Sequence record: PP952733.1
DNA: 64,000 bases
Direction: 5' to 3' (one strand)
Source: Escherichia phage vB_EcoM_H12
Shown: one piece after another, positions 1-64,000 of the stretch
Layout of the letters: each line of letters starts with the position of its first letter
Position numbering within the stretch: the stretch's first letter is position 1
Made by a program: the position numbers and the translations under genes
The notes under the pieces: generated by a model
What the model saw: the letters and a program-made list of their open reading frames with translations, nothing else
What the model was told of the DNA's origin: nothing
Databases searched by the model: none

Positions 1-198
1 ACGACCTTGTTAAAAGCTCTGTTTCAGGACTACCCTATGCAGGTGGTATTAATCAGTGCGACATTGATATGCGTCGTCAAAATCCTTGCTCTGTCAAGAA
101 ATACACAGAATATGGTGATGCTGCCAGATACGAAGGCAGAGATTACTGCAACCGTGTTAATGGCGTATTTATTATCGAGCGAGATGAATAATGGTTAA
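1..198 (+). CDS. 3' end of a gene continuing upstream of the window (partial, hydrophobic C-terminus)
   Basis: Frame 1 is open from position 1; the track start at 7 is a TTG codon, not ATG. Confidence 0.2.
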   Translation, partial: TTLLKALFQDYPMQVVLISATLICVVKILALSRNTQNMVMLPDTKAEITATVLMAYLLSSEMNNG

Positions 199-673
199 AA
201 GGGTTATTCACCCCGCTAGAGCAAAATTAGTCGGGGCTATGAAGAACTTGCAAACGGCTAATGCTCAAGTTGGGTATTTTCAAGAACAAGGTCAACATAG
301 CTCTGGTTTTTCTTATCCTGCTTTAATGTATTTACAAGAAGTTATTGGGGTTCCCTCAGCTTCTGGTAAAGTATATCGTAGGTTGTTTGAAATCACTATG
401 ATGCTAAACAGACAGACCTTGTTAGAGCAGACTAAGAAGAATCTATATAAGCAGCTTAGCAGTCTCAACACAGACCCTTCAAATACCTTAGAAGCATTTG
501 CAAAGAATGCTCAGAAGGCAATTAAAAGAGGTTTTGGTAATTCTGCTATACTCCCTCCTAACGCACCTTCCACAGTCAAGAAAAAAGGCTTTAACGCACC
601 TCTTGTTGAGACAGGTGACTTAAGGGACAACCTTGCTTATAAAATTTCTACTAAGAAGGGTATTAAAAAATGA
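191..673 (+). CDS. hypothetical virion morphogenesis / head-tail joining protein
   Basis: ATG at 191; tightly packed upstream of the tail module; no recognisable catalytic motif. Confidence 0.35.
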   Translation: MVKRVIHPARAKLVGAMKNLQTANAQVGYFQEQGQHSSGFSYPALMYLQEVIGVPSASGKVYRRLFEITMMLNRQTLLEQTKKNLYKQLSSLNTDPSNTLEAFAKNAQKAIKRGFGNSAILPPNAPSTVKKKGFNAPLVETGDLRDNLAYKISTKKGIKK

Positions 674-1071
674 GACTCTTAAACAGACACAGCTTTGTAG
701 TAAAGCGTAAAGTCTCTGAAGACGGTTATTATAATGATGATGGTGATTGGGTAGCTTCACAAGATATTGTAGAGGTTAACTGTAAAGGTAATATCCAGCC
801 ATACATCAAAGGTTCTGTAAAGAACGGTACACAGATTGCTTTACCAGAAGGTATTAGACTCACTGATACGAGAATCTTGTATACCACATATAAACTTAGA
901 ACTTCAGATGATGTAGAGTGGAATGAGTCTGACATTGTTATGATTGATGGTCATGAGTATGAAGTATTTATGACTATGGATTGGTCACAACAATTAGCCC
1001 ATACGTCCCATTATGAATATATCATTATTAGAAGGGATAAAATGAATGCAGTTAGAAACAGCAGAACTTGA
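670..1071 (+). CDS. hypothetical head-tail connector-like protein
   Basis: Start overlaps the upstream stop; position in structural operon. Confidence 0.35.
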   Translation: MRLLNRHSFVVKRKVSEDGYYNDDGDWVASQDIVEVNCKGNIQPYIKGSVKNGTQIALPEGIRLTDTRILYTTYKLRTSDDVEWNESDIVMIDGHEYEVFMTMDWSQQLAHTSHYEYIIIRRDKMNAVRNSRT

Positions 1072-1645
1072 AAAAGGTCTAGTTAGAACCTTAGTGGATG
1101 TTATTGGTCACAGACTAGCTCGTGATAAAAATAATAGACCAAATGTAATTAGAGCTTACCCTTCTGATAACTCAAATGACAAAGGTTTAAAACCTGACCA
1201 GCCATTTATTACCGTATATTGTCAAGATGCTGCAACACCTTATGGTTGGGTTCTTGATAAGTTTGTTGAGGATGATGTAGTTTGCTATAGAATTGCTTTT
1301 CAAATTCCAGTATTAATTACGGTAAATGGTAAAGGTGCTCACAGTATTATGCTTGAGCTTAAACAACGATTAGAGATGAGTTCAGTCAGAGATTTAATTC
1401 TTGAAGAGACAGGAGCTACAGTTTTAGACACTGGAGCTATCCCAAATGACTACACTTATCTTAATACAGATTTCGAAAATTCTGCACCTCTTGTTGTAAC
1501 TCTTGTAAAAAATTCAGTCCTGAAAGATGAACGTGGAGGTATCATTGAACGTGTCATTGTTGATGGTGAATTAGTTTACGAAGAAGGACAAGAGCCACCA
1601 GAATATACTATCCATCTAGATGTAGACTCCAAAGGGGTAAAATAA
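1046..1645 (+). CDS. hypothetical tail completion-like protein
   Basis: Operon position immediately upstream of the putative sheath gene. Confidence 0.35.
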   Translation: MQLETAELEKGLVRTLVDVIGHRLARDKNNRPNVIRAYPSDNSNDKGLKPDQPFITVYCQDAATPYGWVLDKFVEDDVVCYRIAFQIPVLITVNGKGAHSIMLELKQRLEMSSVRDLILEETGATVLDTGAIPNDYTYLNTDFENSAPLVVTLVKNSVLKDERGGIIERVIVDGELVYEEGQEPPEYTIHLDVDSKGVK

Positions 1646-2998
1646 ATGTGGAATCCAATTGTTAATGTAGATATTACATTGAACACCGCAGGAACTACAA
1701 GAGAAGGTTTTGGGCTGCCACTATTTTTAGCTTCAACAGATAACTTTGAAGAAAGAGTCCGTGGTTACACTTCCTTAACTGAAGTTGCTGAAGATTTCGA
1801 TGAAAATTCTGCTGCATATAAGGCTGCTAAACAACTTTGGAGTCAGACTCCTAAAGTAACTCAGCTTTATATTGGTAGACGTGCTATGCAGTACACTGTA
1901 TCAATTCCTGATGAGGTTACTGAGAGCACCGACTATTCTTTAACTGTAGCTGTGAGCGGTGGAGTTTCTCAGCCATTCCAGTACACTTCACAGTCAGAAG
2001 ATACTGCTGAGAAGGTGCTACAGCAGCTTAAAACTCAGATTGAAGCAGAACCTTCTGTAAAAGACCTTGTTACTGTCAATGTAACTGGTGCTGGCGGTTC
2101 AGCAACAATGGTAATCACCAAAGCTGGTGTCAACGACTTCGTGAAGGTTACTACTACAGCACAAACAGTGTCAATTGCAAGCACAACTGCTGACACAGCA
2201 TCGACTGCTCTGGCAGCTATTGAAGCGTATTCAACTGACTGGTATTTCATTGCAGCAGAAGACAGAACTCAACAGTTTGTCTTAGCAATGGCTTCTGAGA
2301 TTCAAGCTCGTAAGAAGATTTTCTTTACAGCTAACTCCGATGTAGCAGCACTGCAAGGTACAGAATTAGCGAGTGCAAATGATGTTCCAGCACAGCTTGC
2401 TAAGAATCAGTACACTCGTACAGTTTGCTTGTGGCATCACACAGCAGCAGAAGACTATCCAGAAATGGCTTATATTGCTTATGGTGCTCCGTATGATGCA
2501 GGTTCAATTGCTTGGGGTAACGCACAGTTAACTGGTGTAGCTGCTTCTCTACAGCCATCTAATCAGAGACCTCTGACAAGTATTCAGAAGTCAGCTTTAG
2601 ATGCACGTCACTGTAACTTTATTGACCTTGATGGTGGTGTTCCAGTGGTTCGTAGAGGGATTACTTCTGGTGGGGAATGGATTGATATCATCCGTGGTGT
2701 TGACTGGTTAGAATCAGACCTGAAAACTTCTCTGAGAGACTTGCTAATTAACCAGAAGGGTGGTAAGATTACTTATGATGATACTGGTATTACCCGTATT
2801 CGTCAAGTCATTGAAACCTCTCTGCAAAGAGCAGTCAACAGAAACTTCCTGTCATCTTACACAGTTAATGTTCCTAAAGCCTCTCAAGTTGCTTTGGCAG
2901 ACAAGAAAGCTCGTATCCTGAAAGATGTTACCTTCGCAGGTATCTTGGCAGGGGCTATCTTGGATGTTGACTTGAAAGGTACAGTGGCTTACGAATAA
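1646..2998 (+). CDS. putative tail sheath protein
   Basis: 450 aa ORF followed by a 148 aa tube-sized ORF, a chaperone pair and the tape measure; synteny only. Confidence 0.5.
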   Translation: MWNPIVNVDITLNTAGTTREGFGLPLFLASTDNFEERVRGYTSLTEVAEDFDENSAAYKAAKQLWSQTPKVTQLYIGRRAMQYTVSIPDEVTESTDYSLTVAVSGGVSQPFQYTSQSEDTAEKVLQQLKTQIEAEPSVKDLVTVNVTGAGGSATMVITKAGVNDFVKVTTTAQTVSIASTTADTASTALAAIEAYSTDWYFIAAEDRTQQFVLAMASEIQARKKIFFTANSDVAALQGTELASANDVPAQLAKNQYTRTVCLWHHTAAEDYPEMAYIAYGAPYDAGSIAWGNAQLTGVAASLQPSNQRPLTSIQKSALDARHCNFIDLDGGVPVVRRGITSGGEWIDIIRGVDWLESDLKTSLRDLLINQKGGKITYDDTGITRIRQVIETSLQRAVNRNFLSSYTVNVPKASQVALADKKARILKDVTFAGILAGAILDVDLKGTVAYE

Positions 2999-3013
2999 TA
3001 GAGGTAAATTGGA

Positions 3014-3460
3014 ATGGCTATGTATCAGCAATATTCCCCTAAAGACGTTGTGTGTAGCTGGAATGGTATTGCCATTGAAGGCTTTGCCCCAGACTCATTC
3101 TTACGTCTACAGAGAACATCACCACTTGTGACACCAGTTGTAGGTGCAGGTGGTCAGGTTGCTCTGACAAGAAATGCAGACAAGACAGGTACTATTGAGA
3201 TTGAGCTAATGCAGACTTCTCTCTCTAATCAGATGCTTTCTGCAATTCAAGCTAAACAAGACAATATGGAACTTGAAGAAGATATCTCTTCTAACTTCGT
3301 AATCTACGACCCATCAGGCTCTGTTCTGGCAACTGGTATTAATGCTTGGTTGCAGGAATTACCACAGATTGAACTTGGTCGTGACCAGAACTCTAAAACT
3401 TGGATTTTTGGTTGTGAGAAGCTAGACTACACTTCTACAATTCCAGCGTCAAGTGTTTAA
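3014..3460 (+). CDS. putative tail tube protein
   Basis: 148 aa; between sheath-sized ORF and chaperones; followed by an intrinsic terminator. Confidence 0.5.
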   Translation: MAMYQQYSPKDVVCSWNGIAIEGFAPDSFLRLQRTSPLVTPVVGAGGQVALTRNADKTGTIEIELMQTSLSNQMLSAIQAKQDNMELEEDISSNFVIYDPSGSVLATGINAWLQELPQIELGRDQNSKTWIFGCEKLDYTSTIPASSV

Positions 3461-3472
3461 TAAATCCTATAA

Positions 3473-3504
3473 GGGGGAGACTTTAAAAGGTCTTCCCCTT
3501 TTTT
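3473..3504 (+). terminator. rho-independent terminator after tube gene
   Basis: GGGGGAGAC / GTCTTCCCC stem (one G-U pair), loop TTTAAAAG, then TTTTTT. Confidence 0.55.
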
Positions 3505-3533
3505 GTTTCTTTTAAAAGTATTAAGGAATCACA

Positions 3534-3932
3534 ATGAAAACAGAATCTAGAGTAATTAATGGTAAGAAAGTAAATATCGTTCTGCTTGGGGCAAGAGATG
3601 GTATTAAGATGTCTATGAAGTTGGGTAAAATTGTTGTTCCAACATTTGCACAGATGCTGTCAAGCCTGACTGATAAAGATAAGAAAGAAGCTCCAATGGT
3701 TCCATTTAAAGAACTTGTTGAAGCTTGTTTTGACAGAATTGAAGAAATTAACCTTGAAGAAATGGCTACCCTGTTATTTCAAGGGGCAACTGTTGATGAC
3801 TTCCCACTTAATATTGATACATACTTCCAAGCAAACTATGGTGAATTTATTGATTACTTAGTATTTGCGCTGGAGGCAAACTTCGGAAGTTTTTTCGAAG
3901 CAAGCATTTTCAAAAGCCTAACTTCTCAGTAA
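3534..3932 (+). CDS. tail assembly chaperone (short form)
   Basis: 132 aa acidic protein directly upstream of the tape measure; slippery TTTTTTC near its 3' end. Confidence 0.55.
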   Translation: MKTESRVINGKKVNIVLLGARDGIKMSMKLGKIVVPTFAQMLSSLTDKDKKEAPMVPFKELVEACFDRIEEINLEEMATLLFQGATVDDFPLNIDTYFQANYGEFIDYLVFALEANFGSFFEASIFKSLTSQ

Positions 3933-4173
3933 ACATGGGTAACACTCTACAGACACCACTGACTGATGCTGCTGTAGAGGCAACCTATGAAGAAGCAGAC
4001 GAGATGAAATTTGTGCTTGCTATTTATGGTATGGAAGGGTGTAAAGAAACACTTGACCAACTCTTTGCTATGACATTCTCTGATTTATTATCATTGAGAC
4101 AATTTCTTGAGATTCAGAGGTCGTATAAAGAGGAAATTGCTTACAACGAACTTAGAAGAGCAGGAAAAATGTA

Positions 4174-4174
<1 letters not shown>
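3854..4174 (+). CDS. -1 frame extension of the tail assembly chaperone (candidate frameshift product 3534-4174)
   Basis: Frame 2 is open from 3854 and overlaps the 3' end of 3534-3932; T_TTT_TTC at 3890-3896 is in the correct register; ends at the tape measure start. Confidence 0.4.
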
Positions 4175-9558
<5,384 letters not shown>

Positions 9559-9559
<1 letters not shown>

Positions 9560-11028
9560 TGGCAGGATTAACTACAACAGGATTACAAACTCTAAGATAT
9601 CAGGAGATTTTTGATAATATCAAATCAAGACTTCTTAGAGATATTTCACCCAATCTTGACGTTTCTGAAGATAGTCAATTAGGACTCTTCCTAGCTTCAA
9701 TTGCAAGGTCTTTAGCAGATACTCATGAGATTCTATCAGAAATCTACGATGGTGGGACAATTGATAAAGCTGAAGGTTTTAACCTTGACGACATTACAGC
9801 TTTGAACGCGGTGTATAGGTATGTTGCTCAGGCAACAAGAGGTCAGGTTGAGTTTACTGGAACAACTGGTGCTACCATTCCTTCAACAACAAGATTAAGA
9901 AGTACTGCCGGAAACATCTTTTATCCAGTTAATAACATTACCCTTACTCCATCATATTGTGTTGAAGCTATCCTTGAAGTTAACTCTTTACGAACTGATG
10001 CAGATTATGTTATTATTATTGATAACGTCATTTTCTCATATAAACCAACCTCATTAGACACAATCACCACGCTGCTAACAAAATTAGCAGAAGCTATTAA
10101 TGGTGGTATTGTAGCAAAAGCAGAAGTCATTAATGATGGAGCCGCACTAAGAGTCTATAAAGACGAGGGTGATATCATTGCAAGAACAAACCCTATGGTT
10201 GTCACTGCAACAACGTTTCTGACCTTTACAAAAATTACAACTATTTCAGATGTAGTAGCTGAAGAGGTTGGTGCTACCCCTGCTTTGGCTGGTACGCTTA
10301 TTGAGATTGAGACAACTGTTGATGGTCTTGACAGTATTTATAACAGGTATGATTTAACAACTGGTAGAAACGAAGAAACTGACACAGAACTTAGACAGAG
10401 ATATTTAGAATCTTTAGCAGTTACTGGTGTAGGGACTTTGGATGCAATTGTAGCTGCTGTTAAAAGAGTTCAAGGTGTCTCAGATGCTTCAGGTGTTGAA
10501 AATGATACTGAAGAGACAAGCTCAGAAGGTCTTCCACCAAAATCTTTTAAGATTGTTGTGGTTGGTGGTCAAAATGATAATGTTGCTCAAGCAATCTGGG
10601 ATACAAAACCTGCTGGTATTAGGGCTTATGGCTCAATTTTTGGTACAGCCCATGATTTAGGTGGTTTGGCACATAATATTTATTTTAGCAGACCAACACC
10701 AAAATACGCATTTGTTAAAGTCTCTTACTCTTTATATGATGAAGAAAGCTTGACAATCCCTGAAGAGGATATCAGAGACAGCATTGTACAAGGTATTAAT
10801 GCTTATGGAAGAACTCTTAAGGTTGGTAATGATGTTATCCCTAACAGAATCTATGGATATATCTATGACGTGATTAAAGGTATTGAGATTAATGAGGTTA
10901 AAGTAGCCTTATCAAACAGCCAATCAGTCCCACCTAGTGACGGGCAGTATACTACAGCAAGAATTACTGTTGACGGTGACCAATATACTGTTTGGGAAAG
11001 CAGCCAGTATACCATCACTAAGGAGTAA
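9559..11028 (+). CDS. baseplate J-like protein
   Basis: 489 aa; position and length typical of gpJ/gp6-family wedge subunits. Confidence 0.6.
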
Positions 11029-11030
11029 TA

Positions 11031-11885
11031 ATGTTTGAAAAGATTGATAGTGTTTATTACAAAACACTTGATGAAAGGACTGTAACACAGTTTAAAGATA
11101 AATTTATCTATACAAGTATCTTGAAAGCAATCACTGATGAATTACAAACTCTAGAGGATGTTTGCTGGCAGATGCACACAGAGAGAAATATCAGGACGTC
11201 AGTAGGCCAACAACTTGATAACATTGGCTCACTGATTAAAGTTCCTAGACCTTTAGGTGCAGATGATGAAACATATAGGGCTATGCTTTATATTCAAATC
11301 TTCCTAAGACGCTCTGACACCACCCCAACATTCTTGCAAAAAGCAATTATGACGCTATACGGTGCAACTTTCTCTCAGATTTTTGAGCATATTACTCCTA
11401 AGATTGGTGGTATCGTTATCCGTATCAACACTAGAAAAAGCGTTCTAGATGCTGCATATACACTATCAAAGATTTCTGCAACAACTACTGGCTCCGCTGT
11501 TATCTTAAGAGATGTTACTTTAAATGGGACTGCTTGGACACCTGTAGAGGTTGCTGATTCATCACTTGCTATTGTTGATGATAAAGAGAACTGGTTTGTA
11601 ACTGATGCTAACAGGGGTCTTGTCACAAATAACACTGGTGGCTCTCTGGAGTCCAACTTAGTAGGTAGTCTTGCAGATGCTGGTGTTATTGATGGTTACT
11701 TTAGGGTTGACAGAACAGCAAACTCACAGAGTGATGATTATATGACTGTAGATAGGTCCAATAATAGTGGCTATTTCATCGTTGGTAAAGAAGCTATTGC
11801 AGGTGGTGCATATGGAATCATGGCTGAGGTTGCACAAATTGTCAAAGGCAGAAAAGATAAATCACAACAAGAAGGAAATTCTTAA
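11031..11885 (+). CDS. putative baseplate / tail-fibre attachment protein
   Basis: Follows J-like gene as in P2 gpI / XkdU-type modules. Confidence 0.4.
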
Positions 11886-12187
11886 TGGCAGTTTTAAATT
11901 GGTCTACAAATGAAGTAGATACTGATGGTAACCAGTTAAAAGTTTTACCACCACCGGAAGTTCAAGAGACAGGTCTTTTAAAGGGTGAACCTATGGGTAG
12001 ACAGTGGTTCAACTATATTATCAACTACCTGCTTAATAAAGTAAACGGCACTGTTGGTGAAGTTCGCTCATATGCAACTCAGCAACCAGATTTAGTAGCC
12101 AATGGCTGGAAACTAATTAAGTCTGAGACAGGGACTGCAACAACAAGTACAAAGAACCTTTACACATATGAATATGTAGGAGCTTAA
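11885..12187 (+). CDS. hypothetical tail-fibre associated protein
   Basis: 100 aa, coupled to the downstream fibre gene. Confidence 0.35.
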
Positions 12188-12189
12188 TA

Positions 12190-13365
12190 ATGGCAGTCGG
12201 TGAAATTCAAATTAGTGCCTTGCCACAAGCGGCATTACCTGTTGATTTAAGTGATATCTTCCATCTTAAGCAAGGTGTTGAGGATAAAAGATGTACGCTT
12301 GAACAGTTGTTAGCACCTCACGCATCTTTGAGGAATAATCCTCATGGTGTAACCAAATCGCAAGTGGGTCTTGATAATGTTATTAACTCTCTTCAATTAG
12401 TTGCAGCTAATAACTTGTCAGACATTGTGAATGTTGCTGAGGCAAGAGCAAATCTACAAATTATGTCGTCAGAGGAAGTGAATAACTTAATTCAGCAACA
12501 TATTGACGACAAAAGTAACCCACACAATACAACGAAAGCACAGGTCGGTTTAAGTAATGTTCAGAACTGGACAACATCTAATCTGTACAACGAAGATGCT
12601 GATAAGTACGCCACCGCGAGAGCAGTGAATAATTTATACAAAGCTATTCAAGCATCATATCCAGTAGGGACTATTCATCTATCTGTTAACTCTGCCAACC
12701 CATCCACTTACTTGCTTTGTGGAGGTACTTGGGAGTTAGTTTCTAAAGGTAGAGCACTAGTTGGTTACGATACAGATTCTAGACCTGTTGGTTCAATGTT
12801 TGGTTCTCAGACTGTAGCATTAACGAATAATAATTTACCAGCACACACACACTCTATCTATCTAACAGGTGGTGGTCATACACACTCTGCAAGTGTATCT
12901 ATCTCTAGTTTTGATTATGGTTCAAAGAGTACATCAACTTTTGACTACGGTACAAAAACGACTAATAGTGCTGGTGCTCATACTCACACGTTTAGTGGTA
13001 CAACAAGTAATGCTGGTAACCACAACCACAGAGTACCTATGAGGGGTAATGATAGGGGTGGTACAAATGCTATTACTGCATCTGCTGATGCTGGTGTTGG
13101 TAATGCTATGTATACTGATTTAGCTGGTGCTCACACCCATAGCTTCTCAGGCACAACTGCATCATCTGGTGCTCATAGCCATACTCTTGCAATTGGTGCT
13201 CACAGCCACACTGTTAATATTGGTTCACACAGTCATACGGGCACTGTTACTGTTTCTAGCTCTGAGCATACACACTCAGGGACATCTGGTTCTGTTGGTG
13301 GTGGTCAAGCTTTCAGTGTTGAGCAACCATCTTTTGTAGTATATGTGTGGCAGAGAACAGCTTAA
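12190..13365 (+). CDS. tail fibre protein (short paralogue)
   Basis: Repeated NPH..T..QVGL motifs; C-terminal Ser/Thr/Gly-rich HTHS/GAHSHT repeats; C-terminus shared with the 849 aa fibre. Confidence 0.75.
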   Translation: MAVGEIQISALPQAALPVDLSDIFHLKQGVEDKRCTLEQLLAPHASLRNNPHGVTKSQVGLDNVINSLQLVAANNLSDIVNVAEARANLQIMSSEEVNNLIQQHIDDKSNPHNTTKAQVGLSNVQNWTTSNLYNEDADKYATARAVNNLYKAIQASYPVGTIHLSVNSANPSTYLLCGGTWELVSKGRALVGYDTDSRPVGSMFGSQTVALTNNNLPAHTHSIYLTGGGHTHSASVSISSFDYGSKSTSTFDYGTKTTNSAGAHTHTFSGTTSNAGNHNHRVPMRGNDRGGTNAITASADAGVGNAMYTDLAGAHTHSFSGTTASSGAHSHTLAIGAHSHTVNIGSHSHTGTVTVSSSEHTHSGTSGSVGGGQAFSVEQPSFVVYVWQRTA

Positions 13366-13376
13366 TTTCTTTACAG

Positions 13377-13398
13377 GGGCTTTGTAGCCCCTTTTAAG
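13377..13398 (+). terminator. hairpin GGGGCT-TTGT-AGCCCC with short T-run (terminator or attenuator)
   Basis: Perfect 6 bp GC-rich stem; follows fibre gene; T-tract only 4 nt. Confidence 0.35.
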
Positions 13399-13411
13399 AG
13401 GAAAATTTATA

Positions 13412-15961
13412 ATGGCAGATTACAAATTGAGTCAATTAAACTCAATCGACACAATTCGTTCAGAAGACCTATTGCACATCAGAGTTAAGAAAAGACCTGA
13501 AATGTTGGGTGACGAAGACCGTAGAATGACCTATCAAGACTTCTTAGCTTCCTTCAAACTAGAAAGGTTTGTTCAGATTGCTGGGAGTACTATGGTTGGG
13601 GATTTAGGTATTGTCAAGTTACTTTACGGTGGTAAGGCAGTATTTGACCCAACAGGCTCTTCTGAGATTACTATTGGGGATATTTTAAAGTCTTTTAAAA
13701 TTAACTCAAATGGGCTTAAACTCACTATTGCAGATGCCACAAGGTCGGCAACTGTTTATCATACTTTGAATAAACCAAGCCCTAATGAACTTGGTATGAG
13801 AACTAATGAAGAGAATGATGCAAGATATGCAAGGCTTGCTGTTACAAACACATTCTCTGGGACTCAGAACATTCAAGGTGATGCTAACTTACTTCGCCTT
13901 AGAAACCGAAATGCAAACAATGCACAATACATTGAAGGTGTAAACCCAGATGGTTCAGCTAGATGGTGGGTTGGTATTGGTAGCAATGGTTCTGACGAAG
14001 TAAAACTGTACAATAACAAATACAACTCAGTCTTGACTGTTGCAAGTAATATCTCTGTTAATAAGTCTTTAGCAATCACTGGACAAGTCCAACCTTCAGA
14101 TTTCTCTAACTTAGATGCTAGATACTTTACTCAGACAGTTGCTAATCAGAGATTTGCACAGTTAGCTGGTAATAACACTTTTACAGGTGCTAACACATTT
14201 AGGACTATGAGTGTTATTTCAAATGCTGCTGCTATCACACTGCAATGTGCATCAGCAAACGAATCCCTGTATCTACTTGCAAAAGATTATGAAGGTGGAA
14301 ACTTATGGTATCTCGGTAAAGGTAGTTCAGGTGCTGGTGTAACTATCTACAACTATACCACTAACACCTCTTTGGTCTTAGATGCTGCTGGAGTATCAGC
14401 AAATAAAAATGTCAGAATCACTGGACAAGTTCAACCTTCAGATTGGGCTAACATTGACTCTAGATATATTCCGGCAGCAACATTAAGTACAATTGCAAGA
14501 ACTAATGCAAGGAATACTTTTAATGGTGTACAGACAGTTGTTACGGATAATGAAGGTCTGATTGTTAAAAACTCTACTCAGAATAGACCATTATATATTC
14601 GTGGTGTGGACACTACTAATGTATCAAGATGGTGGATTGGTGTTGGTGGTGCTGATACGAATGATGTTACCCTAAATAACAGTTATTCTGGAACCCAATT
14701 GGTTCTCGGAAATACAACATCATACATTAACAAAACATTGACTATTGCTGGACAAGTTCAACCTTCAGATTTTTCTAACTTAGATGCTAGATACTTTACG
14801 CAAAGTGCTAGTGATAGCAGATACCTAAGAATCAGAAGCACTAGCTTCAATGTGGGAAACACTGATAAGTGGGCTAAAATTGCCACTGTTGTGATGCCAC
14901 AATCAGCATCAACTGCTGTTATTGAGGTATTTGGTGGGTCAGGTTTTAATATTAATACACCACAACAAGCAGGTAAATGTGAAATTGTTCTGCGAACTTC
15001 AAATAACAATCCAAAGGGCTTAAATGTTGTTGCTTGGAGAACATCAGACAACACCATTGTCAGGGATATTGGTTATGTGAATACTTCTGGAGACACCTAT
15101 GATATTTACTATCTTGCTGGTACGTATCAAAACAGCACAACGACAAGGGTTCAGTCTTCTAGTAATGCAAGTGTACAGTTGTTTGAAGTCCCACAGACAT
15201 TTGATGATGCTCCACAAGGTATTGTGAAGGGTACAATTGCAAAATACTACACAAGTTTGCAAAAACCAACCCCTTCAGAAATTGGTGCATACACTAAAGC
15301 AGAGACTGACCAGAAGATTGCAGAAGCAATTAGTGACTCTACAGACCTGAATAAAATCTATCCAGTAGGTATTGTGACGTGGTTTAATAGTAATGTTAAC
15401 CCTAATACAGCACTTCCTGGTCTAACTTGGACGTACCTGAATAATGGTGTTGGCAGAACTATTAGAATTGCAGCAGCAAATGGTTCAGATGTTGCTACAA
15501 CTGGTGGTTCAGACTCTGTAACGTTATCTGTTGGTAACTTGCCTTCACACACGCATAGTTTCTCTGCTACTACTTCATCATTTGATTATGGTACTAAGAC
15601 TTCTAGTACAACTGGTAACCATAACCATAACAGAGGGACTATGGAGATTACTGGTACAGTAGGTTACTTTAGAAGTGACTCTAGCAGCTTCTACACAGCA
15701 AGTGGTGCATTTACACTTGGTAGCTCAACTGCTTCTAAAGGCTTTACTGGTTCTCACTTCACTTATGGTATCCCTGCTAACTTCAATGCGTCAAGAACTT
15801 GGTCTGGTGTAACTAACACAACTGGTAACCACAGCCACACTGTTGGTATTGGTGCTCACAGCCACACAGTTAGTGGTAACACAGGTGGTACTGGTTCTGG
15901 TTCAGCATTTAGTGTTACTAACCAGTTCTACAAGTTAATGGCTTGGGTGAGAACTGCTTAA
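13412..15961 (+). CDS. tail fibre protein (long paralogue)
   Basis: 849 aa; three internal ITGQVQPSD(F/W)(S/A)N(L/I)D(A/S)RY repeats; C-terminal HxH repeats and ...AFSV...W.RTA end like the 12190 gene. Confidence 0.8.
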   Translation: MADYKLSQLNSIDTIRSEDLLHIRVKKRPEMLGDEDRRMTYQDFLASFKLERFVQIAGSTMVGDLGIVKLLYGGKAVFDPTGSSEITIGDILKSFKINSNGLKLTIADATRSATVYHTLNKPSPNELGMRTNEENDARYARLAVTNTFSGTQNIQGDANLLRLRNRNANNAQYIEGVNPDGSARWWVGIGSNGSDEVKLYNNKYNSVLTVASNISVNKSLAITGQVQPSDFSNLDARYFTQTVANQRFAQLAGNNTFTGANTFRTMSVISNAAAITLQCASANESLYLLAKDYEGGNLWYLGKGSSGAGVTIYNYTTNTSLVLDAAGVSANKNVRITGQVQPSDWANIDSRYIPAATLSTIARTNARNTFNGVQTVVTDNEGLIVKNSTQNRPLYIRGVDTTNVSRWWIGVGGADTNDVTLNNSYSGTQLVLGNTTSYINKTLTIAGQVQPSDFSNLDARYFTQSASDSRYLRIRSTSFNVGNTDKWAKIATVVMPQSASTAVIEVFGGSGFNINTPQQAGKCEIVLRTSNNNPKGLNVVAWRTSDNTIVRDIGYVNTSGDTYDIYYLAGTYQNSTTTRVQSSSNASVQLFEVPQTFDDAPQGIVKGTIAKYYTSLQKPTPSEIGAYTKAETDQKIAEAISDSTDLNKIYPVGIVTWFNSNVNPNTALPGLTWTYLNNGVGRTIRIAAANGSDVATTGGSDSVTLSVGNLPSHTHSFSATTSSFDYGTKTSSTTGNHNHNRGTMEITGTVGYFRSDSSSFYTASGAFTLGSSTASKGFTGSHFTYGIPANFNASRTWSGVTNTTGNHSHTVGIGAHSHTVSGNTGGTGSGSAFSVTNQFYKLMAWVRTA

Positions 15962-16040
15962 TCACTTGTTGACTGATTGTTAAGATGGTGTTAATATTCT
16001 TTATGGGTATTCTCACCATCTTGGCTGATGAGGTGATTAA

Positions 16041-16238
16041 ATGCCTACAATCCTAGCAATTCTTCTAAAAAATCTAGGTAGCTTCTTCTGGAAACTCATT
16101 TTATCCCTTCTAAGTGAATACATGATTGAGAAAGTGTTCTTTAAGCTTGCAAGATATCTTGCGAGTAAGACAGATACACCTATTGATGATGAGTTCGTAG
16201 ATAACTTAGAAAAAGCTTTTAAGGGGGAGAATAAATGA
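16041..16238 (+). CDS. small membrane protein, possible holin-like
   Basis: 65 aa; N-terminal hydrophobic helix and charged C-terminus; after the fibre genes. Confidence 0.3.
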   Translation: MPTILAILLKNLGSFFWKLILSLLSEYMIEKVFFKLARYLASKTDTPIDDEFVDNLEKAFKGENK

Positions 16239-16606
16239 AGTGGCTAGAGGAAGCTTTTAAAAATAATATTGGTGCAATTGTAGTTGGTATTTTTAGTGTT
16301 ATTGGGATGTATACCACCATGCAAGTTTCGGATGGTAAGCAAGAAGTGTCTGTCACAACAAAGTTACAGCAGCTAGATAATTATAGCAAATCTAATTACT
16401 CAGCTATTCGTGATTTACAGTCTGACATGAGACTGATTCAGCTAGGGATGGAGAACCAGAAAGTTCAGTTAGAGAATGTTAAGGGTGAGAACGCAAAACT
16501 TACTAAAACTCTGGACAAATTCTCTGACAGTGTGAACAATCTGGCTCAATCAGTATCAGCCTTGCAAGCTATTACTGAAAAGAACACAAAGAATACTGAA
16601 AAATAA
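16235..16606 (+). CDS. membrane-anchored coiled-coil protein (XhlA-like)
   Basis: N-terminal TM segment (IGAIVVGIFSVIGMY) then heptad-like Q/L/N-rich region. Confidence 0.3.
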   Translation: MKWLEEAFKNNIGAIVVGIFSVIGMYTTMQVSDGKQEVSVTTKLQQLDNYSKSNYSAIRDLQSDMRLIQLGMENQKVQLENVKGENAKLTKTLDKFSDSVNNLAQSVSALQAITEKNTKNTEK

Positions 16607-16612
16607 AATTTA

Positions 16613-16641
16613 AGGCTCCTTTTTACGGGAGCCTTTTTGTT
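16613..16641. terminator. bidirectional intrinsic terminator between convergent gene blocks
   Basis: GGCTCC-TTTTTACG-GGAGCC flanked by A/T runs on both sides; sits between + block end (16606) and - block end (16642). Confidence 0.6.
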
Positions 16642-17541
16642 TTACTTGCCTACTGACAGAGGTGCTTCAATCTTACCTGCATGTTGGTAGTTATTAATCC
16701 CACCAATAAAATCACTTGCTGTAAGATGTTTTAAGTCACTTAAAGTGTTAAGTGGAATACCAATCTCAAAAGTTGGTGCATGGAACTCTTCATTGTTCAT
16801 CAGTTCATAAACCTGCTTCATATGGTTCTGATAAATCTGAGTATCTCCAAAGACACCTATCAAGTACCGTGGAGTGTATCCAGTCATCTTACAAAGAACT
16901 TCCAGAATAAAACCGTAAGATGCAATATTAAACGGAAGTCCTAAAAAGGTGTCTACTGAACGCTGATACCATTGTAAGTCAACTTCACCCTCGTTAGTGA
17001 TATAAATCTGAAACAGAACATGACAAGGTGCTAAAGCCATCGAGTTTGCTGCAATATCTGCTGCATTCCAAGCATTAACAAGCATGTAACGGTCTGTGAT
17101 ATCACCCTTCATCTTCGTTACTAAGGTCTCTAGTTGGTCTACAACACAACCATTATGACCTTCAAAGTTTCTCCACTGAACCCCATAGATTCTTCCACCT
17201 GCATCCTCTAACCAATCTTGTTCAGAAGAATAATTAGAGCTTAACCAGCGTTTAAAATCATCTGACCAGATAGTCCAGCGTTCCCCATCATTTTCACCCC
17301 AAGTGCGGTAACGGAGTTCACCCAGCTTATTCTCACCGTTCAGGAACCATAAAGCTTCACCGATAACTTGTCGTGTAAACACCTGTTTAGATGTTAAGAG
17401 TGGGAAACCAGTTCGCATATCAAAACGAAACTGAGGTGGAGCAAATGCAGAGATAACATCACCAGTTCGTGTAGTACGCAGTTCACCAACGGATAAAACA
17501 TGGTTCAGGATATTTTTGTAACTTGTATCTGCTTGTGACAT
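16642..17541 (-). CDS. thyA: thymidylate synthase
   Basis: 299 aa; classic ThyA motifs (RTGxxT, ALxPCH catalytic Cys region, GLPFNIASY). Confidence 0.95.
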   Translation of the reverse strand: MSQADTSYKNILNHVLSVGELRTTRTGDVISAFAPPQFRFDMRTGFPLLTSKQVFTRQVIGEALWFLNGENKLGELRYRTWGENDGERWTIWSDDFKRWLSSNYSSEQDWLEDAGGRIYGVQWRNFEGHNGCVVDQLETLVTKMKGDITDRYMLVNAWNAADIAANSMALAPCHVLFQIYITNEGEVDLQWYQRSVDTFLGLPFNIASYGFILEVLCKMTGYTPRYLIGVFGDTQIYQNHMKQVYELMNNEEFHAPTFEIGIPLNTLSDLKHLTASDFIGGINNYQHAGKIEAPLSVGK

Positions 17542-17542
17542 A

Positions 17543-18088
17543 TCAAAAGTGTCCTTTTACTTGTGGTGTATAGATATCAAAAGTTGCTTTTCCATCTGCT
17601 GATGGTCTTGACTGAATCTTAGCGAAAATTTTACGGTCATGCAACTTGTCAAAGAAGTTCTCAAAAGGTAGATATACAGTTGCCTCTTCATTAACTTCAT
17701 GGAAAACTGTATGGAACACTACATCAGCATACGGTAAAGCACTGACAAGGATACCTGAACCACCAATTACGAAAACATCTTCTTCAATATTACTGTCAAG
17801 ATACTTTAAAAATGCTCCAAAAGAGTCTTGATGAGCTTTAGCAAACATAACATCATCTTTACTAAAATCTATACCGTAATAAGGCACAGAGTTTGTCAAG
17901 ATAAGGTTTTCACGTTCAGGTAAAGGGTTACTTCCCAGAGTCTTGAAAGTCTCATTACCCATTACTACTAAGTTGTCTTTAGTGAGTCTCTTAAACTCTT
18001 GCATATCCTCTTTATGTCGAGGCCACGGCATACCAGTTGGAGTACCAAACTCACCATTTTCACCACTTGCAAAGATTAATTTAATCAT
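17543..18088 (-). CDS. folA: dihydrofolate reductase
   Basis: 181 aa; GMPW motif, VVMGNETFKTLG and VIGGSG NADPH-binding motifs; adjacent to thyA. Confidence 0.85.
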   Translation of the reverse strand: MIKLIFASGENGEFGTPTGMPWPRHKEDMQEFKRLTKDNLVVMGNETFKTLGSNPLPERENLILTNSVPYYGIDFSKDDVMFAKAHQDSFGAFLKYLDSNIEEDVFVIGGSGILVSALPYADVVFHTVFHEVNEEATVYLPFENFFDKLHDRKIFAKIQSRPSADGKATFDIYTPQVKGHF

Positions 18089-18345
18089 TTTGTAAATCCT
18101 TTCTTAATGAACCAGTTGATAACATTCTTCACAGCTTTATTGCTATGGTAGATTAAGTGTGGCGTAGGCTGGTATGAACCATAAGCCCAGAAAGCAATAA
18201 TTTCACTACACCCTGTACACCTTGTACTCTCTTCAGCAATATGACCGTTGACTATTTCACTTACCTCACCTTGTAAGTCTGTGCATCCACAATGTGGACA
18301 ACGGATAGGTGCTCCGTCAGACTCATAGCAGTGTTCAATTTTCAT
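18085..18345 (-). CDS. small zinc-ribbon protein
   Basis: CPHCGC ... CTGC paired Cys motifs. Confidence 0.4.
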   Translation of the reverse strand: MKIEHCYESDGAPIRCPHCGCTDLQGEVSEIVNGHIAEESTRCTGCSEIIAFWAYGSYQPTPHLIYHSNKAVKNVINWFIKKGFTK

Positions 18346-18861
18346 TTATTTAACCTCAAAAACTGGTTCAAGAACCAATATAAAATCTACACAGTCATCT
18401 TCTTCATCCAGAATACCATCAAAGTTCTTAGGAACGAAGTCGAAGAGGCTCATAACAAAGCAGTCAGAAGTAACCCTAATAGTGCCTCCCATATTCTCTA
18501 CAGTCAACACTGTACGGCTTTCTTTTACCTCTCTCAGAAGATTACTCACAAAGTCATCTAAGAAGTACTTCATCAGTGACTTAAAGCCTTTAGGGTAATC
18601 TGTACCAGAGTATGTTTCAATCTGAGGTACAAGCTTAACATTTATACTGGTCTTTGTTAAGAATGTGCTAGAGAACATGCTATCAGGTAACTTACAAACA
18701 GTCTTTTCAGTACCTTCATGTTCAATCTCAACAAAACCAGCTTCATCGCCACATGTGACTATTTTAAAAGATGCTTCATTATCACCCTGTGAAGCCATAA
18801 ACTTTTTAAGCATCACTTTAAGGAAATCTGCATGAGCATCTTGTAAGTATATATCAATCAT
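18346..18861 (-). CDS. hypothetical protein
   Basis: 171 aa ORF in co-directional operon. Confidence 0.4.
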   Translation of the reverse strand: MIDIYLQDAHADFLKVMLKKFMASQGDNEASFKIVTCGDEAGFVEIEHEGTEKTVCKLPDSMFSSTFLTKTSINVKLVPQIETYSGTDYPKGFKSLMKYFLDDFVSNLLREVKESRTVLTVENMGGTIRVTSDCFVMSLFDFVPKNFDGILDEEDDCVDFILVLEPVFEVK

Positions 18862-18874
18862 AATTCATCACCTA

Positions 18875-19234
18875 TTATGGGAACAGACATTTGATGTCAT
18901 CGTTTTTGAAAACGAAGCTTGTGTAGTTGTGACCGTCAACATCCAGCCAAACAGCCTGAACATCTACACCATCAAGATTGTGGTAAAGCTCTTTGATGAA
19001 GTGGTCTTTCACAATCTGGCTGCTAGTTGTCTCCAGCTTAATGTTTGAGATTGCTGAACCTACAGCCATATAACCCATGACACGTTTCTTCTCAGTATGC
19101 TTAATCTTACCATCTTTGTAAGCCATAATGAGATTGGAAAGAATCTTCACACCATAATACTTTTCAAGGTGAGTAGGTACACCATAAAAGCCTAATGCGA
19201 AATTTTCAGAGTGGATAATGTTTTCACGTTTCAT
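18875..19234 (-). CDS. hypothetical protein
   Basis: 119 aa ORF in operon. Confidence 0.4.
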   Translation of the reverse strand: MKRENIIHSENFALGFYGVPTHLEKYYGVKILSNLIMAYKDGKIKHTEKKRVMGYMAVGSAISNIKLETTSSQIVKDHFIKELYHNLDGVDVQAVWLDVDGHNYTSFVFKNDDIKCLFP

Positions 19235-19235
19235 A

Positions 19236-19565
19236 TTAATCTGCCAGCCTTAAATTAAAATTAACACCAAATTTTTCGCATACTTCCAACATAAACTCAA
19301 GAGAGACATTACCAGTGAGATTGATTATGTTGGATACGCGAGCCTGAGAGATACCACAAATTTTAGCAACTTGCTCTTGAGAAAGACCTCTGGATTTAAT
19401 CTCTCTCTTAAAACGATGTGCAACGAAGTCTCTCATTTCGTCTACATCCATTGGACAAATATAATTCTCCATTTCAGCCTCTCTGTCAGCCTCCCAATCA
19501 TCTTGTGGAGCATAAGGGTCAAAAACCTCATTCATCTTTCTTCTTCCGTTTTCGTGAAGTGTCAA
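19236..19565 (-). CDS. XRE-family helix-turn-helix protein
   Basis: C-terminal LSQEQVAKICGISQARVSNIINL HTH signature; true start may be the internal Met at ~19535. Confidence 0.45.
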   Translation of the reverse strand: MTLHENGRRKMNEVFDPYAPQDDWEADREAEMENYICPMDVDEMRDFVAHRFKREIKSRGLSQEQVAKICGISQARVSNIINLTGNVSLEFMLEVCEKFGVNFNLRLAD

Positions 19566-19740
19566 TCAATGAATCTATGTTTGTAGACCTAACCTTTTCA
19601 CGTTCATCGTTAAGATAATCGTCAAGAATCTTTTCAATCTGTGAATCATCTTGACAGATAACTGTAAAGACTGTAAAGCCGTCTGTATCATCAATTATCT
19701 TACCATAACCGCTTCTGGGATGTAACTTTTTAAGAGCCAT
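19528..19740 (-). CDS. hypothetical small protein upstream of the HTH gene
   Basis: 70 aa, overlaps the HTH ORF start. Confidence 0.3.
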   Translation of the reverse strand: MALKKLHPRSGYGKIIDDTDGFTVFTVICQDDSQIEKILDDYLNDEREKVRSTNIDSLIDTSRKRKKKDE

Positions 19741-19741
19741 A

Positions 19742-20125
19742 TCAAATACCTGTGCAGCTTCTGTTTTCTAAGAAATACTCAACACCATACATAGCTTTTT
19801 GCATCAAATCTTCTTTAAACTGCATGCGATGATTGAGCATAGCCTGTACATCAATATCATCAGGGTGCTTCTCTTTAATGTTTGCAGATTGCAGGAAATA
19901 CTCTGCAAGAACACGATACTGATAGTCAGTTACCTTATCAGTCATCTCTGTTAAAGACTCTTCAGAGATTGGTTTAAGTAGCTCACCATTAGATAGAGCA
20001 ACACCTTTAACAATCTGACAAGTGTCTTCTGGAACACCTGATAAGTCCACATTTGGAAGTTCTGTTGCATTGACTGGTAAATTCATTGCCATAACCATTG
20101 CAGCAGCTAATAAAATCTTTTTCAT
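19742..20125 (-). CDS. secreted / periplasmic protein
   Basis: N-terminal signal peptide MKKILLAAAMVMAMNLPVNA. Confidence 0.45.
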   Translation of the reverse strand: MKKILLAAAMVMAMNLPVNATELPNVDLSGVPEDTCQIVKGVALSNGELLKPISEESLTEMTDKVTDYQYRVLAEYFLQSANIKEKHPDDIDVQAMLNHRMQFKEDLMQKAMYGVEYFLENRSCTGI

Positions 20126-20169
20126 AATGACCTCAAAGTTATATTAAATTTTGTATTACATTGAGTATA

Positions 20170-20198
20170 AAAATAAGCTATAACACCTGACTTGTCAA
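20170..20198 (-). promoter_or_regulatory. sigma70-like promoter for 19742-20125
   Basis: TTGACA on minus strand (plus 20193-20198) with AT-rich -10 candidates 17-25 nt downstream. Confidence 0.4.
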
Positions 20199-20221
20199 CA
20201 GATTTTATAGCTTATTTGGCA

Positions 20222-20360
20222 GATTTTTTATAAGGCTACTGCCATCCTTCCATACCTTACCACACCAAACCACACCATACCGAGCCACACCCTACCAGAC
20301 CCTACCAAACCCGACCGAGCATCACTTAAAAATCCTCTTAGAAGACTCTTAAGTGATGTA
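20222..20360 (-). repeat. structured intergenic element copy A
   Basis: CATCACTTAA ... TTAAGTGATG 10 bp inverted repeat (20320-20358), ~75 nt (GGTNN)n-like tract on minus strand, GGATGGCAGTAGCC box. Confidence 0.6.
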
Positions 20361-20384
20361 ATCGAATTTTAATGTAGCTCCGAT

Positions 20385-20470
20385 TAACTACCCGCACTTT
20401 ACCAAACCTCACCCTACCCTACCAGACCTTACCTAACCGCGCCGTACCTCATTAAAAGACCCTCTTAAAG
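20385..20470 (-). repeat. structured intergenic element, partial copy B
   Basis: Same CA-rich (plus) / GT-rich (minus) periodicity as copies A and C; lacks the perfect 10 bp hairpin. Confidence 0.45.
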
Positions 20471-20477
20471 ACCTTTT

Positions 20478-20506
20478 AAAAAGGAGCCTCCGAAGAGGCT
20501 ACCTAG
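20478..20506 (-). terminator. intrinsic terminator after 20512-20952
   Basis: Minus strand GCCTC-TTCG-GAGGC then TCCTTTTT. Confidence 0.55.
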
Positions 20507-20511
20507 TCAAC

Positions 20512-20952
20512 TTAGAAAGGTTTTCTACGTTGCTTATTAATGTTAGCTTTCATAGCAGCTAAATGGTTTTGCTGTTCAATCAGTCGTGAGCGTTCTTGAT
20601 GGCTAAGTGCCATAGTGTTCACATTCTCAATCGCTTGAGTGGCTTGCTTTAAAGCTCGACCAATCTTGCCAGACATTTTACGTTTTGCAATAGTTGCTTG
20701 ATGCTTAGGTTCAACCACACGATAACCAACACCCATTGAAGCAACCAGATAAATCTTCTCTTCTTTAAGAAGCTTCTCAATAAACTTCTCAAGTCGGTTT
20801 AGACGTGTAAGCGCATAAGCCTTCATTTCATCTTCGTACTTAACAATGTCACCTTGATAAGTTGGCTTCACAATACCTAAGAATGTGTCCATCTCAGAAT
20901 GTGATACAGTGTCACCGTAACTAAACTTTGCTGCTAATGCTTTTGTATTCAT
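20512..20952 (-). CDS. hypothetical protein
   Basis: 146 aa; coupled to 20955-21557; terminator downstream. Confidence 0.45.
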   Translation of the reverse strand: MNTKALAAKFSYGDTVSHSEMDTFLGIVKPTYQGDIVKYEDEMKAYALTRLNRLEKFIEKLLKEEKIYLVASMGVGYRVVEPKHQATIAKRKMSGKIGRALKQATQAIENVNTMALSHQERSRLIEQQNHLAAMKANINKQRRKPF

Positions 20953-20954
20953 AA

Positions 20955-21560
<606 letters not shown>

Positions 21561-21620
21561 TTAGTTGATTGTTAAGTTGTTTGTAAAGAACCCTCAACAG
21601 AAGACTCTTTAGAAACTTGG

Positions 21621-21749
21621 TAGATTTTTAACGTGGCTACTACCATCCACCCAGACTTTACCATACCTCACCAGACCATACCTCACCTGGCCGCGCCTTG
21701 CCTTGCCAAACATCACTTAAAAACCCTTTTAAAAGACTCTTAAGTGATG
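21621..21749 (-). repeat. structured intergenic element copy C
   Basis: Identical CATCACTTAA ... TTAAGTGATG hairpin (21711-21749), GT-rich tract, GGATGGTAGTAGCC box, same orientation as copy A. Confidence 0.6.
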
Positions 21750-21777
21750 CTGGTGAGTACCCGTTGGTTTATGCTGC

Positions 21778-21808
21778 TCAGTATACTCACCAAATTTTCT
21801 ATGTCAAC
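21778..21808 (-). promoter_or_regulatory. sigma70-like promoter upstream of copy C
   Basis: Minus strand TTGACA-N16/17-TATACT; -35 overlaps stop of 21804-21992. Confidence 0.45.
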
Positions 21809-21992
21809 AACTTTCTAATAAAGTTTTATGAAGATTTTGCTTAACAACCCGCCTCACATGTCTGTGCTCTTTCTTAATAAAGAGTGACCTCTTCTTGATA
21901 GAGCGCCTATTCTTGTAAGTGTTGCTAGGGTATTTATCATGAACCGGACAACAACTACCCGGTTTTGCAAACTTGATAATCTCTCTTTTCAC
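21804..21992 (-). CDS. small basic hypothetical protein
   Basis: 62 aa, Lys/Arg-rich; coupled to ligase gene. Confidence 0.3.
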   Translation of the reverse strand: MKREIIKFAKPGSCCPVHDKYPSNTYKNRRSIKKRSLFIKKEHRHVRRVVKQNLHKTLLESC

Positions 21993-23131
21993 TATTCATA
22001 ATCTCGTATAACCAGCCCAACAGGGAACTGTAAAGACCCCTTACGAGTCATCTTCTGGAACTGAACCGTTAAAGGCTTCCCGATAAACTCTTCAGGATGC
22101 TCAGCAAGATACTGTTTCTTCTCATGAGTAGTCTTCCATGAGACATCTACAAAGACGTTAGGAAGAGTCTCTACAACGAACTTGCCATGACCACGTTTAT
22201 CGGTCTTTACACCAGTCACTTTAAACTCTTCAGTGTGCATCTTCTTGTGTTTAATCAAGAAGTATGAACGGTGACAACACTCGTAGAAGGAGTCTTCAGA
22301 GATTGAACGGTACATTGCACCTTCAAACTTAGCTTCAACCCACTTATCATGAGCTTCATCGAACTCTTCCCAAGAATTTACACGACGAGACTTAACAGGG
22401 ACAACTTTACAGCCATCTCTAAAGTCATTCAATGGTGAAGTCTCAATAATATCTCTACGCTCAGGCCACGTCTTAGTACTGTCACAGATATCGTACCAGT
22501 AAAACTTGAGCAAGTGTCTGTCAGGATTGTCTTCATTTTTAATCATAGAGACAATATCTTCTAAGTCCCACCCATGAGCATAAATCTCTCCATCAAATTC
22601 ATCAACATCTTTGTGGAGCCTTAACATTGCCATAATGTCAGGTATTAGTTCAGTAGGGATTTTGTAAACAGTATTTTCACGAGAATATGCTGTGAATACA
22701 CTGCCAATACTTAAGTGCCTTGAAATCCTACAACGGACACCATCAAGTTTCGGTTGAGCATCAGCAGGGAACTTCAGATACTTTGCATGACTAACCTTTG
22801 CAGCATCATGAGCAAGCTGTACACCTACCTTCTCAGTATTCTGTGCAGACTCTTTTGTGTAAGCATAACCTTTGCGGTCAACTTGTTTTTTATACTTAGC
22901 AGCAACTTCAAAGAGAGCTTGCTGTTCAGCGTTACGCTCGTTCTTTTTACCGATGTTTTTAGGTTCTGCTGTATACTCTTCAAACATCATCTTGCCATTT
23001 TCTTTACCGTAGGTTGTAATAACTTTGTCACCTACAGCGACACATGACCAGACGTTAAAAGAGCCATCTTTATTTTGTTTGTATAGAGTTGTCATTTTAT
23101 TCCTCTGAGTGATACCAAGTATTGCAAGCAT
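21992..23131 (-). CDS. ATP-dependent DNA ligase
   Basis: 379 aa; KLDGVRC adenylation motif (KxDG) in N-terminal half. Confidence 0.75.
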   Translation of the reverse strand: MLAILGITQRNKMTTLYKQNKDGSFNVWSCVAVGDKVITTYGKENGKMMFEEYTAEPKNIGKKNERNAEQQALFEVAAKYKKQVDRKGYAYTKESAQNTEKVGVQLAHDAAKVSHAKYLKFPADAQPKLDGVRCRISRHLSIGSVFTAYSRENTVYKIPTELIPDIMAMLRLHKDVDEFDGEIYAHGWDLEDIVSMIKNEDNPDRHLLKFYWYDICDSTKTWPERRDIIETSPLNDFRDGCKVVPVKSRRVNSWEEFDEAHDKWVEAKFEGAMYRSISEDSFYECCHRSYFLIKHKKMHTEEFKVTGVKTDKRGHGKFVVETLPNVFVDVSWKTTHEKKQYLAEHPEEFIGKPLTVQFQKMTRKGSLQFPVGLVIRDYE

Positions 23132-23288
23132 TACATGCGTAAAGCTCTAAGTCATTTTTATCTGGTTTATGAAAACAGTTTGCTCCGCAGTGGCAACGAA
23201 ATGGCTTTCCATCAACTGTAAGGATGAAGGATTGAACCTTTCCATCAGGAGTTCGTACAGCATTTTTATGCTTATCTTCTTTGTTCAT
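23097..23288 (-). CDS. small zinc-finger protein
   Basis: CHCG ... CNACN Cys/His cluster. Confidence 0.35.
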   Translation of the reverse strand: MNKEDKHKNAVRTPDGKVQSFILTVDGKPFRCHCGANCFHKPDKNDLELYACNACNTWYHSEE

Positions 23289-23444
23289 TTTATCTCTTGC
23301 CTTTGTCAGATTTCATATATGACATGTTACTACGCCTTTTAATGAAATGCACAACGCATTTTGGTGTATTTTTTGCATCTTTGATGTGCAACCTTTCGAA
23401 ACTGCGCACTGTGAAGGTTGCATCTGTCATTGTTTGCTTAGGTT

Positions 23445-23750
23445 TCATTTTCTCTTACCACCAATCTCTACGTCGATAACTTGAACATCACCAGCAACAT
23501 CAAACTTATGGATGATGCTTTCCACAGTGTAAGTCCAACCCTCGATGCGAACCAACTCACCTTCTCGTGGGATGATTGGGTTACGTTGAGCTACGGTTGT
23601 AGTGGAGTGAACAACATCATAACAATAGATATAGTTTACTAGGACTTCCATCGTGAAAACCTCACTCAATAACCGTAGTGTGTGATTGACCATTTTTCCC
23701 ATAACTATAAGATGTTGTTGTTTGAGAGTTTGGACATCTGACAACAACAA
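23445..23750 (-). CDS. hypothetical protein (start uncertain)
   Basis: Overlaps 23662-23919 by ~90 nt; an internal Met is more likely the start. Confidence 0.25.
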   Translation of the reverse strand: MLLSDVQTLKQQHLIVMGKMVNHTLRLLSEVFTMEVLVNYIYCYDVVHSTTTVAQRNPIIPREGELVRIEGWTYTVESIIHKFDVAGDVQVIDVEIGGKRK

Positions 23751-23919
23751 TATCTCTGCTTATGGCATCACCATGTAACTTATAGACTTTGCAATCTTGC
23801 ATCTCTGGTGGGAGGCTATAAGAAGCGTTTTTGTCCTCGTAAGAGGGGTTGCAGCCAGATAGAAAAATTACTCCAAGTGCAACCATTGCTTTCACACAAC
23901 TCTTAACCTTATTGTTCAC
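23662..23919 (-). CDS. putative lipoprotein
   Basis: Signal peptide with lipobox LSGC (MVALGVIFLSGC). Confidence 0.45.
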   Translation of the reverse strand: MNNKVKSCVKAMVALGVIFLSGCNPSYEDKNASYSLPPEMQDCKVYKLHGDAISRDIVVVRCPNSQTTTSYSYGKNGQSHTTVIE

Positions 23920-24051
23920 GATAGTCTACCTCTCTGTATGTTTTTAAATAGTGAGTAATGAGTTCTGGTAATTCACTACGTTTAACGTTTGAACGAAGAA
24001 GTGTCCAGTCAAAACCTTTACCAACCCTTCCCCAGAGACTGTACATTTTCT

Positions 24052-24285
24052 TCATAGCAACTCCAGAATATCAATACGTTCACCTTTAAGTACTCCAGTA
24101 CGGTCTTTTGCAATCTTACCGTCAACGATAAGGATGTGTGTAGACCTTAAAGCGTCGTTGTTAAAGGTTTTTACGAACTTACTAGGCATGACTACAATGG
24201 ACATCTCCTGAATTAACTCTGGAGTGTAGCAGTTATCATGAAGTTGCTGAATAACGTCTGCAAGTGTCATTTTTGATGTCTCCAA
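24052..24285 (-). CDS. hypothetical protein
   Basis: 77 aa ORF in operon with polymerase. Confidence 0.35.
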   Translation of the reverse strand: METSKMTLADVIQQLHDNCYTPELIQEMSIVVMPSKFVKTFNNDALRSTHILIVDGKIAKDRTGVLKGERIDILELL

Positions 24286-24476
24286 TATTCAATATCTACA
24301 AGTTCTTGTGCAATGCTTTTCAGATTACCTTTCAAGAAAACCTTCTCAGAACCTGAAAGAGATGAATTGTCAATCAACCTGTTTATTCTCTCAAACAACT
24401 TCTGCTTACGATTCTTGATAGTTTCCTTTGAAGCACCTTTCATCATTGCTGCATGGGTTCTTCCACGGTGGCTCAT
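24267..24476 (-). CDS. hypothetical protein
   Basis: 69 aa basic ORF. Confidence 0.35.
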   Translation of the reverse strand: MSHRGRTHAAMMKGASKETIKNRKQKLFERINRLIDNSSLSGSEKVFLKGNLKSIAQELVDIEYWRHQK

Positions 24477-24537
24477 AATCGCTCCTATATAAGATATTGT
24501 ATAAGGTACTCTTCCATGAGCACCTTGTCAATACTAA

Positions 24538-27267
24538 TTAGTGAACCTCAAGCCAGCTTTTACCAACCTTACCAGTACCTGTAACAAGTGTTTCTTTCTT
24601 AAGACCTAAGTTCTTAGAAGCTTGTCCATAATACCAGTCAGTAACTGCTTTCACTTCTGCCGTCATACTTTCTGGACATTCCCAGCTTGTTTCATCGTGA
24701 TATGCGCAGAGCAAACGAGCACCAATAGCTGGTTGACGACCATTCAACTTCATCAAACCTTCGTCAATCATACGACGACAAGCAAGGTTAATTGCCTCGT
24801 TTTGAATCTGAGCCTCCGAACCCATAAGCAAATAATTCAATAGCTTATGTGGAGATTTACACCATAACCAAGCTCCAGCAACCTTTACAAAACCCCCTTT
24901 AGAGATTGCAGCAGTCTTACCAAACACCTCTTCAAGTGCCTTTTTAGTCGCTTTGTAGTCAGCTTCCAAGTCATCTAGCAGCTTCTTAATTTTAGGCAAA
25001 CGAATAAAGTAAGTCTGTTTAGTCAGTGCACCTTCCTGAGTAGTTGCAGCCTTAATTGTCTTAGCAAACTTCTCATCACCTGCACCGAACAGTAGTGCAT
25101 AGATACCATTCTTAGCTTTCTTACGACCCTTACTAATCTCATGAAGAAGATTCTCATCCTGAGTAGCTCGACAAGTCAAGATATCCTGCTCATCATTCAA
25201 GCTAAAGTAAATACTGTTCAGTGTGTGTGCATCAGTCCCTGAATAGACAACGTAAAGGTCGTTCTCAGAGTCATAGTGAAGGTACTTATCAACCTCTGGG
25301 TTGAGGTACTCATCAAAGTGTTTGCAGTAATAGCGTCCATCTTCTTGACGAATAAACTCAATCTCTTCTTTACCTTGCGTTACCGCTTTGGTGAAGTCTT
25401 TGTCACCCATAAAGTTACAAAGAAGAACTAGCTGGGCTGAGTTCATGTCTACAGAGACAACGTTAGTACCTTCTTCACAAATCCACACTGCCCTCATTGG
25501 TTCCCCATAGACAGCAGCACCAGACGGTACGTTTACAATACCATACTGTGTCATACGTCCAGTTGAAGTACCAAACACCATTGCACCAGCACTAAGGCGA
25601 CCATCTGGACGAATCTGGTTCAACCAACCTTTTTCATCATCCTTTGAGTTCTCAATAGTTCTGCGTCTGTGCATCAAAGTATAGTACTTAGCAATCTTCT
25701 GTCCAAGCTCACCTTCAATCGTATCATAAGATGATTCAGTAAGTTTTGGTGAAGTACGGATTAAGCAAGGCTCAAGCAAATCTGTGTACTTCTTCACAGA
25801 CCAGTTATGTTCAATGTACTGGACACCTTCATGTTCAACATAACTCAAACCACACCGTTCCACCATCTCATCCCACTTAGGATGTTTTGTAATCATCTTT
25901 TTGTTGTCTTTGAAACGACAAACCTTAACAGGACGACCATCTGAGTCTTTCTTGTAGTTCCAGTCATCTGGAATCCAACCAACTGATTTCAAGTAGTCTT
26001 TAACAACTGCTACCTGAGTCATACGAGAAACTTCGAACTCAATTGGTGTATATGGTGCATCAATCAAACCTGTGTAGCGACTTGACTCAAGTTCAAAGTG
26101 GTTAACAACATGACTGTTATAGTACTTCACAGTTTTAACTGTTTTTACTGGCTTCCAGTCTTTACACTTCTTACCAATCTTTGCATTCAACTCATTGCAA
26201 ATTGCACGAGCATCCTTCATTGCTACAAAGCCTTCCTTGTACTCTTCGCCAGTTACAGAGTTGGTTGGTGTATAGCAATTCCGCTTTTCAATGTTAAAAA
26301 TCTTTGTAGTTGGCTTACCAAATGGCTTGATTTCATATGTCTGCATCTCACCGTTACGTACCTGCTGACGATACTTTGTCTTAGGGTACTTGGTAATTCT
26401 CTTCAGTCCATCTGCATGACCGAATGCTTCAACATACTCATTCCAAGCTTTTGCAAATTCTTCTCCAGTGACTTTACCTTTGGTCTTAATAGTTGGAGGA
26501 AGATGTGGTTCAACTTCTGAAGCAAGCTCATTAGTCAACTTGTCAAGTTCCTTTACATGGAACTCCATAAGTTCTTTATCAGCTTTCCAACCATTGATAG
26601 CTTGTTGACTCATCCAGAAAGATGTTTCTTTAGCTCGCATGTAGGTTTCATAAGTATCTACGCCACACTTCTTCAGCTTGAGATATTCATTATCCAGTGC
26701 GCGTTTAGTTTTGGCGTTAATACGAATATCTTCTACAACACGAGTGAAGATTTCTGCATTCCACACACCCCAATGTTCAATCTCTGGTTTACGTACACCA
26801 ACACGAGCACCCCATGCTGCCAAGCCATGAGCGCCTTTATAGCCTTTTGGAGTTGGTCTATCCATCCACTGAACACGAGACTGGATAAGAGAATCCTGAA
26901 AGAAATTACTCCACGGCTTACACTTTGGATTATCAAAGTTCCACAAATCAGGTGCAATGTGATTGAAAACCCACCAGTCATATCCCAGACCATTATGGAT
27001 GCAAAGTCGTTTTGCCTTTAACGCAAACTCAACACCTTCACGCAAGCCACCCTTAATGTACTTGGTATACTTGTGACCGAGGATAGGTTCATCTGTAAAG
27101 ACCCATACAGGCGGCTCTTCATCGTCAGATTTATAGTCTGCGAAAGCCATTACGTGCACTTTAGTGAACTCAAGGAGTAAACCATCAGTTTCTGTATCAC
27201 CAACTAAATGTAAGTTTTTAAAATCTACGTTTTCCATTTTTACTCCCTCTAAAATCATTAACCTCAT
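24538..27267 (-). CDS. family A DNA polymerase with 3'-5' exonuclease domain
   Basis: 909 aa; N-terminal Exo I motif VGDTETDGL; C-terminal polymerase motif C (YHDE). Confidence 0.9.
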   Translation of the reverse strand: MRLMILEGVKMENVDFKNLHLVGDTETDGLLLEFTKVHVMAFADYKSDDEEPPVWVFTDEPILGHKYTKYIKGGLREGVEFALKAKRLCIHNGLGYDWWVFNHIAPDLWNFDNPKCKPWSNFFQDSLIQSRVQWMDRPTPKGYKGAHGLAAWGARVGVRKPEIEHWGVWNAEIFTRVVEDIRINAKTKRALDNEYLKLKKCGVDTYETYMRAKETSFWMSQQAINGWKADKELMEFHVKELDKLTNELASEVEPHLPPTIKTKGKVTGEEFAKAWNEYVEAFGHADGLKRITKYPKTKYRQQVRNGEMQTYEIKPFGKPTTKIFNIEKRNCYTPTNSVTGEEYKEGFVAMKDARAICNELNAKIGKKCKDWKPVKTVKTVKYYNSHVVNHFELESSRYTGLIDAPYTPIEFEVSRMTQVAVVKDYLKSVGWIPDDWNYKKDSDGRPVKVCRFKDNKKMITKHPKWDEMVERCGLSYVEHEGVQYIEHNWSVKKYTDLLEPCLIRTSPKLTESSYDTIEGELGQKIAKYYTLMHRRRTIENSKDDEKGWLNQIRPDGRLSAGAMVFGTSTGRMTQYGIVNVPSGAAVYGEPMRAVWICEEGTNVVSVDMNSAQLVLLCNFMGDKDFTKAVTQGKEEIEFIRQEDGRYYCKHFDEYLNPEVDKYLHYDSENDLYVVYSGTDAHTLNSIYFSLNDEQDILTCRATQDENLLHEISKGRKKAKNGIYALLFGAGDEKFAKTIKAATTQEGALTKQTYFIRLPKIKKLLDDLEADYKATKKALEEVFGKTAAISKGGFVKVAGAWLWCKSPHKLLNYLLMGSEAQIQNEAINLACRRMIDEGLMKLNGRQPAIGARLLCAYHDETSWECPESMTAEVKAVTDWYYGQASKNLGLKKETLVTGTGKVGKSWLEVH

Positions 27268-27494
27268 ACATTACTGCAAAAAATTATAAAAAGCAAGTTG
27301 ACAATGTACTTGACAAGGTGTTAATCTTTGCGAAGTGGGTTTTTACTTAAAAGGTTACTTAACAGTTTAACTATACAGATACTTTAAAACTCTTAAAAGA
27401 TTATTTAATAGCTTTTAAAAAGCTTTAAAGTATAACGTATAGAATACGTTAAGATAAAAGATTAAAACTTAATAGTTACTTAAAAGAGGCTTAC
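27268..27494. promoter_or_regulatory. divergent AT-rich control region
   Basis: Two overlapping TTGACA hexamers (27296-27313); palindromes AGCTTTTTAAAAAGCT and AACGTAT-AGA-ATACGTT. Confidence 0.4.
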
Positions 27495-27917
27495 ATGCAG
27501 AAAATGTTTGTTCACCCAGACATAGCTGACTTTGTTAGGGCTTTGCAGAAGTTGGAAGAACTTGACATTGCTGCTCAACGGGAATATGCTCACCATCACA
27601 GGAGAATGGTTGATATACAACATGAAATAGAGTTGTCTGAAAACTATGAAGATGACTTAAAATGCTCTGTATTTGAGCATATGAAAGATGTTGCTACAGC
27701 GAGACGTAAAGCTAAAGATACAGTTGCTTTACTAGATTCTCTTAAAAAGAGGTTGCAAAGTGGTACAGACCTGTGTAATCTAGCGTCACTGATTAACGAT
27801 GTTGAAACTTCTTGGGATAGACATTACTATCCACGTTCTGAAAAGGCACTTGACTTTTCTTCATCAGAAAACTTAAAATATTCTAGAAAGAAACTTAACC
27901 AACTGAGAGAGAAATAA
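27495..27917 (+). CDS. hypothetical protein
   Basis: 140 aa; first gene after divergent region. Confidence 0.4.
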   Translation: MQKMFVHPDIADFVRALQKLEELDIAAQREYAHHHRRMVDIQHEIELSENYEDDLKCSVFEHMKDVATARRKAKDTVALLDSLKKRLQSGTDLCNLASLINDVETSWDRHYYPRSEKALDFSSSENLKYSRKKLNQLREK

Positions 27918-27918
27918 T

Positions 27919-28731
27919 ATGAATACTACTGTAGACCAGATGCTTGAAGAAAAAGGTATTGACGAAGCATTCTTAATCAATGCCGTAGAAAGCATGGCTA
28001 TTATTCTTCGTGGAAACAACTACACAGAACAGTTTATGCCTGCAAGCTATAACTTGCCTAAAGACAAGTCTGATAACGGTGCTTTTGCAGAACAGGTTAA
28101 TATGATGCTGTGTGACAAAACGCTTGCTTTAGCATCTATCGTTGTAGGTGTTGATGCTCTTGCAGAGTTCATTTTTTATGAGATGCAGAAAAATGACTAT
28201 ATTGCCATGACCTCTGAAGAAAAAGACTCGCTACTGCTCTTAGATAATAATGAGCTAGTTGACCTGTTAATTTCGTCAACTAGTGCTGTTATGGCTGCTC
28301 TTGAGAAGCGCATGGAAGAGAAGTTGTCACGATATGAAAAACTTGATTGGGGTGTAGAAGAGTTAAACCCACGAATCAAAGAGATTATCCAGCAAACTAA
28401 AGACTCTTTAGCAGAAGCTGTGAAAGATGATTCTGTAGCTGATGTAGAACCACTACAGGTGAAGGTCGCTCTGATGATTCCAGCTATTTCTACAATGATG
28501 AATATCGTTGCACTAATCCAACTTTCTCAGATGTTGGGTGTCACCATTGAGTTCGTTGAGGAGATGACTGGTGGTGTAAGTATGCAAGCAATCAATGATG
28601 TTTTGGTAAACATTGGTGCTTCAATCATTGAAGAGAAACTGCGTATTAACTTCGGTGATGATTTTGTGAAGCAAATCTCAGCTATGGCTGAAAAAGAACA
28701 CTCACAGATTAATACTGACCGACTGCACTAA
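27919..28731 (+). CDS. hypothetical acidic protein
   Basis: 270 aa; coupled to upstream gene. Confidence 0.4.
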   Translation: MNTTVDQMLEEKGIDEAFLINAVESMAIILRGNNYTEQFMPASYNLPKDKSDNGAFAEQVNMMLCDKTLALASIVVGVDALAEFIFYEMQKNDYIAMTSEEKDSLLLLDNNELVDLLISSTSAVMAALEKRMEEKLSRYEKLDWGVEELNPRIKEIIQQTKDSLAEAVKDDSVADVEPLQVKVALMIPAISTMMNIVALIQLSQMLGVTIEFVEEMTGGVSMQAINDVLVNIGASIIEEKLRINFGDDFVKQISAMAEKEHSQINTDRLH

Positions 28732-28752
28732 GTCTTTATAAACCTTACAAGC

Positions 28753-28780
28753 CTCCTTAGTTGGGGGCTTTTTAGTAATT
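28753..28780 (+). terminator. probable intrinsic terminator
   Basis: GCCTCC ... GGGGGC imperfect hairpin then TTTTT. Confidence 0.35.
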
Positions 28781-28792
28781 AAGGGAGACAAA

Positions 28793-29536
28793 ATGAGTAA
28801 TATTATTGCATTTACTGGAAAGGCACGTTCTGGAAAAGACACCTCATGTTCTATTGTTAAGAATATCTTAGAAGATGAGTATGGCTACAATGTTGCAGTA
28901 ATGGCATATGCAGACAACCTTAAGCTATCTGCATCAAAGATATTTGACCTGACTTGGAATGACCTATACGGTGAAACTAAAGAGACTCCACAGGTTTTTG
29001 ATTTATCATACTCTGAACTAATGTTCAAAGTTACAGAAGCTATGGAGTTCACCTTCAGAGATGAACGTTACCATATGGACTTTAAGCTTATGTCGGAGTT
29101 AACCGGACGATTAATCATGGAACTTAAGAAGGTCGCTAAACCGACTCTATTGACACGTCTGGGGTTTAGTAAAAAGTATAAATTCTCATCAAGGCAAATT
29201 CAACAGATTTGGGGCACTGAAGTTATCCGTAAAGTTATGGGTGACAAATTCTGGGCTAAAGACCTCGAAACACGGATGGTTCGCTTCTTTGAATCTTGTT
29301 CACTAAGGAATCAAGAGGGTGTTGTTTTAATCAGTGACTTAAGGTTTGACTCTGAAGCTGAGTGGCTGAGTAGATTTGCACACCAAACTATTGAAGTAAA
29401 AAGAGACAATGTGGATAAGGTTTCATCACATGTTTCAGAAAATGGGATTTCTACCAAATATGCGCGTGACATTATCCATAATAATGGTACTCTTGAAGAC
29501 CTTGAAAGCAAGCTAAGAGCTATCCTGAAAATTTAA
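28793..29536 (+). CDS. putative deoxynucleoside monophosphate kinase
   Basis: N-terminal P-loop FTGKARSGKDT; size and context match phage dNMP kinases. Confidence 0.55.
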   Translation: MSNIIAFTGKARSGKDTSCSIVKNILEDEYGYNVAVMAYADNLKLSASKIFDLTWNDLYGETKETPQVFDLSYSELMFKVTEAMEFTFRDERYHMDFKLMSELTGRLIMELKKVAKPTLLTRLGFSKKYKFSSRQIQQIWGTEVIRKVMGDKFWAKDLETRMVRFFESCSLRNQEGVVLISDLRFDSEAEWLSRFAHQTIEVKRDNVDKVSSHVSENGISTKYARDIIHNNGTLEDLESKLRAILKI

Positions 29537-29544
29537 AATGGAGA

Positions 29545-29745
29545 ATGAAGATGAGAGTAAAAGATAATTTTAAGGTTATTGACCATCGTTTAGTGGAACT
29601 CTCATCTCTTTCCAATGAGGTAATGATTGAACGTCTTAAGAGAGTTGAATCACGAAGGAAAGAGATTGCAGATGAGATTCATGAACTGGACAAGATTGAA
29701 AATGGATTGAAGGCAGAACTACAACGAAGAGGTGCTAATGTCTAA
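29545..29745 (+). CDS. small coiled-coil protein
   Basis: 66 aa; overlaps primase start. Confidence 0.3.
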   Translation: MKMRVKDNFKVIDHRLVELSSLSNEVMIERLKRVESRRKEIADEIHELDKIENGLKAELQRRGANV

Positions 29746-31723
29746 AGGTCGTAAATTGAAAGAGGCTGGTCAGTTTATTGGTCATTGTGCATGTCCACGT
29801 TGTGGTTCATCAGATGCTGGTTCAATCTACCATCATGACGATGATTCTTATTCGATGACTTGCTTTAGTTGTAACAAAGGTTTCCCAGAGTGGGATTTTG
29901 ATAAAGGACAAATCGTGAGCACTTATTCTACCGGTTCAGATAATAAAAACCGTACTTTCCGTGGAATGGATTTAGATGATGTAAAAGAAAACCTAGAAGC
30001 AATGGACTTGAAAGACAGGAAGATTCCTGCAAAAGTCCTTGAACGTTTGGGTATCAAGGTTGACATTGACAGTGATGGTGAAATTGACGCACATTTCTAC
30101 CCAACTTACAAACGTAATGAAGATGGCAAGCTAGAACATGTTGGCTACCGTGTTCGTCACCGTTACCCAGAAGACCACCCAAAAGAACACCTACGTGGTA
30201 AGCTAAAAGACTTTTCAGGTGGTGTTGGAGATATTAAAGGCGAACTGGCAATGTTCGGTTCATGGATTGCTCCAGAAGGTGGGAACCGACTGTTCATCTG
30301 GGAAGGTGAGATGGAATGTGCGACAGCTATCTACATGACTTCTTTGGCGATTAAAGATAAGTCTCGTCGTAAGAATTACTGTCACGTATCTGTTCCATCA
30401 GGTGCAAACATTAAGTCTATTAAGGACAACTATCAGTACATCACATCATTTGATGAGATTTACTTGTGCTTTGATAACGATGAAGCAGGTGCTAAAGCTA
30501 CCAAAGAGGCTGCTGGTATCCTACCTATTGAGAAGGTTCGTTTGTTCCAGTATCCAGAAGGTGTAAAAGACCTTAACGAATGGTGGACAAAGTTCTATAA
30601 AGAGAAAGACACAGTTCTGGAAGGATTTAAACAGCGTATCTACAACGCACCTCGTTACTGCCCTGCTGGTATCAAGAACTTCGCAGATGGTTTTGAGGCA
30701 ATGAAGAATCGTGGTCAGATTCCATTGATTCCTTTCCCAGAATCTTTCGGGGATTTGAATAGGTTGACTTATGGTGGTTACGGTTTAGGTGAGATTACAA
30801 CTCTGGCAGCACCATCTTCAGTAGGTAAATCAGCATACACCCGTGAAATGATTTACACTGCTTGGAAGGAAACCGATTACAATATTGGTGTAATTCCAGT
30901 TGAAGATACCTATGAAGAGTTGATGGAGATGCTATGTGCAATCCACCTGAGCAAGCAGATTTCTGAGATTCCTTATGACGAACGTGATTGGGATGAATTA
31001 AAGGAAGCACACGCAGAACTATCTAAAGGTCGTCGTATCCACATCGTAGACCATCAAGGGGCAATTGACCAAGATAACCTGCTGGAATTTGTTGACTATC
31101 TTGTTAACAGTTTAGACTGTAAGATTATTATTCTTGACCCTATTACGTTGGCTCTGTCACGTTCAGATACGGATGAAGAGGAAGTTTTGTCTGAACTATT
31201 GCGTCGTTGCAAACGCTATCAGTATGCACAGGTTAACGTCTGTCACGTTCGTAAGAGTGCAGGTGGTCAGAAAGCCAACTCTGAAGGTGGAGATATCTCT
31301 GAAGAGGATATTAAGGGTTCTGGTGCATACTTCCAGATTTCCATGAACAACATTCTGTTAATGCGTAACAAGGTTGACCCAGACCCTGTTAAGAAAAACT
31401 TGACAAAAATCAAGTTAACTAAGTGTCGTCGTCATGGTAAGTCAACAGGTATTGCTGGTCATACTTGGTACAATCCAGACACAGGACGTCTTATCAAAGC
31501 TTCTGGGTGTGGTGTTGACATTGATGGTGCAGCAGAAAATATTCGTCAACAGTTTGGTATTGGTGAAGCTGAAGACCATTATGATGACTCTTTACCTCAT
31601 TATGAGGATGAAGTGTTTGACCGTGAGACTGGTGAAGTTTATACTGAAGAACAGCGTCAAAGCTCAACGATTCCACCTGTATTAAGTGAGGATGCAGATG
31701 ACTGCCCGTTTGAAACTGAGTGA
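29732..31723 (+). CDS. bifunctional DNA primase-helicase (T7 gp4-like)
   Basis: N-terminal Cys4 zinc ribbon (CACPRCG ... CFSCNKGF); DnaB-type Walker A (APSSVGKSAY) and helicase motifs in C-terminal half. Confidence 0.85.
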   Translation: MLMSKGRKLKEAGQFIGHCACPRCGSSDAGSIYHHDDDSYSMTCFSCNKGFPEWDFDKGQIVSTYSTGSDNKNRTFRGMDLDDVKENLEAMDLKDRKIPAKVLERLGIKVDIDSDGEIDAHFYPTYKRNEDGKLEHVGYRVRHRYPEDHPKEHLRGKLKDFSGGVGDIKGELAMFGSWIAPEGGNRLFIWEGEMECATAIYMTSLAIKDKSRRKNYCHVSVPSGANIKSIKDNYQYITSFDEIYLCFDNDEAGAKATKEAAGILPIEKVRLFQYPEGVKDLNEWWTKFYKEKDTVLEGFKQRIYNAPRYCPAGIKNFADGFEAMKNRGQIPLIPFPESFGDLNRLTYGGYGLGEITTLAAPSSVGKSAYTREMIYTAWKETDYNIGVIPVEDTYEELMEMLCAIHLSKQISEIPYDERDWDELKEAHAELSKGRRIHIVDHQGAIDQDNLLEFVDYLVNSLDCKIIILDPITLALSRSDTDEEEVLSELLRRCKRYQYAQVNVCHVRKSAGGQKANSEGGDISEEDIKGSGAYFQISMNNILLMRNKVDPDPVKKNLTKIKLTKCRRHGKSTGIAGHTWYNPDTGRLIKASGCGVDIDGAAENIRQQFGIGEAEDHYDDSLPHYEDEVFDRETGEVYTEEQRQSSTIPPVLSEDADDCPFETE

Positions 31724-31793
31724 TAGTTATAAAAGAGAGGGGTTCATACCCTTCTTTGAAGAAAAAAGTTTAAATAAATTTCAGGAAGAGTGT

Positions 31794-31822
31794 TTGACAA
31801 AGATTGATAGGTTCTATAGAAT
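31794..31822 (+). promoter_or_regulatory. sigma70-like promoter
   Basis: TTGACA-N17-TAGAAT. Confidence 0.5.
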
Positions 31823-31975
31823 GCTCTACATGAAATGTGATGGAGGCGTTGAGGTAGAAGAAAAGTTCCATCACAGTATGATAACAGTCACTATTACTAT
31901 ACCTCGACATAATATTGGTTGGTTGTTTATAATTAAAGAAAATGTGTTTGAATATCAAGTATATCGGAGAATATC

Positions 31976-32125
31976 ATGAAACACTCTAAAGCATTTGAAA
32001 AAGTTTTTGGGGATTCCTTAAAAGCCACTGCTGGCAAACCAGCAAAATACTATGAAGAGAAGCGTGTAAGAACTGGAAAAACTGCACGTAAAGCAGCTTC
32101 TAAAGATAAGCACAACTTCCAGTAA
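31976..32125 (+). CDS. small basic protein (49 aa; below ORF-track size cutoff)
   Basis: ATG at 31976 preceded by GGAGA; Lys/Arg-rich product. Confidence 0.3.
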   Translation: MKHSKAFEKVFGDSLKATAGKPAKYYEEKRVRTGKTARKAASKDKHNFQ

Positions 32126-32132
32126 TTAATGT

Positions 32133-32161
32133 TTGACAATAGAGTATCAACAAATTAGAAT
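32133..32161 (+). promoter_or_regulatory. sigma70-like promoter for SSB gene
   Basis: TTGACA-N17-TAGAAT, ~35 nt upstream of the ATG. Confidence 0.55.
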
Positions 32162-32197
32162 TGGTACTCTTCATAAATTGAGATAGAGGTTTAAATA

Positions 32198-33055
32198 ATG
32201 TCTAAAGTTGTTAAAATGAAAGCTCCGGTAGAGAAGTACAACGGTACTGAACGTCAAACTCTGCGTTACCTGCTGAAAGATGTCTGGTTTTATTACCTGA
32301 ACACTTCACCACGTCCGGGAAAAGGTAAATCAATTGATAAGAAATTCCCAGGAAAAGACTGCAACTACAGTGTTTCAATTCTGGCAGAAGATGGTAACAA
32401 GCTGTTTAAAGAGTTCACTAAGTCTAAGAGAAACCCAGAAGGTTGGGATAAAGTTACTACTGAAGCAGTTGATGCAGATGACTTCGAAGAGAAGTTTGGT
32501 TGCAAACCACCATTTGAAGCAGACACTTACTACATCTTGAAAGTAAGTCGTGCAGCAGCTTATAAGGATGGTGCTGTGTGGACAGCTAAACAGTCATTCC
32601 CTGTAATGCTGATTGAAGAAGTAAACGGTAAGCGTGTAGCTGTTAAGCAGCCGATGAAGAAAATCAAAGCTCAAGCATCTGATAAGCATGAAGATGACAA
32701 GAACTATGATGTAATTCATCCAGATATTGCAGTTGGTAACGGTTCTTTTGGTAGTGTGATTCTTTCTACTCACTTCTACACCTTTGAGAACAATGTTCTG
32801 ACAAAACCTATTCAGGAACAGTTTATCATTGATACTCTTGTGCCTTACACTGGTGGTAACGGTGCTAATGGCGAACCTGAACTGGATGAAGACGAACTGG
32901 CTATGCTTGGTCTTGATGGTGTTGAAGATAACGGTGAAATCACTGAAGAAGATGCAAAAGACCACAAACCTTCGAATGATTCTGATGATGGTGACGATGA
33001 AGACTTGCCAGACCCAGATGACGAAGGAGATGAAGACTTCGATACAGAAGACTAA
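32198..33055 (+). CDS. single-stranded DNA-binding protein
   Basis: 285 aa; strongly acidic C-terminal tail (DDGDDEDLPDPDDEGDEDFDTED) as in T7 gp2.5-type SSBs; own strong promoter. Confidence 0.6.
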   Translation: MSKVVKMKAPVEKYNGTERQTLRYLLKDVWFYYLNTSPRPGKGKSIDKKFPGKDCNYSVSILAEDGNKLFKEFTKSKRNPEGWDKVTTEAVDADDFEEKFGCKPPFEADTYYILKVSRAAAYKDGAVWTAKQSFPVMLIEEVNGKRVAVKQPMKKIKAQASDKHEDDKNYDVIHPDIAVGNGSFGSVILSTHFYTFENNVLTKPIQEQFIIDTLVPYTGGNGANGEPELDEDELAMLGLDGVEDNGEITEEDAKDHKPSNDSDDGDDEDLPDPDDEGDEDFDTED

Positions 33056-33076
33056 TCTCTAAAAGTTACTTTAAAG

Positions 33077-33105
33077 CCCTGTACTTAGTATGGGGCTTTT
33101 TCATA
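33077..33105 (+). terminator. intrinsic terminator after SSB gene
   Basis: AGCCC ... GGGGCT hairpin followed by TTTTT. Confidence 0.45.
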
Positions 33106-33117
33106 TGGAGAGTCACA

Positions 33118-34158
33118 ATGGAGAAGTATACGCTAACAAAACTTCCCGATTCAGTTACACATGTCTTTATTGATTCTGACAGTATTGCCTATAAAGGTGC
33201 TTGTGTAGTTGAGAAAGCAAAATATAAATACATCAATAAACTCACAGCAGAAGAATCTGAATCATTTGATAATGCAAAAGATGCTGCAAGATGGTTAGCA
33301 GACCAGAGAATCTTTGTAGAAGAGCTTGGCCTAACATTTGATGAAGATGAATGGGAAAGACAGACTTGGAAAGAAGCTAAGAGTGAAAAAGAAGCTATAA
33401 TGGCGACTCAGCAGGTTCTTCAGGAATGGCTTAAGGTTGTTGGTAAAGAAAGAACTTGGGTAGGTTACTTAACAGAGAAGGGTGTACATAAACATAAAGA
33501 CATTAAAGGTCTTGAGCACCAATATCAAGGTAACCGTAAAGAGGCTGTCACACCAACACACTTAGTTGCTTGTCGTGAATATCTTCTGTCAAGACCAGAG
33601 TTCAAGCTTTTAAAAGGTGGCTTTGAAGCTGACTCAATCGTAATTGCTAAAGCTGAAAAGATGGGTAAGAAGGCTGCTCTTATGAGTATTGACAAAGACC
33701 TTCGACAAGCTGAAGGGACTTATTGTATTGACATGACTTATGAGAAGTCACCACTAATTTTTATTGCTGACAATAATGTTGGTAATATCTGGGATTGTCC
33801 TATCAAATCAAAACCAAAAGCTGCAAAAACAGTTGGTGTAGGTTTTAAATTCTTGTGTTATCAGGCTGTTGCTGGGGATAATGCAGACAACTACTTCGGC
33901 CTTAAAGGTGCTGGTAAAGTAGCTGTGATGAATGCTTTAGATGGTAAAGAGACCTATAAAGAGTGCCTTGATGCTATCTATGAACTCTATGCTAAAAAAG
34001 AGTCATACACCTATGTATCATGGGATGGACAGACTATCACAAAGACACCATTAGAGTTAATGGAACAGCATTTCTGGATAGCATATCAAGAGAGAAATCC
34101 AAAAGATAATTTCTCTTTTAAGAAATATAATTGGGAGCCGTGTATGAATGAAGATTAA
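33118..34158 (+). CDS. 5'-3' exonuclease (T7 gp6-like)
   Basis: Motifs matching T7 gene 6 exonuclease as recalled (SIDKDL ~ SCDKDF; GDNADNYFGLKGAG ~ GDITDGYSGIAGWG). Confidence 0.6.
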   Translation: MEKYTLTKLPDSVTHVFIDSDSIAYKGACVVEKAKYKYINKLTAEESESFDNAKDAARWLADQRIFVEELGLTFDEDEWERQTWKEAKSEKEAIMATQQVLQEWLKVVGKERTWVGYLTEKGVHKHKDIKGLEHQYQGNRKEAVTPTHLVACREYLLSRPEFKLLKGGFEADSIVIAKAEKMGKKAALMSIDKDLRQAEGTYCIDMTYEKSPLIFIADNNVGNIWDCPIKSKPKAAKTVGVGFKFLCYQAVAGDNADNYFGLKGAGKVAVMNALDGKETYKECLDAIYELYAKKESYTYVSWDGQTITKTPLELMEQHFWIAYQERNPKDNFSFKKYNWEPCMNED

Positions 34159-34645
34159 AGGATTTGGCAATTGTCCTACCTATGGTCATTGGGTATCTTT
34201 ATGTGGGGAAGTTGACCCCACTAAACATTTTGGCTTTGTCTATTTAGTACACTGTAAGAAAACCGGACAATACTATATCGGAAAGAAACAGCTTAATAGT
34301 GTGACCAAAAGAAAGGTTGCTGGGAAGACTCGGAAGAAGGTAGTCACTAAGGAAAGTGATTGGATGACTTACGAGACTTCTTCTGAGTATATTAAAAAAG
34401 ATATTGAGAGCTTTGGAAAAGAATTTTTTGACTTTTACATTATTCAGACCTACTACACTAAAGGCGGTCTAGTTTATGGCGAAGCAAACCTTCAACATAA
34501 ATTCGATGTAATGACAAAAAGGATTGACTCTAAGCTCAGACTCTTCTACAATGCCAATATTGCAGCAATTAAGTTTATTACTAAAGAAACTTATGAAGAT
34601 GCTGAAAAAAGAATCCATAAGGTAATGAAAGCAAATTGTGCTTGA
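34148..34645 (+). CDS. GIY-YIG domain protein, putative homing endonuclease
   Basis: N-terminal GFVYLVHCKKTGQYYIGKK matches the GIY-(x10)-YIG signature. Confidence 0.5.
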   Translation: MKIKGFGNCPTYGHWVSLCGEVDPTKHFGFVYLVHCKKTGQYYIGKKQLNSVTKRKVAGKTRKKVVTKESDWMTYETSSEYIKKDIESFGKEFFDFYIIQTYYTKGGLVYGEANLQHKFDVMTKRIDSKLRLFYNANIAAIKFITKETYEDAEKRIHKVMKANCA

Positions 34646-34651
34646 TAACTA

Positions 34652-34915
34652 TTGAGAGAGAATAAAATGTTTAACAAAAGCAAAGCTGTGAGTCATGTAG
34701 CAAAAGTTGACAGCAAGATTGAAGAACTTGAGCGCATCCTTGCAAATGCTAGAGAGTCAATAATCAAAGAAGTTGAAGCTGTTGAATCTCAAATGCAGCA
34801 CCTAATGCTTAAACGTCAAGAGCTACGTGAGCATCTAGAATATATTGAAACACGAGAGCTAAAAGTTAACAGATATTTTAAGGAGTCCGAATGTTTAACT
34901 CAAGAGAATCAGTAA
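34652..34915 (+). CDS. small coiled-coil protein
   Basis: 87 aa, heptad-like E/L/K-rich. Confidence 0.3.
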   Translation: MRENKMFNKSKAVSHVAKVDSKIEELERILANARESIIKEVEAVESQMQHLMLKRQELREHLEYIETRELKVNRYFKESECLTQENQ

Positions 34916-35646
34916 AAAACTGGAACCTTCGTTGTGGAAACACTCAAAAGCAACCTTACAGTAATGAGTATTGGGAATCTTTAAAATCTCAATCTCTGTG
35001 TATGCTTGAAGAAGCAAAAGAGCTTGTAAAAGCAATTGAAGAGAAAGACCCCATTGAGACACTGGATGCTCAGGCAGATTTACAATATGTTCTTGACGGT
35101 TTGATTTACCTGTCACAACATGACCATAACGGTGCTATGGAAGCTGTTTGCCATAATAATGACCTGAAGTACACAGACAACTATGAAGAAGCTTTAAAAC
35201 GTCTTGCAGACATTGAAAAGCGTACTGGTCAAGAATGTATCATCAGAATGTCAGTAGTTGATGGTAAAGAGTGGTATGCAATTGTTCGTGCAGCAGATGG
35301 GAAGATTATGAAGCAATCTAATCTCCCTAAAGTGCAGCTTGGTGAATACATTGTAGAACTTGAAAGCCAAGAACTTTTTGTGGTAGTATCTGAGACATGC
35401 GTTATCTGCAAAGGTATTGTATGTAGCTTAAAGGATTTGGGTGTAGATGGTTTTGTAGAAGTTAATCCAATTACCTCTAAAGCAGATAAAGATTTCTGTA
35501 AAGAGAATGGACTATGGATTGCAGATATTGTCTACTATGATGGTGAGCAGTTCCATGTAACCTCATACCCGAAACTGAATTATGATGCTAATAACCTGAA
35601 GTGCTGGTTAAAAGGGGTTGGTTATAATGGATTCACAGAACATTAA
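34891..35646 (+). CDS. hypothetical protein, possibly MazG-like nucleotide pyrophosphohydrolase
   Basis: EE..E..DxL-like helical segment (LEEAKELVKAIEE ... DLQYVLDGL); weak. Confidence 0.35.
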   Translation: MFNSRESVKNWNLRCGNTQKQPYSNEYWESLKSQSLCMLEEAKELVKAIEEKDPIETLDAQADLQYVLDGLIYLSQHDHNGAMEAVCHNNDLKYTDNYEEALKRLADIEKRTGQECIIRMSVVDGKEWYAIVRAADGKIMKQSNLPKVQLGEYIVELESQELFVVVSETCVICKGIVCSLKDLGVDGFVEVNPITSKADKDFCKENGLWIADIVYYDGEQFHVTSYPKLNYDANNLKCWLKGVGYNGFTEH

Positions 35647-35950
35647 TAAAGAAGGTGTGGCTCAGAAGAGCCACTTCTCAAACTACAATATTTCTATGAC
35701 GGTGTTTATGAATGACCCGTTACTTGAGAAGTATGGTGAGACTCCAGATACACTTCTGGATAATGAACAAGTTTTAAAAGCAGTCCTGTACAAATACGGG
35801 ATTGATATTGAGAAAGAGTATTCTTTTGAAATCTGTCAACACAGGAATACTTTTGGTAAAGTTGTAATGGCTCCACTCTTCATGGGTGTAGAAAGAACTG
35901 ACTATGGTTGGTTATATCTAAAAAGAAACTTGGAGAAATACCGTGTCTAA
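35618..35950 (+). CDS. hypothetical protein
   Basis: 110 aa ORF. Confidence 0.3.
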   Translation: MVIMDSQNINKEGVAQKSHFSNYNISMTVFMNDPLLEKYGETPDTLLDNEQVLKAVLYKYGIDIEKEYSFEICQHRNTFGKVVMAPLFMGVERTDYGWLYLKRNLEKYRV

Positions 35951-36275
35951 AGCAAAAAAGTTATCTTATGATGACATTATCTCAGGTGCTAAATTAGGTG
36001 TTGATAGTATCGGACAAGATGTTAAGCACGGAGACACAGTTATGTACTGTGACGACCGAAGAGGCAGAAGTGCAATCTTGTTTGGAAGAGTTGTTTGCAA
36101 GATGCGAGGTAATTACGTTGTTGAAGACATGAATGTGGATGTCACAAAACAGCTTGAAATAATTATGAATAGTAATATATCATGGTTCGTCAATTGTATG
36201 CACACTTCGTCAGTCACAAAGGTAAGTGATAAGTTTTACGATATGTGGCAGAATGAGCAAATTTTCAAGATTTAA
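35943..36275 (+). CDS. hypothetical protein
   Basis: 110 aa ORF, GTG start in track. Confidence 0.3.
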   Translation: MSKAKKLSYDDIISGAKLGVDSIGQDVKHGDTVMYCDDRRGRSAILFGRVVCKMRGNYVVEDMNVDVTKQLEIIMNSNISWFVNCMHTSSVTKVSDKFYDMWQNEQIFKI

Positions 36276-36281
36276 ACTAGG

Positions 36282-36305
36282 GAGCCTCTTCGGAGGCTCT
36301 TCTCA
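36282..36305 (+). terminator. hairpin GAGCCTC-TTCG-GAGGCTC with weak U-tract
   Basis: Perfect 7 bp stem, TTCG tetraloop. Confidence 0.4.
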
Positions 36306-36321
36306 TCTGTAGGATTCAAAA

Positions 36322-38556
36322 ATGATTAAGACAATTAAAAAATCAAACGGTACAGTAGTAAGCTTTGACCCAGAAAGACTGAATAAGTGGGCATCATGGG
36401 CAGATAAGCGTGGAATTATCTGGTCAGAAGTCACTATGGAAGCCATGAAGCGTGTCTATGAGGGTTGCACTACAAAAGAGATGCACCAAGCCATGATTGA
36501 TGTTTGTGTTGATAAACAAACTCAAGAGTACTCAGATATGGCTGGACGGCTACTTCTGGGGATTATCTACAAAGAAGCCTTTGGAGGCTTTACTAAGGTT
36601 CCTACGCTGGTTACCTTCGTTAAAAATATGGAGAGAGCAGGACTTTGGGAGAAGATGGACTATTCTCAGGAAGAGCTTGAATATCTGCAAGGATACATTG
36701 TGCACTCAAAAGATATCTCTTACGGCTATGCAGTGTTGAAACAGTTCAGAGATAAATATGGTATCCGTGATATTAAAACGGGAAGACTTTTTGAGTCACC
36801 ACAATTTATGTTTATGGGTATGGCTATGAAAGCCTTTGAGAAGCAACCAAAGCACCGTAGACTGCAAGATGTTATTAAGCTGTACACTTACCTATCTGAC
36901 CTGAAGATTAATGCTCCTACACCTTATCTGAATGGTTTACGTGCTACTAAGTCAGGTTATGCGTCATGCTGTTTGATTAAGGCAAATGATACTGCTGAGT
37001 CTCTTGGTATTGCTGCAAAGGTTGCTTATAATATGACCACAAAGCAAGCTGGTATTGGTATGCTGATGGAGACACGTACTATTGGTGATGGTATCCGTCA
37101 AAATACGATTGAGCACATGGGTAAACTACCTTATTACAAGCTTGTACGTTCATCTGTAGAGGCAAACAAACAGAAGAGTCGTGGCGGTTCAGCTAATAAC
37201 TTCTACACTGCTCTAGACCCGCAGATTGAAGATTTACTGCGTTTGAAGCACCCTACAACGGTTCCTTCTAAACGTATTAATGAGATGGACTATTCATTCG
37301 GCACAAACGATTATTTCTGGCAGTGTGTTCAGTATGATACAGATTGGTTGCTATTCTCTTACAAAGATGCACCAAAACTCTATGACATGTTCTACACAGC
37401 ATCTGCTGATGAGTTTGCTATGGCAGTTGGTCATGCAGTACATTCAGGTGTTAAGCACAGACGAGTCAAGGCTCGTGAAATTGCTAAGCTGTTTATTCAA
37501 CAGCGTTATGCTACAGGTCGTGTGTATCCATTCTTCACTAACAATGCAAACACACATACACCATTTAAAGAACCATTGAAGATGTCAAATCTTTGTATGG
37601 AAATTGTATTGCCAGTGTATGGTTTTGAGAAAGAGACAGACCTTTACAGAGACGATGCTGTGAAAGAGGATGGTGAGGTGGCTCTTTGCTTCCTAGCTAG
37701 TTTGGTTGCAGGGAGAATTTCAGAAGATGAATACGCTGACGTTGCTTATTATGCTCTTGCAATGGTTGACTCCGTTATTGACCTTATGGATTATCCGTAT
37801 CCGTCGATGCGTAACCATGTTCAGAAGCGTCGTTCTGTTGGGATTGGCCTTACAAATGTGGCTCATTACCTTGCGAAGAACTACGTGAACTATTCTTCAA
37901 GAGCAGGTAAGACGAAGCTTCATGAGCTTGCTGAAATGCACTCTTACTACTTACACGAAGCTTCTTTGAGACTTGCTAAAGAGCGTGGTGTTCCAGAGTA
38001 CATGAAGTTCACTAAGTATCCTGAAGGATGGGTTCCTCCAAAAACAGCTAACAAGAAGATTGATGAAAAGCATGACGCAAAACTACGATATGATTGGGAT
38101 GACTTAGCACAGCGTATCAAAGAAAATGGTGGAATCCGAAACTCTGTATTAGAAGCTTACATGCCTAATGAGAGTTCTTCACTAGCAACTAATACGACAA
38201 ATGGCTTGTACCCAATTCGTGACTTTATTTTAACTAAAAAGTCTGCAACTGGTAACGTGCTGTTTATTGTTCCAGATTATGAAGAGTTGAAGTATGTCTA
38301 TGAAATTGCTTGGGGTATTGACACCTTTGACCTGATTGATTGTTATGCAATTGTTCAAAAGTTCACTGGTCAAGCTATCTCTTCAGATTTCTATGTTGAC
38401 TACGCAAAAGCTAAGAAGGTATCATTGGCTCAAGCTTTGAAATACATGATTTATGCTAACTCAGTAGGTATGAAAACCATGTACTACCTTAACAGTCGCA
38501 TTGGTGTAGGTAAATCTGCACTACAAGATGCTTATTGCGAGGGTTGTGGTGTTTAG
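36322..38556 (+). CDS. nrdA: ribonucleoside-diphosphate reductase alpha subunit (class I)
   Basis: 744 aa; NLCMEIVLP active-site motif; paired with NrdB. Confidence 0.9.
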   Translation: MIKTIKKSNGTVVSFDPERLNKWASWADKRGIIWSEVTMEAMKRVYEGCTTKEMHQAMIDVCVDKQTQEYSDMAGRLLLGIIYKEAFGGFTKVPTLVTFVKNMERAGLWEKMDYSQEELEYLQGYIVHSKDISYGYAVLKQFRDKYGIRDIKTGRLFESPQFMFMGMAMKAFEKQPKHRRLQDVIKLYTYLSDLKINAPTPYLNGLRATKSGYASCCLIKANDTAESLGIAAKVAYNMTTKQAGIGMLMETRTIGDGIRQNTIEHMGKLPYYKLVRSSVEANKQKSRGGSANNFYTALDPQIEDLLRLKHPTTVPSKRINEMDYSFGTNDYFWQCVQYDTDWLLFSYKDAPKLYDMFYTASADEFAMAVGHAVHSGVKHRRVKAREIAKLFIQQRYATGRVYPFFTNNANTHTPFKEPLKMSNLCMEIVLPVYGFEKETDLYRDDAVKEDGEVALCFLASLVAGRISEDEYADVAYYALAMVDSVIDLMDYPYPSMRNHVQKRRSVGIGLTNVAHYLAKNYVNYSSRAGKTKLHELAEMHSYYLHEASLRLAKERGVPEYMKFTKYPEGWVPPKTANKKIDEKHDAKLRYDWDDLAQRIKENGGIRNSVLEAYMPNESSSLATNTTNGLYPIRDFILTKKSATGNVLFIVPDYEELKYVYEIAWGIDTFDLIDCYAIVQKFTGQAISSDFYVDYAKAKKVSLAQALKYMIYANSVGMKTMYYLNSRIGVGKSALQDAYCEGCGV

Positions 38557-38887
38557 TTTTAACAACTATGAGGGTCGTAAAAGACCCTCTAAAAATAACT
38601 TTGGAGAGACCATGTTAGAACTTATTAAAGCTGCAAGATTGAGAAGTAAAGATAGCTCATTGTATTTGTATTATGCGCCAAGAAAATCACTGTACTATAT
38701 TGCAGATTTAGATTTAAAAGTTAAAATGCCAGATGGCTCTTGGAAAGAGCATATACGTTACACTGACTGTTTCAATCCTAAACAGACATATGCAAGGCCA
38801 CTTGACATGTTTAAAACCGAACGCTGGGTTGTAATGACAACACCTGAAGCCAGAGAATTTCTTAATACAGGAAGATTACCAGAATGA
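38528..38887 (+). CDS. hypothetical small protein between nrdA and nrdB
   Basis: Overlaps nrdA end; likely starts at the internal ATG near 38609. Confidence 0.25.
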   Translation: MLIARVVVFSFNNYEGRKRPSKNNFGETMLELIKAARLRSKDSSLYLYYAPRKSLYYIADLDLKVKMPDGSWKEHIRYTDCFNPKQTYARPLDMFKTERWVVMTTPEAREFLNTGRLPE

Positions 38888-39957
38888 TTAACCAACACCC
38901 AATCTTTTTAGGTGGTGAGAGAAAAACTTTTGACTCACTTAACAAGCACTACCCAAAAATCTTTGAACTTTATAAACAACAAAAAGCACAAGACTGGTCA
39001 GAAGATGAGTTCCCTTTTGAACAATCCCGTCTTGATTTTGAGAGTGTCCCAGCATCAATGTCAGGTGTAATGCTTGAGATTCTTAAGTGGCAGTGGGAAG
39101 CAGACACTCAAGTTGCTAAGAGCTTGGCATTTGCCTTTGCACCCTTTATCTCTGATGACATCTATGCAACTGCAATTATGAAGCAGTCTGAGATTGAAAA
39201 CCTACATGCTCTTACTTACTCAGAGATTGTAAGACAATGTATTAAAAACCCTGAAACAATCTTAGATGAGATTAACCAGAATGTTGCTGTGCAAGACCGA
39301 TTAAAAACTGTGAATCGTGTTCTTGAAGAATTATTGGATGAAGGGATAAACTACCGACTGAGTTATGTCCGTGATTCACTTCTGGACAAAGACCCTTTAC
39401 ACTTCCATAAAGTGATTCTAAAAGGTCTATTTGCAGTGACTGCACTTGAAGGTATATCTTTTATGGCATCCTTTGCATGTACTTTTGCACTTGATGCTCA
39501 AGATAAATTTCAGGGTATTGCTCAAGCTGTCCAGAAAATTATGCTTGATGAAATCCTTCACACTAAAATTGATATTGAAGTTTTAAAAGAAACTTTAAGA
39601 GATGATGAGTGGCAAAAAGCTTTCCAACAAATTCTTCCAGAGATTAAAGTAATCTTAGATGAAGTAGTTGAAAGTGAAGAAAAATGGTCGTATTATATCT
39701 TCTCCGAAGGACGTGCTGTAGTTGGTTTAAATACAAAGCTTCTTCATGAGTGGGTTTACTATAATGCTGCCCCACTGTATGATATGTTTGGCATTCCCAG
39801 AGATTTTGTAGCTCCTAAAGAACCACCTTTGAAGTATATGATTAAGAAGATGGAAATTGATAAAGAGCAGAATGCTAATCAGGAGCAACAGAACGGTGCG
39901 TACCTGTTGAATACTGTTGTAGATGATTTGAATAGTGGATTTTTAGAGGTTCCTTAA
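38884..39957 (+). CDS. nrdB: ribonucleoside-diphosphate reductase beta subunit (class I)
   Basis: 357 aa helical protein immediately after nrdA. Confidence 0.85.
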   Translation: MINQHPIFLGGERKTFDSLNKHYPKIFELYKQQKAQDWSEDEFPFEQSRLDFESVPASMSGVMLEILKWQWEADTQVAKSLAFAFAPFISDDIYATAIMKQSEIENLHALTYSEIVRQCIKNPETILDEINQNVAVQDRLKTVNRVLEELLDEGINYRLSYVRDSLLDKDPLHFHKVILKGLFAVTALEGISFMASFACTFALDAQDKFQGIAQAVQKIMLDEILHTKIDIEVLKETLRDDEWQKAFQQILPEIKVILDEVVESEEKWSYYIFSEGRAVVGLNTKLLHEWVYYNAAPLYDMFGIPRDFVAPKEPPLKYMIKKMEIDKEQNANQEQQNGAYLLNTVVDDLNSGFLEVP

Positions 39958-40199
39958 TGACTTATGTGATTTACTCCAAAACTGGATGCCCTCAGTGTGA
40001 GACTGCAAAGAATTTTGCAAAAGCTCGTGGTATTGACCATGTTGTGAGAATGTTAGGGCAGGATTATGAACTGTCAGACCTGATGGATATTGCACAGATG
40101 CCAGTTCGTCAGATGCCATTCATCATGAAAACTGATGGACAAAGCCTAAAGCCTGTTGGGACGCTACAGAATTTTATGGCAGAGGTGAATAATGCTTAA
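39957..40199 (+). CDS. glutaredoxin-like redoxin
   Basis: 80 aa; CPQC active site 10 residues from N-terminus; adjacent to nrdB. Confidence 0.6.
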   Translation: MTYVIYSKTGCPQCETAKNFAKARGIDHVVRMLGQDYELSDLMDIAQMPVRQMPFIMKTDGQSLKPVGTLQNFMAEVNNA

Positions 40200-40398
40200 A
40201 CGCATTTGGGAAGGTTTGGTTGTTGATGCACCAGCTATTGTGATTGGTATGCTGATTGTTAACCTATTTACTGATTTTGAACAAGGTTCATTGTTTGGGG
40301 CCATGTTACTATGGGTTATCTTTGAAATATTAGAGATACAGCTAGGCATCACTGAAAAACTGAGAAAACTCGTTTCTAAGTTTTCTAAAAAGATTTAA
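40192..40398 (+). CDS. small membrane protein
   Basis: 68 aa with two hydrophobic helices. Confidence 0.3.
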   Translation: MLKRIWEGLVVDAPAIVIGMLIVNLFTDFEQGSLFGAMLLWVIFEILEIQLGITEKLRKLVSKFSKKI

Positions 40399-40406
40399 AA
40401 TGAAAG

Positions 40407-40427
40407 GGTCTCTTCGGAGACCTTTTT
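40407..40427 (+). terminator. intrinsic terminator
   Basis: GGTCTC-TTCG-GAGACC then TTTTT. Confidence 0.6.
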
Positions 40428-40446
40428 AGCATGTAAAGGGGCAATA

Positions 40447-42591
40447 ATGAACAAAGTACAGATTATTAAAAAGAATGGCTCACTTGAAGAACCTGATATC
40501 AAAAAAGTTTTAGCGGCAGTAACAAAGTCAGCTAACAGGGTTGGGTATAAAGAACTGCCACCAGATGTTACCCAAGCTCTTGAGTCAGCATTTATGAGGA
40601 TTCTGGTAAAGTCCACTAAGCAGAATAATTTGCTCATTTCAGTAAATGATATTCACAGTATTGTTGAGGGTGCTTTGGCAGAAGTTAATCACGAGATTTA
40701 CGAGTCTTACTCAACATACAGAAATTACCGTAAAGAGGTTGCTCAAAATTGGGATGAACTCTACCAGAAGACTAAAGATACCCTCTTCTTAGGTGACCGT
40801 GAAAATGCTAACTTTGACAGCAGTTTAATTTCTACGAAAGGTTCAATTATCCGTGGTTACCTGACTAAAGAAATCTTTAAACAGTATCATCTAACACCAG
40901 AGGAACTTGAAGCCATTGAGAAAGGCTTTATCTATATCCACGATTTGAGAGACCTGATTTTTGGTGGTATTAACTGTTGCCTGTTTGACATTGGTAAAGT
41001 ACTAAAAGGTGGCTTTGAAATGTCCGGCATTGAGTACTGTGAACCTAAATCTGTACTGTCAGCGTTGCAGGTTATTGGTGACGTAGTACTTTCAGCAACT
41101 GCACAGCAATTTGGTGGTTTTACTTTAGCAGAGATTGATAAGGTACTTGTACCGTATGCTAAGAAGTCTCTACGCTATCATGCTGAGAAAGCATCATCTT
41201 ATGGTATTCCTAAAGAGCATTACCACAATTATGTAATGGAGCAGTTACAAATTGAACTGACTCAAGGTTTTCAGTCACTTGAGATGAAACTAAATACCGT
41301 ACCTTGTAGCCGTGGTGATTTTGCATTCACAACTTTAACATTTGGTTTACTTGACTCAGATATGTCTAATGAGGATAATCGACTACAATACATGATTGCA
41401 AGTACTCTCCTAGATGTTCGTATGAATGGACAAGGCAAGAGCAAAAAACCTGTTGTATTCCCTAAACTGGTTTATATTTATGACCAGAAGAGACATGATG
41501 AAAATATCTGTCAAGGTCACCTGTACAGTAAAGCCATCGAGTGTTGCTCTAAAACAATGTACCCAGATTTCTTAAGTGTGTCTGGTCATGGTGCTGTAGC
41601 AGAGGCTTTTGAGCGTTCTGGTAAGGTAATTTCACCGATGGGTTGCAGAGCCTTTTTATCTCCATATCTTAATGAGGGTGGAGAAGAGTTCTACGTTGGT
41701 CGTGCTAACATTGGTGCTGTATCTTTGAACTTACCAATGATTTACCAGTATTCTAAAGAGAATGGTTTAGATTTCTGGAAAGAGCTTGATAAGTACCTAG
41801 AGATGATTCGTAGTTTCCATAAGAAACGCTACGAAATGATTGCTAACATGCCAGCAAGTTCTAACCCTCTGGCATTCACACAAGGTGGTCTGTACAAAGG
41901 GACTAAGAAACCTACTGACAAGGTTGGTTGGGATATCGTGAAGTCCTTCACAGCTTCTTTTGGGGTTACTGCGCTTGATGAACTATCTGTTCTTGCTGAA
42001 GGTAAACGGCTTCATGAAGTTGGAAGTTCTAGTTTTGCATACGATGTTCTGGCATACATTAACATGAAAACTGAAGAGTTTAAGAATGAAGATGGCTTCC
42101 TGTATGCAGTATATGGCACTCCAGCAGAGTCATTGTGTGGAACTCAGCTAAAACAGTTCAGAGATATGTTTGGCGTTATCAAAGGCGTTTCTGATAAGGA
42201 ATATTTTACAAACAGTTTCCATATGAATGTTGCAGCAGATATCTCACCATTTGAGAAGCAGGACTTAGAAGAGCCATACTTCCATATCTGTAGAGGCGGT
42301 AGAATCCAGTATGTAAGAGTAGCTAACCCAGAAAACTTATCAGCACTTAAAAGTTGTATTACCAGAGGTATGTTGAAAGGTTTCTATCAGGGGCTTAACT
42401 TTGACTTAGCAATCTGTGAACATTGTGGTAACAGACCAAAGGCTGATGTTGAAGAATGTGAGGTTTGCCATTCACATGATATCTCTGTGATTAACAGGGT
42501 GTGTGGGTATCTTGGATGGACTAAGATTAAAGGTGAATCCCGAATGAACGATGCAAAAATCGCTGAGATTCGTGATAGAGTCTCTATGTAA
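40447..42591 (+). CDS. nrdD: anaerobic ribonucleoside-triphosphate reductase (class III)
   Basis: 714 aa; C-terminal Cys4 zinc ribbon and glycine-radical motif RVCGYLG. Confidence 0.9.
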   Translation: MNKVQIIKKNGSLEEPDIKKVLAAVTKSANRVGYKELPPDVTQALESAFMRILVKSTKQNNLLISVNDIHSIVEGALAEVNHEIYESYSTYRNYRKEVAQNWDELYQKTKDTLFLGDRENANFDSSLISTKGSIIRGYLTKEIFKQYHLTPEELEAIEKGFIYIHDLRDLIFGGINCCLFDIGKVLKGGFEMSGIEYCEPKSVLSALQVIGDVVLSATAQQFGGFTLAEIDKVLVPYAKKSLRYHAEKASSYGIPKEHYHNYVMEQLQIELTQGFQSLEMKLNTVPCSRGDFAFTTLTFGLLDSDMSNEDNRLQYMIASTLLDVRMNGQGKSKKPVVFPKLVYIYDQKRHDENICQGHLYSKAIECCSKTMYPDFLSVSGHGAVAEAFERSGKVISPMGCRAFLSPYLNEGGEEFYVGRANIGAVSLNLPMIYQYSKENGLDFWKELDKYLEMIRSFHKKRYEMIANMPASSNPLAFTQGGLYKGTKKPTDKVGWDIVKSFTASFGVTALDELSVLAEGKRLHEVGSSSFAYDVLAYINMKTEEFKNEDGFLYAVYGTPAESLCGTQLKQFRDMFGVIKGVSDKEYFTNSFHMNVAADISPFEKQDLEEPYFHICRGGRIQYVRVANPENLSALKSCITRGMLKGFYQGLNFDLAICEHCGNRPKADVEECEVCHSHDISVINRVCGYLGWTKIKGESRMNDAKIAEIRDRVSM

Positions 42592-42601
42592 AACTTGACA
42601 A

Positions 42602-42639
42602 GGTGATGTGGGTCTTGATAGGCTTACATCACCTTTTTT
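42602..42639 (+). terminator. probable intrinsic terminator after nrdD
   Basis: GGTGATGT ... ACATCACC stem then TTTTTT. Confidence 0.45.
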
Positions 42640-42745
42640 ATTGGATGTTAGATATGACAGATAGTATTATTGGGTTGTTCATAGGTTCTGTCTTACTAGG
42701 GTTCTTTTTAGGACTCTCTTATTGTGAATTGAGAGATAAGTTAAA

Positions 42746-42946
42746 ATGTTTAAGATATCAAAAGCGTTGATATACATACTCCACATTCTAATCTTCTTCT
42801 TTGGTGTTAGCGTTATGGTATGGGGTTTTTCAGACCCACAATGGAGTTTCTCATATCATGGTCAGATGGATTTATGGCCATGCTTCAAACCATTTTTAGG
42901 ATTAGCTATAGCATTCAGTACATTACCAACTAAGGTGAAATTATGA
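42746..42946 (+). CDS. small membrane protein
   Basis: 66 aa; two hydrophobic segments. Confidence 0.3.
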   Translation: MFKISKALIYILHILIFFFGVSVMVWGFSDPQWSFSYHGQMDLWPCFKPFLGLAIAFSTLPTKVKL

Positions 42947-43338
42947 TTAAGTTAAGCCAAAAACAGTTAGAGTGGATTAAAGATTATGCCTCAGAGTGTG
43001 GCTCTTGTGAAAAGAATCACGTAAGATACTCAACATTCCACACGGTCTTCACATTGTATATTGGCGACAATGTTCTAAGTGATTCTGTAGAAGATGGTGT
43101 AGCATTGCCTAATGAATTGCTTGACAAATTAGCTGTAGTCACTGGAACTTGGTCTGAAGAAGACGGTCATGAACTATCTAACGATGTTGTCTTCTACAGT
43201 CTTGAAAACATTATGAATCCAGAGTACATTATGCTAATGACTTGCGCACAAGATTGTGTACCATTACAAAACTTCATTAAAGAGCACTGTGAGGAATTTA
43301 TTACTAAACAGGTTCCTTGTCAGGTGGTGTTTGAATGA
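42943..43338 (+). CDS. hypothetical Cys-rich protein
   Basis: 131 aa ORF. Confidence 0.35.
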   Translation: MIKLSQKQLEWIKDYASECGSCEKNHVRYSTFHTVFTLYIGDNVLSDSVEDGVALPNELLDKLAVVTGTWSEEDGHELSNDVVFYSLENIMNPEYIMLMTCAQDCVPLQNFIKEHCEEFITKQVPCQVVFE

Positions 43339-43397
43339 GTAAAACAATTCGAAGAAAAGGTTTAAAGAGCGTTTATATTTATTGGTGAGGTAACTAG

Positions 43398-43883
43398 ATG
43401 AATTACATGAAGATTAGACCATTTGACACAGCTAATGGTGAAGGGGTTCGTGTAAGCCTCTTCGTAGCTGGTTGTAAGCATCACTGTGAAGGATGCTTTA
43501 ATAAGGAATCTTGGAAGTTTAATGCTGGTAAAGAGTTCACTTATGCAAACCTTTATGGCATCATTAAGTTAATGGATGATAATGCCATCAGTGGGCTGTC
43601 AATACTTGGTGGAGAACCTCTGGATGATAGAAACATTCAAGAGGTTACCAACATATGCAAACGTATTAAAACCATTTACCCAGAAAAATCTATCTGGCTC
43701 TGGACAGGTTTTCAGTTACATGAAAAAATTCACCTTGATGTGATGAAATATGTTGACGTGGTGATTGATGGTAAGTATGATTCATCTAAACCAACAGTTA
43801 AACCATATCGTGGTTCTGATAACCAAAACCTCTGGAGAAAAGAGTACGGATGGCAAGGTGATTGTCAGTGGAGAGCAGAGTGA
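43398..43883 (+). CDS. nrdG: anaerobic RNR activating enzyme (radical SAM)
   Basis: 161 aa; N-terminal CKHHCEGC (Cx3Cx2C) cluster; follows nrdD. Confidence 0.85.
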   Translation: MNYMKIRPFDTANGEGVRVSLFVAGCKHHCEGCFNKESWKFNAGKEFTYANLYGIIKLMDDNAISGLSILGGEPLDDRNIQEVTNICKRIKTIYPEKSIWLWTGFQLHEKIHLDVMKYVDVVIDGKYDSSKPTVKPYRGSDNQNLWRKEYGWQGDCQWRAE

Positions 43884-43979
43884 TTATTCTGGCAAATGGA
43901 CTAAGGTATAACTCCAATTGGTATCACTGAAGAAGAACTTCATAAATTATGTATTAAACTTTAATGAGAGAGACTAAAA

Positions 43980-44246
43980 ATGGGAATTTTAGGTAATATG
44001 AAAGCTGGATTCTTGAAGGCACTGGCAAAAGCAGCAGCAATTGTTTCTATGACTGGAAAGCAGGTCGGTGTAGATGCTTCAGCGGTTGCACAGGTTCTTA
44101 CAAGCCAAATTGAACAGCAGCCTTACATCTACGTAGGACGTGGTAAAGGTGGTAAGAAACAAGCCCACCGCCAATCTGGTGCAGCAGCTATTAAACGAGC
44201 AGCTAAGAAAGCTCGTAACCGTAAACGCAATAAGAAGGCTAAATAA
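43980..44246 (+). CDS. small protein with highly basic C-terminal tail
   Basis: KRAAKKARNRKRNKKAK terminus. Confidence 0.35.
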   Translation: MGILGNMKAGFLKALAKAAAIVSMTGKQVGVDASAVAQVLTSQIEQQPYIYVGRGKGGKKQAHRQSGAAAIKRAAKKARNRKRNKKAK

Positions 44247-44248
44247 TC

Positions 44249-44569
44249 ATGAGCAAAGTTTATAACACTCGTAAATTACAAATTTTCTTACTGTGCCAGT
44301 TTATGGCTAGAGAGCATAACTCCTACTATTGTGGTACAGGATTCATTAGTGATAATGATGGCTCATATCTCCCATTCAAAGAGGCTGTAAAACTCTTCAA
44401 TGAAGAGAAAAGCTCTGAGAAAGATATTGAAAAGGTTAAATTAACCTATAGTAAGAAAGATAAGAAGATTATCTGCCTAGATAACTTTGTGAAAGTTACC
44501 AAAGAAACTAGAGAGTTAATGGAAGAAAGTGAAATTCCATTCACAAGAATCTTGAAAGTAGCTCAGTAA
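44249..44569 (+). CDS. hypothetical protein
   Basis: 106 aa ORF. Confidence 0.3.
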   Translation: MSKVYNTRKLQIFLLCQFMAREHNSYYCGTGFISDNDGSYLPFKEAVKLFNEEKSSEKDIEKVKLTYSKKDKKIICLDNFVKVTKETRELMEESEIPFTRILKVAQ

Positions 44570-44582
44570 GCAGATACTATAA

Positions 44583-44607
44583 GGGAACTGTAAAGGTTCC
44601 CTTTTTA
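44583..44607 (+). terminator. intrinsic terminator
   Basis: GGGAAC-TGTAAAG-GTTCCC then TTTTT. Confidence 0.6.
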
Positions 44608-44620
44608 TTTTGGAGATAAT

Positions 44621-45136
44621 ATGTATCTGTCAAATCTGAAACGTTCTGCTGCAATGTCAGTGTTAAGACTCAGTTTTGAGGAACGTCAAGAGTTCATTGA
44701 CTCCCACCAATACGACCCTTCCAACTCCAATCACATGATTCTCTGGAATCGTGAGAGTACTCGTGAAAGAGCATTATTTCAATATTATCCACACTACACC
44801 ATAGACAACCTGTATGAATGTTTTGTTGTGAAGAACACCATTACAGTACTCAATAAACTTTGCAGATACACAGGCAGTCAATCCTTCACATTAGGCCACC
44901 ACAAACCTGTTACAAAAGGTGGTGAACATCACTGTGCAAACTGGTTTATTCAGACTAAAGCTGATAACCAGAAGCAAGGAGATAGCCTTTTAAGTACCAC
45001 TAAGATGACCTATGAAGAGCAAGAGAGATATATCAAAAATAATATGCCAGATGTGCTTGACAACAACTATACAGATTTGGCAATATCTCTCCTGTTGAAG
45101 TTCGAGATAGTTTATAGGGCAACTTACAATGGCTAA
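44621..45136 (+). CDS. HNH endonuclease, putative homing endonuclease
   Basis: GHHKPVTKGGEHHCANWFIQTKADNQKQG matches the HNH (His-Asn-His) nuclease signature. Confidence 0.55.
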   Translation: MYLSNLKRSAAMSVLRLSFEERQEFIDSHQYDPSNSNHMILWNRESTRERALFQYYPHYTIDNLYECFVVKNTITVLNKLCRYTGSQSFTLGHHKPVTKGGEHHCANWFIQTKADNQKQGDSLLSTTKMTYEEQERYIKNNMPDVLDNNYTDLAISLLLKFEIVYRATYNG

Positions 45137-45407
45137 AGAAAAGTGGGAGATTTTACCATTAGTGAGTGAAGGTGGTAATGGTTGTGAGATGTACATGATA
45201 CGTGGTCATGTTCCAGAACCAATTGCACTTGAGATGGTAAACAATTTTACAGATGGTTCTTACAAAGACTTGGGAGAGCCAACTGTCAAGCATCAATGGG
45301 TCAAACCTGTACCAGACAGCACAGGTAACTGTAGTGTACTTTATCACGTTGTAGACCCTGTAAAATGCAAATCTGCAATGGCAGTAACAAACGTAACTTT
45401 TGATTGA
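45129..45407 (+). CDS. hypothetical protein
   Basis: 92 aa ORF coupled to flanking genes. Confidence 0.3.
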   Translation: MAKEKWEILPLVSEGGNGCEMYMIRGHVPEPIALEMVNNFTDGSYKDLGEPTVKHQWVKPVPDSTGNCSVLYHVVDPVKCKSAMAVTNVTFD

Positions 45408-46302
45408 GAGAGAGAAAACTATGAAAACAACTATCCGAGTTCTGCTTAATGCTAATACTAAAGGTAGCATTCAAGAAGTCTTTAACATTATCCAATTCCC
45501 GTCTGGTGAGATTGGTGGCAACTTCTCCGAAGACTTTGTTGGATTTGCTGAAAAATTTGCTGGACAGATTGATAATGCTTTCTTCGCAGTGCAAGGCTAT
45601 GACAAAGATACGCTATTTGCATTAGCTCTGGCTAAAGAGGCAGTTGATAAATTGGTTCCTCAAGGTTCAGCTACGAAGACAGTTGTTTTTGGATTCTTAC
45701 CAAACGCACGTTATGACCGTCACATGTTTAAAGGTGATGCAGCAGCCCTTAAGGTATTTGCTAATTTGGTAAATGCAATGGAGTTTGATGCAGTATGTGC
45801 TTTGGACACTCACAGTAACGTTGCAGAAAACCTTTTCAAGTGCTTCCACAACTTACCTCAGAAAGAGTTTGCAGCACACTTTGCAAGTGACCCTCGCATT
45901 GATTACTTGGTAGCTCCAGATGCAGGTGCAGCTAAGAAGACTGAAGAGACTGCTAAAGAGGTTGACAAGCCTTACATTACAATGGCAAAAGTTCGCAACC
46001 TGAAAACTGGTGAAATCACTGGTATGCGACTTCTCGATGATGTAGACTTAACTGGTAAAACCGTCATGATTCTTGATGATATTTGTGATGGTGGTCGAAC
46101 ATTCGTAGAGGCTGCAAAGTGTCTTCGTGAAGCTGGAGCAGAACGTGTGGAACTGTATGTGACACATGGTATTTTCTCTAAAGGTGTCCAGAACCTTCTT
46201 TACAATGGTATTGACCATGTTTATACTACAAACTCTTTAGGAAATGCTGAAGACCGTGGGTTATCACATTTCAACAAAGTAACTGTAGCAAACCTTGATT
46301 AA
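45400..46302 (+). CDS. prs: ribose-phosphate pyrophosphokinase family protein (Prs-like; candidate ADP-ribose pyrophosphokinase)
   Basis: Matches Prs along its length as recalled (LVAPDAGA ~ VVSPDIGG; MILDDICDGGRTF...YVTHGIFS ~ VLVDDMIDTGGTL...YATHPIFS). Confidence 0.85.
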   Translation: MIEREKTMKTTIRVLLNANTKGSIQEVFNIIQFPSGEIGGNFSEDFVGFAEKFAGQIDNAFFAVQGYDKDTLFALALAKEAVDKLVPQGSATKTVVFGFLPNARYDRHMFKGDAAALKVFANLVNAMEFDAVCALDTHSNVAENLFKCFHNLPQKEFAAHFASDPRIDYLVAPDAGAAKKTEETAKEVDKPYITMAKVRNLKTGEITGMRLLDDVDLTGKTVMILDDICDGGRTFVEAAKCLREAGAERVELYVTHGIFSKGVQNLLYNGIDHVYTTNSLGNAEDRGLSHFNKVTVANLD

Positions 46303-46312
46303 AACTTTATAG

Positions 46313-46334
46313 GGGCTTTTAAGCCCCATTTTGA
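46313..46334 (+). terminator. hairpin between Prs-like and Nampt-like genes (attenuator candidate)
   Basis: GGGGCTT-TTA-AGCCCC then ATTTTG; weak U-tract. Confidence 0.3.
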
Positions 46335-46347
46335 GAGAGATTAAAAG

Positions 46348-48129
46348 ATGACTAAATCACTTTATGCAGTACCAGCAGGTTTAAACGCAGATGCTTACAA
46401 ATCTGGTCACATTTACCAGTATCCTAGTGCAACAGAATACTTGATGTTCAACCTAACACCACGTAGTGACAAATGGTTTAACAGCCCTTTAGCAATTGAC
46501 GGTGTAGTGGCTTTTGGTATTCAACGTTTTGTTAAAGATTACCTGATAGACCACTGGAACGCCACCTTCTTTGAACGTGACAAAAAAGAAGCAATTGATG
46601 AAATCTTAGAAGTCATGAACGGTGTTCTGGGTAAAGATGCTATTGGTCGAGAGCATTGGGAAGCACTCCATGACTTAGGTTATCTACCAGTTGAAGTATA
46701 CGCTGTAGAAGAAGGCACAGTTGTCCCTATGCGTGTACCAATTATTGTCTTCCAGAACACTGTTTCAGGTTTCCATTGGGTAGCGGGGTATCTTGAAGAT
46801 GCTTTCTCTGCTGAGATTTGGAAGGCTTGTACCATTGCAACTATTGCATTGCACTACAAACGTATCTGTAAGAAGTGGGCTGACCTTACTTGTGACAACG
46901 ACTTGCATTTACCTTATCAGTGCCATGACTTTGCTATGCGTGGTATGTCTGGCTTTACTGATGACGCATTTAACGCTGTAGGTCACTTAACCAGCTTTAA
47001 AGGAACTGACAGCTTCCCTGCTGTGTATACAGCTAAACGCATCTATGGACAGTCCTACCCAATCTCTGATATTGGTAGTTCTGTACCAGCCACTGAACAC
47101 TCTGTAATGTGTGCAAACATTGCTTGGGAAGGTGGTAATGAGTTGATTGAAGAAGAAAGACGCTTTAAAGGTGAGTTACAAACCTTCCGTCGTTTCTTAA
47201 CAGAAACTTACCCAACTGGCATTGCAAGTGTTGTTTCAGATACTTATAACTTCTGGAGAACTGTATCAGTTATATTACCAGAACTTCGTAAAGAGATTAT
47301 GGAACGTGATGGCAAACTGGTAATTCGTCCTGACTCTGGAGACCCTGTACATATTGTCACAGGCTATAAAGCAATCCACTTAGAGTGTGCTAAAAAGGCT
47401 TATTACGAACACCTAAGCAAGCTGGAAGCCAGCGACACAATGTTGAATGCTGTTCTGAACATGAAGCTTGAAAACATCAATTATGGTATTGCTGGATGGC
47501 TATTGTCAGAAGGCTACGAAATGGTTGTTGACAGAGAAGACTTTGAAGTTGCTGATACAGTGCTGTTGAAAAATGCTTATATGGTTGGTTCTGCAAACGT
47601 TGTAACACGTCCTGTAGCGGAGATTGATGGAGCTATCAAGACACTGTATAACATCTTTGGAGGAACTATCAACTCTAAAGGTTTTAAAGTACTGGATGAG
47701 CATATCGGACTTATTTATGGTGACTCTATCACGTTGGAACGTGCAAACGAAATACTGAAGCGTTTGTATGAAATGGGTTTTGCAAGCTCTAACGTAGTGT
47801 TTGGTGTAGGTTCTTATACTTACCAGTACATGACTCGTGATACCTTTGCATTTGCTGTCAAAGCAACTCTTGCAAGCATTGGTGGTAAAGAGATTATGCT
47901 TGCAAAAGACCCTAAAACAGATAGCGGTGTTAAGAAGTCTGCTTTTGGTGGTGTAGCACCTATGTGGGATGGTGATAATCTGAAAGCTGTAGATGGCTAT
48001 GGATTCCAGAGCTTTGCAGATGTGCTAGAGCATCCAGCTTGTGCTTTACGTTTAGTCTTTAGCGACTCTGAGCAGTTCGGTTACACAACTCTTGGTGATA
48101 TTCGAAATAATATTGACAAGCAGCTTTAA
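46348..48129 (+). CDS. nadV: nicotinamide phosphoribosyltransferase family protein (Nampt-like; candidate Namat)
   Basis: Matches Nampt along its length as recalled (DAYKSGH, HDFAMRG, FKGTDS, SVPATEHS, IRPDSGDP). Confidence 0.9.
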   Translation: MTKSLYAVPAGLNADAYKSGHIYQYPSATEYLMFNLTPRSDKWFNSPLAIDGVVAFGIQRFVKDYLIDHWNATFFERDKKEAIDEILEVMNGVLGKDAIGREHWEALHDLGYLPVEVYAVEEGTVVPMRVPIIVFQNTVSGFHWVAGYLEDAFSAEIWKACTIATIALHYKRICKKWADLTCDNDLHLPYQCHDFAMRGMSGFTDDAFNAVGHLTSFKGTDSFPAVYTAKRIYGQSYPISDIGSSVPATEHSVMCANIAWEGGNELIEEERRFKGELQTFRRFLTETYPTGIASVVSDTYNFWRTVSVILPELRKEIMERDGKLVIRPDSGDPVHIVTGYKAIHLECAKKAYYEHLSKLEASDTMLNAVLNMKLENINYGIAGWLLSEGYEMVVDREDFEVADTVLLKNAYMVGSANVVTRPVAEIDGAIKTLYNIFGGTINSKGFKVLDEHIGLIYGDSITLERANEILKRLYEMGFASSNVVFGVGSYTYQYMTRDTFAFAVKATLASIGGKEIMLAKDPKTDSGVKKSAFGGVAPMWDGDNLKAVDGYGFQSFADVLEHPACALRLVFSDSEQFGYTTLGDIRNNIDKQL

Positions 48130-48144
48130 AAGTATATGATAAGA

Positions 48145-48166
48145 GGCTCCTACGGGAGCCTTTTTA
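48145..48166 (+). terminator. intrinsic terminator
   Basis: GGCTCC-TACG-GGAGCC then TTTTT. Confidence 0.65.
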
Positions 48167-48182
48167 ATTTCTGGAGAATGCT

Positions 48183-48527
48183 ATGGACAACCTTTCCATA
48201 TGGTTTAACAAGAAACCTGTACAACCGAAATACTTACAAGTTGCCTATACAGACATCCTTGAAGTTCTCGGTAAAGAAAAGTTTGAAAAGTTTTGTGAAG
48301 GTATCTACAATCACCACTGCCAATTTGCTACAAAAGAAGGTATGTTTGTCATAGAACAGTTCTTTGGCAGAGACCCAGATGATTATGAAGAGATTAGTTT
48401 TGTAATGAAATACATGATAGAGTATATTGAAAATCGTGGATTCGAAGTTAATCCTGAATTTTATGAGCATGAGGGTGTACCTTTAGCAAAAGGTTTTGAT
48501 GGTATACTCGTTAACTGGACTTGGTGA
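48183..48527 (+). CDS. hypothetical protein
   Basis: 114 aa ORF. Confidence 0.35.
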   Translation: MDNLSIWFNKKPVQPKYLQVAYTDILEVLGKEKFEKFCEGIYNHHCQFATKEGMFVIEQFFGRDPDDYEEISFVMKYMIEYIENRGFEVNPEFYEHEGVPLAKGFDGILVNWTW

Positions 48528-48868
48528 AAATTATGAAAATCAAAGAAATGAACATCAACATTGTCTTAGAAGAACGCTGGGAGAACATCAAGAAGCCTGA
48601 AAATGGTCATAAGTTCCTCAACAAAATCTTAGTAGCAGCTAAAGAAGAACTGACTGGCAAGGTTGCAGCAGCAATCACAATAAAGGTGTGTGTAAAAGGT
48701 CTTCCAGACAATCACCAATTTGCACTTGACGAGTTTAAAGAGAGCTTCTACAATCCAAACAAACAGATGCTTGAAAGTAACTTTGCAGTGTCTACAAGTA
48801 TCGTCCATGACAGAAGCTTTATCCTTTACAAGAATATGAGAGGTGAGTCATGCAAGCATATTGGATAG
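48521..48868 (+). CDS. hypothetical protein
   Basis: 115 aa ORF. Confidence 0.35.
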   Translation: MVKIMKIKEMNINIVLEERWENIKKPENGHKFLNKILVAAKEELTGKVAAAITIKVCVKGLPDNHQFALDEFKESFYNPNKQMLESNFAVSTSIVHDRSFILYKNMRGESCKHIG

Positions 48869-49026
48869 AAATTTTACTGTCACTTGGTAGTGTAGCAGTA
48901 TTTGTTTACCTTCTTTGCAAGTACTATGCAGAGCACAAAAAATGTGACTTCTGTGACGGAGAAGGCTATACAAGAGCAGGTTGTTGCCCTATGTGTGGTG
49001 GTTCTGGTAAAATGTTTAATAAGTAA
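48850..49026 (+). CDS. small membrane-anchored zinc-ribbon protein (58 aa; below track cutoff)
   Basis: ATG at 48850; N-terminal TM helix then CDFCDG ... CCPMCGG. Confidence 0.3.
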   Translation: MQAYWIEILLSLGSVAVFVYLLCKYYAEHKKCDFCDGEGYTRAGCCPMCGGSGKMFNK

Positions 49027-49054
49027 TTTAACAGTAAACTAAGAGGAAAGTATT

Positions 49055-51421
49055 ATGCGCATGGTAAATGACCACGCAGAAGTGATTAAGAGTTCAACTT
49101 CTTTGGAGACGTCTCAAGCACAGATTACAATGACACCTGAAATGTTCAGCCTTTTGAGTTCTGGTGTATATACCTTTAAAGAAAGGGCAGTTATCCGTGA
49201 ACTGTCATGTAACGCAGTAGATGCTCAGAAAGAAGCTGGAAAAGAGAACATCCCGTTCCATGTGCATTTACCTACTCGTTTTGAGCCTTACTTTGAAGTT
49301 CGTGATTTTGGAACTGGATTGACTCATGATAAAGTTATGAGTTTGTATCTAAATTACGGGGCTTCTACGAAGAATGACTCTAATGATTACATTGGTGCAA
49401 TGGGTATCGGTTCAAAATCTCCATTTGCAATCGCTCAGTCATTCACAGTATCTAGCTATGTTGATGGTGTTGTTAATAAGTACTCTGTTTACCTTGAGAA
49501 TGGTATCCCTCAAGTAACTAAGCTGACCACCAACCCAACAAAAGAGCCTAATGGTTTAGCTGTACGTGTAGCAGTTGCTGACCATCGTATTTCAAAGTTC
49601 TTTGAAGAAGCTGGTCATGTATACTCATACTTTGCTGTAAAACCAGAAAGTAACATCGAGTATGACGATGTATTAGCAGATATGAATGTCATTGCCCGTG
49701 AAGAAGGTGTTTATGATGCCATGATTCACAAACAAAGCTGGCGTTCTAGTGGTAACAGGACAGAGTTTAATGTAGTGATGGGTAACATTGCCTACCCTGT
49801 TAATATGGAAGCATTACTTGGTGATGATTTCTTCAAAGTATTGCCAGAATTTTTCCGTAGGAGCGTAGACCTTGTAAACATCTACATGCCTATTGGTTCA
49901 GTTGCTATTGCAGCTTCTCGTGAAGCATTGCAGATGAATGACACGACAAAAAATGTTATCATCGAAGCTACTAAAAAGATAACTGAAGCAATTACAAAGG
50001 ATGTTATCAAGAAAGTTAATAGCCAACCTACACTCATGGATGCTGCACAGGCTTATGCTGAGTTGCGTTTGAACTCACGAGAGATGTTTAATGCTGTGTG
50101 TCCAAAGCTAGAGTGGGGAGGCGTTAAGCTTGATTCTCTGGAAGAAGAATTACTAAACATTCGTCGTGGAATTATCTACGCAGAAGATGGCTCAGTCATC
50201 TATGAACGTGATGGTAAAGGTAATATTAAAGTTGATAGGAATGGAAACAACATCCCTAAAGTAGATTATCTTTATAATCCTGTTGCTTATGTTAAGTTCA
50301 ACTCTTTAGAGAGTAAGATTCGTGCAACATCGCTTTCCTACACTCAAGAGGCAAGTATGTTCAATATCTTTGGCGCAATGCGTAAAAGCCAAATTGAACA
50401 GTTTTTGTTTGTTATCAATGACCGTCGCAATAAAAACGGTACTGAGAAAACTGTAGGACGCAACCAGATTCTGCGTGGTGCATGTCGAGACTATGCCAGC
50501 GAGTCAAGTCTGTTTCACAGATACAATGGTATTGTCTTTGTATTCTCTACTGAGAAAGAGCTAGATGATTTAATCAATCTGCACAAACTTGATAAAAGCT
50601 TGTTAAAGATTGTGAAGATGTCTGATAAGGAACATCATTATCAGCGTAAAGAAGCTGTGAGAGGTGTTGTAAAACTCTGGAAAGCTGTTCCAGCAGAAGG
50701 TGTAGCTTCATACAAAGAGGTGTCAGAAGACTTTGATACAATTGAAGAGCCTCAGCTTTACATCAAGGCAGTCGGTGACACAGTTGATGGTGAATGTTTT
50801 TGCTCATCTCCAGAAGATGTAGCTAAGTCAGTTGCTAATGTTACAGGTAAGACAATCTATGTTTTCCGAAAAGCAAATTGGAAAAAGATACCAGAAGACT
50901 GGATTGAAGTAGATGAGAAGCTCTTGAACGACAGCTTAACTGATGTTCACTGGATTAATCACAACAGGTATATGACACGTATCTATATGAATGGTGTCCT
51001 TGACCTTACAAGCAGTTGGATTATTGCCAGAAACTTTACGTTCAATAACAGGAAGATTTCTCGTGGTTATTGCTATTCACGAGACACAAATAAAACTATC
51101 TTCTTAGAAGGCAATGAAGATGCTGTTGAGGCAATGTTTGGTAAAATCCAATACGTTGCTGCACCGTTTGCATACACTTACACCGTTAGTCGGTTGCAAA
51201 CTTTGAAAGAATGCCTTGACAACGATACAAAGCTGTACAAGAAAATTAAGAAAGCTGGTGACCGTATGGTTATTAAGGTGACAAACTATCTTTTAAAAAG
51301 AAAACAAGAAAACTTCTTGCTTTCTCATTTAGATTGGAATAAAGTGTCACCCATCGAAGTGAGTAAGTTCTTAGGCTTTGATGTGAAGTGTGTTCCAGAA
51401 GGGACTACAATTTACGATTAA
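49055..51421 (+). CDS. rIIA: rIIA-like protein (GHKL-type ATPase domain)
   Basis: 788 aa; N-terminal RELSCNAVDAQ ... VRDFGTGL ... GIGSKSPF matches the T4 rIIA N-terminus as recalled; followed by rIIB-sized gene. Confidence 0.75.
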   Translation: MRMVNDHAEVIKSSTSLETSQAQITMTPEMFSLLSSGVYTFKERAVIRELSCNAVDAQKEAGKENIPFHVHLPTRFEPYFEVRDFGTGLTHDKVMSLYLNYGASTKNDSNDYIGAMGIGSKSPFAIAQSFTVSSYVDGVVNKYSVYLENGIPQVTKLTTNPTKEPNGLAVRVAVADHRISKFFEEAGHVYSYFAVKPESNIEYDDVLADMNVIAREEGVYDAMIHKQSWRSSGNRTEFNVVMGNIAYPVNMEALLGDDFFKVLPEFFRRSVDLVNIYMPIGSVAIAASREALQMNDTTKNVIIEATKKITEAITKDVIKKVNSQPTLMDAAQAYAELRLNSREMFNAVCPKLEWGGVKLDSLEEELLNIRRGIIYAEDGSVIYERDGKGNIKVDRNGNNIPKVDYLYNPVAYVKFNSLESKIRATSLSYTQEASMFNIFGAMRKSQIEQFLFVINDRRNKNGTEKTVGRNQILRGACRDYASESSLFHRYNGIVFVFSTEKELDDLINLHKLDKSLLKIVKMSDKEHHYQRKEAVRGVVKLWKAVPAEGVASYKEVSEDFDTIEEPQLYIKAVGDTVDGECFCSSPEDVAKSVANVTGKTIYVFRKANWKKIPEDWIEVDEKLLNDSLTDVHWINHNRYMTRIYMNGVLDLTSSWIIARNFTFNNRKISRGYCYSRDTNKTIFLEGNEDAVEAMFGKIQYVAAPFAYTYTVSRLQTLKECLDNDTKLYKKIKKAGDRMVIKVTNYLLKRKQENFLLSHLDWNKVSPIEVSKFLGFDVKCVPEGTTIYD

Positions 51422-51426
51422 AGTGT

Positions 51427-51456
51427 TTGACAAGGGGCTTTGAAGCCCCTTAGAAT
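51427..51456 (+). promoter_or_regulatory. sigma70-like promoter with hairpin in the spacer
   Basis: TTGACA, 17-18 nt spacer that is itself GGGGCTTTGAAGCCCC, then TAGAAT. Confidence 0.5.
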
Positions 51457-51501
51457 AACCTCACAAAAATGATTTATTAACTAACAAGAGAGAGTAATAA
51501 G

Positions 51502-52611
51502 ATGACTACTAAAACTAAAGCACAGATTGACGCAGAAATCTACAAACTGGTTAAAGAAGGTAAGCTGACTAAAACAGCTATTGCACAGAAGTTCAATACT
51601 TCAACCCGTTCAGTCGGTCGTGCTGTAGAGCGTCATGAAGCAACCTTAAAAGGTAAGAAAAAGGTAGCTTCTAAACCAGTTAAGAAGACTCTAAAGCAAG
51701 TTGCTAAGTCAGTTAAAAAGAAAGCTGGCAAACCAGTTGAAAAGGTTGTTAAAGAGGCTGTACAGAAAGCTCCAGTAAATAAACTGCATGAAGCTATGCA
51801 GAAAGATGACAAGATTGAGTATATGATTACTGGTGACTCTGTAATTATGACTTACGGTTCAGAGTCTGAAATTGTTGAGTCTACTCATCCGAACTATCAA
51901 GAAATTGTAGTTCATGTTGTGAAAGGTGAGTTCAAGAAAGCATTTGAACTGATGAACATTCGTAAGTCTATCGAAAACTTCACTCAGGGTGCTATCACAA
52001 TCAAAGGTGACAAGTTATTCTACGGTGCTGTTGAGATGCGTTCTACTCTGGTTGACCGTATTCTTCACATGATGAAGACTGGTGATAAAGGCTTTGAACG
52101 ACTTGTAATGTTCTTCGAAAAACTGATGGAAAACCCATCTAAAGACTCTGTAGAACAGCTTTGGGGATTTGTATCTCACCTTGATGTTGAAATTGATGAA
52201 GAAGGCTACATCATTGGTTGGAAGAAAGTCTCTACTCGTGAAGGCAAGTTGGTTGACTCCCACACCTACAAAGTACCTAATGATTTGGGTAACATTGTAG
52301 AAATGCCACGTTGGATGGTTGATAACAACCGTAACGTAACTTGCTCTCAGGGTCTTCATGTTGGTGCTTGGGATTATGTTCGTTGCTTCTCAGGTGATAC
52401 AATCCTGAAGGTTCGTGTCCATCCACGAGATGTTGTATCTGTTCCGACTGATTACAACGATATGAAGATGCGTTCATCCCGTTATGAAGTTGCAGCAATC
52501 GTTGATAATCAACGTAAAGTGTTGAAAGCATGGGACGGTAAGACTGAAGCTTTGCATGTCATCGTTGGCACTGCTGGTGAACTAATCTCCCAACGTAAAC
52601 GTGAAATCTAA
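51502..52611 (+). CDS. rIIB: rIIB-like protein
   Basis: 369 aa; Lys-rich N-terminal region; directly downstream of rIIA-like gene. Confidence 0.5.
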   Translation: MTTKTKAQIDAEIYKLVKEGKLTKTAIAQKFNTSTRSVGRAVERHEATLKGKKKVASKPVKKTLKQVAKSVKKKAGKPVEKVVKEAVQKAPVNKLHEAMQKDDKIEYMITGDSVIMTYGSESEIVESTHPNYQEIVVHVVKGEFKKAFELMNIRKSIENFTQGAITIKGDKLFYGAVEMRSTLVDRILHMMKTGDKGFERLVMFFEKLMENPSKDSVEQLWGFVSHLDVEIDEEGYIIGWKKVSTREGKLVDSHTYKVPNDLGNIVEMPRWMVDNNRNVTCSQGLHVGAWDYVRCFSGDTILKVRVHPRDVVSVPTDYNDMKMRSSRYEVAAIVDNQRKVLKAWDGKTEALHVIVGTAGELISQRKREI

Positions 52612-52627
52612 TAAGTAATTTCTTAAA

Positions 52628-52650
52628 AGGCTGCTTCGGCGGCCTTTTTT
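52628..52650 (+). terminator. intrinsic terminator after rIIB
   Basis: GGCTGC-TTCG-GCGGCC then TTTTTT. Confidence 0.6.
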
Positions 52651-52711
52651 ATTTGTATTTTGTGCAGAGTGCTGTATAATTGTGGTCACGATAAACTAAA
52701 CAGGAGAACCA

Positions 52712-53260
52712 ATGAAGAAGTTGATTCTAGGTTTGTGCTTAATGTTTACAGCACACTTATCTTATGCAGTTGACTGCCCAGAGCTATCAATTAGCCAAAA
52801 AGTAAACATGTTAAAAGCTTACCAGTATGGTGAGAATAATATGGGTAAAGGTTGGGGTATCACTCTAGCTGCTATAGCCTTACAAGAGTCAGAGTTAGGT
52901 CTGAATGTAGAGAATAAAAAGACACATGACTATGGTATTTTCCAGAATCACTTGAAGACTGTTGTAAAGCGTAACAAAATTAGTCCTAATGTGGCTAAAA
53001 AGAAACTCTTAAAAGATTTTGACTATGCCGCAAAAGAAACACACAAAGAGCTTGAGTTTTGGACGAAGGTACATGGTCAACCAAAGTCAAAGAAGACTTT
53101 ACAAAAAGTTTTAGCGTCATATAATGCTGGGTATTCGTACAAAATCCCTAAAGCTAAGAAATACTCTCAAGATGTCTACAACAATATGAAAGTTATTGCT
53201 CAATGTGAATTTGCAACAAACATTTCTAAGGTAAACCATGAAAAAATTAAGAAAGTCTGA
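52712..53260 (+). CDS. secreted lytic transglycosylase (candidate endolysin)
   Basis: Sec-type signal peptide (cleavage near SYA/VD); AIALQESELG resembles the catalytic Glu-Ser motif of SLT-type transglycosylases. Confidence 0.6.
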   Translation: MKKLILGLCLMFTAHLSYAVDCPELSISQKVNMLKAYQYGENNMGKGWGITLAAIALQESELGLNVENKKTHDYGIFQNHLKTVVKRNKISPNVAKKKLLKDFDYAAKETHKELEFWTKVHGQPKSKKTLQKVLASYNAGYSYKIPKAKKYSQDVYNNMKVIAQCEFATNISKVNHEKIKKV

Positions 53261-53933
53261 TGAAGTACTGTGTCATGCTTATGACTTACATCCTCATGAG
53301 TTAGGTCTTGATTCCTGTGTATGGACCCCAGAACAGTGCAGAGATTTTGAAGATACTGCAAGAGAAGTTGTATGTTCACTTGAAGAGTTCCACACATCAG
53401 AACCAATTGTGAACGTTGTGGACAAAGGGACTGGACAATCTATAGGTGTAAGACGTGACAGTTTAGTCATAGTCAATAAAGACCTTGTAGAAAAAGGCAA
53501 CCTTATCTTAGCAGACATTGATGGTGTTCTTACAAATTTTAATCACGAAGATTGCTCAACAGAATTGATTGATGGGTCATTTTCACAGTACACTAATTTG
53601 CTTGACTCTGTAAGAGCAAAACCAACGTATGTTTTCAATATTATTGATGCAATTGCTAACCATGCTGCCATTGGACTCTTGACAGCGAGGGGTGAATCTC
53701 AGAGAATACCTACTGAGATGTTTTTAAGGCATTACATAGAGCATGATTACATGCTTTTCATGCGTGGTTTTGGAACTAACTCTATAAGTGCAGAAAGTTT
53801 AAAAGTTAGGATGATTCAGTCTTGCATTCTTCCTTACTTTAATATAGTATGCTTTATAGAAGATACAGAGAAGAATGTTCAGAAGGTAAACAGAATCCTT
53901 CCACACATTAAAACCATGTTAGTTAAACATTGA
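53238..53933 (+). CDS. HAD-superfamily hydrolase-like protein
   Basis: LILADIDGVLTN matches HAD motif I (DxDGx). Confidence 0.4.
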   Translation: MKKLRKSDEVLCHAYDLHPHELGLDSCVWTPEQCRDFEDTAREVVCSLEEFHTSEPIVNVVDKGTGQSIGVRRDSLVIVNKDLVEKGNLILADIDGVLTNFNHEDCSTELIDGSFSQYTNLLDSVRAKPTYVFNIIDAIANHAAIGLLTARGESQRIPTEMFLRHYIEHDYMLFMRGFGTNSISAESLKVRMIQSCILPYFNIVCFIEDTEKNVQKVNRILPHIKTMLVKH

Positions 53934-54409
53934 GAGAAAAACTTATGAACAATATCATTACGGTAGCACTGGACGATACGGCAAACAAATCTGAAGTAGT
54001 TCGTAAAATGATTCAAGGTAACTTTGAAGGTAAAATTTTCCGTGCTGTTAATGTAAAAGCTGATGGCAGCATTCGTGAATATCGTGCATTGTTGAATGTT
54101 AAAAAGCACGTAAAAGGTGCTGGTTCAACGACTGCACACAAAGAAAACCTGATGACTATCTACGATATGGGTAAGGCTTCAGAGTTAGGTGCTGAAGGTA
54201 TCGTTAAAGAAGGTGCTCCGTATCGCTCTTTCAATCTGGAAACTACTCTTATGCTTTCCTTTACAAGTGGTTCTAAAACAATCACTTATCTCTTTACTGA
54301 TGCTGCAACGGTATCTGCTATTAAGGATAGCACTGTCAAAGCTGGCGTAGTTGCTGCTGCAAAAGCTTCTTCGATGGCTGCAAATATCCTTGCTAAAGTC
54401 CTCGGTTAA
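53930..54409 (+). CDS. hypothetical protein
   Basis: 159 aa; followed by strong terminator. Confidence 0.35.
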   Translation: MREKLMNNIITVALDDTANKSEVVRKMIQGNFEGKIFRAVNVKADGSIREYRALLNVKKHVKGAGSTTAHKENLMTIYDMGKASELGAEGIVKEGAPYRSFNLETTLMLSFTSGSKTITYLFTDAATVSAIKDSTVKAGVVAAAKASSMAANILAKVLG

Positions 54410-54421
54410 GGTTAAGATACA

Positions 54422-54443
54422 GGCTCCTTCGGGAGCCTTTTTC
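54422..54443 (+). terminator. intrinsic terminator
   Basis: GGCTCC-TTCG-GGAGCC then TTTTT. Confidence 0.65.
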
Positions 54444-54461
54444 ATTTCAGGAGATTGTTAA

Positions 54462-54809
54462 ATGACATTTAAAGAGTTCTGCCAAGCTACTTTCATAATT
54501 GTTTTCTTAGTTGGAGCAGGTGTCTGGGGAGGATACTCTTACAGAGACTACCAAGTTGCTGAAGCTGAGCTAAATAATGAGAGACTAATAAGTGTTGCCA
54601 AAGATGCTTATCAGGAAGGTTTAGCCACACTCAGCGCCAATTACAAAAATGATTTGAAAGATGTGCTTGCTAAGAATAAGCACACAAAAGAGGTACTAAC
54701 GTATGAAAAGACTAAGCCAGAGTTTTATAATGTTTGTGTTACTGATAATTATGTCAGGGTGTTCAACGAACAAAGTGAACAGTACATTCAAAAACTCCCA
54801 AGTAAGTGA
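54462..54809 (+). CDS. inner-membrane spanin (Rz-like)
   Basis: N-terminal TM helix (FIIVFLVGAGVWGGYSY), coiled-coil periplasmic domain; Rz1-like ORF embedded. Confidence 0.5.
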   Translation: MTFKEFCQATFIIVFLVGAGVWGGYSYRDYQVAEAELNNERLISVAKDAYQEGLATLSANYKNDLKDVLAKNKHTKEVLTYEKTKPEFYNVCVTDNYVRVFNEQSEQYIQKLPSK

Positions 54810-54972
54810 GAGTGACAAGTACACTCAAGAAGAGTCAAGATTCACTATCAAAGGTAATACTGGTAGTGATGTGGCAGCAGCCCTTGAGTTTTATCGTGAT
54901 GGTTTTTACCAGTGCACAATCAAAGCTAATAACCTTATTGATATGATTTTATTAGGAAACAAACAGCAATGA
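54703..54972 (+). CDS. outer-membrane lipoprotein spanin (Rz1-like)
   Basis: Lipoprotein signal with lipobox IMSGC; starts inside the Rz-like gene in another frame. Confidence 0.5.
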   Translation: MKRLSQSFIMFVLLIIMSGCSTNKVNSTFKNSQVSESDKYTQEESRFTIKGNTGSDVAAALEFYRDGFYQCTIKANNLIDMILLGNKQQ

Positions 54973-55238
54973 CAGAGAATGAAGACACTTTCTATGTAGA
55001 AGGTTACTTACTGCTACCACGACCAAAAGAAACTTATATGCGGGTTGATTTCTCACCAACCATTATGGATAACGTGATGTGTCATATCTTTATGCAAGGT
55101 GTCACAGCACAGCTTAAGCATGTTGGTAAAGAGTGCAAAATAAAGGTTGACACTCATCCAGAAATCAAAGAGAATCACTACACATGGTTCTTACCAGACT
55201 ATAAAGAAATCTTAGCAGTTCTTAAAACGAGGAAATGA
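54969..55238 (+). CDS. hypothetical protein
   Basis: 89 aa, coupled. Confidence 0.3.
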   Translation: MTENEDTFYVEGYLLLPRPKETYMRVDFSPTIMDNVMCHIFMQGVTAQLKHVGKECKIKVDTHPEIKENHYTWFLPDYKEILAVLKTRK

Positions 55239-55549
55239 TTATGCAATTCCAGCCAACAAATCGTGGATTTTCTTATGCAGAATTTAAAGATGCTAAAGGG
55301 GAAATTTGTACTTTACAAGAGAGTTCATCATATGAACCATGTATCTGGTTAGGTGCTAAAGAGGTCTCTGTTCAGTACCTAGATGGTGGCTGGAAAACAC
55401 TTGATATCCCAGCATTAGTAGGCAAAGATTTTGTAGGTAACCAAAGAATGAAACTCAACCAAGAACAGGTGAAAGAGTTATTACCATACCTTCAGTACTT
55501 TGCTGAAAATGGTGAATTACCAACAGAGGAACTTACAAATGCAGATTAA
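55235..55549 (+). CDS. hypothetical protein
   Basis: 104 aa, coupled. Confidence 0.3.
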   Translation: MIMQFQPTNRGFSYAEFKDAKGEICTLQESSSYEPCIWLGAKEVSVQYLDGGWKTLDIPALVGKDFVGNQRMKLNQEQVKELLPYLQYFAENGELPTEELTNAD

Positions 55550-55865
55550 TGGAAGAGACTTTGTAGCCGTTTACTACGAGAACGATAAAGAAGTTGGCGT
55601 AGCACAAGTATCTTATGGTAATGGTAAGTGGTTGTATGGGACAGTCGCAGTAGTCGGAACAAGAAGTGATACAAAAACTTTTAAAGATTGTGTTGACCTT
55701 CTTGAAGAATCCATACACAATCATTGGTGTCTGATATGGATGACTGACAACGAAGTGATAGAACGCTTCAAAAAGATTGGTATCAACATAGACAGCATTG
55801 AGCATGTTGACTTGTATGAACTGACTGAGAAGGTAAATTATGAGAGTAATTCTAGCCAGAGATAA
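55539..55865 (+). CDS. hypothetical protein
   Basis: Track ORF begins at TTG 55500; ATG at 55539 with GAGG 10 nt upstream is the likelier start. Confidence 0.3.
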   Translation: MQINGRDFVAVYYENDKEVGVAQVSYGNGKWLYGTVAVVGTRSDTKTFKDCVDLLEESIHNHWCLIWMTDNEVIERFKKIGINIDSIEHVDLYELTEKVNYESNSSQR

Positions 55866-56067
55866 AAAGACACGGAAAATTATCCGGTCAGCAGTATTCA
55901 TTGGAAGAAATAAAGTGATTCCATTTACAGCAAACGATGTGATAGCCTACAGGGAAAAATTAGCATTTAGTTATTGCTTGCGTGGCTTCATCTCACAACC
56001 ATTGGAAGACTTCAAAAGTCGTTGTGGTAAAGGCATCATCATTCAAGAGGCAATTATCAATGGCTGA
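55840..56067 (+). CDS. hypothetical protein
   Basis: 75 aa; stop overlaps next start (ATGGCTGA). Confidence 0.3.
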   Translation: MRVILARDKKTRKIIRSAVFIGRNKVIPFTANDVIAYREKLAFSYCLRGFISQPLEDFKSRCGKGIIIQEAIING

Positions 56068-56260
56068 CTTCTGCAAAGATTGTTCTATAGAAATGTTTGG
56101 ACGTGATACAGGTGACTTAAAAGGTCTTATCACTGAAGATGACTTTAAAGCTGGCTATGCAATGCCAGTAATCTGTGAAGGTTGTGGATGTATCTGGGTA
56201 GACCACGAAGGACAACGTGTAAAACCTTCAGAAGATAAAGAATCTTGGGAGAGATGTTAA
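56060..56260 (+). CDS. small zinc-ribbon protein
   Basis: CKDC ... CEGCGC; track ORF 55982 trimmed to in-frame ATG at 56060. Confidence 0.3.
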   Translation: MADFCKDCSIEMFGRDTGDLKGLITEDDFKAGYAMPVICEGCGCIWVDHEGQRVKPSEDKESWERC

Positions 56261-57046
56261 ATGGGTATTGTAAAAATCATCAATGGGGATATCTTCTCAG
56301 CATTTGATAAAGGTAAGTTTGATGTTATTGGTCACGGTTGCAACTGTATGAATTTAATGGGTGCAGGTATCGCTGACAAGATTTCTAAACTTTATCCAAA
56401 AGCATATGAGACCGATACAGAAGTTTATCTGTATGCAGGTGGAATAGGCCACAAACCTTGTGAAAATTTACTAGGGAATTTCTCTGTAGCACGTTTAGAA
56501 CAAGGCCGTATAGCTAACCTTTACACTCAGCTTAAGACTGGTAAAGATGCCCGATACAGTGCTTTAGAGTCATCTTTGAAACAACTTAACAGATACTGTG
56601 AAGTCAATCAGTTGAAGAAAGTTGGGTTACCTATGATTGGTGCAGGTATCGGTGGACTAGACCCTCAAGCCGTCGCAGTTATCATTAATCAGGTGATGAA
56701 GAGTGTAGATGTGTATCTGTATGTCTACGAAGGCGAGATGTACCACAAGTTACGCTCAGGTTGGAAGAACTACTGTGAACCAGAATACTTTGCAGGTGTA
56801 GTAATGTTCACAGATGATACAGTTACCCTCTTCAGACGAAGAAAAGGTAAGATACATCAAAGTAACCCTCCGGTTGAGAAGATGTCTCTAAGTAACGCTC
56901 TAGTTACCCACCTGTCGAAGAGCAATCACAGAATTGCAGTAACATTTGGCAGTGATGCAGACGCTTACATCTATGCAAGAACTGATGAGGATATTGATAC
57001 AGTTTTCTCTTCACCGGAAGTAACCTTCTTAGACGCAAAGAACTAA
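56261..57046 (+). CDS. macro-domain protein (ADP-ribose binding / processing)
   Basis: N-terminal GDI ... DVIGHGCNCMNLMGAGIADKI and later VGLPMIGAGIGGLDPQAV align with macro-domain motifs (compare E. coli YmdB, as recalled). Confidence 0.7.
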   Translation: MGIVKIINGDIFSAFDKGKFDVIGHGCNCMNLMGAGIADKISKLYPKAYETDTEVYLYAGGIGHKPCENLLGNFSVARLEQGRIANLYTQLKTGKDARYSALESSLKQLNRYCEVNQLKKVGLPMIGAGIGGLDPQAVAVIINQVMKSVDVYLYVYEGEMYHKLRSGWKNYCEPEYFAGVVMFTDDTVTLFRRRKGKIHQSNPPVEKMSLSNALVTHLSKSNHRIAVTFGSDADAYIYARTDEDIDTVFSSPEVTFLDAKN

Positions 57047-57109
57047 GAAACTCTGTAGAATATTCACAATAGACTAAGCCTTTCTTATCTGGTAAATTTT
57101 TCAGGTAAG

Positions 57110-57302
57110 GAGGGCTTTTTCATTTTAGGATTGTGCAGGTAGAGTTCTGTATAGAAATCTGTAGAGAAAATTTTGAACTCCAAAGAGAAAATTCATTTTC
57201 AAACTGTGCAGGTAATCTCCAAAGAGCTTTTTCATTTTCAAAACGTGCAGACCCCGCTCAGGTCGGGCAAGAAAAATCATTTTAGAATTGTGCAGGTAGG
57301 TG
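57110..57302. repeat. degenerate direct repeats (4 copies) in ~500 bp non-coding region
   Basis: Four copies of (A/T)TCATTTT(A/C)(A/G)(A/G)A(A/C/T)(T/C)GTGCAG(G/A)(T/C), two preceded by CTCCAAAGAG. Confidence 0.55.
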
Positions 57303-57473
57303 GGTACAGGTGGGGATGTCGCCATTTCTCACAAGGCTACCACATCTGGAAATAAAAGTCAACATAAAAATTTGTAGAGGATTGAAAAATAATTCTTGAT
57401 TGTAGTTCTGTTTTGTGGTAGTCGCGTGCGCCCGTTTCATTACAGTTTTTGCAAAAATATTTTTAAAAATTTT

Positions 57474-57502
57474 CTTGACTCTTTGAACGTGGTTATCTAA
57501 TA
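57474..57502 (+). promoter_or_regulatory. sigma70-like promoter, first unit of small-gene array
   Basis: TTGACT-N17-TAATAT. Confidence 0.55.
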
Positions 57503-57555
57503 TTTGCATCAGACGGGGCGACAAGCTCAACAACCTTAAACTAGGAGATTCAAAA

Positions 57556-57936
57556 ATGGCATATCGTGCACCTAAATTCATCAACAAAGACAACTTTCGC
57601 AACACACTGGAGAAGTCACTTGATGAAAATTTTAAAGGTAACATTATCGTTGTTCACGCATTCAATTTTAAGTATGATGTAAACGGGAATAGAATCAACC
57701 ATTACACGGCAACCATGTTAGATGGTACGCTATCAAGTGAAAAAGCTGTACTGAATGCACTTGCTGGACGCGGTAAAAACCTGATAAAATGTGATAAGAG
57801 ACGTTATCAGGGTGGCGCATATGGTTATGATGATGCTGTTTACCATCTTGAAAATATGGGCTATTCAGTAGAGAAAGCTGGAGCGTCTCAAATAATCGGT
57901 AGTGATGGTTATGTGACAATTTTCAAAATTAACTGA
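57556..57936 (+). CDS. small-gene array: hypothetical protein
   Basis: 126 aa; conserved leader CTAGGAGATTCAAAAATG. Confidence 0.45.
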   Translation: MAYRAPKFINKDNFRNTLEKSLDENFKGNIIVVHAFNFKYDVNGNRINHYTATMLDGTLSSEKAVLNALAGRGKNLIKCDKRRYQGGAYGYDDAVYHLENMGYSVEKAGASQIIGSDGYVTIFKIN

Positions 57937-57940
57937 TAAA

Positions 57941-58024
57941 GTACTTTACAAGGGGCTTATAGTTCGATAAAGTAAGCCCCAGATAAAGAGCTTTATCACT
58001 CAATCCTAAATTGGAGATTCTAAG
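57941..58024 (+). repeat. type-1 intergenic element (hairpin + conserved box + leader)
   Basis: ACTTTACA, hairpin GGGGCTTA/TAAGCCCC (57952-57980), AGATAAAGAGCTTTATCAC box. Confidence 0.55.
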
Positions 58025-58318
58025 ATGGCTATTATCAAAAACGTTGTAATTACTGCAAAAACTCGTGATGATGCTCGCGTTATGGCTAAAAAGTTATGCG
58101 GGAAAGTGATTGACAACGGAAAACAATCTGCTGTAAGATGGGGCGTGAAGACTGATAAACAGTTGAAGCTAAAAAATTCACCAATAAACCTTTTTACATG
58201 TGTAAACACTATCGGGAAGACAAATGTATACACGAAAAAGGCATATATCAGACGCGTAGCCATGACATCACCTATTCGCACAATGAGAAGTCATGCAAAG
58301 CTGAAAATTAATCGTTAA
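58025..58318 (+). CDS. small-gene array: basic hypothetical protein
   Basis: 97 aa; conserved leader. Confidence 0.45.
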   Translation: MAIIKNVVITAKTRDDARVMAKKLCGKVIDNGKQSAVRWGVKTDKQLKLKNSPINLFTCVNTIGKTNVYTKKAYIRRVAMTSPIRTMRSHAKLKINR

Positions 58319-58320
58319 AG

Positions 58321-58404
58321 TACTTTACAGGGGCTTGAAAGCTGATATCTTAAACCCCAGATAAAGAGCTTTACCACTCAATCCTTAAACTAGGAGATTC
58401 AAAA
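58321..58404 (+). repeat. type-1 intergenic element
   Basis: ACTTTACA, imperfect hairpin with AAGCTGATA loop, AGATAAAGAGCTTTACCAC box. Confidence 0.5.
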
Positions 58405-58917
58405 ATGAAAACTGTAGACGCTACCTTTGAAGTTGTAAAAGAAAAATTCACCATTATTTATGAAGCTGTTAATTGCTTTGAAGCAAGCCATAACCTTGAT
58501 AATTGGGAGTTTACAGATGACCATCAAGGCGGCGTGACTATTAAAAACCCCAACTGTCAGCGTAATGATTTTAAATATGCAATCCCTTTACATTACAGCC
58601 TTAAACAGCTTTCAAGTGACTATGCAAAACAAGGCCGGGAAAATCCATCAAAAGAGGCTTACATAAGCTTACAGAAAGAACTAGAAAGAGATTTAGAGGC
58701 TTCAGAATACAACCTTGCCGCGAAAGTTGTCGATGCAAATGGTCAAACAATTTTAGATAGTTTTTATATTGGTTACGCTTTCGATTGGTGCTATAGTGAC
58801 GGCGATGATTTAGAGGATAGACTAAAAGAAGAGGTGAGCAATTCAGACGCAGAATCTGAAGTATTAGAACGCTTGGAAGCATTAAAAGATTCAGTGATGA
58901 ATATCTTTAAGAACTAA
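58405..58917 (+). CDS. small-gene array: acidic hypothetical protein
   Basis: 170 aa; conserved leader. Confidence 0.45.
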   Translation: MKTVDATFEVVKEKFTIIYEAVNCFEASHNLDNWEFTDDHQGGVTIKNPNCQRNDFKYAIPLHYSLKQLSSDYAKQGRENPSKEAYISLQKELERDLEASEYNLAAKVVDANGQTILDSFYIGYAFDWCYSDGDDLEDRLKEEVSNSDAESEVLERLEALKDSVMNIFKN

Positions 58918-58920
58918 ATA

Positions 58921-59004
58921 GATTTCTTTACACGGGGCTATCAAGCTGATAAGATAGCCCCAGATAAAGAGATTTATCAACTATCCTAAACTGGAGATTC
59001 AAAA
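58921..59004 (+). repeat. type-1 intergenic element
   Basis: CTTTACA, hairpin GGGGCTATC/GATAGCCCC with AAGCTGATA loop, AGATAAAGAG box. Confidence 0.55.
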
Positions 59005-59301
59005 ATGAAATTATCAAATAAAGTCCGTGAAAATCTAAGCAAGTTACTCAACAAAATTGATTTTATCGAGACATCAAGGAATAGTCATGATGTTATGGAA
59101 TGGTTACACGGAAAAATCAAAGGCCGTCGTGTAGTGATTTGCTTATGGAATAGTTGCAGGGAATATAAAAAACCTGTATTACAAGTCAATATCTATGATG
59201 ATACTTTTAAAAGCCCTGTAAAGTCTAAAAGTGATTTATTAGAATCCTATGAGATAACTGTAAATGGCAAAGTATCACGTAAAGAGGAAACACCATGTTA
59301 A
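59005..59301 (+). CDS. small-gene array: hypothetical protein
   Basis: 98 aa; conserved leader. Confidence 0.45.
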   Translation: MKLSNKVRENLSKLLNKIDFIETSRNSHDVMEWLHGKIKGRRVVICLWNSCREYKKPVLQVNIYDDTFKSPVKSKSDLLESYEITVNGKVSRKEETPC

Positions 59302-59627
59302 TGACTGGTATCACTGCAATCATTGCCATTTTCGCGCTATATAAGGCATATAAAGCCTATAATCTAGCAAATAAGGCAATCACACAGCAGGTTAGCAATA
59401 GCCTTGTAGAAAGCTTTCTAGGGCGTCTCAGTGATGAGCAAATAAAGCGGTTAGAAATGAGCTTCAGATTCAAAGCGAAAACCTATCAGATAAGTGACAT
59501 CTTCAAGGATGATTTTCAGCTTGTCGATGATTATAACTCTCTGATAAATGCTTTAAATATCAGTGATTTAAAAGATTATCATGCTGTAATAGTTCAAGAA
59601 TTGAGCAAACGAAAAAATTCCTCTTGA
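59295..59627 (+). CDS. small-gene array: membrane-anchored hypothetical protein
   Basis: 110 aa; N-terminal TM helix; coupled to upstream gene. Confidence 0.4.
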   Translation: MLMTGITAIIAIFALYKAYKAYNLANKAITQQVSNSLVESFLGRLSDEQIKRLEMSFRFKAKTYQISDIFKDDFQLVDDYNSLINALNISDLKDYHAVIVQELSKRKNSS

Positions 59628-59652
59628 TTTTGGTTTTTAAAACAAGTAAATT
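59624..59652 (+). promoter_or_regulatory. type-2 promoter
   Basis: TTGATT-N17-TAAATT; then 5' hairpin GGGAGG-GATAA-CCTCCC (59663-59679). Confidence 0.55.
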
Positions 59653-59714
59653 ACTAATCAACGGGAGGGATAACCTCCCTACTAAGTAAAGTCCTTAAAC
59701 TAGGAGATTCAAAA

Positions 59715-59987
59715 ATGTACACTACTAACAACGGTCGCACTTTAAACGTAACCCTGCGCCACTATGTGAACGGTGTAATGCACTTCGAGGATTTACAAGC
59801 TGAACAACATATACTAGATTGGCAACTTGCAGGACTCCAAAAAACTGCTACCGGATACGGGAAAAAGATTCCAACTAGCTGGAAAGTATACTACGAAGGA
59901 CGTTTGCGCAGAATTTATCAAGATGTATGCAGCAATAGCGCATCAAGTTACATCATGGTAAAGGGTAAAAAATTACACTTAGCATAA
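59715..59987 (+). CDS. small-gene array: hypothetical protein
   Basis: 90 aa; conserved leader. Confidence 0.45.
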   Translation: MYTTNNGRTLNVTLRHYVNGVMHFEDLQAEQHILDWQLAGLQKTATGYGKKIPTSWKVYYEGRLRRIYQDVCSNSASSYIMVKGKKLHLA

Positions 59988-60072
59988 AGTACTTTACAAG
60001 GGGCTTATAGTTCGATAAAGTAAGCCCCAGATAAAGAGCTTTATCACTCAATCCTAAATTGGAGATTCTAAA
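59988..60072 (+). repeat. type-1 intergenic element (near-identical to 57941-58024)
   Basis: Same ACTTTACA-hairpin-AGATAAAGAG sequence. Confidence 0.55.
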
Positions 60073-60477
60073 ATGGCTATTAATAATCGTGAGTTATCAA
60101 TCTTAAAAGCACGTTTGACCGTTAACCGGATTAATGTTATTACGTCATCAGCACCGGATGAGACATTGCACAACATTATCGGGAAGATTCAAAGTGTTAT
60201 CTTAGACGTTGAAAACGTAAAAAATTCATTAGCTGACGTTGCAGCAGGTATCACGCTAGACGGTGCACAATATGAAATGGCTGACATGTTAGGCAAATCT
60301 AAGGTAATGAATAAAGAGCTTGATTTAAAAATGTTCCGCTTTGCCGTGAAAGTGTGGCTATCTGTCGAGTATGACGCAAATTTTGCAATCGCTGACTTTT
60401 TCGCAACATGGTTGCAACGTAATTTAACAAATCATGATTTCCGTGATATCTGCGACGTAATTTACGCAGAACTTTAA
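60073..60477 (+). CDS. small-gene array: hypothetical protein
   Basis: 134 aa; conserved leader. Confidence 0.45.
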   Translation: MAINNRELSILKARLTVNRINVITSSAPDETLHNIIGKIQSVILDVENVKNSLADVAAGITLDGAQYEMADMLGKSKVMNKELDLKMFRFAVKVWLSVEYDANFAIADFFATWLQRNLTNHDFRDICDVIYAEL

Positions 60478-60487
60478 AAATTTCTCT

Positions 60488-60516
60488 TGATTTTGGTTTT
60501 TAAAACAAGTAAATTA
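60488..60516 (+). promoter_or_regulatory. type-2 promoter
   Basis: TTGATT-N17-TAAATT plus GGGAGG/CCTCCC 5' hairpin; near-identical to 59611-59714. Confidence 0.55.
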
Positions 60517-60577
60517 CTAATCAACGGGAGGGATAACCTCCCTACTAAGTAAAGTCCTTAAACTAGGAGATTCAAAA

Positions 60578-60778
60578 ATGGCTATTATTAACGGCTTAAA
60601 CATTGAAACTACTCACATCAAAGATATCAAAGTTGGTGATATAGTCCTTTTTCACGGCGTAGAAAAAACTGTTACTTCAAAGGATATCAAAGAGGACTCT
60701 TTCATGGGCCGGTCTCTCTTCGGTGATTCTTATTGCTTAGGTTACCGCGCAGTTTTAAAAGTTGTCAAAAATAACTGA
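60578..60778 (+). CDS. small-gene array: hypothetical protein
   Basis: 66 aa; conserved leader. Confidence 0.4.
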   Translation: MAIINGLNIETTHIKDIKVGDIVLFHGVEKTVTSKDIKEDSFMGRSLFGDSYCLGYRAVLKVVKNN

Positions 60779-60780
60779 TA

Positions 60781-60866
60781 AAGTACTTTACAGGGGGCTT
60801 AAAAGCTGATATCTTAAGCCCCAGATAAAGAGCTTTACCACATTAATCCTAAACTGGAGATTCAAA
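60781..60866 (+). repeat. type-1 intergenic element
   Basis: ACTTTACA, hairpin GGGGCTTAA/TTAAGCCCC with AAGCTGATA loop, AGATAAAGAG box. Confidence 0.55.
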
Positions 60867-61409
60867 ATGAAATGCTTTCACGGTACTACTCAAGAAAACT
60901 TCGTCAACCTGATTAATAACGGTGATAAACCATCAGGCGCATGGAATTGTTCTGATATGGATGGGAATTTCTACGTTTATCCAGAAAATAAAATCTATGT
61001 CGACGATGAGGAAGAAATAATCTCTGAAGGCATTCAACAAGCTTTAGGCAATGCCACTATAACGGCAGCTTTTCAGATGAAAACTCAAAACATTGTTATC
61101 TTGGAACTTGATATCCCAGAGGATGAGTTGAATGATGATTATTCTTGTGATAATATGTCGAGCGTGGCAAGTTTTACAGAGTATTTCGATATAAGCTGGA
61201 TTAAAAAGGTTTATATCACTGAATTTAATGCTATGTTTTCACCTTTTTGTCTTCCTTCACTGGATAACCCGAACTTAAACTATCTTGATGAGTCTCTGGA
61301 ACTTCTCGCTAAAAGTGTTCAACAATCAGACAGTATTCAGGTTTTTTGTGACATCATGGATACACTAACAGGAAACATCATAGAAAGTGATTTGAAGAGC
61401 TTTTTATAA
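60867..61409 (+). CDS. small-gene array: acidic hypothetical protein
   Basis: 180 aa; conserved leader variant. Confidence 0.45.
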   Translation: MKCFHGTTQENFVNLINNGDKPSGAWNCSDMDGNFYVYPENKIYVDDEEEIISEGIQQALGNATITAAFQMKTQNIVILELDIPEDELNDDYSCDNMSSVASFTEYFDISWIKKVYITEFNAMFSPFCLPSLDNPNLNYLDESLELLAKSVQQSDSIQVFCDIMDTLTGNIIESDLKSFL

Positions 61410-61441
61410 AAACCTATGCAATCACCCTATAAACACTGATT

Positions 61442-61462
61442 AGCCCCTCACAGGGGCTTTTA
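61442..61462 (+). terminator. probable intrinsic terminator
   Basis: AGCCCC-TCACA-GGGGCT then TTTT. Confidence 0.45.
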
Positions 61463-61475
61463 GGAGGCTTTAATC

Positions 61476-61709
61476 ATGCTTACAACCATTTACCTCATCC
61501 TTTCTATTTGTAATGGTCATTCATGCGATTTTAAAGGGCTTGAGGAGTTTACAGGGAGTAAAGAAAATGCTATTCAAGTTTGCCAGATAGCAAGACAAGA
61601 CTACCCCGCCAGTGATGATATACAATGCTACTTCAAAACAGAAGATAATGACGGCGTTTATTTTGATAGTGTCGATGGTCAATATGAAATTATCATTGAA
61701 AAAGACTAG
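61476..61709 (+). CDS. small-gene array: hypothetical protein (possible signal peptide)
   Basis: 77 aa; hydrophobic N-terminus; AGGAGG RBS. Confidence 0.4.
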   Translation: MLTTIYLILSICNGHSCDFKGLEEFTGSKENAIQVCQIARQDYPASDDIQCYFKTEDNDGVYFDSVDGQYEIIIEKD

Positions 61710-61735
61710 ACAAGCCTGATAAAAGTCTGTAAATT
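61707..61735 (+). promoter_or_regulatory. type-2 promoter
   Basis: TAGACA-N17-TAAATT then GGGGAGGGAATGACCTTCCCC hairpin. Confidence 0.5.
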
Positions 61736-61800
61736 ACTAATCAACGGGGAGGGAATGACCTTCCCCACTAAATAAAGTCCTTAAACTAGGAGATTCAAAA

Positions 61801-62142
61801 ATGGCTTATGTAACCGTAATTACCGACAAGGCTGGCTCATCTTGGTCAACTCAAGTAAGCGATAAGATGACACCTATGCAGTGCCTAAAATACTTTGAGC
61901 AGTGGAATAAAGGCGAGGATGTCAGCCCCTTTCAAGTCATGCAGATTATCCATACAGATAACGAAGGGAATAAAACTGTTTTGAATAGTGAGTACTACGC
62001 AACCCGATTTGAAACGAGATGTAAAGCAATGAAGCTCTTGCGTGAGTCTGGCTATTCTCATATTGCCTCACTAATCTGGGATGACCTTCTAAAAAATCAG
62101 CGTATCAGCTATGTAAAACCTGAAAAAATATTCATCAGTTAA
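61801..62142 (+). CDS. small-gene array: hypothetical protein
   Basis: 113 aa; conserved leader. Confidence 0.45.
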   Translation: MAYVTVITDKAGSSWSTQVSDKMTPMQCLKYFEQWNKGEDVSPFQVMQIIHTDNEGNKTVLNSEYYATRFETRCKAMKLLRESGYSHIASLIWDDLLKNQRISYVKPEKIFIS

Positions 62143-62270
62143 TCAATAACTTACAAAAAACTTTTAAAAAAGTGTTGACAATACCCCTTGACATTGGTAA
62201 CTTTGTTCGAGGGGGTTTATCTAAAAGGATTCACTTAAAAGATTCTTTATAGATAAACTTAAAAAATTGC

Positions 62271-62299
62271 TTGCAAAGACAAATCAAATCAAGTAAATT
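62271..62299 (+). promoter_or_regulatory. type-2 promoter
   Basis: TTGCAA-N17-TAAATT then GGGGGA-TGACC-TCCCCC hairpin. Confidence 0.55.
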
Positions 62300-62360
62300 A
62301 CTAATCAACGGGGGATGACCTCCCCCACTAAATAAAGTCCTTAAACTAGGAGATTCTAAA

Positions 62361-62891
62361 ATGAACAAGTTTAAAGCTATCAATTACATCCGCTCAAATA
62401 GTGTTATGTCAAAACCTGTTAAAGATACCTACGAATTTCGTTGCAATGGTGTACACTTTGCAACAATCACCAAATCAGAAAACGGAGCTTATTACATTCA
62501 TCGCCGTAATGTTGCAACCGTTGTTGTCTCTCACTTTATGCAAGCTGTCGCGGAACTTCTCCCGATGTTTTTAGGGCTTTACTTGGATGAGTGTAAAAAC
62601 GTTCACAATCACGTTAAAAACCTTTTAAATAGCTATAAAATGGCTTATGAACGTTCTATCAAGTCATTGAACAAGTTTTACAACGCACCTGAAAATACTG
62701 TATCAATAGCTTATGACGTAAGCGGTGAAATGGTAAACTTATCCAATGTGGAAGAAATCAAGCTGCATGATTTACGCCCTAGCGGTGACTCTAAGACTCT
62801 CGGTGAAGGTTTAACGTTCAATATCAAGAACTTAGAGAAAACTTTAAAAGATATTGAAAAAGATATTGACGAGACAACCAAAAATCTGTAA
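62361..62891 (+). CDS. small-gene array: hypothetical protein
   Basis: 176 aa; conserved leader. Confidence 0.45.
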   Translation: MNKFKAINYIRSNSVMSKPVKDTYEFRCNGVHFATITKSENGAYYIHRRNVATVVVSHFMQAVAELLPMFLGLYLDECKNVHNHVKNLLNSYKMAYERSIKSLNKFYNAPENTVSIAYDVSGEMVNLSNVEEIKLHDLRPSGDSKTLGEGLTFNIKNLEKTLKDIEKDIDETTKNL

Positions 62892-62894
62892 ATT
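62866..62894 (+). promoter_or_regulatory. type-2 promoter (inside the 3' end of the upstream gene)
   Basis: TTGACG-N17-TAAATT then GGGGAGGGAATGACCTTCCC hairpin. Confidence 0.5.
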
Positions 62895-62956
62895 GTCAAT
62901 CAACGGGGAGGGAATGACCTTCCCACTAAGTAAAGTCCTAAACTGGAGTTATCAAG

Positions 62957-63220
62957 ATGGAAAACGTAGAATTAACCGCACTATTGCAGATTGCAACTGA
63001 TAAAGAGGATGTAGCACTGTTCCACCGCATTGAAAGCGATTTGTTCAATGGTGAAATCATCAAAGAGTCTTACGAAGTTGTCGGATTCAAAGACGGTAAA
63101 ACGTTCGGATTCTTTGACCTTGATAAAGGCAACGCGGTTACAAAATATGATGTTTTATCTTGTGAGATTCTTACAAGATACAACGAAAAAAGGCTTGCAA
63201 CATACGCCAACATGCAGTAA
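62957..63220 (+). CDS. small-gene array: hypothetical protein
   Basis: 87 aa; leader variant. Confidence 0.4.
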   Translation: MENVELTALLQIATDKEDVALFHRIESDLFNGEIIKESYEVVGFKDGKTFGFFDLDKGNAVTKYDVLSCEILTRYNEKRLATYANMQ

Positions 63221-63223
63221 ATT
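63195..63223 (+). promoter_or_regulatory. type-2 promoter (inside the 3' end of the upstream gene)
   Basis: TTGCAA-N17-TAAATT then GGGGGA-TGACC-TCCCCC hairpin. Confidence 0.55.
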
Positions 63224-63284
63224 ACTAATCAACGGGGGATGACCTCCCCCACTAAATAAAGTCCTTAAACTAGGAGATTCAAAA

Positions 63285-63533
63285 ATGGCAACTATCCGCG
63301 CAATTGTAAATTCTTATGGCTGCTACACTCTGGACGTTAAATTTGATATTGGTGGAACTGATGAATGCTTTTCATTAGTGAAGACAGTTATCAAGCAAGT
63401 TATCCCAGACTATAACCCTACTGATGACTTCTGGAAAGATGCCGTAAAAGAGGCGTTGAACGATGAATATCATTACCATTATTGGGGTGACTTGATTGTA
63501 TCCCTGTACTACAGCAAACAAGGTTACAACTAA
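63285..63533 (+). CDS. small-gene array: hypothetical protein
   Basis: 82 aa; conserved leader. Confidence 0.45.
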   Translation: MATIRAIVNSYGCYTLDVKFDIGGTDECFSLVKTVIKQVIPDYNPTDDFWKDAVKEALNDEYHYHYWGDLIVSLYYSKQGYN

Positions 63534-63571
63534 TCGACGCAACGGGGCTAAATAGCCCCAGATACCTTTAC

Positions 63572-63595
63572 AGCCCCTTAAATGGGGCTTTTTTA
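63572..63595 (+). terminator. intrinsic terminator closing the small-gene array
   Basis: AGCCCC-TTAAAT-GGGGCT then TTTTTT; extra hairpin GGGGCTAAATAGCCCC just upstream. Confidence 0.55.
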
Positions 63596-63599
63596 CGTC

Positions 63600-64000
63600 T
63601 ATGTAATAGACCCTACACAATCCTTTCCAGAATCTATCTCGTACCTTAAAAGCAATAACTCTATAGCTTACTCTATAGCCCCTTATCAAATCAACTTAAA
63701 TATAAGCCAATAACCCCAGAAAGGGGATGGCCCATTTAAACGCTCTATAAAGCTCTATAACAGCCTTATCAACCTAACTTAATGGATTGCATTAACTCAC
63801 CCTTAAAAGCTCTTTACAGGGCTTTATAGAGGCTTAAAAGAATCTTATAAGGGTGTAAGCTTTATCATCTCGTTAGTTATCTTGTGAATGGTTAAACAAC
63901 CCCTTGATAGTCACTAAAAAGTATGTTATAGGGGCTATAAAGTCACTTTGAAGTAGCTTAAAAGTTACGTAAAAGGTGTTTAAAAGTTACGTAAATGCTA
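63600..64000. repeat. non-coding region with short direct repeats (continues beyond window)
   Basis: Repeated CTCTATA(A)AGC units; TTAAAAGTTACGTAAA twice at 63958-64000; no ORF over 60 aa. Confidence 0.4.

Follow-up and report, generated by a model that had tools for sequence, protein, structure and literature searches.

The rIIA-rIIB locus of the Felixounavirus phage vB_EcoM_H12: orthologues of the T4 rII genes flanking a promoter-like hairpin element

Results

The locus and its relatives

In the 64,000-nucleotide stretch of Escherichia phage vB_EcoM_H12 DNA analysed here (PP952733.1; the whole stretch is termed the window below), two co-oriented plus-strand genes with ATG starts are separated by a gap of 80 nt: rIIA (49055–51421, 788 aa) and rIIB (51502–52611, 369 aa), assigned on the basis of their open reading frames, their matches to the PHROG families phrog_612 and phrog_609, and their similarity to the T4 proteins. 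A first-pass annotation made from the sequence alone had placed both frames at exactly these coordinates. Direct reading of the plus strand gives each gene a purine-rich ribosome binding site 7 nt before the ATG, AAGAGGA at 49041–49047 for rIIA and AAGAGAGAG at 51486–51494 for rIIB. The rII unit ends in a canonical intrinsic terminator on the same strand (52625–52654; terminator scan), consisting of a 10-bp stem with a TTCG loop and a T-tract (−14.3 kcal/mol), whose sequence recurs as ‘t2’ among the terminators tabulated for Felix O1 (PMC3185647, Table 2); the genome record of that phage itself begins at rIIA. Rfam and tRNA scans of the whole window gave no matches, and the sole PADLOC match was to the GHKL region common to TmtA.

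The source phage belongs to Felixounavirus, and its locus is 98.9% identical to that of phage vB_EcoM_D4. At the DNA level, 276 phage records match the rII region, and in 210 the match spans 80% or more of its length; the records routinely label the pair rIIA/rIIB, and the same annotated pair is present in more than 200 relatives. In Bas63 (JohannRWettstein, MZ501086), a phage of the same genus, the order of PRPP synthetase, NAMPT, three small ORFs, rIIA, rIIB, a phrog_600 protein and polynucleotide kinase is identical; its g84 is a 98% identical rIIA, whereas g85 (84% identity) is clearly another rIIB allele, and most of the 16% of residues that differ fall in the C-terminal tail or the linker. 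SUSP1 (NC_028808), likewise of the subfamily Ounavirinae, has the same synteny for gp081/gp082 except that, upstream, an HNH endonuclease separates the PRPP synthetase gene from that for NAMPT, and its RIIA and RIIB are 63% and 80% identical to those studied here. The more distant T4 pair (NP_049616 and NP_049889) shares gene order, orientation and best PHROG families (612/609), and in both phages these non-structural genes lie within the nucleotide-metabolism part of the genome, although the upstream neighbours differ. The small ORF upstream of rIIA (48850–49026) was considered as a counterpart of T4 rIIA.1 and dropped, as a comparison with that protein revealed no similarity.

RIIA carries an Hsp90-like GHKL ATPase domain

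RIIA aligns with T4 RIIA over aa 24–317 (32% identity, E=4e-37, BLASTP). The family profile phrog_612 covers aa 1–770 on profile positions 1–716 of 725 (E=2.9e-189), and T4 RIIA finds its best PHROG match in the same family (E=9e-250). The two proteins are true homologues, as the first-pass annotation had suggested from the close resemblance of the N-terminal signature to T4 RIIA, but the pairwise alignment is confined to the N-terminal third; the C-terminal two-thirds cannot be aligned pairwise and are detectable at the profile level only.

The GHKL-type signature that had been noted at the N-terminus belongs to an Hsp90-like (Bergerat-fold) ATPase domain at aa 30–176 (49142–49582, plus strand), delineated by motif columns, hhalign against HtpG and Foldseek. 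Among 53 homologues including T4, the motifs E49-x3-N53-x2-D56, D84-x-G86-x-G88 and G114-x2-G117-x-G119-x-K121 are invariant or nearly so; judged by these alignment columns, RIIA keeps an intact glycine lid together with the residues for catalysis (Glu E49), Mg binding (Asn N53) and adenine binding (Asp D84). This agrees with the published description of RIIA as having a GHKL ATPase at the N-terminus and a variable C-terminus (PMC7824862). PF13589 was matched by 19 of the 53 homologues; in the Pfam search with RIIA itself no family was significant, the HATPase families staying below threshold as they did for T4 RIIA, and a single-sequence search of PDB sequences returned no match.

The Bergerat ATP-binding fold is common to the RIIA N-domain and the Hsp90 chaperones (HtpG, TRAP1, GRP94), as are the motifs ‘LYSxK...RELxxNxxD’, ‘DxGxG’ and ‘GxxGxG’. 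Alignment of RIIA to E. coli HtpG by hhalign reached a probability of 94.7% (E=5.7e-8) for the N-domain only, and the RIIA family profile matched TRAP1 among PDB sequences (E=6e-5). With the AF2 model of RIIA (mean pLDDT 85.7), all of the 50 Foldseek matches listed were Hsp90 proteins (E down to 9e-15, alignments of about 600 columns), yet TM-scores were around 0.3 and the sequence alignment ends after the N-domain. The invariant Arg R289 of RIIA, part of an ‘SRE’ motif, was considered as a possible counterpart of the arginine that serves catalysis in the middle domain of Hsp90; the hhalign alignment to HtpG ends at the N-domain. Membership in the Hsp90 family proper was rejected: the NCBIfam model (NF010683) gave a partial match restricted to aa 30–134 (E=2.6e-11), with 42.7 bits against a whole-protein cut-off of 455. 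RIIA is a fold relative of Hsp90 that stands outside that family.

RIIB combines a helix-turn-helix, a basic linker and a conserved C-terminal region

RIIB aligns with T4 RIIB over nearly its full length (aa 11–339, 37% identity, E=4e-61, BLASTP) and matches phrog_609 (RIIB; E=4.6e-89), also the best family of T4 RIIB. The first-pass reading of the two genes as an rIIA/rIIB-like pair is therefore borne out by the alignments to T4 as well as by the profile search, in which it could have failed. Its description of the second gene as ‘rIIB-sized’ holds approximately, the protein being a T4 RIIB homologue of 369 rather than 312 aa; the excess of 57 residues lies mainly in a lysine-rich linker and the C-terminal tail. 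Cluster relatives of RIIB, including the 97%-identical representative P0121, carry PF26926; a search with RIIB itself against a Pfam set lacking PF26926 found no significant family, and a single-sequence search of PDB sequences returned noise only.

The AF2 model of RIIB (mean pLDDT 84.5) contains a confidently predicted N-terminal helix-turn-helix (HTH) domain (aa 6–51; 51517–51654, plus strand) that resembles sigma region 4 and the DeoR and LuxR DNA-binding domains. It is followed by the disordered linker (aa 53–90; 51658–51771, plus strand; pLDDT below 50), which is mostly missing in T4 RIIB; aa 50–100 hold 17 Lys/Arg residues versus 3 Asp/Glu. The conserved C-terminal region (aa 94–369; 51781–52608, plus strand), for which no solved relative was found, displays F204, N211, G235, K241, R270, C281, G284, H286 and P308 as invariant positions in the homologue alignment. 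The N-terminal GHKL domain of RIIA, the N-terminal HTH and the conserved C-terminal domain of RIIB are all features shared with T4. Neither protein has a predicted transmembrane helix, the maximum 19-residue hydropathy being 1.29 for RIIA and 0.69 for RIIB; in the classical description, the rII proteins of T4 associate with the membrane (T4 database record notes; NP_049616, NP_049889).

A promoter-like site with a hairpin in its spacer precedes rIIB

In T4 the two genes are 11 nt apart, whereas the gap of 80 nt in the present phage accommodates a sigma-70-type promoter-like site on the plus strand (51427–51456), with TTGACA at 51427–51432 and TAGAAT at 51451–51456 separated by an 18-nt spacer, matching the consensus at 11 of 12 positions and with a predicted start at about 51462–51465. 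The first-pass annotation had called it a hairpin-in-spacer promoter; both parts of this description are present, the word ‘promoter’ being a sequence-based inference. We took as sigma-70-type a site with near-consensus hexamers, a spacer of 16–18 nt and conservation in relatives, all of which are found here. Across the 64 kb, this pattern was counted 3 times against an expectation of 0.56. The GC-rich spacer hairpin (51432–51451, plus strand) begins 11 nt after the rIIA stop codon and has a perfect 8-bp stem, AAGGGGCT/AGCCCCTT (arms 51432–51439 and 51444–51451), with the loop TTGA (−13.3 kcal/mol, z=−3.5). A strong spacer hairpin was seen at 1 of the 213 promoter-like sites of the window, namely this one, and the idea that ‘hairpin-in-spacer promoters’ recur as a class in the phage was rejected accordingly.

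Both hexamers are identical across Felixounavirus, Mooglevirus and Suspvirus, whereas the next 30 nt are only 37–60% identical, and a 1-nt deletion among relatives shortens the spacer from 18 to 17 nt with both hexamers kept. A 6-bp core of the stem is invariant across the same three genera while the loop varies to GAAA; SUSP1, for example, has the same TTGACA-hairpin-TAGAAT element with a 17-nt spacer and a GAAA loop. Covariation is uninformative, since the stem is invariant in the three genera having this form, leaving no compensatory substitutions. Kolesnikvirus retains rIIB and has at the same place another hairpin, GGGCTG-GAAA-CAGCCC, without the promoter hexamers, and the hairpin is thus more deeply conserved than the hexamers. 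An intrinsic terminator was taken to need a GC-rich stem-loop with a U-tract behind it, defined as 5 or more T in 8 nt; the tail of the present hairpin, TTAGAATAA, offers TT only, and the terminator scan of the window did not call it. Owing to this lack of a U-tract, efficient intrinsic termination at 51432–51451 is unlikely. The Felix O1 paper lists no promoter in the rIIA-rIIB gap (PMC3185647), and a literature search for Felixounavirus transcript maps or transcript ends found nothing relevant. On its sequence features, the gap element probably serves as an internal promoter of rIIB that overlaps a leaky terminator or an RNA-stabilizing stem-loop.

An arrangement comparable to the predicted one has been described as promoter-coupled terminators (Fletcher et al. 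2026 preprint, 10.64898/2026.08.19.745784). There, too, the stem-loop of one transcript physically overlaps the promoter from which a functionally related, co-oriented gene downstream is transcribed, and the distance of about 5–12 nt between predicted 3’ end and start in our phage falls within the commonest range given there. In their design, the stem-loop supplies the −35 element and the T-tract fills the spacer, whereas the predicted hairpin of our phage lies entirely within the spacer, flanked by separate consensus hexamers, and lacks a T-tract.

Discussion

The T4 rII genes are needed to escape RexAB-mediated exclusion in lambda lysogens, and the first-pass annotation had suggested a similar anti-exclusion role for the present pair. 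Three sets of published experiments on orthologues are in line with this suggestion: CRISPRi-ART knock-down of SUSP1 rIIA or rIIB reduces plating on lambda RexAB hosts only (PMC11879866), deletion of Bas63 g84 or g85 lowers plating 1e4- to 1e5-fold on qatABCD hosts and is reversed by complementation (bioRxiv 10.1101/2024.10.10.617714), and T4 rII transposon insertions are depleted on rexAB hosts only (bioRxiv 10.1101/2025.11.20.689424). Loss of either gene in the orthologues is thus harmless on plain E. coli, whereas plating falls on rexAB or qatABCD hosts. By analogy with Bas63, SUSP1 and T4, an anti-exclusion role of the pair studied here is supported, although its defence specificity could differ from that of Bas63, as RIIB differs from the tested protein in 16% of its residues. 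Altogether, we consider it very likely that this locus represents, in Felixounavirus, the orthologue of the T4 rIIA-rIIB module: a counter-defence pair, non-structural and required only conditionally, by which the phage completes infection of hosts with abortive-infection systems (RexAB, QatABCD). The pair is of an already known kind and had been correctly recognized; it is ordinary in the sense that it is annotated in hundreds of relatives and has been experimentally tested in close ones.

Databases name the products ‘RIIA/RIIB lysis inhibitor’ and PHROG files them under ‘lysis’, labels that convey a different function, in which the two proteins would directly delay holin-mediated lysis and have no anti-defence action. 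T4 r mutants were indeed historically defined by rapid lysis (T4 record notes), and a spanin pair is encoded about 2 kb downstream of our locus. The T4 record note, however, explains rapid lysis by ‘effects of specific prophage’ genes, and rII loss in T4, SUSP1, N4, EdH4, MM02 and Bas63 matters strongly with a defence system and not at all without one (10.1101/2025.11.20.689424, 10.1101/2024.10.10.617714, PMC11879866). Moreover, the domains found are a GHKL ATPase and an HTH, and neither protein has a transmembrane segment or any holin or antiholin feature, such that a direct role in lysis timing appears highly improbable. It is also conceivable, though in our estimation rather unlikely, that RIIB is chiefly a DNA-binding transcription factor with RIIA as its ATP-driven partner, in which case escape from Rex or Qat would be indirect and the spacer palindrome could be an RIIB operator. 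Iyer et al. (2021) place RIIB among specific transcription factors (PMC7824862); the confident HTH, the basic disordered linker and the conserved perfect palindrome between the −35 and −10 elements of the putative rIIB promoter would fit such a role, and the promoter-terminator preprint devotes a results section to terminator palindromes that double as transcription-factor sites (10.64898/2026.08.19.745784). On the other hand, our literature search found no DNA-binding or transcriptional data on any RIIB, Kolesnikvirus retains rIIB with a different palindrome and without the hexamers, and RIIB by itself triggers a gasdermin defence system and is toxic (bioRxiv 10.1101/2023.05.28.542683), which a direct activity at the protein level would explain at least as well as a regulatory one.

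As to the gap element, the hexamers might constitute no working promoter at all, with the hairpin acting as a weak or leaky terminator or as a stabilizer of the rIIA mRNA 3’ end and rIIB being expressed by read-through only. The hairpin lies at the usual terminator position behind the rIIA stop codon, its predicted stability comes near that of the real terminator after rIIB, its Kolesnikvirus equivalent does without hexamers, and the Felix O1 promoter list bypasses the site. Hexamers that stay unchanged in three genera next to strongly diverged sequence, that are spared by the spacer deletion and that nearly reach the consensus nevertheless argue for a promoter, and the missing U-tract speaks against a function as terminator. 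We therefore regard the hairpin without promoter as an unlikely reading, albeit one to be taken seriously, and proceed from an internal rIIB promoter overlapping the stem-loop. Here, rIIA would be transcribed by read-through from early genes upstream, the stem-loop past its stop codon would stabilize or partly terminate the rIIA transcript, and the overlapping promoter would re-initiate transcription for rIIB, which is proposed to uncouple the amounts of the two proteins. A dual-purpose palindrome, serving on the rIIA RNA as a leaky, U-tract-less terminator or stabilizer and on the DNA as the operator for the RIIB HTH, so that RIIB autoregulates and sets the rIIA:rIIB ratio, is a long shot; if true, it could matter, given the toxicity of RIIB by itself and its ability to set off other defence systems.

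Regarding the molecular step, we tentatively envisage, at somewhat less than even confidence, that RIIA and RIIB form one ATP-driven complex, soluble or peripheral rather than an integral membrane plug, which would act upstream of the killing effector by masking or remodeling an infection signal or its sensor, and which might work at DNA via the HTH and the basic linker of RIIB. The placement upstream of the effector and possibly at DNA is deduced from domain content. How rII proteins work is a long-standing question to which our analysis adds nothing new; it does restate the domains that any mechanism has to build on, namely an ATPase of Hsp90-like type whose catalytic site is intact, an HTH and an uncharacterized C-terminal domain.

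The main use of the result is correct annotation, in that two accessory genes of a Felix-O1-type coliphage can be marked as a counter-defence module. Such a module has a bearing on the range of lysogenic or defence-carrying strains open to killing by the phage, and this is relevant to the use of Felix-O1-type phages against E. coli O157 and Salmonella.

Identity and Distribution of the Gene Pair

Both open reading frames of the proposed rIIA/rIIB-like pair were found exactly where the first-pass annotation had placed them, on the plus strand at 49055-51421 (rIIA, 788 aa) and 51502-52611 (rIIB, 369 aa), each with a purine-rich ribosome-binding site 7 nt 5' of its ATG. Since database labels may spread from record to record, we compared the proteins directly with those of T4 itself (NC_000866). 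In pairwise alignments, T4 rIIA matched aa 24-317 of the window rIIA with 32% identity (E=4e-37), the other two-thirds of rIIA giving no pairwise alignment with T4 rIIA, and T4 rIIB matched aa 11-339 of rIIB with 37% identity (E=4e-61). In profile searches, the match of rIIA spanned the whole of phrog_612 (E=2.9e-189), and rIIB hit phrog_609 (E=4.6e-89); these are likewise the best families of T4 rIIA and T4 rIIB. With two significant T4 alignments and common PHROG families, the identification as rIIA and rIIB stands. The phrog_609 'RIIB' profile (1055 positions) is matched by rIIA N-termini at positions 19-310 and by rIIB at positions 751-1049; these separate stretches mean that it is either partly built from fused rIIA-rIIB proteins or a composite cluster.

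The pair is not new: its annotation is routine, and experiments on close relatives have characterized it. The 3.7-kb rII region shares 98.9% identity with Escherichia phage vB_EcoM_D4. In all, 276 phage records matched the region, 210 of them across 80% or more of it; almost all belong to Felix-O1-like phages of Escherichia, Salmonella, Shigella and Citrobacter, in which the rIIA and rIIB labels are routine. The Felix O1 genome is conventionally opened at rIIA, and terminator 't2' of the Felix O1 genome paper (PMC3185647) is identical in sequence to the canonical intrinsic terminator that our terminator scan located 3' of rIIB (52625-52648 plus T-tract). A junction of rIIA and rIIB with 93-96% identity to that of the window also occurs in GU169904 (Staphylococcus phage SA1) and in MG065664 (Campylobacter phage A132), which points to contaminating or mislabelled Felixounavirus sequence in both records.

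Domain Content of rIIA and rIIB

The GHKL-type signature that had been noticed in the rIIA N-terminus was borne out by several approaches. Pfam returned no significant family for the window rIIA, and T4 rIIA itself is likewise sub-threshold for PF13589. When 52 homologues were aligned together with T4 rIIA, the Bergerat-fold motifs E49-x3-N53-x2-D56, D84-x-G86-x-G88 and G114-x2-G117-x-G119-x-K121 proved invariant or nearly so, and 19 of the 53 members matched PF13589 individually. The rIIA family profile found the mitochondrial Hsp90 TRAP1 among PDB sequences (E=6e-5), and hhalign aligned rIIA aa 30-176 with E. coli HtpG (probability 94.7%, E=5.7e-8), placing R48-E49-L-S-C-N53 on the Hsp90 'RELISN' motif, which carries the catalytic Glu and the Mg-binding Asn. 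The NCBIfam HSP90 model matched aa 30-134 with E=2.6e-11, far under the family cut-off. All 50 matches listed by Foldseek against the PDB for the AlphaFold2 model of rIIA (mean pLDDT 85.7) were Hsp90 proteins, with E-values down to 9e-15 and alignments of up to ~600 columns, yet TM-scores of just ~0.3. From these results, rIIA is predicted to be a GHKL ATPase that is Hsp90-like in fold and motifs, yet no member of the Hsp90 family. The Hsp90-like GHKL reading has already been published by Iyer et al. (PMC7824862).

The AlphaFold2 model of rIIB (mean pLDDT 84.5) comprises three parts: aa 6-51 form an N-terminal bundle of three helices (the helix-turn-helix, or HTH, domain; pLDDT about 95), aa 53-90 are a disordered linker, and the C-terminal part of the protein is again structured. 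The linker is strongly basic, with 17 K/R versus 3 D/E in aa 50-100, and is largely absent from T4 rIIB. The family-invariant residues of the alignment sit in the C-terminal region, for which no solved relative was found. No transmembrane helix was predicted in rIIA or rIIB.

The rIIA-rIIB Intergenic Element

Of the hairpin-in-spacer promoter proposed at 51427-51456, the hexamers and the spacer hairpin are present, while its status as a promoter remains a reading of the sequence. TTGACA (51427-51432) and TAGAAT (51451-51456), separated by 18 nt, match the sigma-70 consensus at 11 of 12 positions, and the pattern occurs 3 times in the window versus 0.56 expected. In the spacer hairpin, 51432-51439 pair perfectly with 51444-51451 to give an 8-bp stem closed by a TTGA loop (-13.3 kcal/mol). 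We also considered spacer-hairpin promoters as a recurring class and rejected the idea, as the 213 promoter-like sites of the window include no other strong spacer hairpin, the next best reaching -5.0 kcal/mol.

Mooglevirus and Suspvirus retain the two hexamers and the GGGGCT/AGCCCC stem without change; their loop is GAAA and their spacer, one base shorter, measures 17 nt, and over the next 30 nt identity is only 37-60%. In Kolesnikvirus relatives the hexamers are missing, and the place of the hairpin is taken by another GC-rich one (GGGCTG-GAAA-CAGCCC, -12.6 kcal/mol). By this comparison the hairpin is the older feature, surrounded by hexamers only in the other three genera; covariation is uninformative, because the stem is invariant within each type. 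Neither the sequence nor the terminator scan revealed a U-tract 3' of the hairpin, which is thus not a canonical terminator. We read the element as a putative internal promoter for rIIB that overlaps a hairpin acting on the rIIA transcript as a leaky terminator or a 3'-end stabilizer, similar but not identical to the 'promoter-coupled terminators' of the preprint by Fletcher et al. 2026 (10.64898/2026.08.19.745784). A literature search found no transcript-end data for Felixounavirus.

A second promoter/terminator overlap and a possible third were noticed. At 48113-48164, TTGACA-16-TATGAT (11/12) abuts the terminator hairpin 3' of the nicotinamide phosphoribosyltransferase (NAMPT) gene; a transcript from this predicted promoter would start within the terminator's 5' arm and so would not be ended there. 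A perfect TATAAT (52675-52680) lies 27 nt 3' of the rIIB terminator, whose T-tract occupies the place of a -35 element, so 52625-52680 may combine this terminator with a promoter serving the following gene (52712).

Neighbouring Genes

Upstream, 45400-48129 holds an NAD+ salvage pair, a PRPP synthetase (ribose-phosphate pyrophosphokinase) ORF with the NAMPT gene (phrog_448, E=2.4e-201) directly behind it. In D4 and in SUSP1 (NC_028808; of the same subfamily as the window, Ounavirinae), an HNH endonuclease lies between the two genes, unlike in the window. The orthologues g79 and g80 of Bas63 (JohannRWettstein, MZ501086), a phage of the same genus, counter Sir2-HerA according to the PhageMaP preprint (10.1101/2024.10.10.617714); with the rII pair, two counter-defence modules would thus lie within 7 kb. 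A 58-aa ORF (48850-49026; phrog_3931), whose product has a transmembrane helix at its N-terminus and a zinc-ribbon-like CxxC...CxxC motif towards its C-terminus, is kept directly 5' of rIIA in Bas63 (bas63_0083) and SUSP1 (agp080); it showed no similarity to T4 rIIA.1.

Probable Counter-Defence Function

Bas63 is identical to the window in synteny, its g84 being 98% identical to rIIA and its g85 84% to rIIB; deletion of either gene lowered plating on qatABCD hosts 1e4-1e5-fold, and complementation restored it (10.1101/2024.10.10.617714). Section 7 of that preprint states '>80%' homology of g84/g85 with T4 RIIA/B, whereas the window proteins, so close to those of Bas63, are only 32%/37% identical to T4's. 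SUSP1 shares the synteny with 63% (rIIA) and 80% (rIIB) identity. In five phages, SUSP1 among them, plating on lambda RexAB hosts fell when rIIA or rIIB was knocked down, with no effect on plain E. coli (PMC11879866). In its identities to Bas63 and SUSP1 the pair is mosaic: the rIIB allele appears to have been swapped separately from rIIA, the breakpoint lying near the conserved intergenic element. In T4, rII transposon insertions were depleted on rexAB hosts only (bioRxiv 10.1101/2025.11.20.689424). T6 RIIB is toxic alone and triggers a Lysobacter gasdermin system (bioRxiv 10.1101/2023.05.28.542683).

The first-pass annotation was correct in observation and interpretation: the anti-exclusion role it proposed for the pair, already in the literature, is well supported by the orthologue experiments in Bas63, SUSP1 and T4, and the 'lysis inhibitor' label is historical. 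As to mechanism, the intact Hsp90-like ATPase, the HTH of rIIB with its basic linker and the lack of transmembrane segments lead us to a tentative model, which we find the most likely one and yet give somewhat less than even weight: rIIA and rIIB would act together as a complex, soluble or peripheral and driven by ATP, that does not physically seal the membrane but would block defence activation upstream of the effector, possibly at the DNA or nucleoprotein level.

Follow-up and report, generated by a model that had tools for sequence, protein, structure and literature searches.

The gap between rIIA and rIIB of Escherichia phage vB_EcoM_H12 (sequence record PP952733.1) contains a promoter-like sequence whose -35 and -10 hexamers are separated by an inverted repeat. 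An initial annotation proposed that this element could act both as the promoter for rIIB and as a terminator-like structure for read-through from rIIA, or that a cruciform could modulate the promoter strength. Which of these roles can such a compact element be expected to play? We analyzed the element within the whole stretch of 64,000 nucleotides in which it lies (the window; all positions below refer to it) and compared it with its relatives and with the promoter-early stem-loops (PeSLs), which were defined in the T4-like phages RB49 and phi1 as intergenic cassettes of about 100 bp (Arbiol et al. 2010, PMC2839356). The reading that we favor, with a probability of about 65%, is that the element is a composite cassette of the PeSL type, in which a promoter for rIIB is combined with a stem-loop acting on the read-through from rIIA.

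RESULTS

Anatomy of the element

The local sequence reads GATTAAAGTGT TTGACA AGGGGCTTTGAAGCCCCT TAGAAT AACCTCAC, and its features are collected in Table 1. The element fills the gap between rIIA and rIIB, and the stem-loop starts 10 nt after the rIIA stop codon. In a consensus promoter scan, the site scored 11 of 12 matches with an 18-nt spacer. Both hexamers and the palindrome were found where the initial annotation had placed them. Its 17-nt spacer was an error: the string that it gave, AGGGGCTTTGAAGCCCC, misses the final T, and the count was inconsistent because 6+17+6 adds up to 29, against its own span of 30 nt. The palindromic arms GGGGCT/AGCCCC that it described are present, and the true inverted repeat is longer, with the form 9+2+9 (arms AAGGGGCTT and AAGCCCCTT around the centre TG), running from the last base of the -35 hexamer through the first base of the -10 hexamer. 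The predicted fold is an 8-bp stem, AAGGGGCU/AGCCCCUU, with the 4-nt loop UUGA (51440-51443). The predicted energy of the hairpin is -13.3 kcal/mol (centroid) as RNA and -8.2/-8.3 kcal/mol as DNA on either strand.

Table 1. Features of the rIIA-rIIB junction and related cassettes in the window
Feature	Position	Strand	Description
rIIA CDS (upstream gene)	49055..51421	+	Stop TAA 51419-51421; ORF list; annotated as RIIA lysis inhibitor in phages 97-99% identical
A/T-rich stretch	51405..51426	+	16/22 bases A/T (73%); contains the rIIA stop and the conserved AAAGTGT just 5' of the -35 hexamer
-35 hexamer TTGACA	51427..51432	+	6/6 consensus
Inverted repeat / stem-loop	51432..51451	+	Arms 51432-51440 and 51443-51451; centre TG 51441-51442
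Promoter spacer AGGGGCTTTGAAGCCCCT	51433..51450	+	18 nt
-10 hexamer TAGAAT	51451..51456	+	5/6 consensus; A at position 2 and T at position 6 present
Predicted transcription start	51462..51465	+	About 51463, an A, 7 nt after the -10 hexamer; inferred from standard sigma70 geometry
Shine-Dalgarno-like GAGAGAG	51488..51494	+	7 nt before the rIIB ATG (51502)
rIIB CDS (downstream gene)	51502..52611	+	ORF list; annotation of near-identical phages; tblastn
Canonical intrinsic terminator after rIIB	52625..52654	+	AAAAGGCTGC-TTCG-GCGGCCTTTT + TTATTT; terminator scan; discriminant score +34.5
Type B cassettes (n=5)	57945, 58323, 58927, 59993, 60787	+	Between small ORFs, 57.9-60.9 kb

Flanking genes and source phage

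Escherichia phage vB_EcoM_D4 shares 98.8% identity with the region, and about 240 Felixounavirus (Felix O1-like) genomes share 93-98%. Judged by its sequence, the source phage is a Felixounavirus of the subfamily Ounavirinae. The gene labels rIIA and rIIB used in the initial annotation are also those given to these genes in near-identical phages, and tblastn shows homology to T4-type rIIB. A Pfam search of the two proteins gave no match for either, so that both identities are based on GenBank annotation and tblastn.

In the record NC_028825 (phage AYO145A), precisely this 30-nt span carries the annotation of a promoter resembling TTGACA(N15-18)TATAAT with a 1 bp mismatch, and the rIIB element is therefore already public as a predicted promoter. 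The terminator after rIIB is also annotated in AYO145A, and is t2 in the list of the Felix O1 genome paper. Rfam searches returned only two sub-threshold chance matches in 51300-51600 (E up to 10) and no match at gathering score in 56900-64000.

Conservation of the hexamers and the stem

The comparison covered about 50 rIIA-rIIB junctions, taken from phages in GenBank, from IMG/VR and from metagenomes. The junction was syntenic in every relative examined, and the layout was identical in all 12 loci contributed by a single metagenome scan. All Felixounavirus sequences have the arrangement TTGACA-A-GGGGCT-NNNN-AGCCCC-T-TAGAAT. Mooglevirus has the loop GAAA and, lacking the A that follows TTGACA, a spacer of 17 nt; the -35 sequence remains an intact hexamer across this 1-nt indel that separates the two genera. 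TTGACA is invariant in Felixounavirus and differs at three Mooglevirus-like loci (TTGACG or TTGACT), while the only -10 variants among the relatives are TAAAAT and TAGGAT. The GGGG/CCCC core of the stem is invariant in the roughly 50 relatives, and the AGAGAG core of the Shine-Dalgarno-like site is kept in all of them. Variation is free in the loop (TTGA, TCAA, GAAA, GCAA), in the bases 5' of the -35 hexamer and in the bases after the -10 hexamer, while the hexamers and the stem are kept. Because the stem is invariant within Felixounavirus and Mooglevirus, covariation gave no signal there; the only changes were three breaks of the fifth stem pair (L018, L039, L052), none of them compensated.

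Farther away within the Ounavirinae, the same site is occupied by a hairpin of -13 to -14 kcal/mol whose stem is unrelated in sequence: AAGTGGTC/GGCCACTT in Hafnia phage Zyzzx, GGGCTG/CAGCCC in Erwinia phage phiEa21-4 and TGGTGGC/GCCACCA in Pectobacterium phage Wc4. In Zyzzx, the promoter-like arrangement is TTGACA-17-TCTAAT with the -10 hexamer in the loop. The hairpins of phiEa21-4 and Wc4 are not bordered by hexamers, and promoter-like sites lie upstream, in or at the end of rIIA. Since both the stems and the layouts differ among these phages, we conclude that selection keeps the hairpin as a structure and the promoter as two hexamers, with their relative placement shifting between genera.

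A promoter-like match could also overlap by chance with an unrelated hairpin and have no function. Promoter-like matches are common in this A/T-rich genome, with 38 found against 27 expected in 10 kb. However, none of 200 first-order Markov random windows contained an 8-bp stem inside a promoter-like spacer (at least 10 of 12 matches), and a stem of at least 7 bp was found in 1% of them. Both parts of the element are also in excess when counted separately: TTGACA-N16-18-TAGAAT occurs three times in the whole window, each on the + strand (31794, 32133, 51427), against 0.08 expected, and GGGGCT-N4-AGCCCC has seven matches at up to two mismatches, four of which are exact, where 0.41 would be expected from such a search. 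Furthermore, the combination is conserved in about 50 genomes of two genera with diverging flanks and belongs to a recurrent family. Given the conservation data, a chance origin is very unlikely, and a functionless overlap is barely credible.

Evidence for a promoter of rIIB

The promoter half of the initial interpretation is well supported by sequence and comparison. The hexamers match the consensus at 6/6 and 5/6 positions, they are conserved in two genera while the flanks diverge, the arrangement recurs in the window, and the same site is the promoter annotated in NC_028825. In end-point RT-PCR of Felix O1, the rIIB transcript was maximal at 10 min and the rIIA transcript at 25 min, which lends weak support to a separate promoter, as does the fact that rIIB of T4 is served by promoters of its own. 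Counting against the promoter reading, the spacer of 18 bp is suboptimal. In the Felix O1 genome paper, this promoter is not listed, nor is a terminator t1 after rIIA, and how transcription passes the many terminators of that phage is stated as unknown. In the literature searched, we found no 5' or 3' end, transcription start, transcription termination or transcriptome data for Felix O1-like phages.

Related cassettes in the window

About a dozen related cassettes were found in the window, at least 11 of them at 57.9-63.3 kb between small + strand ORFs. The five type B cassettes (Table 1) combine TTTACA and TAnnnT across a spacer of 16-17 nt, and in three of the five the -10 is of the extended TGn type. 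Their -10 hexamer lies within the loop, and their arms show the compensatory variants GGGGCTTA/TAAGCCCC, GGGGCTATC/GATAGCCCC and GGGGCTTAA/TTAAGCCCC. The rIIB element and the type B cassettes share 18 of 21 nt (AAAGTGTTTGACAAGGGGCTT and AAAGTACTTTACAAGGGGCTT). In the six type A cassettes, TTGnnn-17-TAAATT is followed by a hairpin just past the predicted start site. In T4-like phages, PeSLs are described as lying at the boundaries of recombination events or indels that separate close relatives. Of two breakpoints between the window and AYO145A, one (58305) lies at a type B cassette.

The distribution of G/C-rich hairpins in the window is not uniform. Among perfect G/C-rich hairpins with short loops, 17 of 21 lie within the non-coding 7.6% of the window, most of them 5-14 nt after a stop codon. 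When longer loops were allowed, TT[GT]ACA abutted the 5' arm in 8 of 40 G/C-rich hairpins, all on the + strand, against 0.5 expected (P ~3e-8); four of these eight are paralogous copies. The exact copies of GGGGCT-N4-AGCCCC at 13376, 46312 and 63544 follow stop codons and have no -10 hexamer at promoter distance. The idea that removal of the hairpin at 13370 or 63567 would place a -10 box at promoter distance did not hold on reasoning.

The same copies bear on the suggestion that the palindrome is an operator, at which a dimeric DNA-binding protein of the phage or the host would occlude the promoter. A perfect palindrome of 18-20 bp within a promoter spacer, with GGGGCT/AGCCCC arms that recur in the genome, would suit such a site. 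However, the other exact copies are not in promoters, the paralogous cassettes keep the arms 10-13 nt apart instead of 4, the arms also occur in the opposite order (AGCCCC..GGGGCT), and the stems are wholly different between genera while the pairing is kept. We rejected the operator on the variable arm spacing, the non-promoter copies and the genus-specific stems, and consider it very improbable.

Terminator-like action and RNA stability

A terminator-like action of the stem-loop on the read-through from rIIA, as the initial annotation proposed, is plausible solely through the analogy with the PeSLs of RB49/phi1, which share its layout and were reported to terminate in a lacZ reporter. Like the canonical intrinsic terminators of the window, the element places a G/C-rich stem-loop about 10 nt after a stop codon. 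Unlike them, it has no U-tract. The RNA tail is UUAGAAU when counted from the 6-bp core and AGAAUAAC after the 8-bp stem, with only UU preceding AGAAU; a single T occurs among the first 8 nt past the 8-bp stem. A terminator scan did not call the hairpin at 51432-51451, and a d'Aubenton-Carafa-type hairpin/U-tail discriminant gave -30 for it, against +5 to +35 for the canonical terminators of the window; the type B hairpins scored -37 to -48. A canonical intrinsic terminator is ruled out, as no U-tract follows the stem. With the U-tract missing and the score negative, real termination would need an action like that of RB49 PeSL211/210 and not the textbook rule.

These observations also agree with a different role, in which the promoter is real and the stem-loop does not terminate transcription but serves only as an RNA stability or processing element, its position in the spacer reflecting genome compaction. 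It could be a barrier to 3' exonucleases for the rIIA mRNA, or a 5' stem-loop for the rIIB mRNA where the promoter lies upstream. In addition to the missing U-tract and the negative score, the hairpin is kept in phiEa21-4 and Wc4, in which the promoter-like sites are upstream and rIIB would be transcribed through it. Because that placement would put the hairpin in the 5' untranslated region of rIIB, its conserved role may not be termination. The six type A cassettes likewise hold a similar hairpin just past the predicted start, the position of a 5' stabiliser. On the other hand, the stem-loop of RB49 PeSL211/210, which has the same layout with a -10 box and not a U-run after the stem, was reported to cut lacZ expression about as much as rrnB T1 (PMC2839356). 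The -35-like hexamers also adjoin the 5' arms far above chance, so that compaction alone is a weak account of the arrangement. A pure RNA-stability role is a serious rival, and we give it a small but appreciable weight; the cruciform, operator and chance readings are much less likely.

Inversion of the loop and the cruciform

In Felixounavirus, the loop was TTGA in 18 sequences and TCAA in the other 18. The two states are exact reverse complements, with TG or CA at the centre of the palindrome, and there were no intermediate states among the 36 sequences. Decay of a CpG as the origin of the TG/CA centre was discarded on the finding that no CG or TA intermediates occur among them. On a neighbour-joining tree of 1.8 kb of flanking sequence, the loop states need 10 changes, compared with 10.6 when the labels were shuffled, and the closest pair, the H12 window and D4, already differ in loop state. 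The G/C hairpin at 46312 has the loop TTTA here and TAAA in two relatives (L050 and L051), and RB49 paralogs have GGT or ACC. The UUCG loop of the rIIB terminator, which has an imperfect stem, showed no flips in 23 sequences.

This pattern is the signature of recurrent hairpin-mediated inversion, by template switching or by recombination within the loop, and it shows that the loop sequence is free of selection. Flip-flop of hairpin loops between short inverted repeats is familiar from organelle genomes and from template-switch mutagenesis. As in the organelle case, the H12-type loop occurs in two reverse-complement states with no intermediates and no phylogenetic signal. We found no description of loop flip-flop in phage promoter/terminator cassettes.

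The loop states are relevant to a switch at the DNA level, in which a cruciform extruded under negative supercoiling would collapse the spacing between the -35 and -10 hexamers and turn the promoter off. The palindrome runs exactly from the last -35 base to the first -10 base, as such a device would have it, and the flipping of the TG/CA centre with no phylogenetic signal points to intrastrand pairing in vivo at some stage. Template switching on single-stranded DNA in the course of replication would, however, account for the inversion just as well. For a cruciform to extrude, G/C-rich arms of 8-9 bp are short. Relatives keep the hairpin elsewhere relative to the promoter, or with no promoter, and the -10 hexamer in the loop of the paralogous cassettes demands a different DNA-level logic.

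A natural version of the synthetic cruciform-regulated promoter, in which the cruciform is documented to repress the promoter (Horwitz and Loeb 1988, as cited in PMC6060812), is thus an improbable account of the rIIB element, and the modulation of promoter strength by a cruciform, the other proposal of the initial annotation, is unsupported. It is a similarly slim prospect that inverted repeats lying within promoters, as in this spacer and around the -10 hexamer of five paralogs, could be natural switches of this kind. Extrusion under the supercoiling of freshly injected or transcribed phage DNA would then toggle early promoters and leave the loop orientation as its footprint, which we regard as equally doubtful.

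DISCUSSION

Proposed mechanism

What we observed directly is how the element is built, that it is conserved, that it recurs as a family and that its layout is identical to that of published PeSLs. From this, we infer a promoter activity of the rIIB element and any terminator, attenuator or stabiliser activity that its stem-loop may have. In the composite cassette that we propose, the host sigma70 RNA polymerase would recognise TTGACA and TAGAAT over the 18-bp spacer on double-stranded DNA and start at about 51463. The rIIB mRNA would be monocistronic, about 1.2 kb long, with a 5' untranslated region of about 39 nt and its 3' end at the strong terminator at 52625-52654. In the read-through RNA from rIIA, the spacer would instead fold into a G/C-rich stem-loop 10 nt past the rIIA stop. 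The stem-loop would attenuate or end the read-through, or at least cap and stabilise the 3' end of the rIIA mRNA. Transcripts that begin at the nested promoter would not contain the hairpin, which lies upstream of the start site, and would be unaffected by it. The expression of rIIB would then be governed by its own promoter and not by upstream transcription.

Felix O1-like phages have found wide use in the typing and biocontrol of Salmonella and E. coli. If the proposal is true, they run early transcription with T4-like compact cassettes that stop an old transcript and start a new one, and internal promoters nested in stem-loops would be a concrete answer to the question raised in the Felix O1 paper of how transcription passes terminators. 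PeSL-type cassettes would also extend beyond T4-like phages and offer a compact natural promoter/insulator part. For phage biology at large, this would confirm a known design and bring no surprise.

Comparison with known systems

T4 rIIB has its own promoters, PrIIB1 and PrIIB2, in addition to the read-through from rIIA (PMC2988021). These are MotA/AsiA-dependent middle promoters, whereas the H12 element is a plain -35/-10 promoter. We set aside a hairpin promoter of the N4 kind, for a virion RNA polymerase, because Felix O1 is reported in its genome paper to lack an RNA polymerase of its own. The promoter of Horwitz and Loeb has an inverted repeat between -35 and -10, as here; it was engineered, with extrusion demonstrated, while the H12 repeat is known from sequence and its arms are short.

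The closest likeness is to the PeSLs. Their order is a stop codon, a sigma70 promoter, a G-run/C-run stem-loop most often between -35 and -10, a Shine-Dalgarno sequence and the ATG, and in lacZ reporters PeSLs showed both promoter and terminator activity (PMC2839356). Comeau et al. (2014, PMC4122927) later added further T4-like phages to the PeSL group, with variants of the form TTTACW-N17-TAYWAT. Like the PeSLs, the rIIB cassette fills the whole gap, from an A/T-rich stop context through the promoter and the Shine-Dalgarno-like site to the ATG, with near-consensus boxes about 17 bp apart (here TTGACA at 6/6 and TAGAAT at 5/6), and like the commonest subclass it has a GGGG..CCCC stem-loop between the two boxes. 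Its spacer is 18 nt rather than 17.

We compared five RB49 PeSLs directly (211/210, 206/205, 210/209, 191/190 and 187/186). As read from the RB49 intergenic sequence, PeSL211/210 is TAA..AAAAAGTTG-TTGACA-GGGGATCACGTATCCCC-TATACT...GGAGAATCAAAAATG, and PeSL206/205, the cassette that was tested as a promoter (PMC2839356), is TTGACA-GGGGATCGGTGATCCCC-TATAAT; neither has a U-run after the stem. TTGACA-GGGGATCACGTATCCCC-TATACT of PeSL211/210 and TTGACA-AGGGGCTTTGAAGCCCCT-TAGAAT of the rIIB element have the same layout. Since this layout matches PeSLs for which both activities were reported, a dual promoter/attenuator reading of the rIIB element is plausible.

The flanking motifs AAAGT..TTGACA and GGAGAWTCAAAAATG are also common to RB49 and H12. 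Of AAAGT(N1-2)TTKACA, the window has 7 copies on the + strand and one on the - strand; in 100 kb of RB49 there are 15 copies, all of them on the gene strand. GGAGAWTCWA has 11 copies here and 22 in RB49, always on the gene strand. A speculative reading of these shared motifs and of the G-run/C-run stem, although less radical than a switch at the DNA level, is that PeSL cassettes move between unrelated phage families, the T4-like Krischvirus and the Felix O1-like Ounavirinae.

The differences concern scope and setting. The PeSLs described so far are all from T4-like phages (RB49/phi1, PST/T4, nt-1/KVP40) and the phage here belongs to the Ounavirinae, a difference of taxonomic scope and not of mechanism; no paper in the literature searched ties PeSLs to Felix O1-like phages. 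Unlike the PeSLs that flank ORFans, the rIIB copy lies between the conserved genes rIIA and rIIB, and both of its activities are predicted from sequence. A minority of PeSLs also sit in conserved modules (PMC2839356). Like RB49, H12 carries repeated cassettes among small ORFs, and the rIIB element is, as far as its sequence tells, an instance in a new phage group of a cassette type that has already been described.

Promoter/hairpin cassettes between small ORFs

Two families of related cassettes lie between small ORFs in the window. The type B cassettes are arranged in the order AAAGTAC-TTTACA-(A/G/C)-GGGGCT.. arm, loop, ..AGCCCC arm; AGATAAAGAGCTTTATC comes next, followed by CCTAAAYTGGAGATTCWAAAATG. 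The type B loop contains a -10-like TAnnnT, with TGn present in three of the five cassettes, and the arm extensions show compensatory variation from copy to copy. Each type B cassette also carries three copies of GATAAAG, and the AAAGTACTTT segment of these cassettes is palindromic in its own right. In the type A cassettes, TTGnnn-17-TAAATT is followed by ACTAATCAAC, a hairpin and then ACTAARTAAAGTCCTTAAACTAGGAGATTCAAAAATG; the hairpin stems are GGGAGG/CCTCCC, GGGGGA/TCCCCC or GGGGAGGG/CCTTCCCC. The transcript predicted from the type A promoter would have the hairpin at its 5' end.

Features of the vB_EcoM_H12 window and of rIIB leaders in distant Ounavirinae
Feature	Coordinates	Remark
Type A cassettes	59638-59717, 60501-60580, 61721-61803, 62285-62363, 62880-62962, 63209-63287	n = 6
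Type B cassettes	57936-58034, 58304-58391, 58920-59010, 59984-60082, 60767-60876	n = 5, intergenic
Post-stop hairpins	13370-13392, 46306-46327, 63544-63589, 61442-61458	GGGGCT/AGCCCC arms reused
Promoter-terminator pairs	48113-48164, 52625-52690	Closely packed; canonical terminators
Non-coding stretch	57047-57555	~500 nt; after terminator at ~57080-57120
CTTAAAC, L009 (phiEa21-4)	556-585	rIIB leader
CTTAAAC, L041 (Wc4)	303-340	rIIB leader
CTTAAAC, L008 (Zyzzx)	555-585	rIIB leader

Hairpins and terminators next to promoter elements

Two of the post-stop hairpins with GGGGCT/AGCCCC arms have TTTACA or TTTATA upstream and lack a -10 box at promoter distance. The site at 63544-63589 combines a GGGGCT..AGCCCC hairpin with a downstream AGCCCC..GGGGCT+T5, so that alternative pairings are possible.

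At 48113, TTGACA-16-TATGAT ends 3 nt upstream of the terminator AGGCTCC-TACG-GGAGCCT+T4; transcription starting there would therefore begin within the terminator 5' arm. TAnnAT-like hexamers regularly occur upstream of the AGGCTCC terminators in relatives. The pair at 52625-52690 includes an extended -10 promoter (GCTGTATAAT) 3' of the rIIB terminator, and in the annotation of the relative AYO145A the extended -10 promoter after the rIIB terminator overlaps that terminator. At 42595-42640, 3' of the 714-aa ORF, TTGACA directly adjoins a terminator with a 10-bp stem (AAGGTGATGT..ACATCACCTT+T4), whose 16-nt loop contains a weak -10, TAGGCT, at 18-nt spacing.

The non-coding stretch contains four copies of CATTTT(N6-7)TGTGCAG (57111-57295), which are similar to ATTTTGTGCAG at 52660, 3' of the rIIB terminator. 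A strong TTGACT-17-TAATAT promoter (~57476-57504) with an A/T-rich tract upstream closes the stretch, for which Rfam gave no family match.

Probable loop inversion and the CTTAAAC motif

Among the relatives compared, the loop of the rIIA-rIIB hairpin (51440-51443, centre 51441-51442) was TTGA in 18 sequences and its exact reverse complement, TCAA, in another 18; no intermediate forms occurred. These states carried no phylogenetic signal, with 10 changes on the flank tree versus 10.6 with shuffled labels. In a second case, the hairpin at 46312 (loop 46318-46321) has TTTA in the window and TAAA in two relatives (L050 and L051). The PeSL (promoter-early stem-loop) paralogs of the T4-like phage RB49 likewise have GGT versus ACC loops. 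The two-state loops look like the product of frequent hairpin-mediated loop inversion.

CTTAAAC recurs a short distance 5' of the Shine-Dalgarno sequence. Besides the rIIB leaders of distant Ounavirinae, it is found within the type A and type B cassettes (CCTTAAACTAGGAG), and the RB49 PeSLs contain it too (CTTAAACGGAG). CTTAAAC may be a leader element common to the window cassettes, these rIIB leaders and the RB49 PeSLs.

Follow-up and report, generated by a model that had tools for sequence, protein, structure and literature searches.

A probable exported transglycosylase and an overlapped spanin pair very probably lie in separate transcription units of a Felix O1-like Escherichia phage

INTRODUCTION

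The lysis genes of Felix O1-like phages have been described as "scattered around the genome" (PMC4319497, PMC6486253, PMC3185647), and muralytic activity has been shown for a recombinant enzyme with 99% identity to the Felix O1 lysin (PMC9156722). In T4, e mutants trap virions within dead cells (PMC7650644). T4 also encodes Vs.1, a hypothetical 20.7-kDa protein whose gene lies between vs and regB. A marginal SLT match for vs.1 was already noted in 2006, when it was treated as a conserved ORF (PMC1524935). That comparative paper was the only one to mention vs.1 in our literature search, which found no experiment on the Vs.1 family.

Here we analyze a 64,000-nucleotide stretch of Escherichia phage vB_EcoM_H12 (PP952733.1), referred to below as the window. 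A sequence-only reading had described positions 52712-54972 as a lysis cassette, with a Sec-secreted transglycosylase and overlapping spanins and no adjacent holin. All of the ORFs that it named are present where it placed them.

RESULTS

Two transcription units in the 52712-54972 interval

The window belongs to Felixounavirus. It shares 96-97% nucleotide identity with many Felixounavirus genomes, and the JN01 genome is colinear with it. We are confident that this is a Felix O1-like myophage and that the 52712-54972 interval lies within its early/middle region. The order and sizes of Felix O1 ORF1 to ORF7 (rIIA, rIIB, ORF3, ORF4, ORF5, the Rz-like ORF6, and ORF7) match those of the window, and the interval is structurally alike in the two phages, with only a few percent nucleotide divergence. 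An Rfam search of the whole window gave zero matches, which places the tRNA cluster of these phages beyond its limits. The interval and its surroundings contain the following features.

49055..51421, plus strand: rIIA homolog (788-aa ORF; syntenic rIIA annotation in skuden, EcoM2, JN01, and Felix O1)
51502..52611, plus strand: rIIB homolog (369-aa ORF; annotated rIIB in relatives)
52625..52648, plus strand: intrinsic terminator after rIIB (Felix O1 "t2"; 10-bp stem with 5 G-C pairs, TTCG loop, T-run)
52712..53260, plus strand: predicted exported GH23/SLT-type muramidase, probable lytic transglycosylase (182 aa; phrog_600, E = 5.7e-58)
53238..53933, plus strand: HAD-type phosphatase, annotated "polynucleotide kinase" (phrog_3970, E = 2.8e-134)
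53945..54409, plus strand: conserved protein (phrog_2267, E = 3.8e-50)
54421..54438, plus strand: intrinsic terminator (Felix O1 "t5"; AGGCTCCTTCGGGAGCCT then TTTTTCATTTC)
54462..54809, plus strand: i-spanin, Rz-like (115 aa; phrog_1152 "Rz-like spanin," E = 2.1e-41; i-spanin in relatives)
54703..54972, plus strand: o-spanin, Rz1-like lipoprotein precursor (89 aa; phrog_4180, E = 1.4e-50)
57076..57117, plus strand: intrinsic terminator (Felix O1 "t13"; 17-bp stem and T-run), closing the unit opened by the spanins

Terminators t2, t5, and t13 have been published for Felix O1, t2 and t5 with the same sequences as here and t5 at -14.9 kcal/mol (PMC3185647). The terminator at 54421-54438 is strong and separates the spanin genes from the transglycosylase unit. 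One terminator-bounded unit would therefore run from 52712 to 54409 and encode the Sec-exported GH23/SLT enzyme, the HAD phosphatase, and the conserved protein. A second would start from 54462, with the overlapped two-component spanin pair coming first.

This arrangement does not support a lysis cassette, whose genes would be adjacent and cotranscribed. The genes at 53238-53933 and 53945-54409 and the terminator at 54421-54438 split the transglycosylase from the spanins. The principal endolysin, a gp35-type lysozyme, would lie outside the window, and there is no holin in the interval. As both the endolysin proper and the likely holin appear to be located elsewhere, we conclude that 52712-54972 very probably represents two separate transcription units and no lysis cassette. 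Erwinia Kolesnikvirus keeps all three genes of the first unit as a triad (transglycosylase, phosphatase, and conserved gene), with three further genes before the spanins.

The first 23 nt of the phosphatase gene also belong to the 3' end of the transglycosylase gene. The phosphatase has a DIDGV motif that aligns with DVDGT of the T4 PseT phosphatase domain, and it contains no recognizable kinase P-loop. Homologs of the next product, the conserved protein, occur in 298 records, all of them Felix O1-like, Kolesnikvirus, or related (Ounavirinae-like phages only), and its ATG at 53945 is the start used in the annotation of relatives. We considered this 154-aa protein as a hidden lysis factor. It lacks a TMD, a weak match to WYL_2 falls far under the cutoff, and we found nothing for or against such a role. 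An antisense ORF annotated in JN01 (54185-54445, minus strand) overlaps both the conserved plus-strand gene and the terminator, and we deem it spurious.

The 52712-53260 product as a predicted exported GH23 enzyme

An AGGAG ribosome-binding site lies 7 nt upstream of the 52712 start. The signal peptide had been called cleavable looking, and a simple-rule check agreed: amino acids 1 to 19 (52712-52768) comprise an MKK n-region and a 13-residue h-region (LILGLCLMFTAHL), with a predicted cleavage site at SYA↓VD. Cleavage was judged by these simple rules rather than by a trained predictor. A SAR domain is not indicated by a heuristic that considers the 13-residue h-region and the S-Y-A↓V that follows it. 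A lipoprotein reading (LGLC, residues 6 to 9) was also rejected, because Leu at -1 is unfit for a lipobox and there are only 5 residues before the Cys.

The phrog_600 match spans residues 1 to 170, and the SLT motifs QES, YGIFQ, and SYNAG are present (E59-S60, G75-I-F-Q78, and Y137-N-A-G140). With the Pfam SLT model (PF01464), the window protein scores just under the cutoff (18.6 bits versus 21.3; E = 0.0015), and E is ≤0.01 for each of the 13 aligned family members (best, 8.2e-12). Every one of the 169 aligned family sequences has the catalytic Glu59 and also Tyr137, and Ser60, Gly75, Asn138, and Gly140 are nearly invariant. An N-terminal hydrophobic segment or signal peptide occurs in 146 of the 158 full-length family representatives, and in the window protein and T4 Vs.1 too. 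A Cys near position 22 is found together with one near position 165 in 70 of the 169 sequences (chance expectation, ~37).

An AF2 model of the protein (pLDDT, 83.8) has the GH23 (goose-lysozyme/SLT) fold. Foldseek returned g-type lysozymes, MltE, Slt, MltF, and MltD with a probability of 1.0 (best E, 3e-3; TM, ~0.5), and phage SLT proteins were structural matches at E = 4e-8. The weak structural matches included PRD1 P7 and tape-measure SLT domains. A family-profile search of PDB sequences found no solved relative, only spurious PRP4-kinase matches and a weak match to goose lysozyme (E = 0.13). For the seven proteins tested against NCBIfam, nothing came near any cutoff.

These features suggest that the 52712-53260 product is a probable transglycosylase; GH23 also includes hydrolytic g-type lysozymes. 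In all likelihood it is an active, exported enzyme, as its residues predict. Its signal peptide would be cut after Ala19, and the protein would then fold in the periplasm, with a probable Cys22-Cys165 disulfide. There it would cleave glycan strands with Glu59 as the single catalytic acid/base, reaching the wall without a holin.

The protein is the ortholog of Felix O1 ORF3 (98.4% identical), which the Felix O1 record labels "protein in vs-regB intergenic region," and it is homologous to T4 Vs.1 (32% identity; BLASTP E = 3e-17). We counted 2,135 phage records with a homolog of the transglycosylase, Straboviridae and Ackermannviridae among them. The Vs.1-family gene is placed with early or DNA-metabolism genes in T4 and Ackermannviridae.

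The spanin genes form an overlapped pair

The i-spanin has an N-terminal TMD by hydropathy (amino acids 6 to 24), a periplasmic helical domain, and one periplasmic Cys (C92). Its homolog in the Erwinia phage retains the C-terminal Cys motif. The o-spanin has the signal sequence MKRLSQSFIMFVLLIIMSG↓CST, with the lipobox MSG↓C at Cys20 and a Ser at +2, which allows outer membrane sorting; it also matches phrog_456, "Rz-like spanin" (E = 4.2e-5). The Erwinia phage o-spanin homolog has the lipobox TAS↓C and a conserved C terminus with a Cys. Judged by TMD and lipobox, 54462-54972 encodes a genuine two-component spanin pair. By inference from relatives, the pair would disrupt the outer membrane as the last step of lysis.

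The sequence-only reading had recognized this pair but called it embedded. The o-spanin ORF, in the +1 frame, shares its first 107 nt with the i-spanin gene and extends 163 nt past the i-spanin stop at 54809, so the architecture is overlapped. The two genes are likewise arranged in Felix O1 and the Erwinia phage. Some records start the o-spanin at 54751, which loses the signal peptide; JN01 and Felix O1 have the long form.

The likely holin is distant

A membrane-ORF scan of small ORFs found no holin near these genes, as the sequence-only reading had stated: within 52612-55238, the only membrane segments were the transglycosylase signal peptide, the i-spanin, and the o-spanin. That reading had also offered two distant genes as the only holin-like candidates.

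16041..16238, plus strand: 65-aa protein between the tail fiber gene and the putative holin (phrog_402, E = 1.5e-22)
16235..16606, plus strand: putative holin of the Felix O1 gp79 type (123 aa; one TMD)

They are not the only ones, since the window has further small membrane ORFs at 40192-40398 (2 TMDs and a charged C terminus), 42603-42770, 42746-42946, 48850-49026, and 59295-59627. The sequence-only reading had further suggested that lysis timing may depend on an unrecognized holin/antiholin, possibly this pair. The holin does appear to be distant, but the 123-aa protein is already a "putative holin" in curated relatives: many relatives, the CPT-curated Michonne gp057 among them, label its homolog "holin" or "putative holin."

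The 16235-16606 product has a TMD at amino acids 11 to 29 and a coiled-coil-like C-terminal domain, and its gene is the last in the tail fiber operon. It had no Pfam, PHROG, or NCBIfam holin match and did not resemble the T4-type T holin of phage Phi1 in sequence, and a literature search found no experimental report on holin function for this type. The 65-aa protein has a weakly hydrophobic, amphipathic N terminus and is 47% identical (E = 2e-16) to ORF252 of the T4-type phage Phi1, which is located between gene 37 and the holin gene t. The order of tail fiber, c65 family, and single-TMD protein is common to Phi1/RB49 (37, ORF252, t); in T4 it is 37, 38, t. In Felix O1, ORF79 was reported to be maximal at 5 min by RT-PCR, which is odd for a holin. 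From topology and synteny, the 123-aa single-TMD protein is most likely the holin, and by extension from relatives it would be part of the lysis set.

The endolysin is probably encoded beyond the window

The Felix O1 gp35-type lysozyme (154 aa; Phage_lysozyme PF00959, 138.8 bits) is found at ≥80% identity in 251 records. In JN01 coordinates its gene maps ~6 kb beyond the window's right end, and a tblastn search for it across the window gave no match. We infer from relatives that the window's own genome has a gp35-type endolysin and that this soluble cytoplasmic lysozyme, ~6 kb past the window, would be the one to act in lysis. With its gene beyond the right end, the endolysin could not be seen in the sequence-only reading. 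Our search for "LysO1" literature returned only unrelated papers.

Dispersed lysis genes are already known in the Felix O1 group and are ordinary there. Gene order, terminators, spanins, separate endolysin, and scattering have all been published previously for Felix O1 and relatives.

DISCUSSION

What the exported enzyme might do

It is highly likely that the transglycosylase is an accessory peptidoglycan-remodeling enzyme and not the lysis endolysin, because it would reach the wall without a holin and because T4, which has vs.1, cannot lyse without gene e. An accessory role is our default. The sequence-only reading had treated the enzyme as the endolysin, which is at odds with its homology to T4 vs.1, its placement in its own terminator-bounded unit, and the separate gp35-type lysozyme of relatives. 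For an endolysin, export could be by Sec, as in Oenococcus phage fOg44, or of the SAR type, with a distant, unrecognized holin or pinholin setting the timing; such timing would come through collapse of the membrane potential. The export signal and intact muralytic active site are compatible with this, the gene is within 1.2 kb of the spanin genes, and some records say "putative lysin" or "Lysin." Felix O1 ORF3 also peaks in the RT-PCR class of the lysin and i-spanin. However, the canonical soluble lysozyme is conserved across all relatives and active in vitro, T4 possesses vs.1 yet requires gene e, a terminator and nonlysis genes intervene before the spanins, a 13-residue h-region followed by a (-3,-1) cleavage site is unlike SAR domains, and the family is among the early genes in T4 and Ackermannviridae. 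We consider an endolysin role very unlikely. Expression timing fails to separate the transglycosylase from the lysis genes, since ORF3, ORF6 (i-spanin), and ORF35 (lysin) all fall into the "middle, 25 min" class by RT-PCR in Felix O1. A role in entry as part of the virion, in the manner of T7 gp16 or PRD1 P7, is scarcely credible. SLT-domain proteins are frequent in phage virions, and PRD1 P7 and tape-measure SLT domains were among the weak structural matches, but a cleavable signal peptide directs the protein to the periplasm, away from cytoplasmic assembly, and the gene is outside the structural module. The sequence-only reading had itself named a virion-associated enzyme with a canonical endolysin and holin elsewhere as the contrary case. 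The endolysin does appear to be elsewhere, but neither the Felix O1 nor the VpaE1 virion proteome contains the ORF3-type enzyme (PMC3185647, PMC4690856).

Among more specific accessory roles, the enzyme may be an auxiliary lysis factor that nicks or shortens glycan strands in the periplasm, so that the sacculus fails faster after lysozyme release. Alternatively, it might keep lysis possible when walls are highly cross-linked or belong to stationary-phase cells. Favoring such a factor are the strong purifying selection seen at the active site across ~266 clusters (50% identity), the predicted periplasmic location throughout the family, and retention beside the gp35-type lysozyme (Felixounavirus and Erwinia Kolesnikvirus) and gene e (T4). 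Against this, no phenotype has been reported for vs.1, a conserved ORF (PMC1524935), and the sequence offers no means of restraining activity before lysis, so we hold this idea only tentatively. Phage-phage or phage-host conflict in the periplasm, through superinfection exclusion or a wall altered against incoming tail lysozymes, seems improbable. It would suit an exported protein whose gene is outside the late morphogenesis operon ("middle, 25 min" for Felix O1 ORF3) and beside rIIA/rIIB in Ounavirinae. In T4, Spackle offers a precedent, being a protein that is made early, acts in the periplasm, and targets peptidoglycan enzymes (PMC7677548, PMC7650644). However, the intact catalytic centre points to peptidoglycan cleavage over inhibition, and the argument is purely analogical.

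An accessory role also has a broader form. The Vs.1 family is predicted to be exported with its catalytic residues intact, and it is present in two classic model phages, which is the point of wider interest. Vs.1-family enzymes could be conserved, holin-independent periplasmic peptidoglycan cutters that condition the sacculus in large virulent myophages, although we think this rather unlikely. The myophages concerned would be T4-like, Vi1-like, and Felix O1-like. Conditioning could prime rapid collapse, allow cell enlargement in prolonged infections, or open the mesh for complexes that span the envelope, such as spanins. If this were true, a fourth enzymatic component of lysis would have been overlooked in these model phages. 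A practical correction for Felix O1-like genomes is to withhold the endolysin label from a secreted SLT gene near spanins.

Comparison with known systems

The T4 lysis system (e, t, pseT.3/pseT.2, rI, and rIIA/B) resembles that of the window in several ways. The soluble lysozyme is far from the holin, the gene in the holin position closes the tail fiber operon, rIIA and rIIB are present, and the spanin genes are near a PseT-like phosphatase gene. However, the spanin genes are separated in T4 and overlapped in the window, and the spanins and holins of the two lack sequence similarity (PseT.3 and PseT.2 had none to the window spanins). T4 also has rI, and no rI homolog was identified in the window.

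T4 Vs.1 and the window protein are alike in size (181 versus 182 aa), in their N-terminal signal peptide, and in the QES, YG-FQN, and SYN-G motifs. T4 Vs.1 differs in having no cysteines, whereas the window protein has the Cys22/Cys165 pair. The neighbors also differ, being regB and vs in T4 but rIIB and the HAD phosphatase in the window. Like E. coli MltE and Slt70, the window protein has a GH23/SLT domain with a catalytic Glu-Ser, and MltE, Slt, and MltF were among its structural matches. P19 of plasmid R1, IpgF, EtgA, and VirB1 are presumably similar, each with a single GH23/SLT domain of ~150 to 190 aa and a Sec signal. The Vs.1 family differs from these small periplasmic family-1 transglycosylases in being phage encoded and unlinked to a secretion apparatus.

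As in lambda Rz/Rz1 and P2 LysB/LysC, the window spanins combine a type II inner membrane protein with a small outer membrane lipoprotein, encoded in different frames of the same DNA. Lambda Rz1 is wholly embedded, whereas the window o-spanin is overlapped, and the P2 spanin genes are overlapped. Compared with the lambda and P2 proteins, the mature window o-spanin is longer (69 aa) and without proline, and the one periplasmic Cys of each window spanin subunit lies close to the C terminus.

Predicted exported transglycosylase

The sequence-only reading took 52712-54972 to be a lysis cassette in which a secreted transglycosylase is the endolysin. The three ORFs that it described there (52712-53260, 54462-54809, and 54703-54972) are present, and their sequence features are real; the interpretation as a lysis cassette fails. 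The region contains the following features:

52625-52648, terminator after rIIB, corresponding to published Felix O1 t2
52712-53260, transglycosylase gene, 182 aa, preceded at 7 nt by an AGGAG ribosome-binding site
between transglycosylase and spanins, HAD-type phosphatase, 231 aa, annotated 'polynucleotide kinase', phrog_3970
between transglycosylase and spanins, 154-aa protein, phrog_2267
54421-54438, strong intrinsic terminator between transglycosylase and spanins, corresponding to published Felix O1 t5
54462-54809, i-spanin, 115 aa, one N-terminal TMD, PHROG 1152 'Rz-like spanin' (E, 2e-41)
54703-54972, o-spanin, +1 frame, 89-aa lipoprotein precursor, MKRLSQSFIMFVLLIIMSG/CST with Ser at +2

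The cleavable-looking signal peptide reported for the transglycosylase was borne out: after an MKK n-region come 13 residues of hydrophobic core (LILGLCLMFTAHL) and then an S-Y-A/V-D site, giving Val20 as the predicted mature N terminus. The protein also has the SLT-type motifs E-S, G-x-F-Q, and Y-N-A-G. Alone, it scored 18.6 bits on Pfam SLT, just under the 21.3-bit cutoff, and all 13 of its 13 aligned relatives matched SLT (best E, 8.2e-12). With Felix O1 ORF3 it shares 98.4% identity, and the GenBank note on that ORF ('hypothetical 20.7 kD protein in vs-regB intergenic region') means T4 Vs.1. Aligned directly, the protein and T4 Vs.1 are 32% identical across 174 residues (E, 3e-17), and all motifs and both signal peptides line up.

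Homologs were found by tblastn in 2,135 phage records, including T4-like Straboviridae, Ackermannviridae, and Vibrio and Aeromonas phages. An exhaustive HMMER search yielded 266 family clusters at 50% identity, nearly all of them single-domain proteins of 160 to 220 aa. Among 169 aligned sequences, Glu59 and Tyr137 never varied, and Ser60, Gly63, Gly75, Asn138, and Gly140 were almost invariant. Of 158 full-length representatives, 146 have a hydrophobic stretch at the N terminus, accompanied in most cases by a basic n-region and a (-3,-1) site. In 70 sequences, a cysteine near position 22 is found together with one near 165, whereas the separate frequencies of the two predict about 37; the excess suggests a Cys22-Cys165 disulfide, which would fit a periplasmic location. 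An AlphaFold model (pLDDT 83.8) was confident apart from residues 1-19 and the C-terminal tail, and it matched g-type lysozymes, MltE, Slt, MltF, and MltD, as well as small phage SLT proteins. No relative of solved structure was detectable by sequence. Together, the family homology, conserved active site, signal peptides, predicted disulfide, and fold lead us to predict that this is an exported, catalytically intact GH23 enzyme, either a lytic transglycosylase or a hydrolase.

A separate endolysin in relatives

In the related Escherichia phage JN01, 30228-30692 encodes an annotated 154-aa 'lysin' that scored 138.8 bits against Pfam Phage_lysozyme and lacks a hydrophobic N terminus. This Felix O1 gp35-type lysozyme is present in 251 records at at least 80% identity, and a recombinant enzyme sharing 99% identity with the Felix O1 lysin lowers E. 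coli turbidity (PMC9156722). JN01 coordinates place the locus about 5.8 to 6.3 kb past the right end of the window, where the gene is predicted on the minus strand beside tail genes, and tblastn of the JN01 lysozyme against the window gave no match. Therefore, the gene was invisible to the sequence-only reading.

T4 has vs.1, and virions of T4 e mutants stay trapped inside dead cells (PMC7650644). Because this happens despite vs.1, a Vs.1-type enzyme is insufficient for lysis in T4. Genomic context bears on this too: T4 carries the gene between regB and vs, and Matapan, a phage of the Ackermannviridae, has it after gp46/47-type exonuclease genes. The separate conserved lysozyme, T4 genetics, and genomic context argue strongly against the transglycosylase being the endolysin. 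The earlier reading had considered that the enzyme might instead be virion associated, with a canonical endolysin elsewhere. Such an endolysin does exist, in the relatives. Virion association did not hold up: the transglycosylase is absent from the virion proteomes of Felix O1 and VpaE1, and this, with its signal peptide, rules it out as a virion protein. Our best estimate is that the Vs.1-type enzyme has an accessory, holin-independent role in peptidoglycan remodelling. A contribution to lysis as an auxiliary factor is a live alternative, and so is a function in periplasmic conflict. The residual interest lies in the role of this widespread, exported family of phage muramidases.

Spanins and intervening genes

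The TMD, the PHROG 1152 match, and the lipobox confirmed an Rz-like protein paired with an Rz1-like lipoprotein. Their genes had been described as embedded and are actually overlapped; the o-spanin ORF starts 107 nt ahead of the i-spanin stop and ends 163 nt past it. Felix O1 and an Erwinia Kolesnikvirus share this arrangement. Nor do the transglycosylase and spanins make up one cassette, as the phosphatase gene, the phrog_2267 gene, and the 54421-54438 terminator intervene. The Erwinia Kolesnikvirus keeps its transglycosylase, phosphatase, and phrog_2267-type genes together as an intact triad, and three further genes come between this triad and the spanins.

Several records deposited for Felixounavirus (skuden, EcoM2) start the o-spanin at an internal ATG, Met17 (54751), rather than at 54703, and so lose the lipoprotein signal peptide, whereas JN01 and Felix O1 have the long form with a proper lipobox. 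The i-spanin (NVCVTDN, C92) and the mature o-spanin (YQCTIK, C71) each have a single periplasmic cysteine near the C terminus, both conserved in Erwinia phage homologs (L010 8221-8716), and the mature o-spanin has no proline. These sequences hint at a heterotypic i-spanin/o-spanin disulfide, not lambda-type homodimer links.

Downstream, 56261-57046 (+) encodes a 261-aa protein annotated 'phosphatase', and the Felix O1 record relates its counterpart by homology to the T4 tk-vs intergenic protein (Tk.4, macro/A1pp domain). With the Vs.1 homolog, this Tk.4-type gene makes two remnants of the T4 regB-vs.1-vs-tk.4 neighbourhood within one 5-kb stretch.

Holin candidates

The sequence-only reading recognized holin-like candidates only at 16041-16606. 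A hydropathy scan of all coding-strand ORFs added five small membrane ORFs:

40192-40398 (+), 68 aa, two predicted TMDs and a lysine-rich charged C terminus (KLRKLVSKFSKKI), phrog_4532
42603-42770, small membrane ORF
42746-42946, small membrane ORF
48850-49026 (+), 58 aa, just upstream of rIIA, N-terminal TMD and a CxxCxGxG-type zinc-finger motif
59295-59627, small membrane ORF

Two TMDs with a lysine-rich C terminus are the classic shape of a class II holin, and 40192-40398 is a candidate alternative to the 123-aa product of 16235-16606. By position, the additional ORFs appear to be gp116, gp118, gp119, and gp131, the other Felix O1 holin candidates of Whichard et al. (PMC3185647), with 48850-49026 appearing to be gp131. 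One relative labels the counterpart of the latter 'heat shock protein'.

The 123-aa protein has a single TMD, and its gene closes the tail fibre operon. Its counterpart is labelled 'holin' or 'putative holin' in many relatives, the curated Michonne genome among them. Directly upstream, 16041-16238 encodes a 65-aa protein that shares 47% identity with ORF252 of T4-type phage Phi1, whose gene is flanked by tail fibre gene 37 and holin t; the T4 order is 37, 38, t. The 123-aa protein has no sequence similarity to T and no holin family match, and its Felix O1 counterpart, ORF79, was reported to be maximal at 5 min. Given these points, and with synteny as the one line of support, we grade it a probable holin. 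Literature searches found no published experiment on it.

Other features of the window

JN01 is colinear with the whole window (from JN01 48422 to the end of that record, then continuing to 24392). About 1.7 kb (20296-21993) had no megablast match in JN01 and is probably a variable insertion. Several homing endonucleases are present in Felix O1-like phages. Rfam gave no matches at gathering thresholds across the window, which therefore has no tRNA genes; the 20 to 26 reported in such phages must be, like the lysozyme gene, beyond its right end.

A direct repeat of 28 to 34 nt (consensus, about AGAG-TTTTCATTTT-AA-TGTGCAG) occurs in four copies, spaced by 39 to 73 nt, at 57111-57295, in a noncoding gap of about 0.8 kb after terminator t13. 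The copies could act as iterons or as a set of regulatory sites. At 57925-58010 and 58304-58388 there are further repeated units, each about 85 nt long (segments 87% and 80% identical), with a TTTACA-like hexamer and a hairpin (GGGGCTT...AAGCCCC). A small gene follows each unit, and the units resemble duplicated promoter or 5'-leader modules. An 85-aa ORF at 23662-23919 (-) has a clear lipoprotein signal (MNNKVKSCVKAMVALGVIFLSG/C) and a phrog_902 match, and its product could be a superinfection-exclusion or receptor-blocking lipoprotein.

Comparison with known lysis systems

The interval 52000-56000 matched 276 phage records, and in 238 of them the match spans 80% of it or more. Identity reaches 96 to 97% in the best matches, and nearly all are Felixounavirus phages of Escherichia, Salmonella, and Shigella; therefore the finding sits in a well-sampled, published phage group. 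A holin-lysin cassette is absent in Felix O1 (PMC3185647), and annotation of phage Meda found an endolysin and spanins and no holin (PMC6486253). The scattered layout is ordinary for the Felix O1-like group and already documented. It also resembles that of T4: the predicted endolysin is a soluble lysozyme encoded far from the probable holin, the spanin genes are near a PseT-like phosphatase gene, rIIA and rIIB are both present, and a single-TMD membrane protein ends the tail fibre operon.

Follow-up and report, generated by a model that had tools for sequence, protein, structure and literature searches.

A Poa1p/Tk.4-type macro-domain protein with an orphan C-terminal domain in a Felixounavirus: a candidate counter-defence hydrolase

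The macro-domain gene at positions 56261–57046 (plus strand) of the window, a 64,000-nucleotide stretch of Escherichia phage vB_EcoM_H12 (PP952733.1), would encode a catalytically competent hydrolase of the Poa1p/Tk.4 type. Its predicted chemistry is the hydrolysis of a substituent on C1'' of the distal ribose of ADP-ribose, in a pocket that would be made of His25, Asn28, Gln90, and two Gly-rich phosphate loops. From sequence comparison and analogy with Tk.4, the AdfM of phage T4, we tentatively favor DNA de-ADP-ribosylation as its role over an Adpp-like feeding of the NAD+-rebuilding pathway NARP1. The enzyme would free thymidines of the phage single-stranded DNA from ADP-ribose attached by DarT2-type toxins and so restore replication, and the free ADP-ribose released could then be rebuilt into NAD+ by the phage’s own NARP1 enzymes. 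The two readings are not exclusive. The initial annotation of this DNA proposed the first role and one close to the second, the release of free ADP-ribose for the NARP1-type gene pair, and both have experimentally characterized precedents among the homologues, Tk.4/AdfM for the one and Adpp for the other.

The gene has an ATG start and encodes 261 aa. The limits of the ORF are exactly those annotated before, and the translation contains NGDIF, FDVIGHGCNC, MGAGIADKI, and LPMIGAGIGGLDP, the motifs by which a macro-domain protein had been recognized. These motif strings and the profile matches are far beyond chance. The macro-domain call thus stands, but its extent does not, since the macro part covers only aa ~1–157 and a second domain (aa ~158–261) had been overlooked. 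The source phage is a Felixounavirus (FelixO1-like), and the protein shares 97% identity with its orthologue, Bas63 gp95 (bas63_0095). About 250 sequenced phages carry the gene, many of them therapeutic candidates. Full-text literature searches found no study on the gene or on any Ounavirinae orthologue, and PhageMaP (Bas63 knock-outs against 33 defences), in which g95 was not flagged, and HIDEN-SEQ hold no data on it. Both domains are under purifying selection, with dN/dS among seven Felixounavirus alleles of 0.077 in the macro domain and 0.214 in the C-terminal domain. Between phages that are otherwise 91–95% identical, allele replacement is limited to the macro gene. Such replacement is expected of an arms-race gene and therefore counts for an AdfM-like role.

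The macro domain (aa 1–157; 56261–56731, plus strand) was identified with Pfam, Foldseek, and blastp. The Pfam Macro profile (PF01661) matches aa 25–141 over profile positions 2–117 of 118 with 33.1 bits against a gathering cut-off of 22 (E 5.8e-8). Structure prediction confirmed the three-layer α/β/α macro fold. The AlphaFold2 model of the 261-aa protein has a pLDDT of 92.5 and a pTM of 0.89, and Foldseek matched it with a probability of 1.00 to TARG1 (TMt 0.86), TaqDarG (0.84), BT1257 (0.82), and Poa1p (0.77); the Taq and Mtb DarG macrodomains and the Poa1p-ADPR structure are among the top matches. By sequence and model, the domain is placed in the Poa1p/Tk.4 (AdfM)/Adpp subfamily of the TARG1-DarG ‘ALC1-like’ class. 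In blastp the protein scored 82 bits to T2 Tk.4 and 54–76 bits to NARP1-adjacent macros, and it is, on these sequence comparisons, about equidistant from Tk.4 and the Adpp-type macros and lies between the two. In an NJ tree with 300 bootstraps, the NARP1-adjacent macros of phiAbaA1 and LAh_6 share its loose group. Subfamily assignment by this phylogeny was dropped, as the bootstrap values of the deep nodes were 14–24%.

The catalytic residues of the subfamily are conserved. The segment H25-G-C-N28-C...M33-G-A-G36-I-A38 (56333–56374, plus strand) carries the catalytic His and Asn and phosphate-binding loop 1 according to the homologue alignment, and His25, Gly26, Asn28, Cys29, Met33, Gly36, and Ala38 are invariant in alignments of 31–32 homologues. 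His25 corresponds to Adpp His24 (H24A construct) and to Poa1p His23 (H23A structure 6lfs), and Asn28 matches Asn23 of PhiKZ AdfM. The motif N86-L-Y-T-Q90 (56516–56557, plus strand, with the following loop) is invariant in the family. The short loop after it, LKTGKDARY, has the length seen in Tk.4 and lacks the ‘QY.Y/W’ extension of the NARP1-adjacent macros. Phosphate-binding loop 2, P124-M-I-G127-A-G129-I130-G-G132 (56630–56656, plus strand), has invariant Pro124, Gly127, Gly129, and Ile130. Conservation of the two phosphate loops (G34-A-G36 and G127-A-G129-I-G-G) and of Asn28 predicts binding or hydrolysis of ADP-ribose derivatives. The HGCNC motif had been taken to suggest a divergent subfamily, which the alignments do not support: Poa1p (HSCNC), Adpp (HQCNC), and Tk.4 (HGCNC) all share H-x-C-N-C, which is invariant in the family and, with N-L-Y-T-Q and P-x-I-G-A-G-I, is a hallmark of the Poa1p/Tk.4 subfamily.

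Comparison with solved relatives shows where the pocket departs from the better-known mechanisms. Human TARG1/OARD1, which hydrolyses ADPr on Glu/Asp of eukaryotic proteins, fits best among the solved structures (TMt 0.86, phmmer E 2e-5) and shares the His position (His32), but its Lys84/Asp125 dyad is replaced by Gln90/Gly131 in the phmmer alignment. The catalytic lysine of DarG (Lys80 in Taq and Mtb) likewise falls at Gln90, so that the TARG1-type and DarG-type lysine mechanisms are ruled out. A glutamine is also found at this position (Gln85) in SCO6735 of Streptomyces coelicolor, which has no Lys/Asp dyad and hydrolyses thymidine-linked ADP-ribose on DNA with an essential Gln, the Q85A mutant being inactive (PMC9411070). 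Gln90, placed through the TARG1 alignment, may thus stand in for the lysine of TARG1 and DarG as it does in SCO6735, and the precedent favors an AdfM-like role because it shows that thymidine-ADPr on DNA can be hydrolysed with a Gln in the catalytic position. SCO6735 has the same ALC1-like macro fold; it differs in being bacterial and DNA-damage-regulated and in its longer, Lys-bearing mobile loop. Its structure (5e3b) matched Tk.4 weakly (E 3e-4), with no match to the window protein at E≤10. Yeast Poa1p (PDB 6LFQ/6LFR), an ADP-ribose 1''-phosphate phosphatase that binds ADP-ribose, resembles the window protein in fold (TMt 0.77) and in H-x-C-N-C with the catalytic His. It differs in having Ser instead of Gln in the ‘FTSS’ strand-end motif, in its eukaryotic origin and its part in the metabolism of tRNA-splicing by-products, and in lacking the C-terminal domain.

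That domain follows a linker helix (aa 158–167) as a beta-rich domain (aa ~170–250; 56732–57043, plus strand, for both) and is restricted to Ounavirinae-type phages. For these ~100 aa we detected no homologue outside such phages and no matching solved fold, nor was there a match to the C-terminal half of the DarG profile in NCBIfam or PADLOC. It is the truly unexplained part of the protein. The domain has no consistent positive charge of the kind that suggests DNA binding, which speaks against an AdfM-like role. Presumably packed against the macro domain, and specific to this phage lineage, it may direct the enzyme to a target or bind a partner, be it DNA, a toxin, or another protein.

The closest characterized relative by sequence is Tk.4, whose T2 orthologue is 33.8% identical (82 bits); Gary Adpp scored 54 bits and PhiKZ AdfM 25 bits, and tblastn to T-even phages gave E ~1e-15. 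T4 Tk.4 is the anti-DarT factor Macrodomain (AdfM), and a tk.4 knock-out becomes sensitive to DarTG2; the evidence for T4 AdfM is genetic only, and its DNA glycohydrolase activity is inferred (10.1101/2025.11.20.689424). Protection from DarTG2 has been demonstrated for T4 only. The homology spans the macro domain at ~34% identity and includes HGCNC, NLYTQ, P-x-IGAGIG, and the 8-residue loop past the Gln, and both proteins are encoded by phage non-structural genes. Unlike the window protein with its additional ~100-aa orphan domain, T4 Tk.4 is a single domain of 155 aa.

An AdfM-like role is favored by DarG being the sole significant match in both NCBIfam and PADLOC, although the scores are far from those of a true DarG: NCBIfam NF048014 gave 47.3 bits against an equivalog cut-off of 250, over profile positions 12–153 of 338, and PADLOC gave 47.8 bits. 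DarG is a top structural match (TMt 0.78–0.84), and the active-site Asn is conserved, as Asn28 here and Asn23 in PhiKZ AdfM. As in DarG, a second domain follows the macro domain; unlike in DarG, it is not the DarT-binding half. PhiKZ gp104 is a K-type DarG-like phage AdfM with biochemically proven anti-DarT2 activity (PMC13309987), and it scores 133 bits on the DarG model against 48 for the window protein. Since this proven phage anti-DarT2 macro is only distantly related (25 bits), it weighs against an AdfM-like role, as do the nearly equal score to the NARP1-adjacent macros (76 bits for PAK_P1) and the weak deep nodes of the tree.

The macro gene is the last of eight tightly packed ORFs (54462–57046, plus strand), which overlap or abut and which, with the help of the Bas63 annotation, are read as one transcription unit of spanins, four small ORFs, a Cys-rich ORF, and the macro gene. 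A pattern scan found terminator-like hairpins on both sides of the unit (54421–54438 and 57076–57117). The downstream one (plus strand) resembles an intrinsic terminator, with a 17 bp stem and a T-run 30 nt past the macro stop; its RNA fold has a dG of −25.8 kcal/mol (z −7.62), and none of 200 shuffles was equally stable. The gene had been described as standing at the head of a small-gene region, but it is better described as the end of this unit, the cassette-driven small genes starting only past the terminator. The repeat-bearing spacer at 57105–57345 is not unusual in structure (z 0.38), and Rfam found no element in the whole window. The Cys-rich ORF before the macro gene (66 aa, CxxC...CxxC; 56060–56260, plus strand) ends with a stop codon that abuts the macro ATG (junction TGTTAAATGG), and the two genes are probably translationally coupled. 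This ORF is annotated in D1-2, FelixO1, and Bas63, matches PHROG_2210 of unknown function (E 2.8e-41), and has a dN/dS of 0.054. The five ORFs of the operon preceding the macro gene gave no Pfam match, the i-spanin ORF lying outside the scan. The neighbours that carry an annotation or were scanned with Pfam include no darT gene, and the small genes downstream are labelled hypothetical proteins. Other genes of the same block counter defences in Bas63 (g77, g79/80, and g84/85). The operon lies in a non-structural, probably early region within this counter-defence gene block.

A Prs-like/Nampt-like pair had been noted about 8 kb upstream, and it is indeed there. It is the NARP1 pair of Adps (Prs-like; 45421–46302, alternative start 45400) and Namat (Nampt-like; 46348–48129), together 45421–48129 on the plus strand, and its nearer gene ends 8.1 kb before the macro gene. 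Pfam assigns Pribosyltran/Pribosyl_synth and NAPRTase/NAMPT_N to the two proteins, which share 81% and 98% identity with gp79 and gp80 of Bas63. NARP1 was discovered in Bas63, where the function of gp79/gp80 has been demonstrated by experiment. The macro gene belongs to a separate unit, 13–15 genes away (14 intervening in Bas63) with at least one strong terminator between. In every lineage examined, the gene for the macro and C-terminal domains co-occurs with NARP1 at a distance of 8–10 kb. The synteny (9–10 kb) is kept even where the macro protein falls to 34–41% identity, and 242 phage records have the C-terminal domain against 260 with a Namat of at least 60% identity. By contrast, the most closely related single-domain proteins that are encoded on long contigs have no NARP1 within 10 kb, a point in favor of an AdfM-like role.

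This strict co-occurrence in the lineages examined is evidence against an AdfM-like role in that it fits an alternative, by which the protein would act as a ‘NARP1-AP in trans’. Adpp of Vibrio phage Gary (KNV71_gp137) converts ADPR-1''-P to ADPR and so feeds Adps/Namat against aRES (10.64898/2026.01.28.702374). In the same way, the window protein could dephosphorylate the ADPR-1''-phosphate made by NAD+ phosphorolysis by the RES-domain effector (aRES), and Adps and Namat would turn the ADP-ribose into NAD+. The activity would extend NARP1 to defences otherwise beyond it and is compatible with an AdfM-like role, as both cleave at C1''. We regard it as possible, without expecting it. The window protein shares with Adpp the Poa1p-like macro domain, the conserved catalytic His and Gln, and a NARP1-carrying phage; it is 27–36% identical to the NARP1-adjacent macros, and Poa1p-ADPR is a top structural match. 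The phage’s NARP1 is orthologous to the characterized Bas63 pathway, and aRES occurs in E. coli, Klebsiella, and Enterobacter. The aRES study screened only the two nearest genes on each flank of NARP1, and phages of Escherichia and Salmonella and Felix phages are missing from its Table S1, so that a gene farther from the operon, like this one, would be missed. On the other hand, the co-occurrence may simply reflect shared Ounavirinae ancestry. Adpp genes lie inside or at most two genes from the NARP1 operon and encode single-domain proteins with HQ[AC]NC, N[LV]YGQ, and an extended aromatic loop, whereas the present gene lies in another transcription unit and encodes a short loop and a C-terminal domain. 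The extended loop, ‘Q[YKL]x[YWF]’ in all 100+ NARP1-adjacent macros, is our own observation and not a published criterion; Table S1 of the aRES study holds 103 ‘YGQY’ entries and 2 NLYTQ entries, both of them ‘NLYTQYTFW’, and the window protein has QLKTGKDARY. The protein is also nearer to Tk.4 of T4, a phage whose genome, unlike the present one, presumably has no NARP1. The position of the macro gene outside the NARP1 operon and within a counter-defence block further favors an AdfM-like role.

Three further functions have less in their favor. The protein may erase another ADP-ribose adduct or signal, such as mono-ADP-ribosylation of protein or RNA by host toxins (e.g., CmdT-type mRNA ARTs) or by a phage ART, or linearize 1''-linked cyclic ADPR signals of Thoeris. 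TARG1 and viral Mac1, which act on ADPr of proteins or nucleic acids, appear among the structural and sequence matches, and the phage RyDEP enzymes, which linearize 2'/3'cADPR to feed NARP1, show that such a niche exists. However, no such activity is known from a relative in the Poa1p/Tk.4 subfamily, g95 did not stand out in the Bas63 screen against 33 defence systems, and no ADP-ribosyltransferase or Tpt1 ‘writer’ was found nearby by sequence; we consider such a role improbable. For the action on ADPR-based signals in particular, an idea of the initial annotation, we found nothing in support. A housekeeping role, very improbable in our view, would be the disposal of ADPR-1''-P or Appr>p from a Tpt1-type 2'-phosphotransferase in phage RNA repair or metabolism, which is the native role of Poa1p. 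It draws on the Poa1p-like nature of the protein, a polynucleotide kinase 2.3 kb upstream, the many tRNAs suggested by the Bas63 annotation, a relative (P0027) fused to a cREC_REC ‘cyclic-phosphate processing’ domain, and the slight structural similarity between Bas63 gp107 and the Tpt1 NAD-binding domain noted by PhageMaP. Yet T4-type RNA repair leaves no 2'-phosphate, and allele swapping suits conflict better. The gp107-like ORF of the window (60867–61409, starting CFHGT), considered as an ART or Tpt1, was rejected for want of sequence support for either from Pfam or the PDB. The least probable role of all is that of a YmdB/MacroD-type O-acetyl-ADP-ribose deacetylase or RNase III regulator, a label found in the D1-2, C600M2, and HMD-P8 records, some GenBank entries having received it automatically from HAMAP MF_01205. 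NF001666 scored 12.8 bits where its cut-off is 246, the leading structures are TARG1, DarG, and Poa1p and not MacroD, and the motif set is H-x-C-N-C/NLYTQ, not N-x6-GGGVD.

Poa1p/Tk.4-type macrodomains have only just (2025–26) been recognized as phage counter-defence enzymes, with two jobs, anti-DarTG2 activity and ADPR-1''-P phosphatase activity for NARP1. The present protein raises the questions of whether one macrodomain can serve both and of what the orphan C-terminal domain contributes. A two-pronged hub is conceivable, if unlikely as a whole. The macro domain would cleave 1''-linked ADP-ribose off DarT-modified DNA and/or release it from ADPR-1''-phosphate, the unlinked NARP1 enzymes would recycle the product to NAD+, and the fast-evolving C-terminal domain would bind a host immune protein (e.g., DarT or a RES effector) or target the enzyme. 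Such a hub would combine enzymatic and stoichiometric action as DarG does, but through an unrelated fold; Bas63, the phage of the NARP1 discovery, would then possess an overlooked ‘NARP1-AP’ in trans, and a new fold would have a part in immune evasion. If NARP1 accessory enzymes do act from unlinked loci, the share of phages with NARP1 that can overcome aRES would be well above the reported 15%. This would be no paradigm shift, and the role is directly testable at modest cost with the Bas63 genetics already in place.

The gene has carried functional labels for a long time. The PHROG_335 ‘phosphatase’ profile matches aa 1–260 over profile positions 53–312 of 422 (E 5.8e-112), and the FelixO1 counterpart, ORF13, has been labelled ‘phosphatase’ or T4 Tk.4 homologue ever since FelixO1. 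In the original FelixO1 annotation, ORF13 appears as ‘17.5 kDa protein in tk-vs intergenic region’.

The macro gene (56261-57046, + strand) begins with ATG and encodes 261 residues, and the translation exactly matches the position and all the macro motifs quoted in the initial annotation. The macro-domain call was borne out by Pfam, PHROG_335, an AlphaFold2 model, and Foldseek. PF01661 matched aa 25-141 of the protein with 33.1 bits (curated cut-off, 22 bits), and PHROG_335 ('phosphatase') matched aa 1-260 (E 5.8e-112). The full-length AlphaFold2 model, for which 31 homologues were supplied, had a mean pLDDT of 92.5 and a pTM of 0.89. In the PDB, Foldseek matched TARG1 (TMt 0.86), Thermus aquaticus DarG (0.84), BT1257 (0.82), M. 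tuberculosis DarG (0.78), and yeast Poa1p (0.77), each with a probability of 1.00. Codons 1-160 are under purifying selection (dN/dS 0.077, seven Felixounavirus alleles); the value for Namat, the Nampt-like enzyme of the NARP1 pathway, was 0.043 (three sequences). The macro domain is that of a known, recently characterised phage family. The new part of the finding is the C-terminal domain, which has no detectable relatives outside this macro fusion.

Across 31-32 homologues, H25, G26, N28, C29, M33, G36, A38, P46, D52, G72, N86-L-Y-T-Q90, P124, G127, G129, and I130 are invariant. The HGCNC motif had been taken as the mark of a divergent subfamily, which does not hold: the conservation of H25, G26, N28, and C29 across homologues makes it a family hallmark, and H-x-C-N-C forms also occur in T2/T4 Tk.4 (HGCNC), Vibrio-phage Adpp (HQCNC), and yeast Poa1p (HSCNC). 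In a phmmer alignment, the TARG1 dyad K84/D125 is replaced by Q90/G131, which excludes a lysine mechanism of the TARG1 or DarG type. Judged through the TARG1 alignment, Q90 would match Gln85 of Streptomyces SCO6735, an ALC1-like macrodomain that acts on thymidine-linked ADP-ribose in DNA and loses its activity in the Q85A mutant (PMC9411070). H25 and N28 line up with residues that others have mutated, the His of Adpp (H24A) and Poa1p (H23A) and the Asn of PhiKZ AdfM (N23A), respectively. Since every residue known to matter in relatives is present, the window protein is predicted to be an active hydrolase at C1'' of the distal ribose. Family models fit this placement: in NCBIfam and PADLOC, DarG alone gave a significant match (47.3 and 47.8 bits, respectively), limited to the macro half and far under the equivalog threshold (250). 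With the YmdB/MacroD-type model the score was insignificant (12.8 bits), and this identity was rejected. P0027, a metagenomic protein of 339 aa, joins a relative of this macro subfamily to a 'cyclic-phosphate processing receiver' domain, cREC_REC (PF20274, 30.8 bits), linking the subfamily to cyclic-phosphate or ADPR-1''-P-type chemistry in another architecture.

Two physiological roles were weighed, removal of DarTG2 modification (AdfM-like) and supply of NARP1 (Adpp-like). In HIDEN-SEQ, tk.4 alone among the T4 genes proved necessary on DarTG2 hosts and was named AdfM, and a clean tk.4 knock-out was DarTG2-sensitive; enzymatic ADP-ribose removal from DNA by T4 AdfM was the inference of that study (10.1101/2025.11.20.689424). 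PhiKZ gp104, independently named 'AdfM', strips DarT2 ADP-ribose from DNA in vitro (PMC13309987), but it is of the lysine type and DarG-like, scoring 133 bits with the DarG model and only 25 with the window protein. For the Adpp-like role, Osterman et al. reported that aRES splits NAD+ into nicotinamide and ADPR-1''-phosphate, the latter unusable by NARP1, and that Adpp, a Poa1p-like macro protein encoded no more than two genes from the operon in about 15% of NARP1 phages, dephosphorylates ADPR-1''-P (10.64898/2026.01.28.702374). In pairwise blastp, the window macro domain scored 82 bits with T2 Tk.4, 76 with the NARP1-adjacent macro of PAK_P1, 69 with phiPsa374, 65 with phiAbaA1, 64 with ventosus, 54 with Gary Adpp, and 47 with TARG1. 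Tk.4 and the window protein have an 8-residue loop after the catalytic Gln (QFQPGPNFEY and QLKTGKDARY, respectively), whereas in every listed NARP1-adjacent macro this loop is extended and position Q+3 is aromatic (QYNYG..., QYHWH..., QYDYR..., QKYYG...). Among the NARP1-adjacent macros in Table S1 of the aRES study, 'YGQY' occurs in 103 entries and NLYTQ in only two, both 'NLYTQYTFW'. The loop is one structural-sequence feature separating the Tk.4/window type from the NARP1-adjacent macros. In a neighbour-joining tree, the two-domain proteins form their own clade (71% bootstrap) within a loose 'TQ-type' group that includes Tk.4 and the NARP1-adjacent phiAbaA1 and LAh_6; the deep nodes have 14-24% support, so the phylogeny cannot assign a substrate.

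The genomic context points both ways. The Prs-like (Adps) and Nampt-like (Namat) genes that the initial annotation placed about 8 kb upstream are real (45421-46302 and 46348-48129). The order Adps-Namat-rIIA-rIIB-...-macro is kept in all three divergent two-domain homologues (41%, 34%, and 36% identity), with a Namat-to-macro gap of 9-10 kb, and the C-terminal domain occurs in 242 phage records, compared with 260 for Namat at 60% identity or more. This co-occurrence could be functional or simply inherited. On long contigs, no NARP1 lies within 10 kb of the nearest single-domain relatives. Table S1 contains no Escherichia, Salmonella, or Felix phage (10.64898/2026.01.28.702374), because the Felixounavirus macro gene is too distant from NARP1 to count. 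On balance, we give the AdfM-like role slightly less than even chances. The Adpp-like role, with which it is compatible, is somewhat less probable, at about one in three, and the remaining weight falls on other ADP-ribose adducts, RNA-repair housekeeping, or a YmdB role (a mis-annotation). Because both reactions break the C1'' bond via the same conserved residues, dual activity of one enzyme is plausible. The earlier proposals, action against ADP-ribosylation-based immunity or release of ADP-ribose for the upstream pair, were well aimed. The candidate substrates are DarT-modified DNA, ADPR-1''-P, or both, and NARP1 may be served by an unlinked accessory enzyme in the phage of its discovery.

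The C-terminal region (aa ~158-261) is modelled as a linker helix, a six-strand beta-rich domain, and a terminal helix. Its pLDDT is about 86-94 in the full-length model and 76.5 overall in a domain-only model (core, about 74-88). As suggested by the full-length model's high pTM, the domain would be packed in a fixed position against the macro domain. A BFVD search with the domain returned the SUSP2 orthologue alone, a search of 1.84 billion representative proteins yielded nothing but orthologues, and a 14-sequence profile found nothing further in 5.8 billion proteins or the PDB. The C-terminal DarT-binding half of the DarG profiles did not match it either. By name, the 242 records are almost all enterobacterial Ounavirinae (e.g. 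Felixounavirus and the Moogle group of Citrobacter phages), and two bear Campylobacter and Staphylococcus phage names. Among distant homologues, the domain diverges 2-3 times faster than the macro domain (15-23% versus 38-52% identity), and its net charge ranges from -4 to +5. Conservation is confined to the linker motif N170-x-S-x-P174-x-x-F177-D-G179 and a few other residues, e.g. Y236. The domain is under purifying selection (dN/dS 0.214, codons 161-261, seven Felixounavirus alleles). The domain may bind a partner or a toxin, or may direct the enzyme to its substrate.

The window is from a FelixO1-like myovirus, and over 200 Felixounavirus records share 90-95% nucleotide identity with it. 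In phage JohannRWettstein/Bas63, the macro protein has an orthologue at 97% identity, bas63_0095 ('putative phosphatase'), and its FelixO1 counterpart, ORF13, is labelled 'phosphatase; hypothetical 17.5 kDa protein in tk-vs intergenic region', so homology to T4 Tk.4 was recognised long since. The macro gene is the last member of a run of eight overlapping or abutting ORFs (54462-57046, + strand). Its ATG abuts the stop codon of a zinc-ribbon-like 66-aa CxxC...CxxC ORF (56060-56260, + strand; PHROG_2210, function unknown), which is strongly constrained (dN/dS 0.054). On the distant contig L005, the macro gene is adjoined by a different 63-aa CxxC...CxxC protein; at locus L006, the abutting ORF is not Cys-rich. 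A terminator-like 17-bp hairpin with a T-run (57076-57117, + strand; dG -25.8 kcal/mol, z -7.6), lies 30 nt downstream of the macro gene. The interval from NARP1 to the macro gene holds, besides spanins, rIIA-like (788 aa) and rIIB (PF26926, 369 aa) genes on the same strand as both (49055-52611) and, before the macro operon, a polynucleotide-kinase-like gene (53238-53933). The NARP1 NAD+-reconstitution pathway was discovered in the Bas63 gp79/gp80 pair, and g77, g79/80, and g84/85 of Bas63 are each active against a defence system, so that this block looks like a counter-defence neighbourhood. The rIIA/rIIB-like, polynucleotide-kinase-like, NARP1, and macro genes form a one-strand run of probable counter-defence genes. 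The single-domain relative P0026 (locus L014) directly follows rIIA/rIIB-like genes. For Adps, the ORF listing gives a TTG start at 45400, and the alignment with Bas63 gp79 begins at ATG 45421 (293 aa).

Comparison with L004, a metagenomic Felixounavirus contig, revealed an allele replacement. The two are 91-95.5% identical across window 45632-55846 and about 84% identical at 57099-57486, downstream of the macro gene; the 66-aa upstream protein is 100% identical and the first ~47 macro codons are common to both. The rest of the macro gene (window 56404-57098, L004 10144-10837) has no nucleotide similarity, and the L004 macro protein (P0009) is only 41% identical to the window protein. Thirteen sequenced phage records carry the P0009 allele; one of them is VpaE1_ev035, whereas the allele of VpaE1 is window-type. 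Such mosaicism confined to the macro gene would be typical of host-phage conflict genes. In NARP1, the Prs-like protein is 81% identical to Bas63 gp79 and the Nampt-like protein 98% to gp80, which suggests mosaicism within that operon too.

The terminator is followed by a non-coding gap of 509 nt, in which a ~28-34-nt motif (TTTTCATTTTnnnAnTGTGCAG) occurs four times (57111-57295; spacings 73, 39, and 45 nt); L004 conserves the first copy. The stretch had no Rfam match and no unusual degree of RNA structure (z 0.38), and the copies may be protein-binding or regulatory sites. Further on (57925-63300), two cassettes recur, TTTACA-GGGGCTT...AAGCCCC-AGATAAAGAGCTTTAYCAC...CCTAAAYTGGAGATTCAAAAATG and GTAAATTACTAATCAACGGGGG...CCCCC-ACTAAATAAAGTCCTTAAACTAGGAGATTCAAAAATG, one or the other standing ahead of every small gene; both combine a promoter-like element and a GC hairpin with a fixed Shine-Dalgarno/start context. 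Examples are at 57936-58034, 59984-60082, and 60778-60876 and, in a second series, at 59646-59717, 60509-60580, 61732-61803, 62292-62363, and 63216-63287. The orthologue of Bas63 gp107 (60867-61409, 180 aa, beginning MKCFHGT; PHROG_3303, function unknown) had no Pfam or PDB sequence support; PhageMaP described gp107 as slightly similar in structure to the NAD-binding domain of RNA 2'-phosphotransferase. If it is an NAD+-using transferase, it could make substrates for the macro enzyme. Gene content just downstream of the macro gene differs among Felixounaviruses (57047-58500 versus 14048-15433 of Salmonella phage D1-2, locus L001). Extra small ORFs are annotated there in D1-2, DE7, SWJM-02, and Bas63, some on the opposite strand in Bas63, and a 3.5-kb window query spans 5.6 kb in D1-2.
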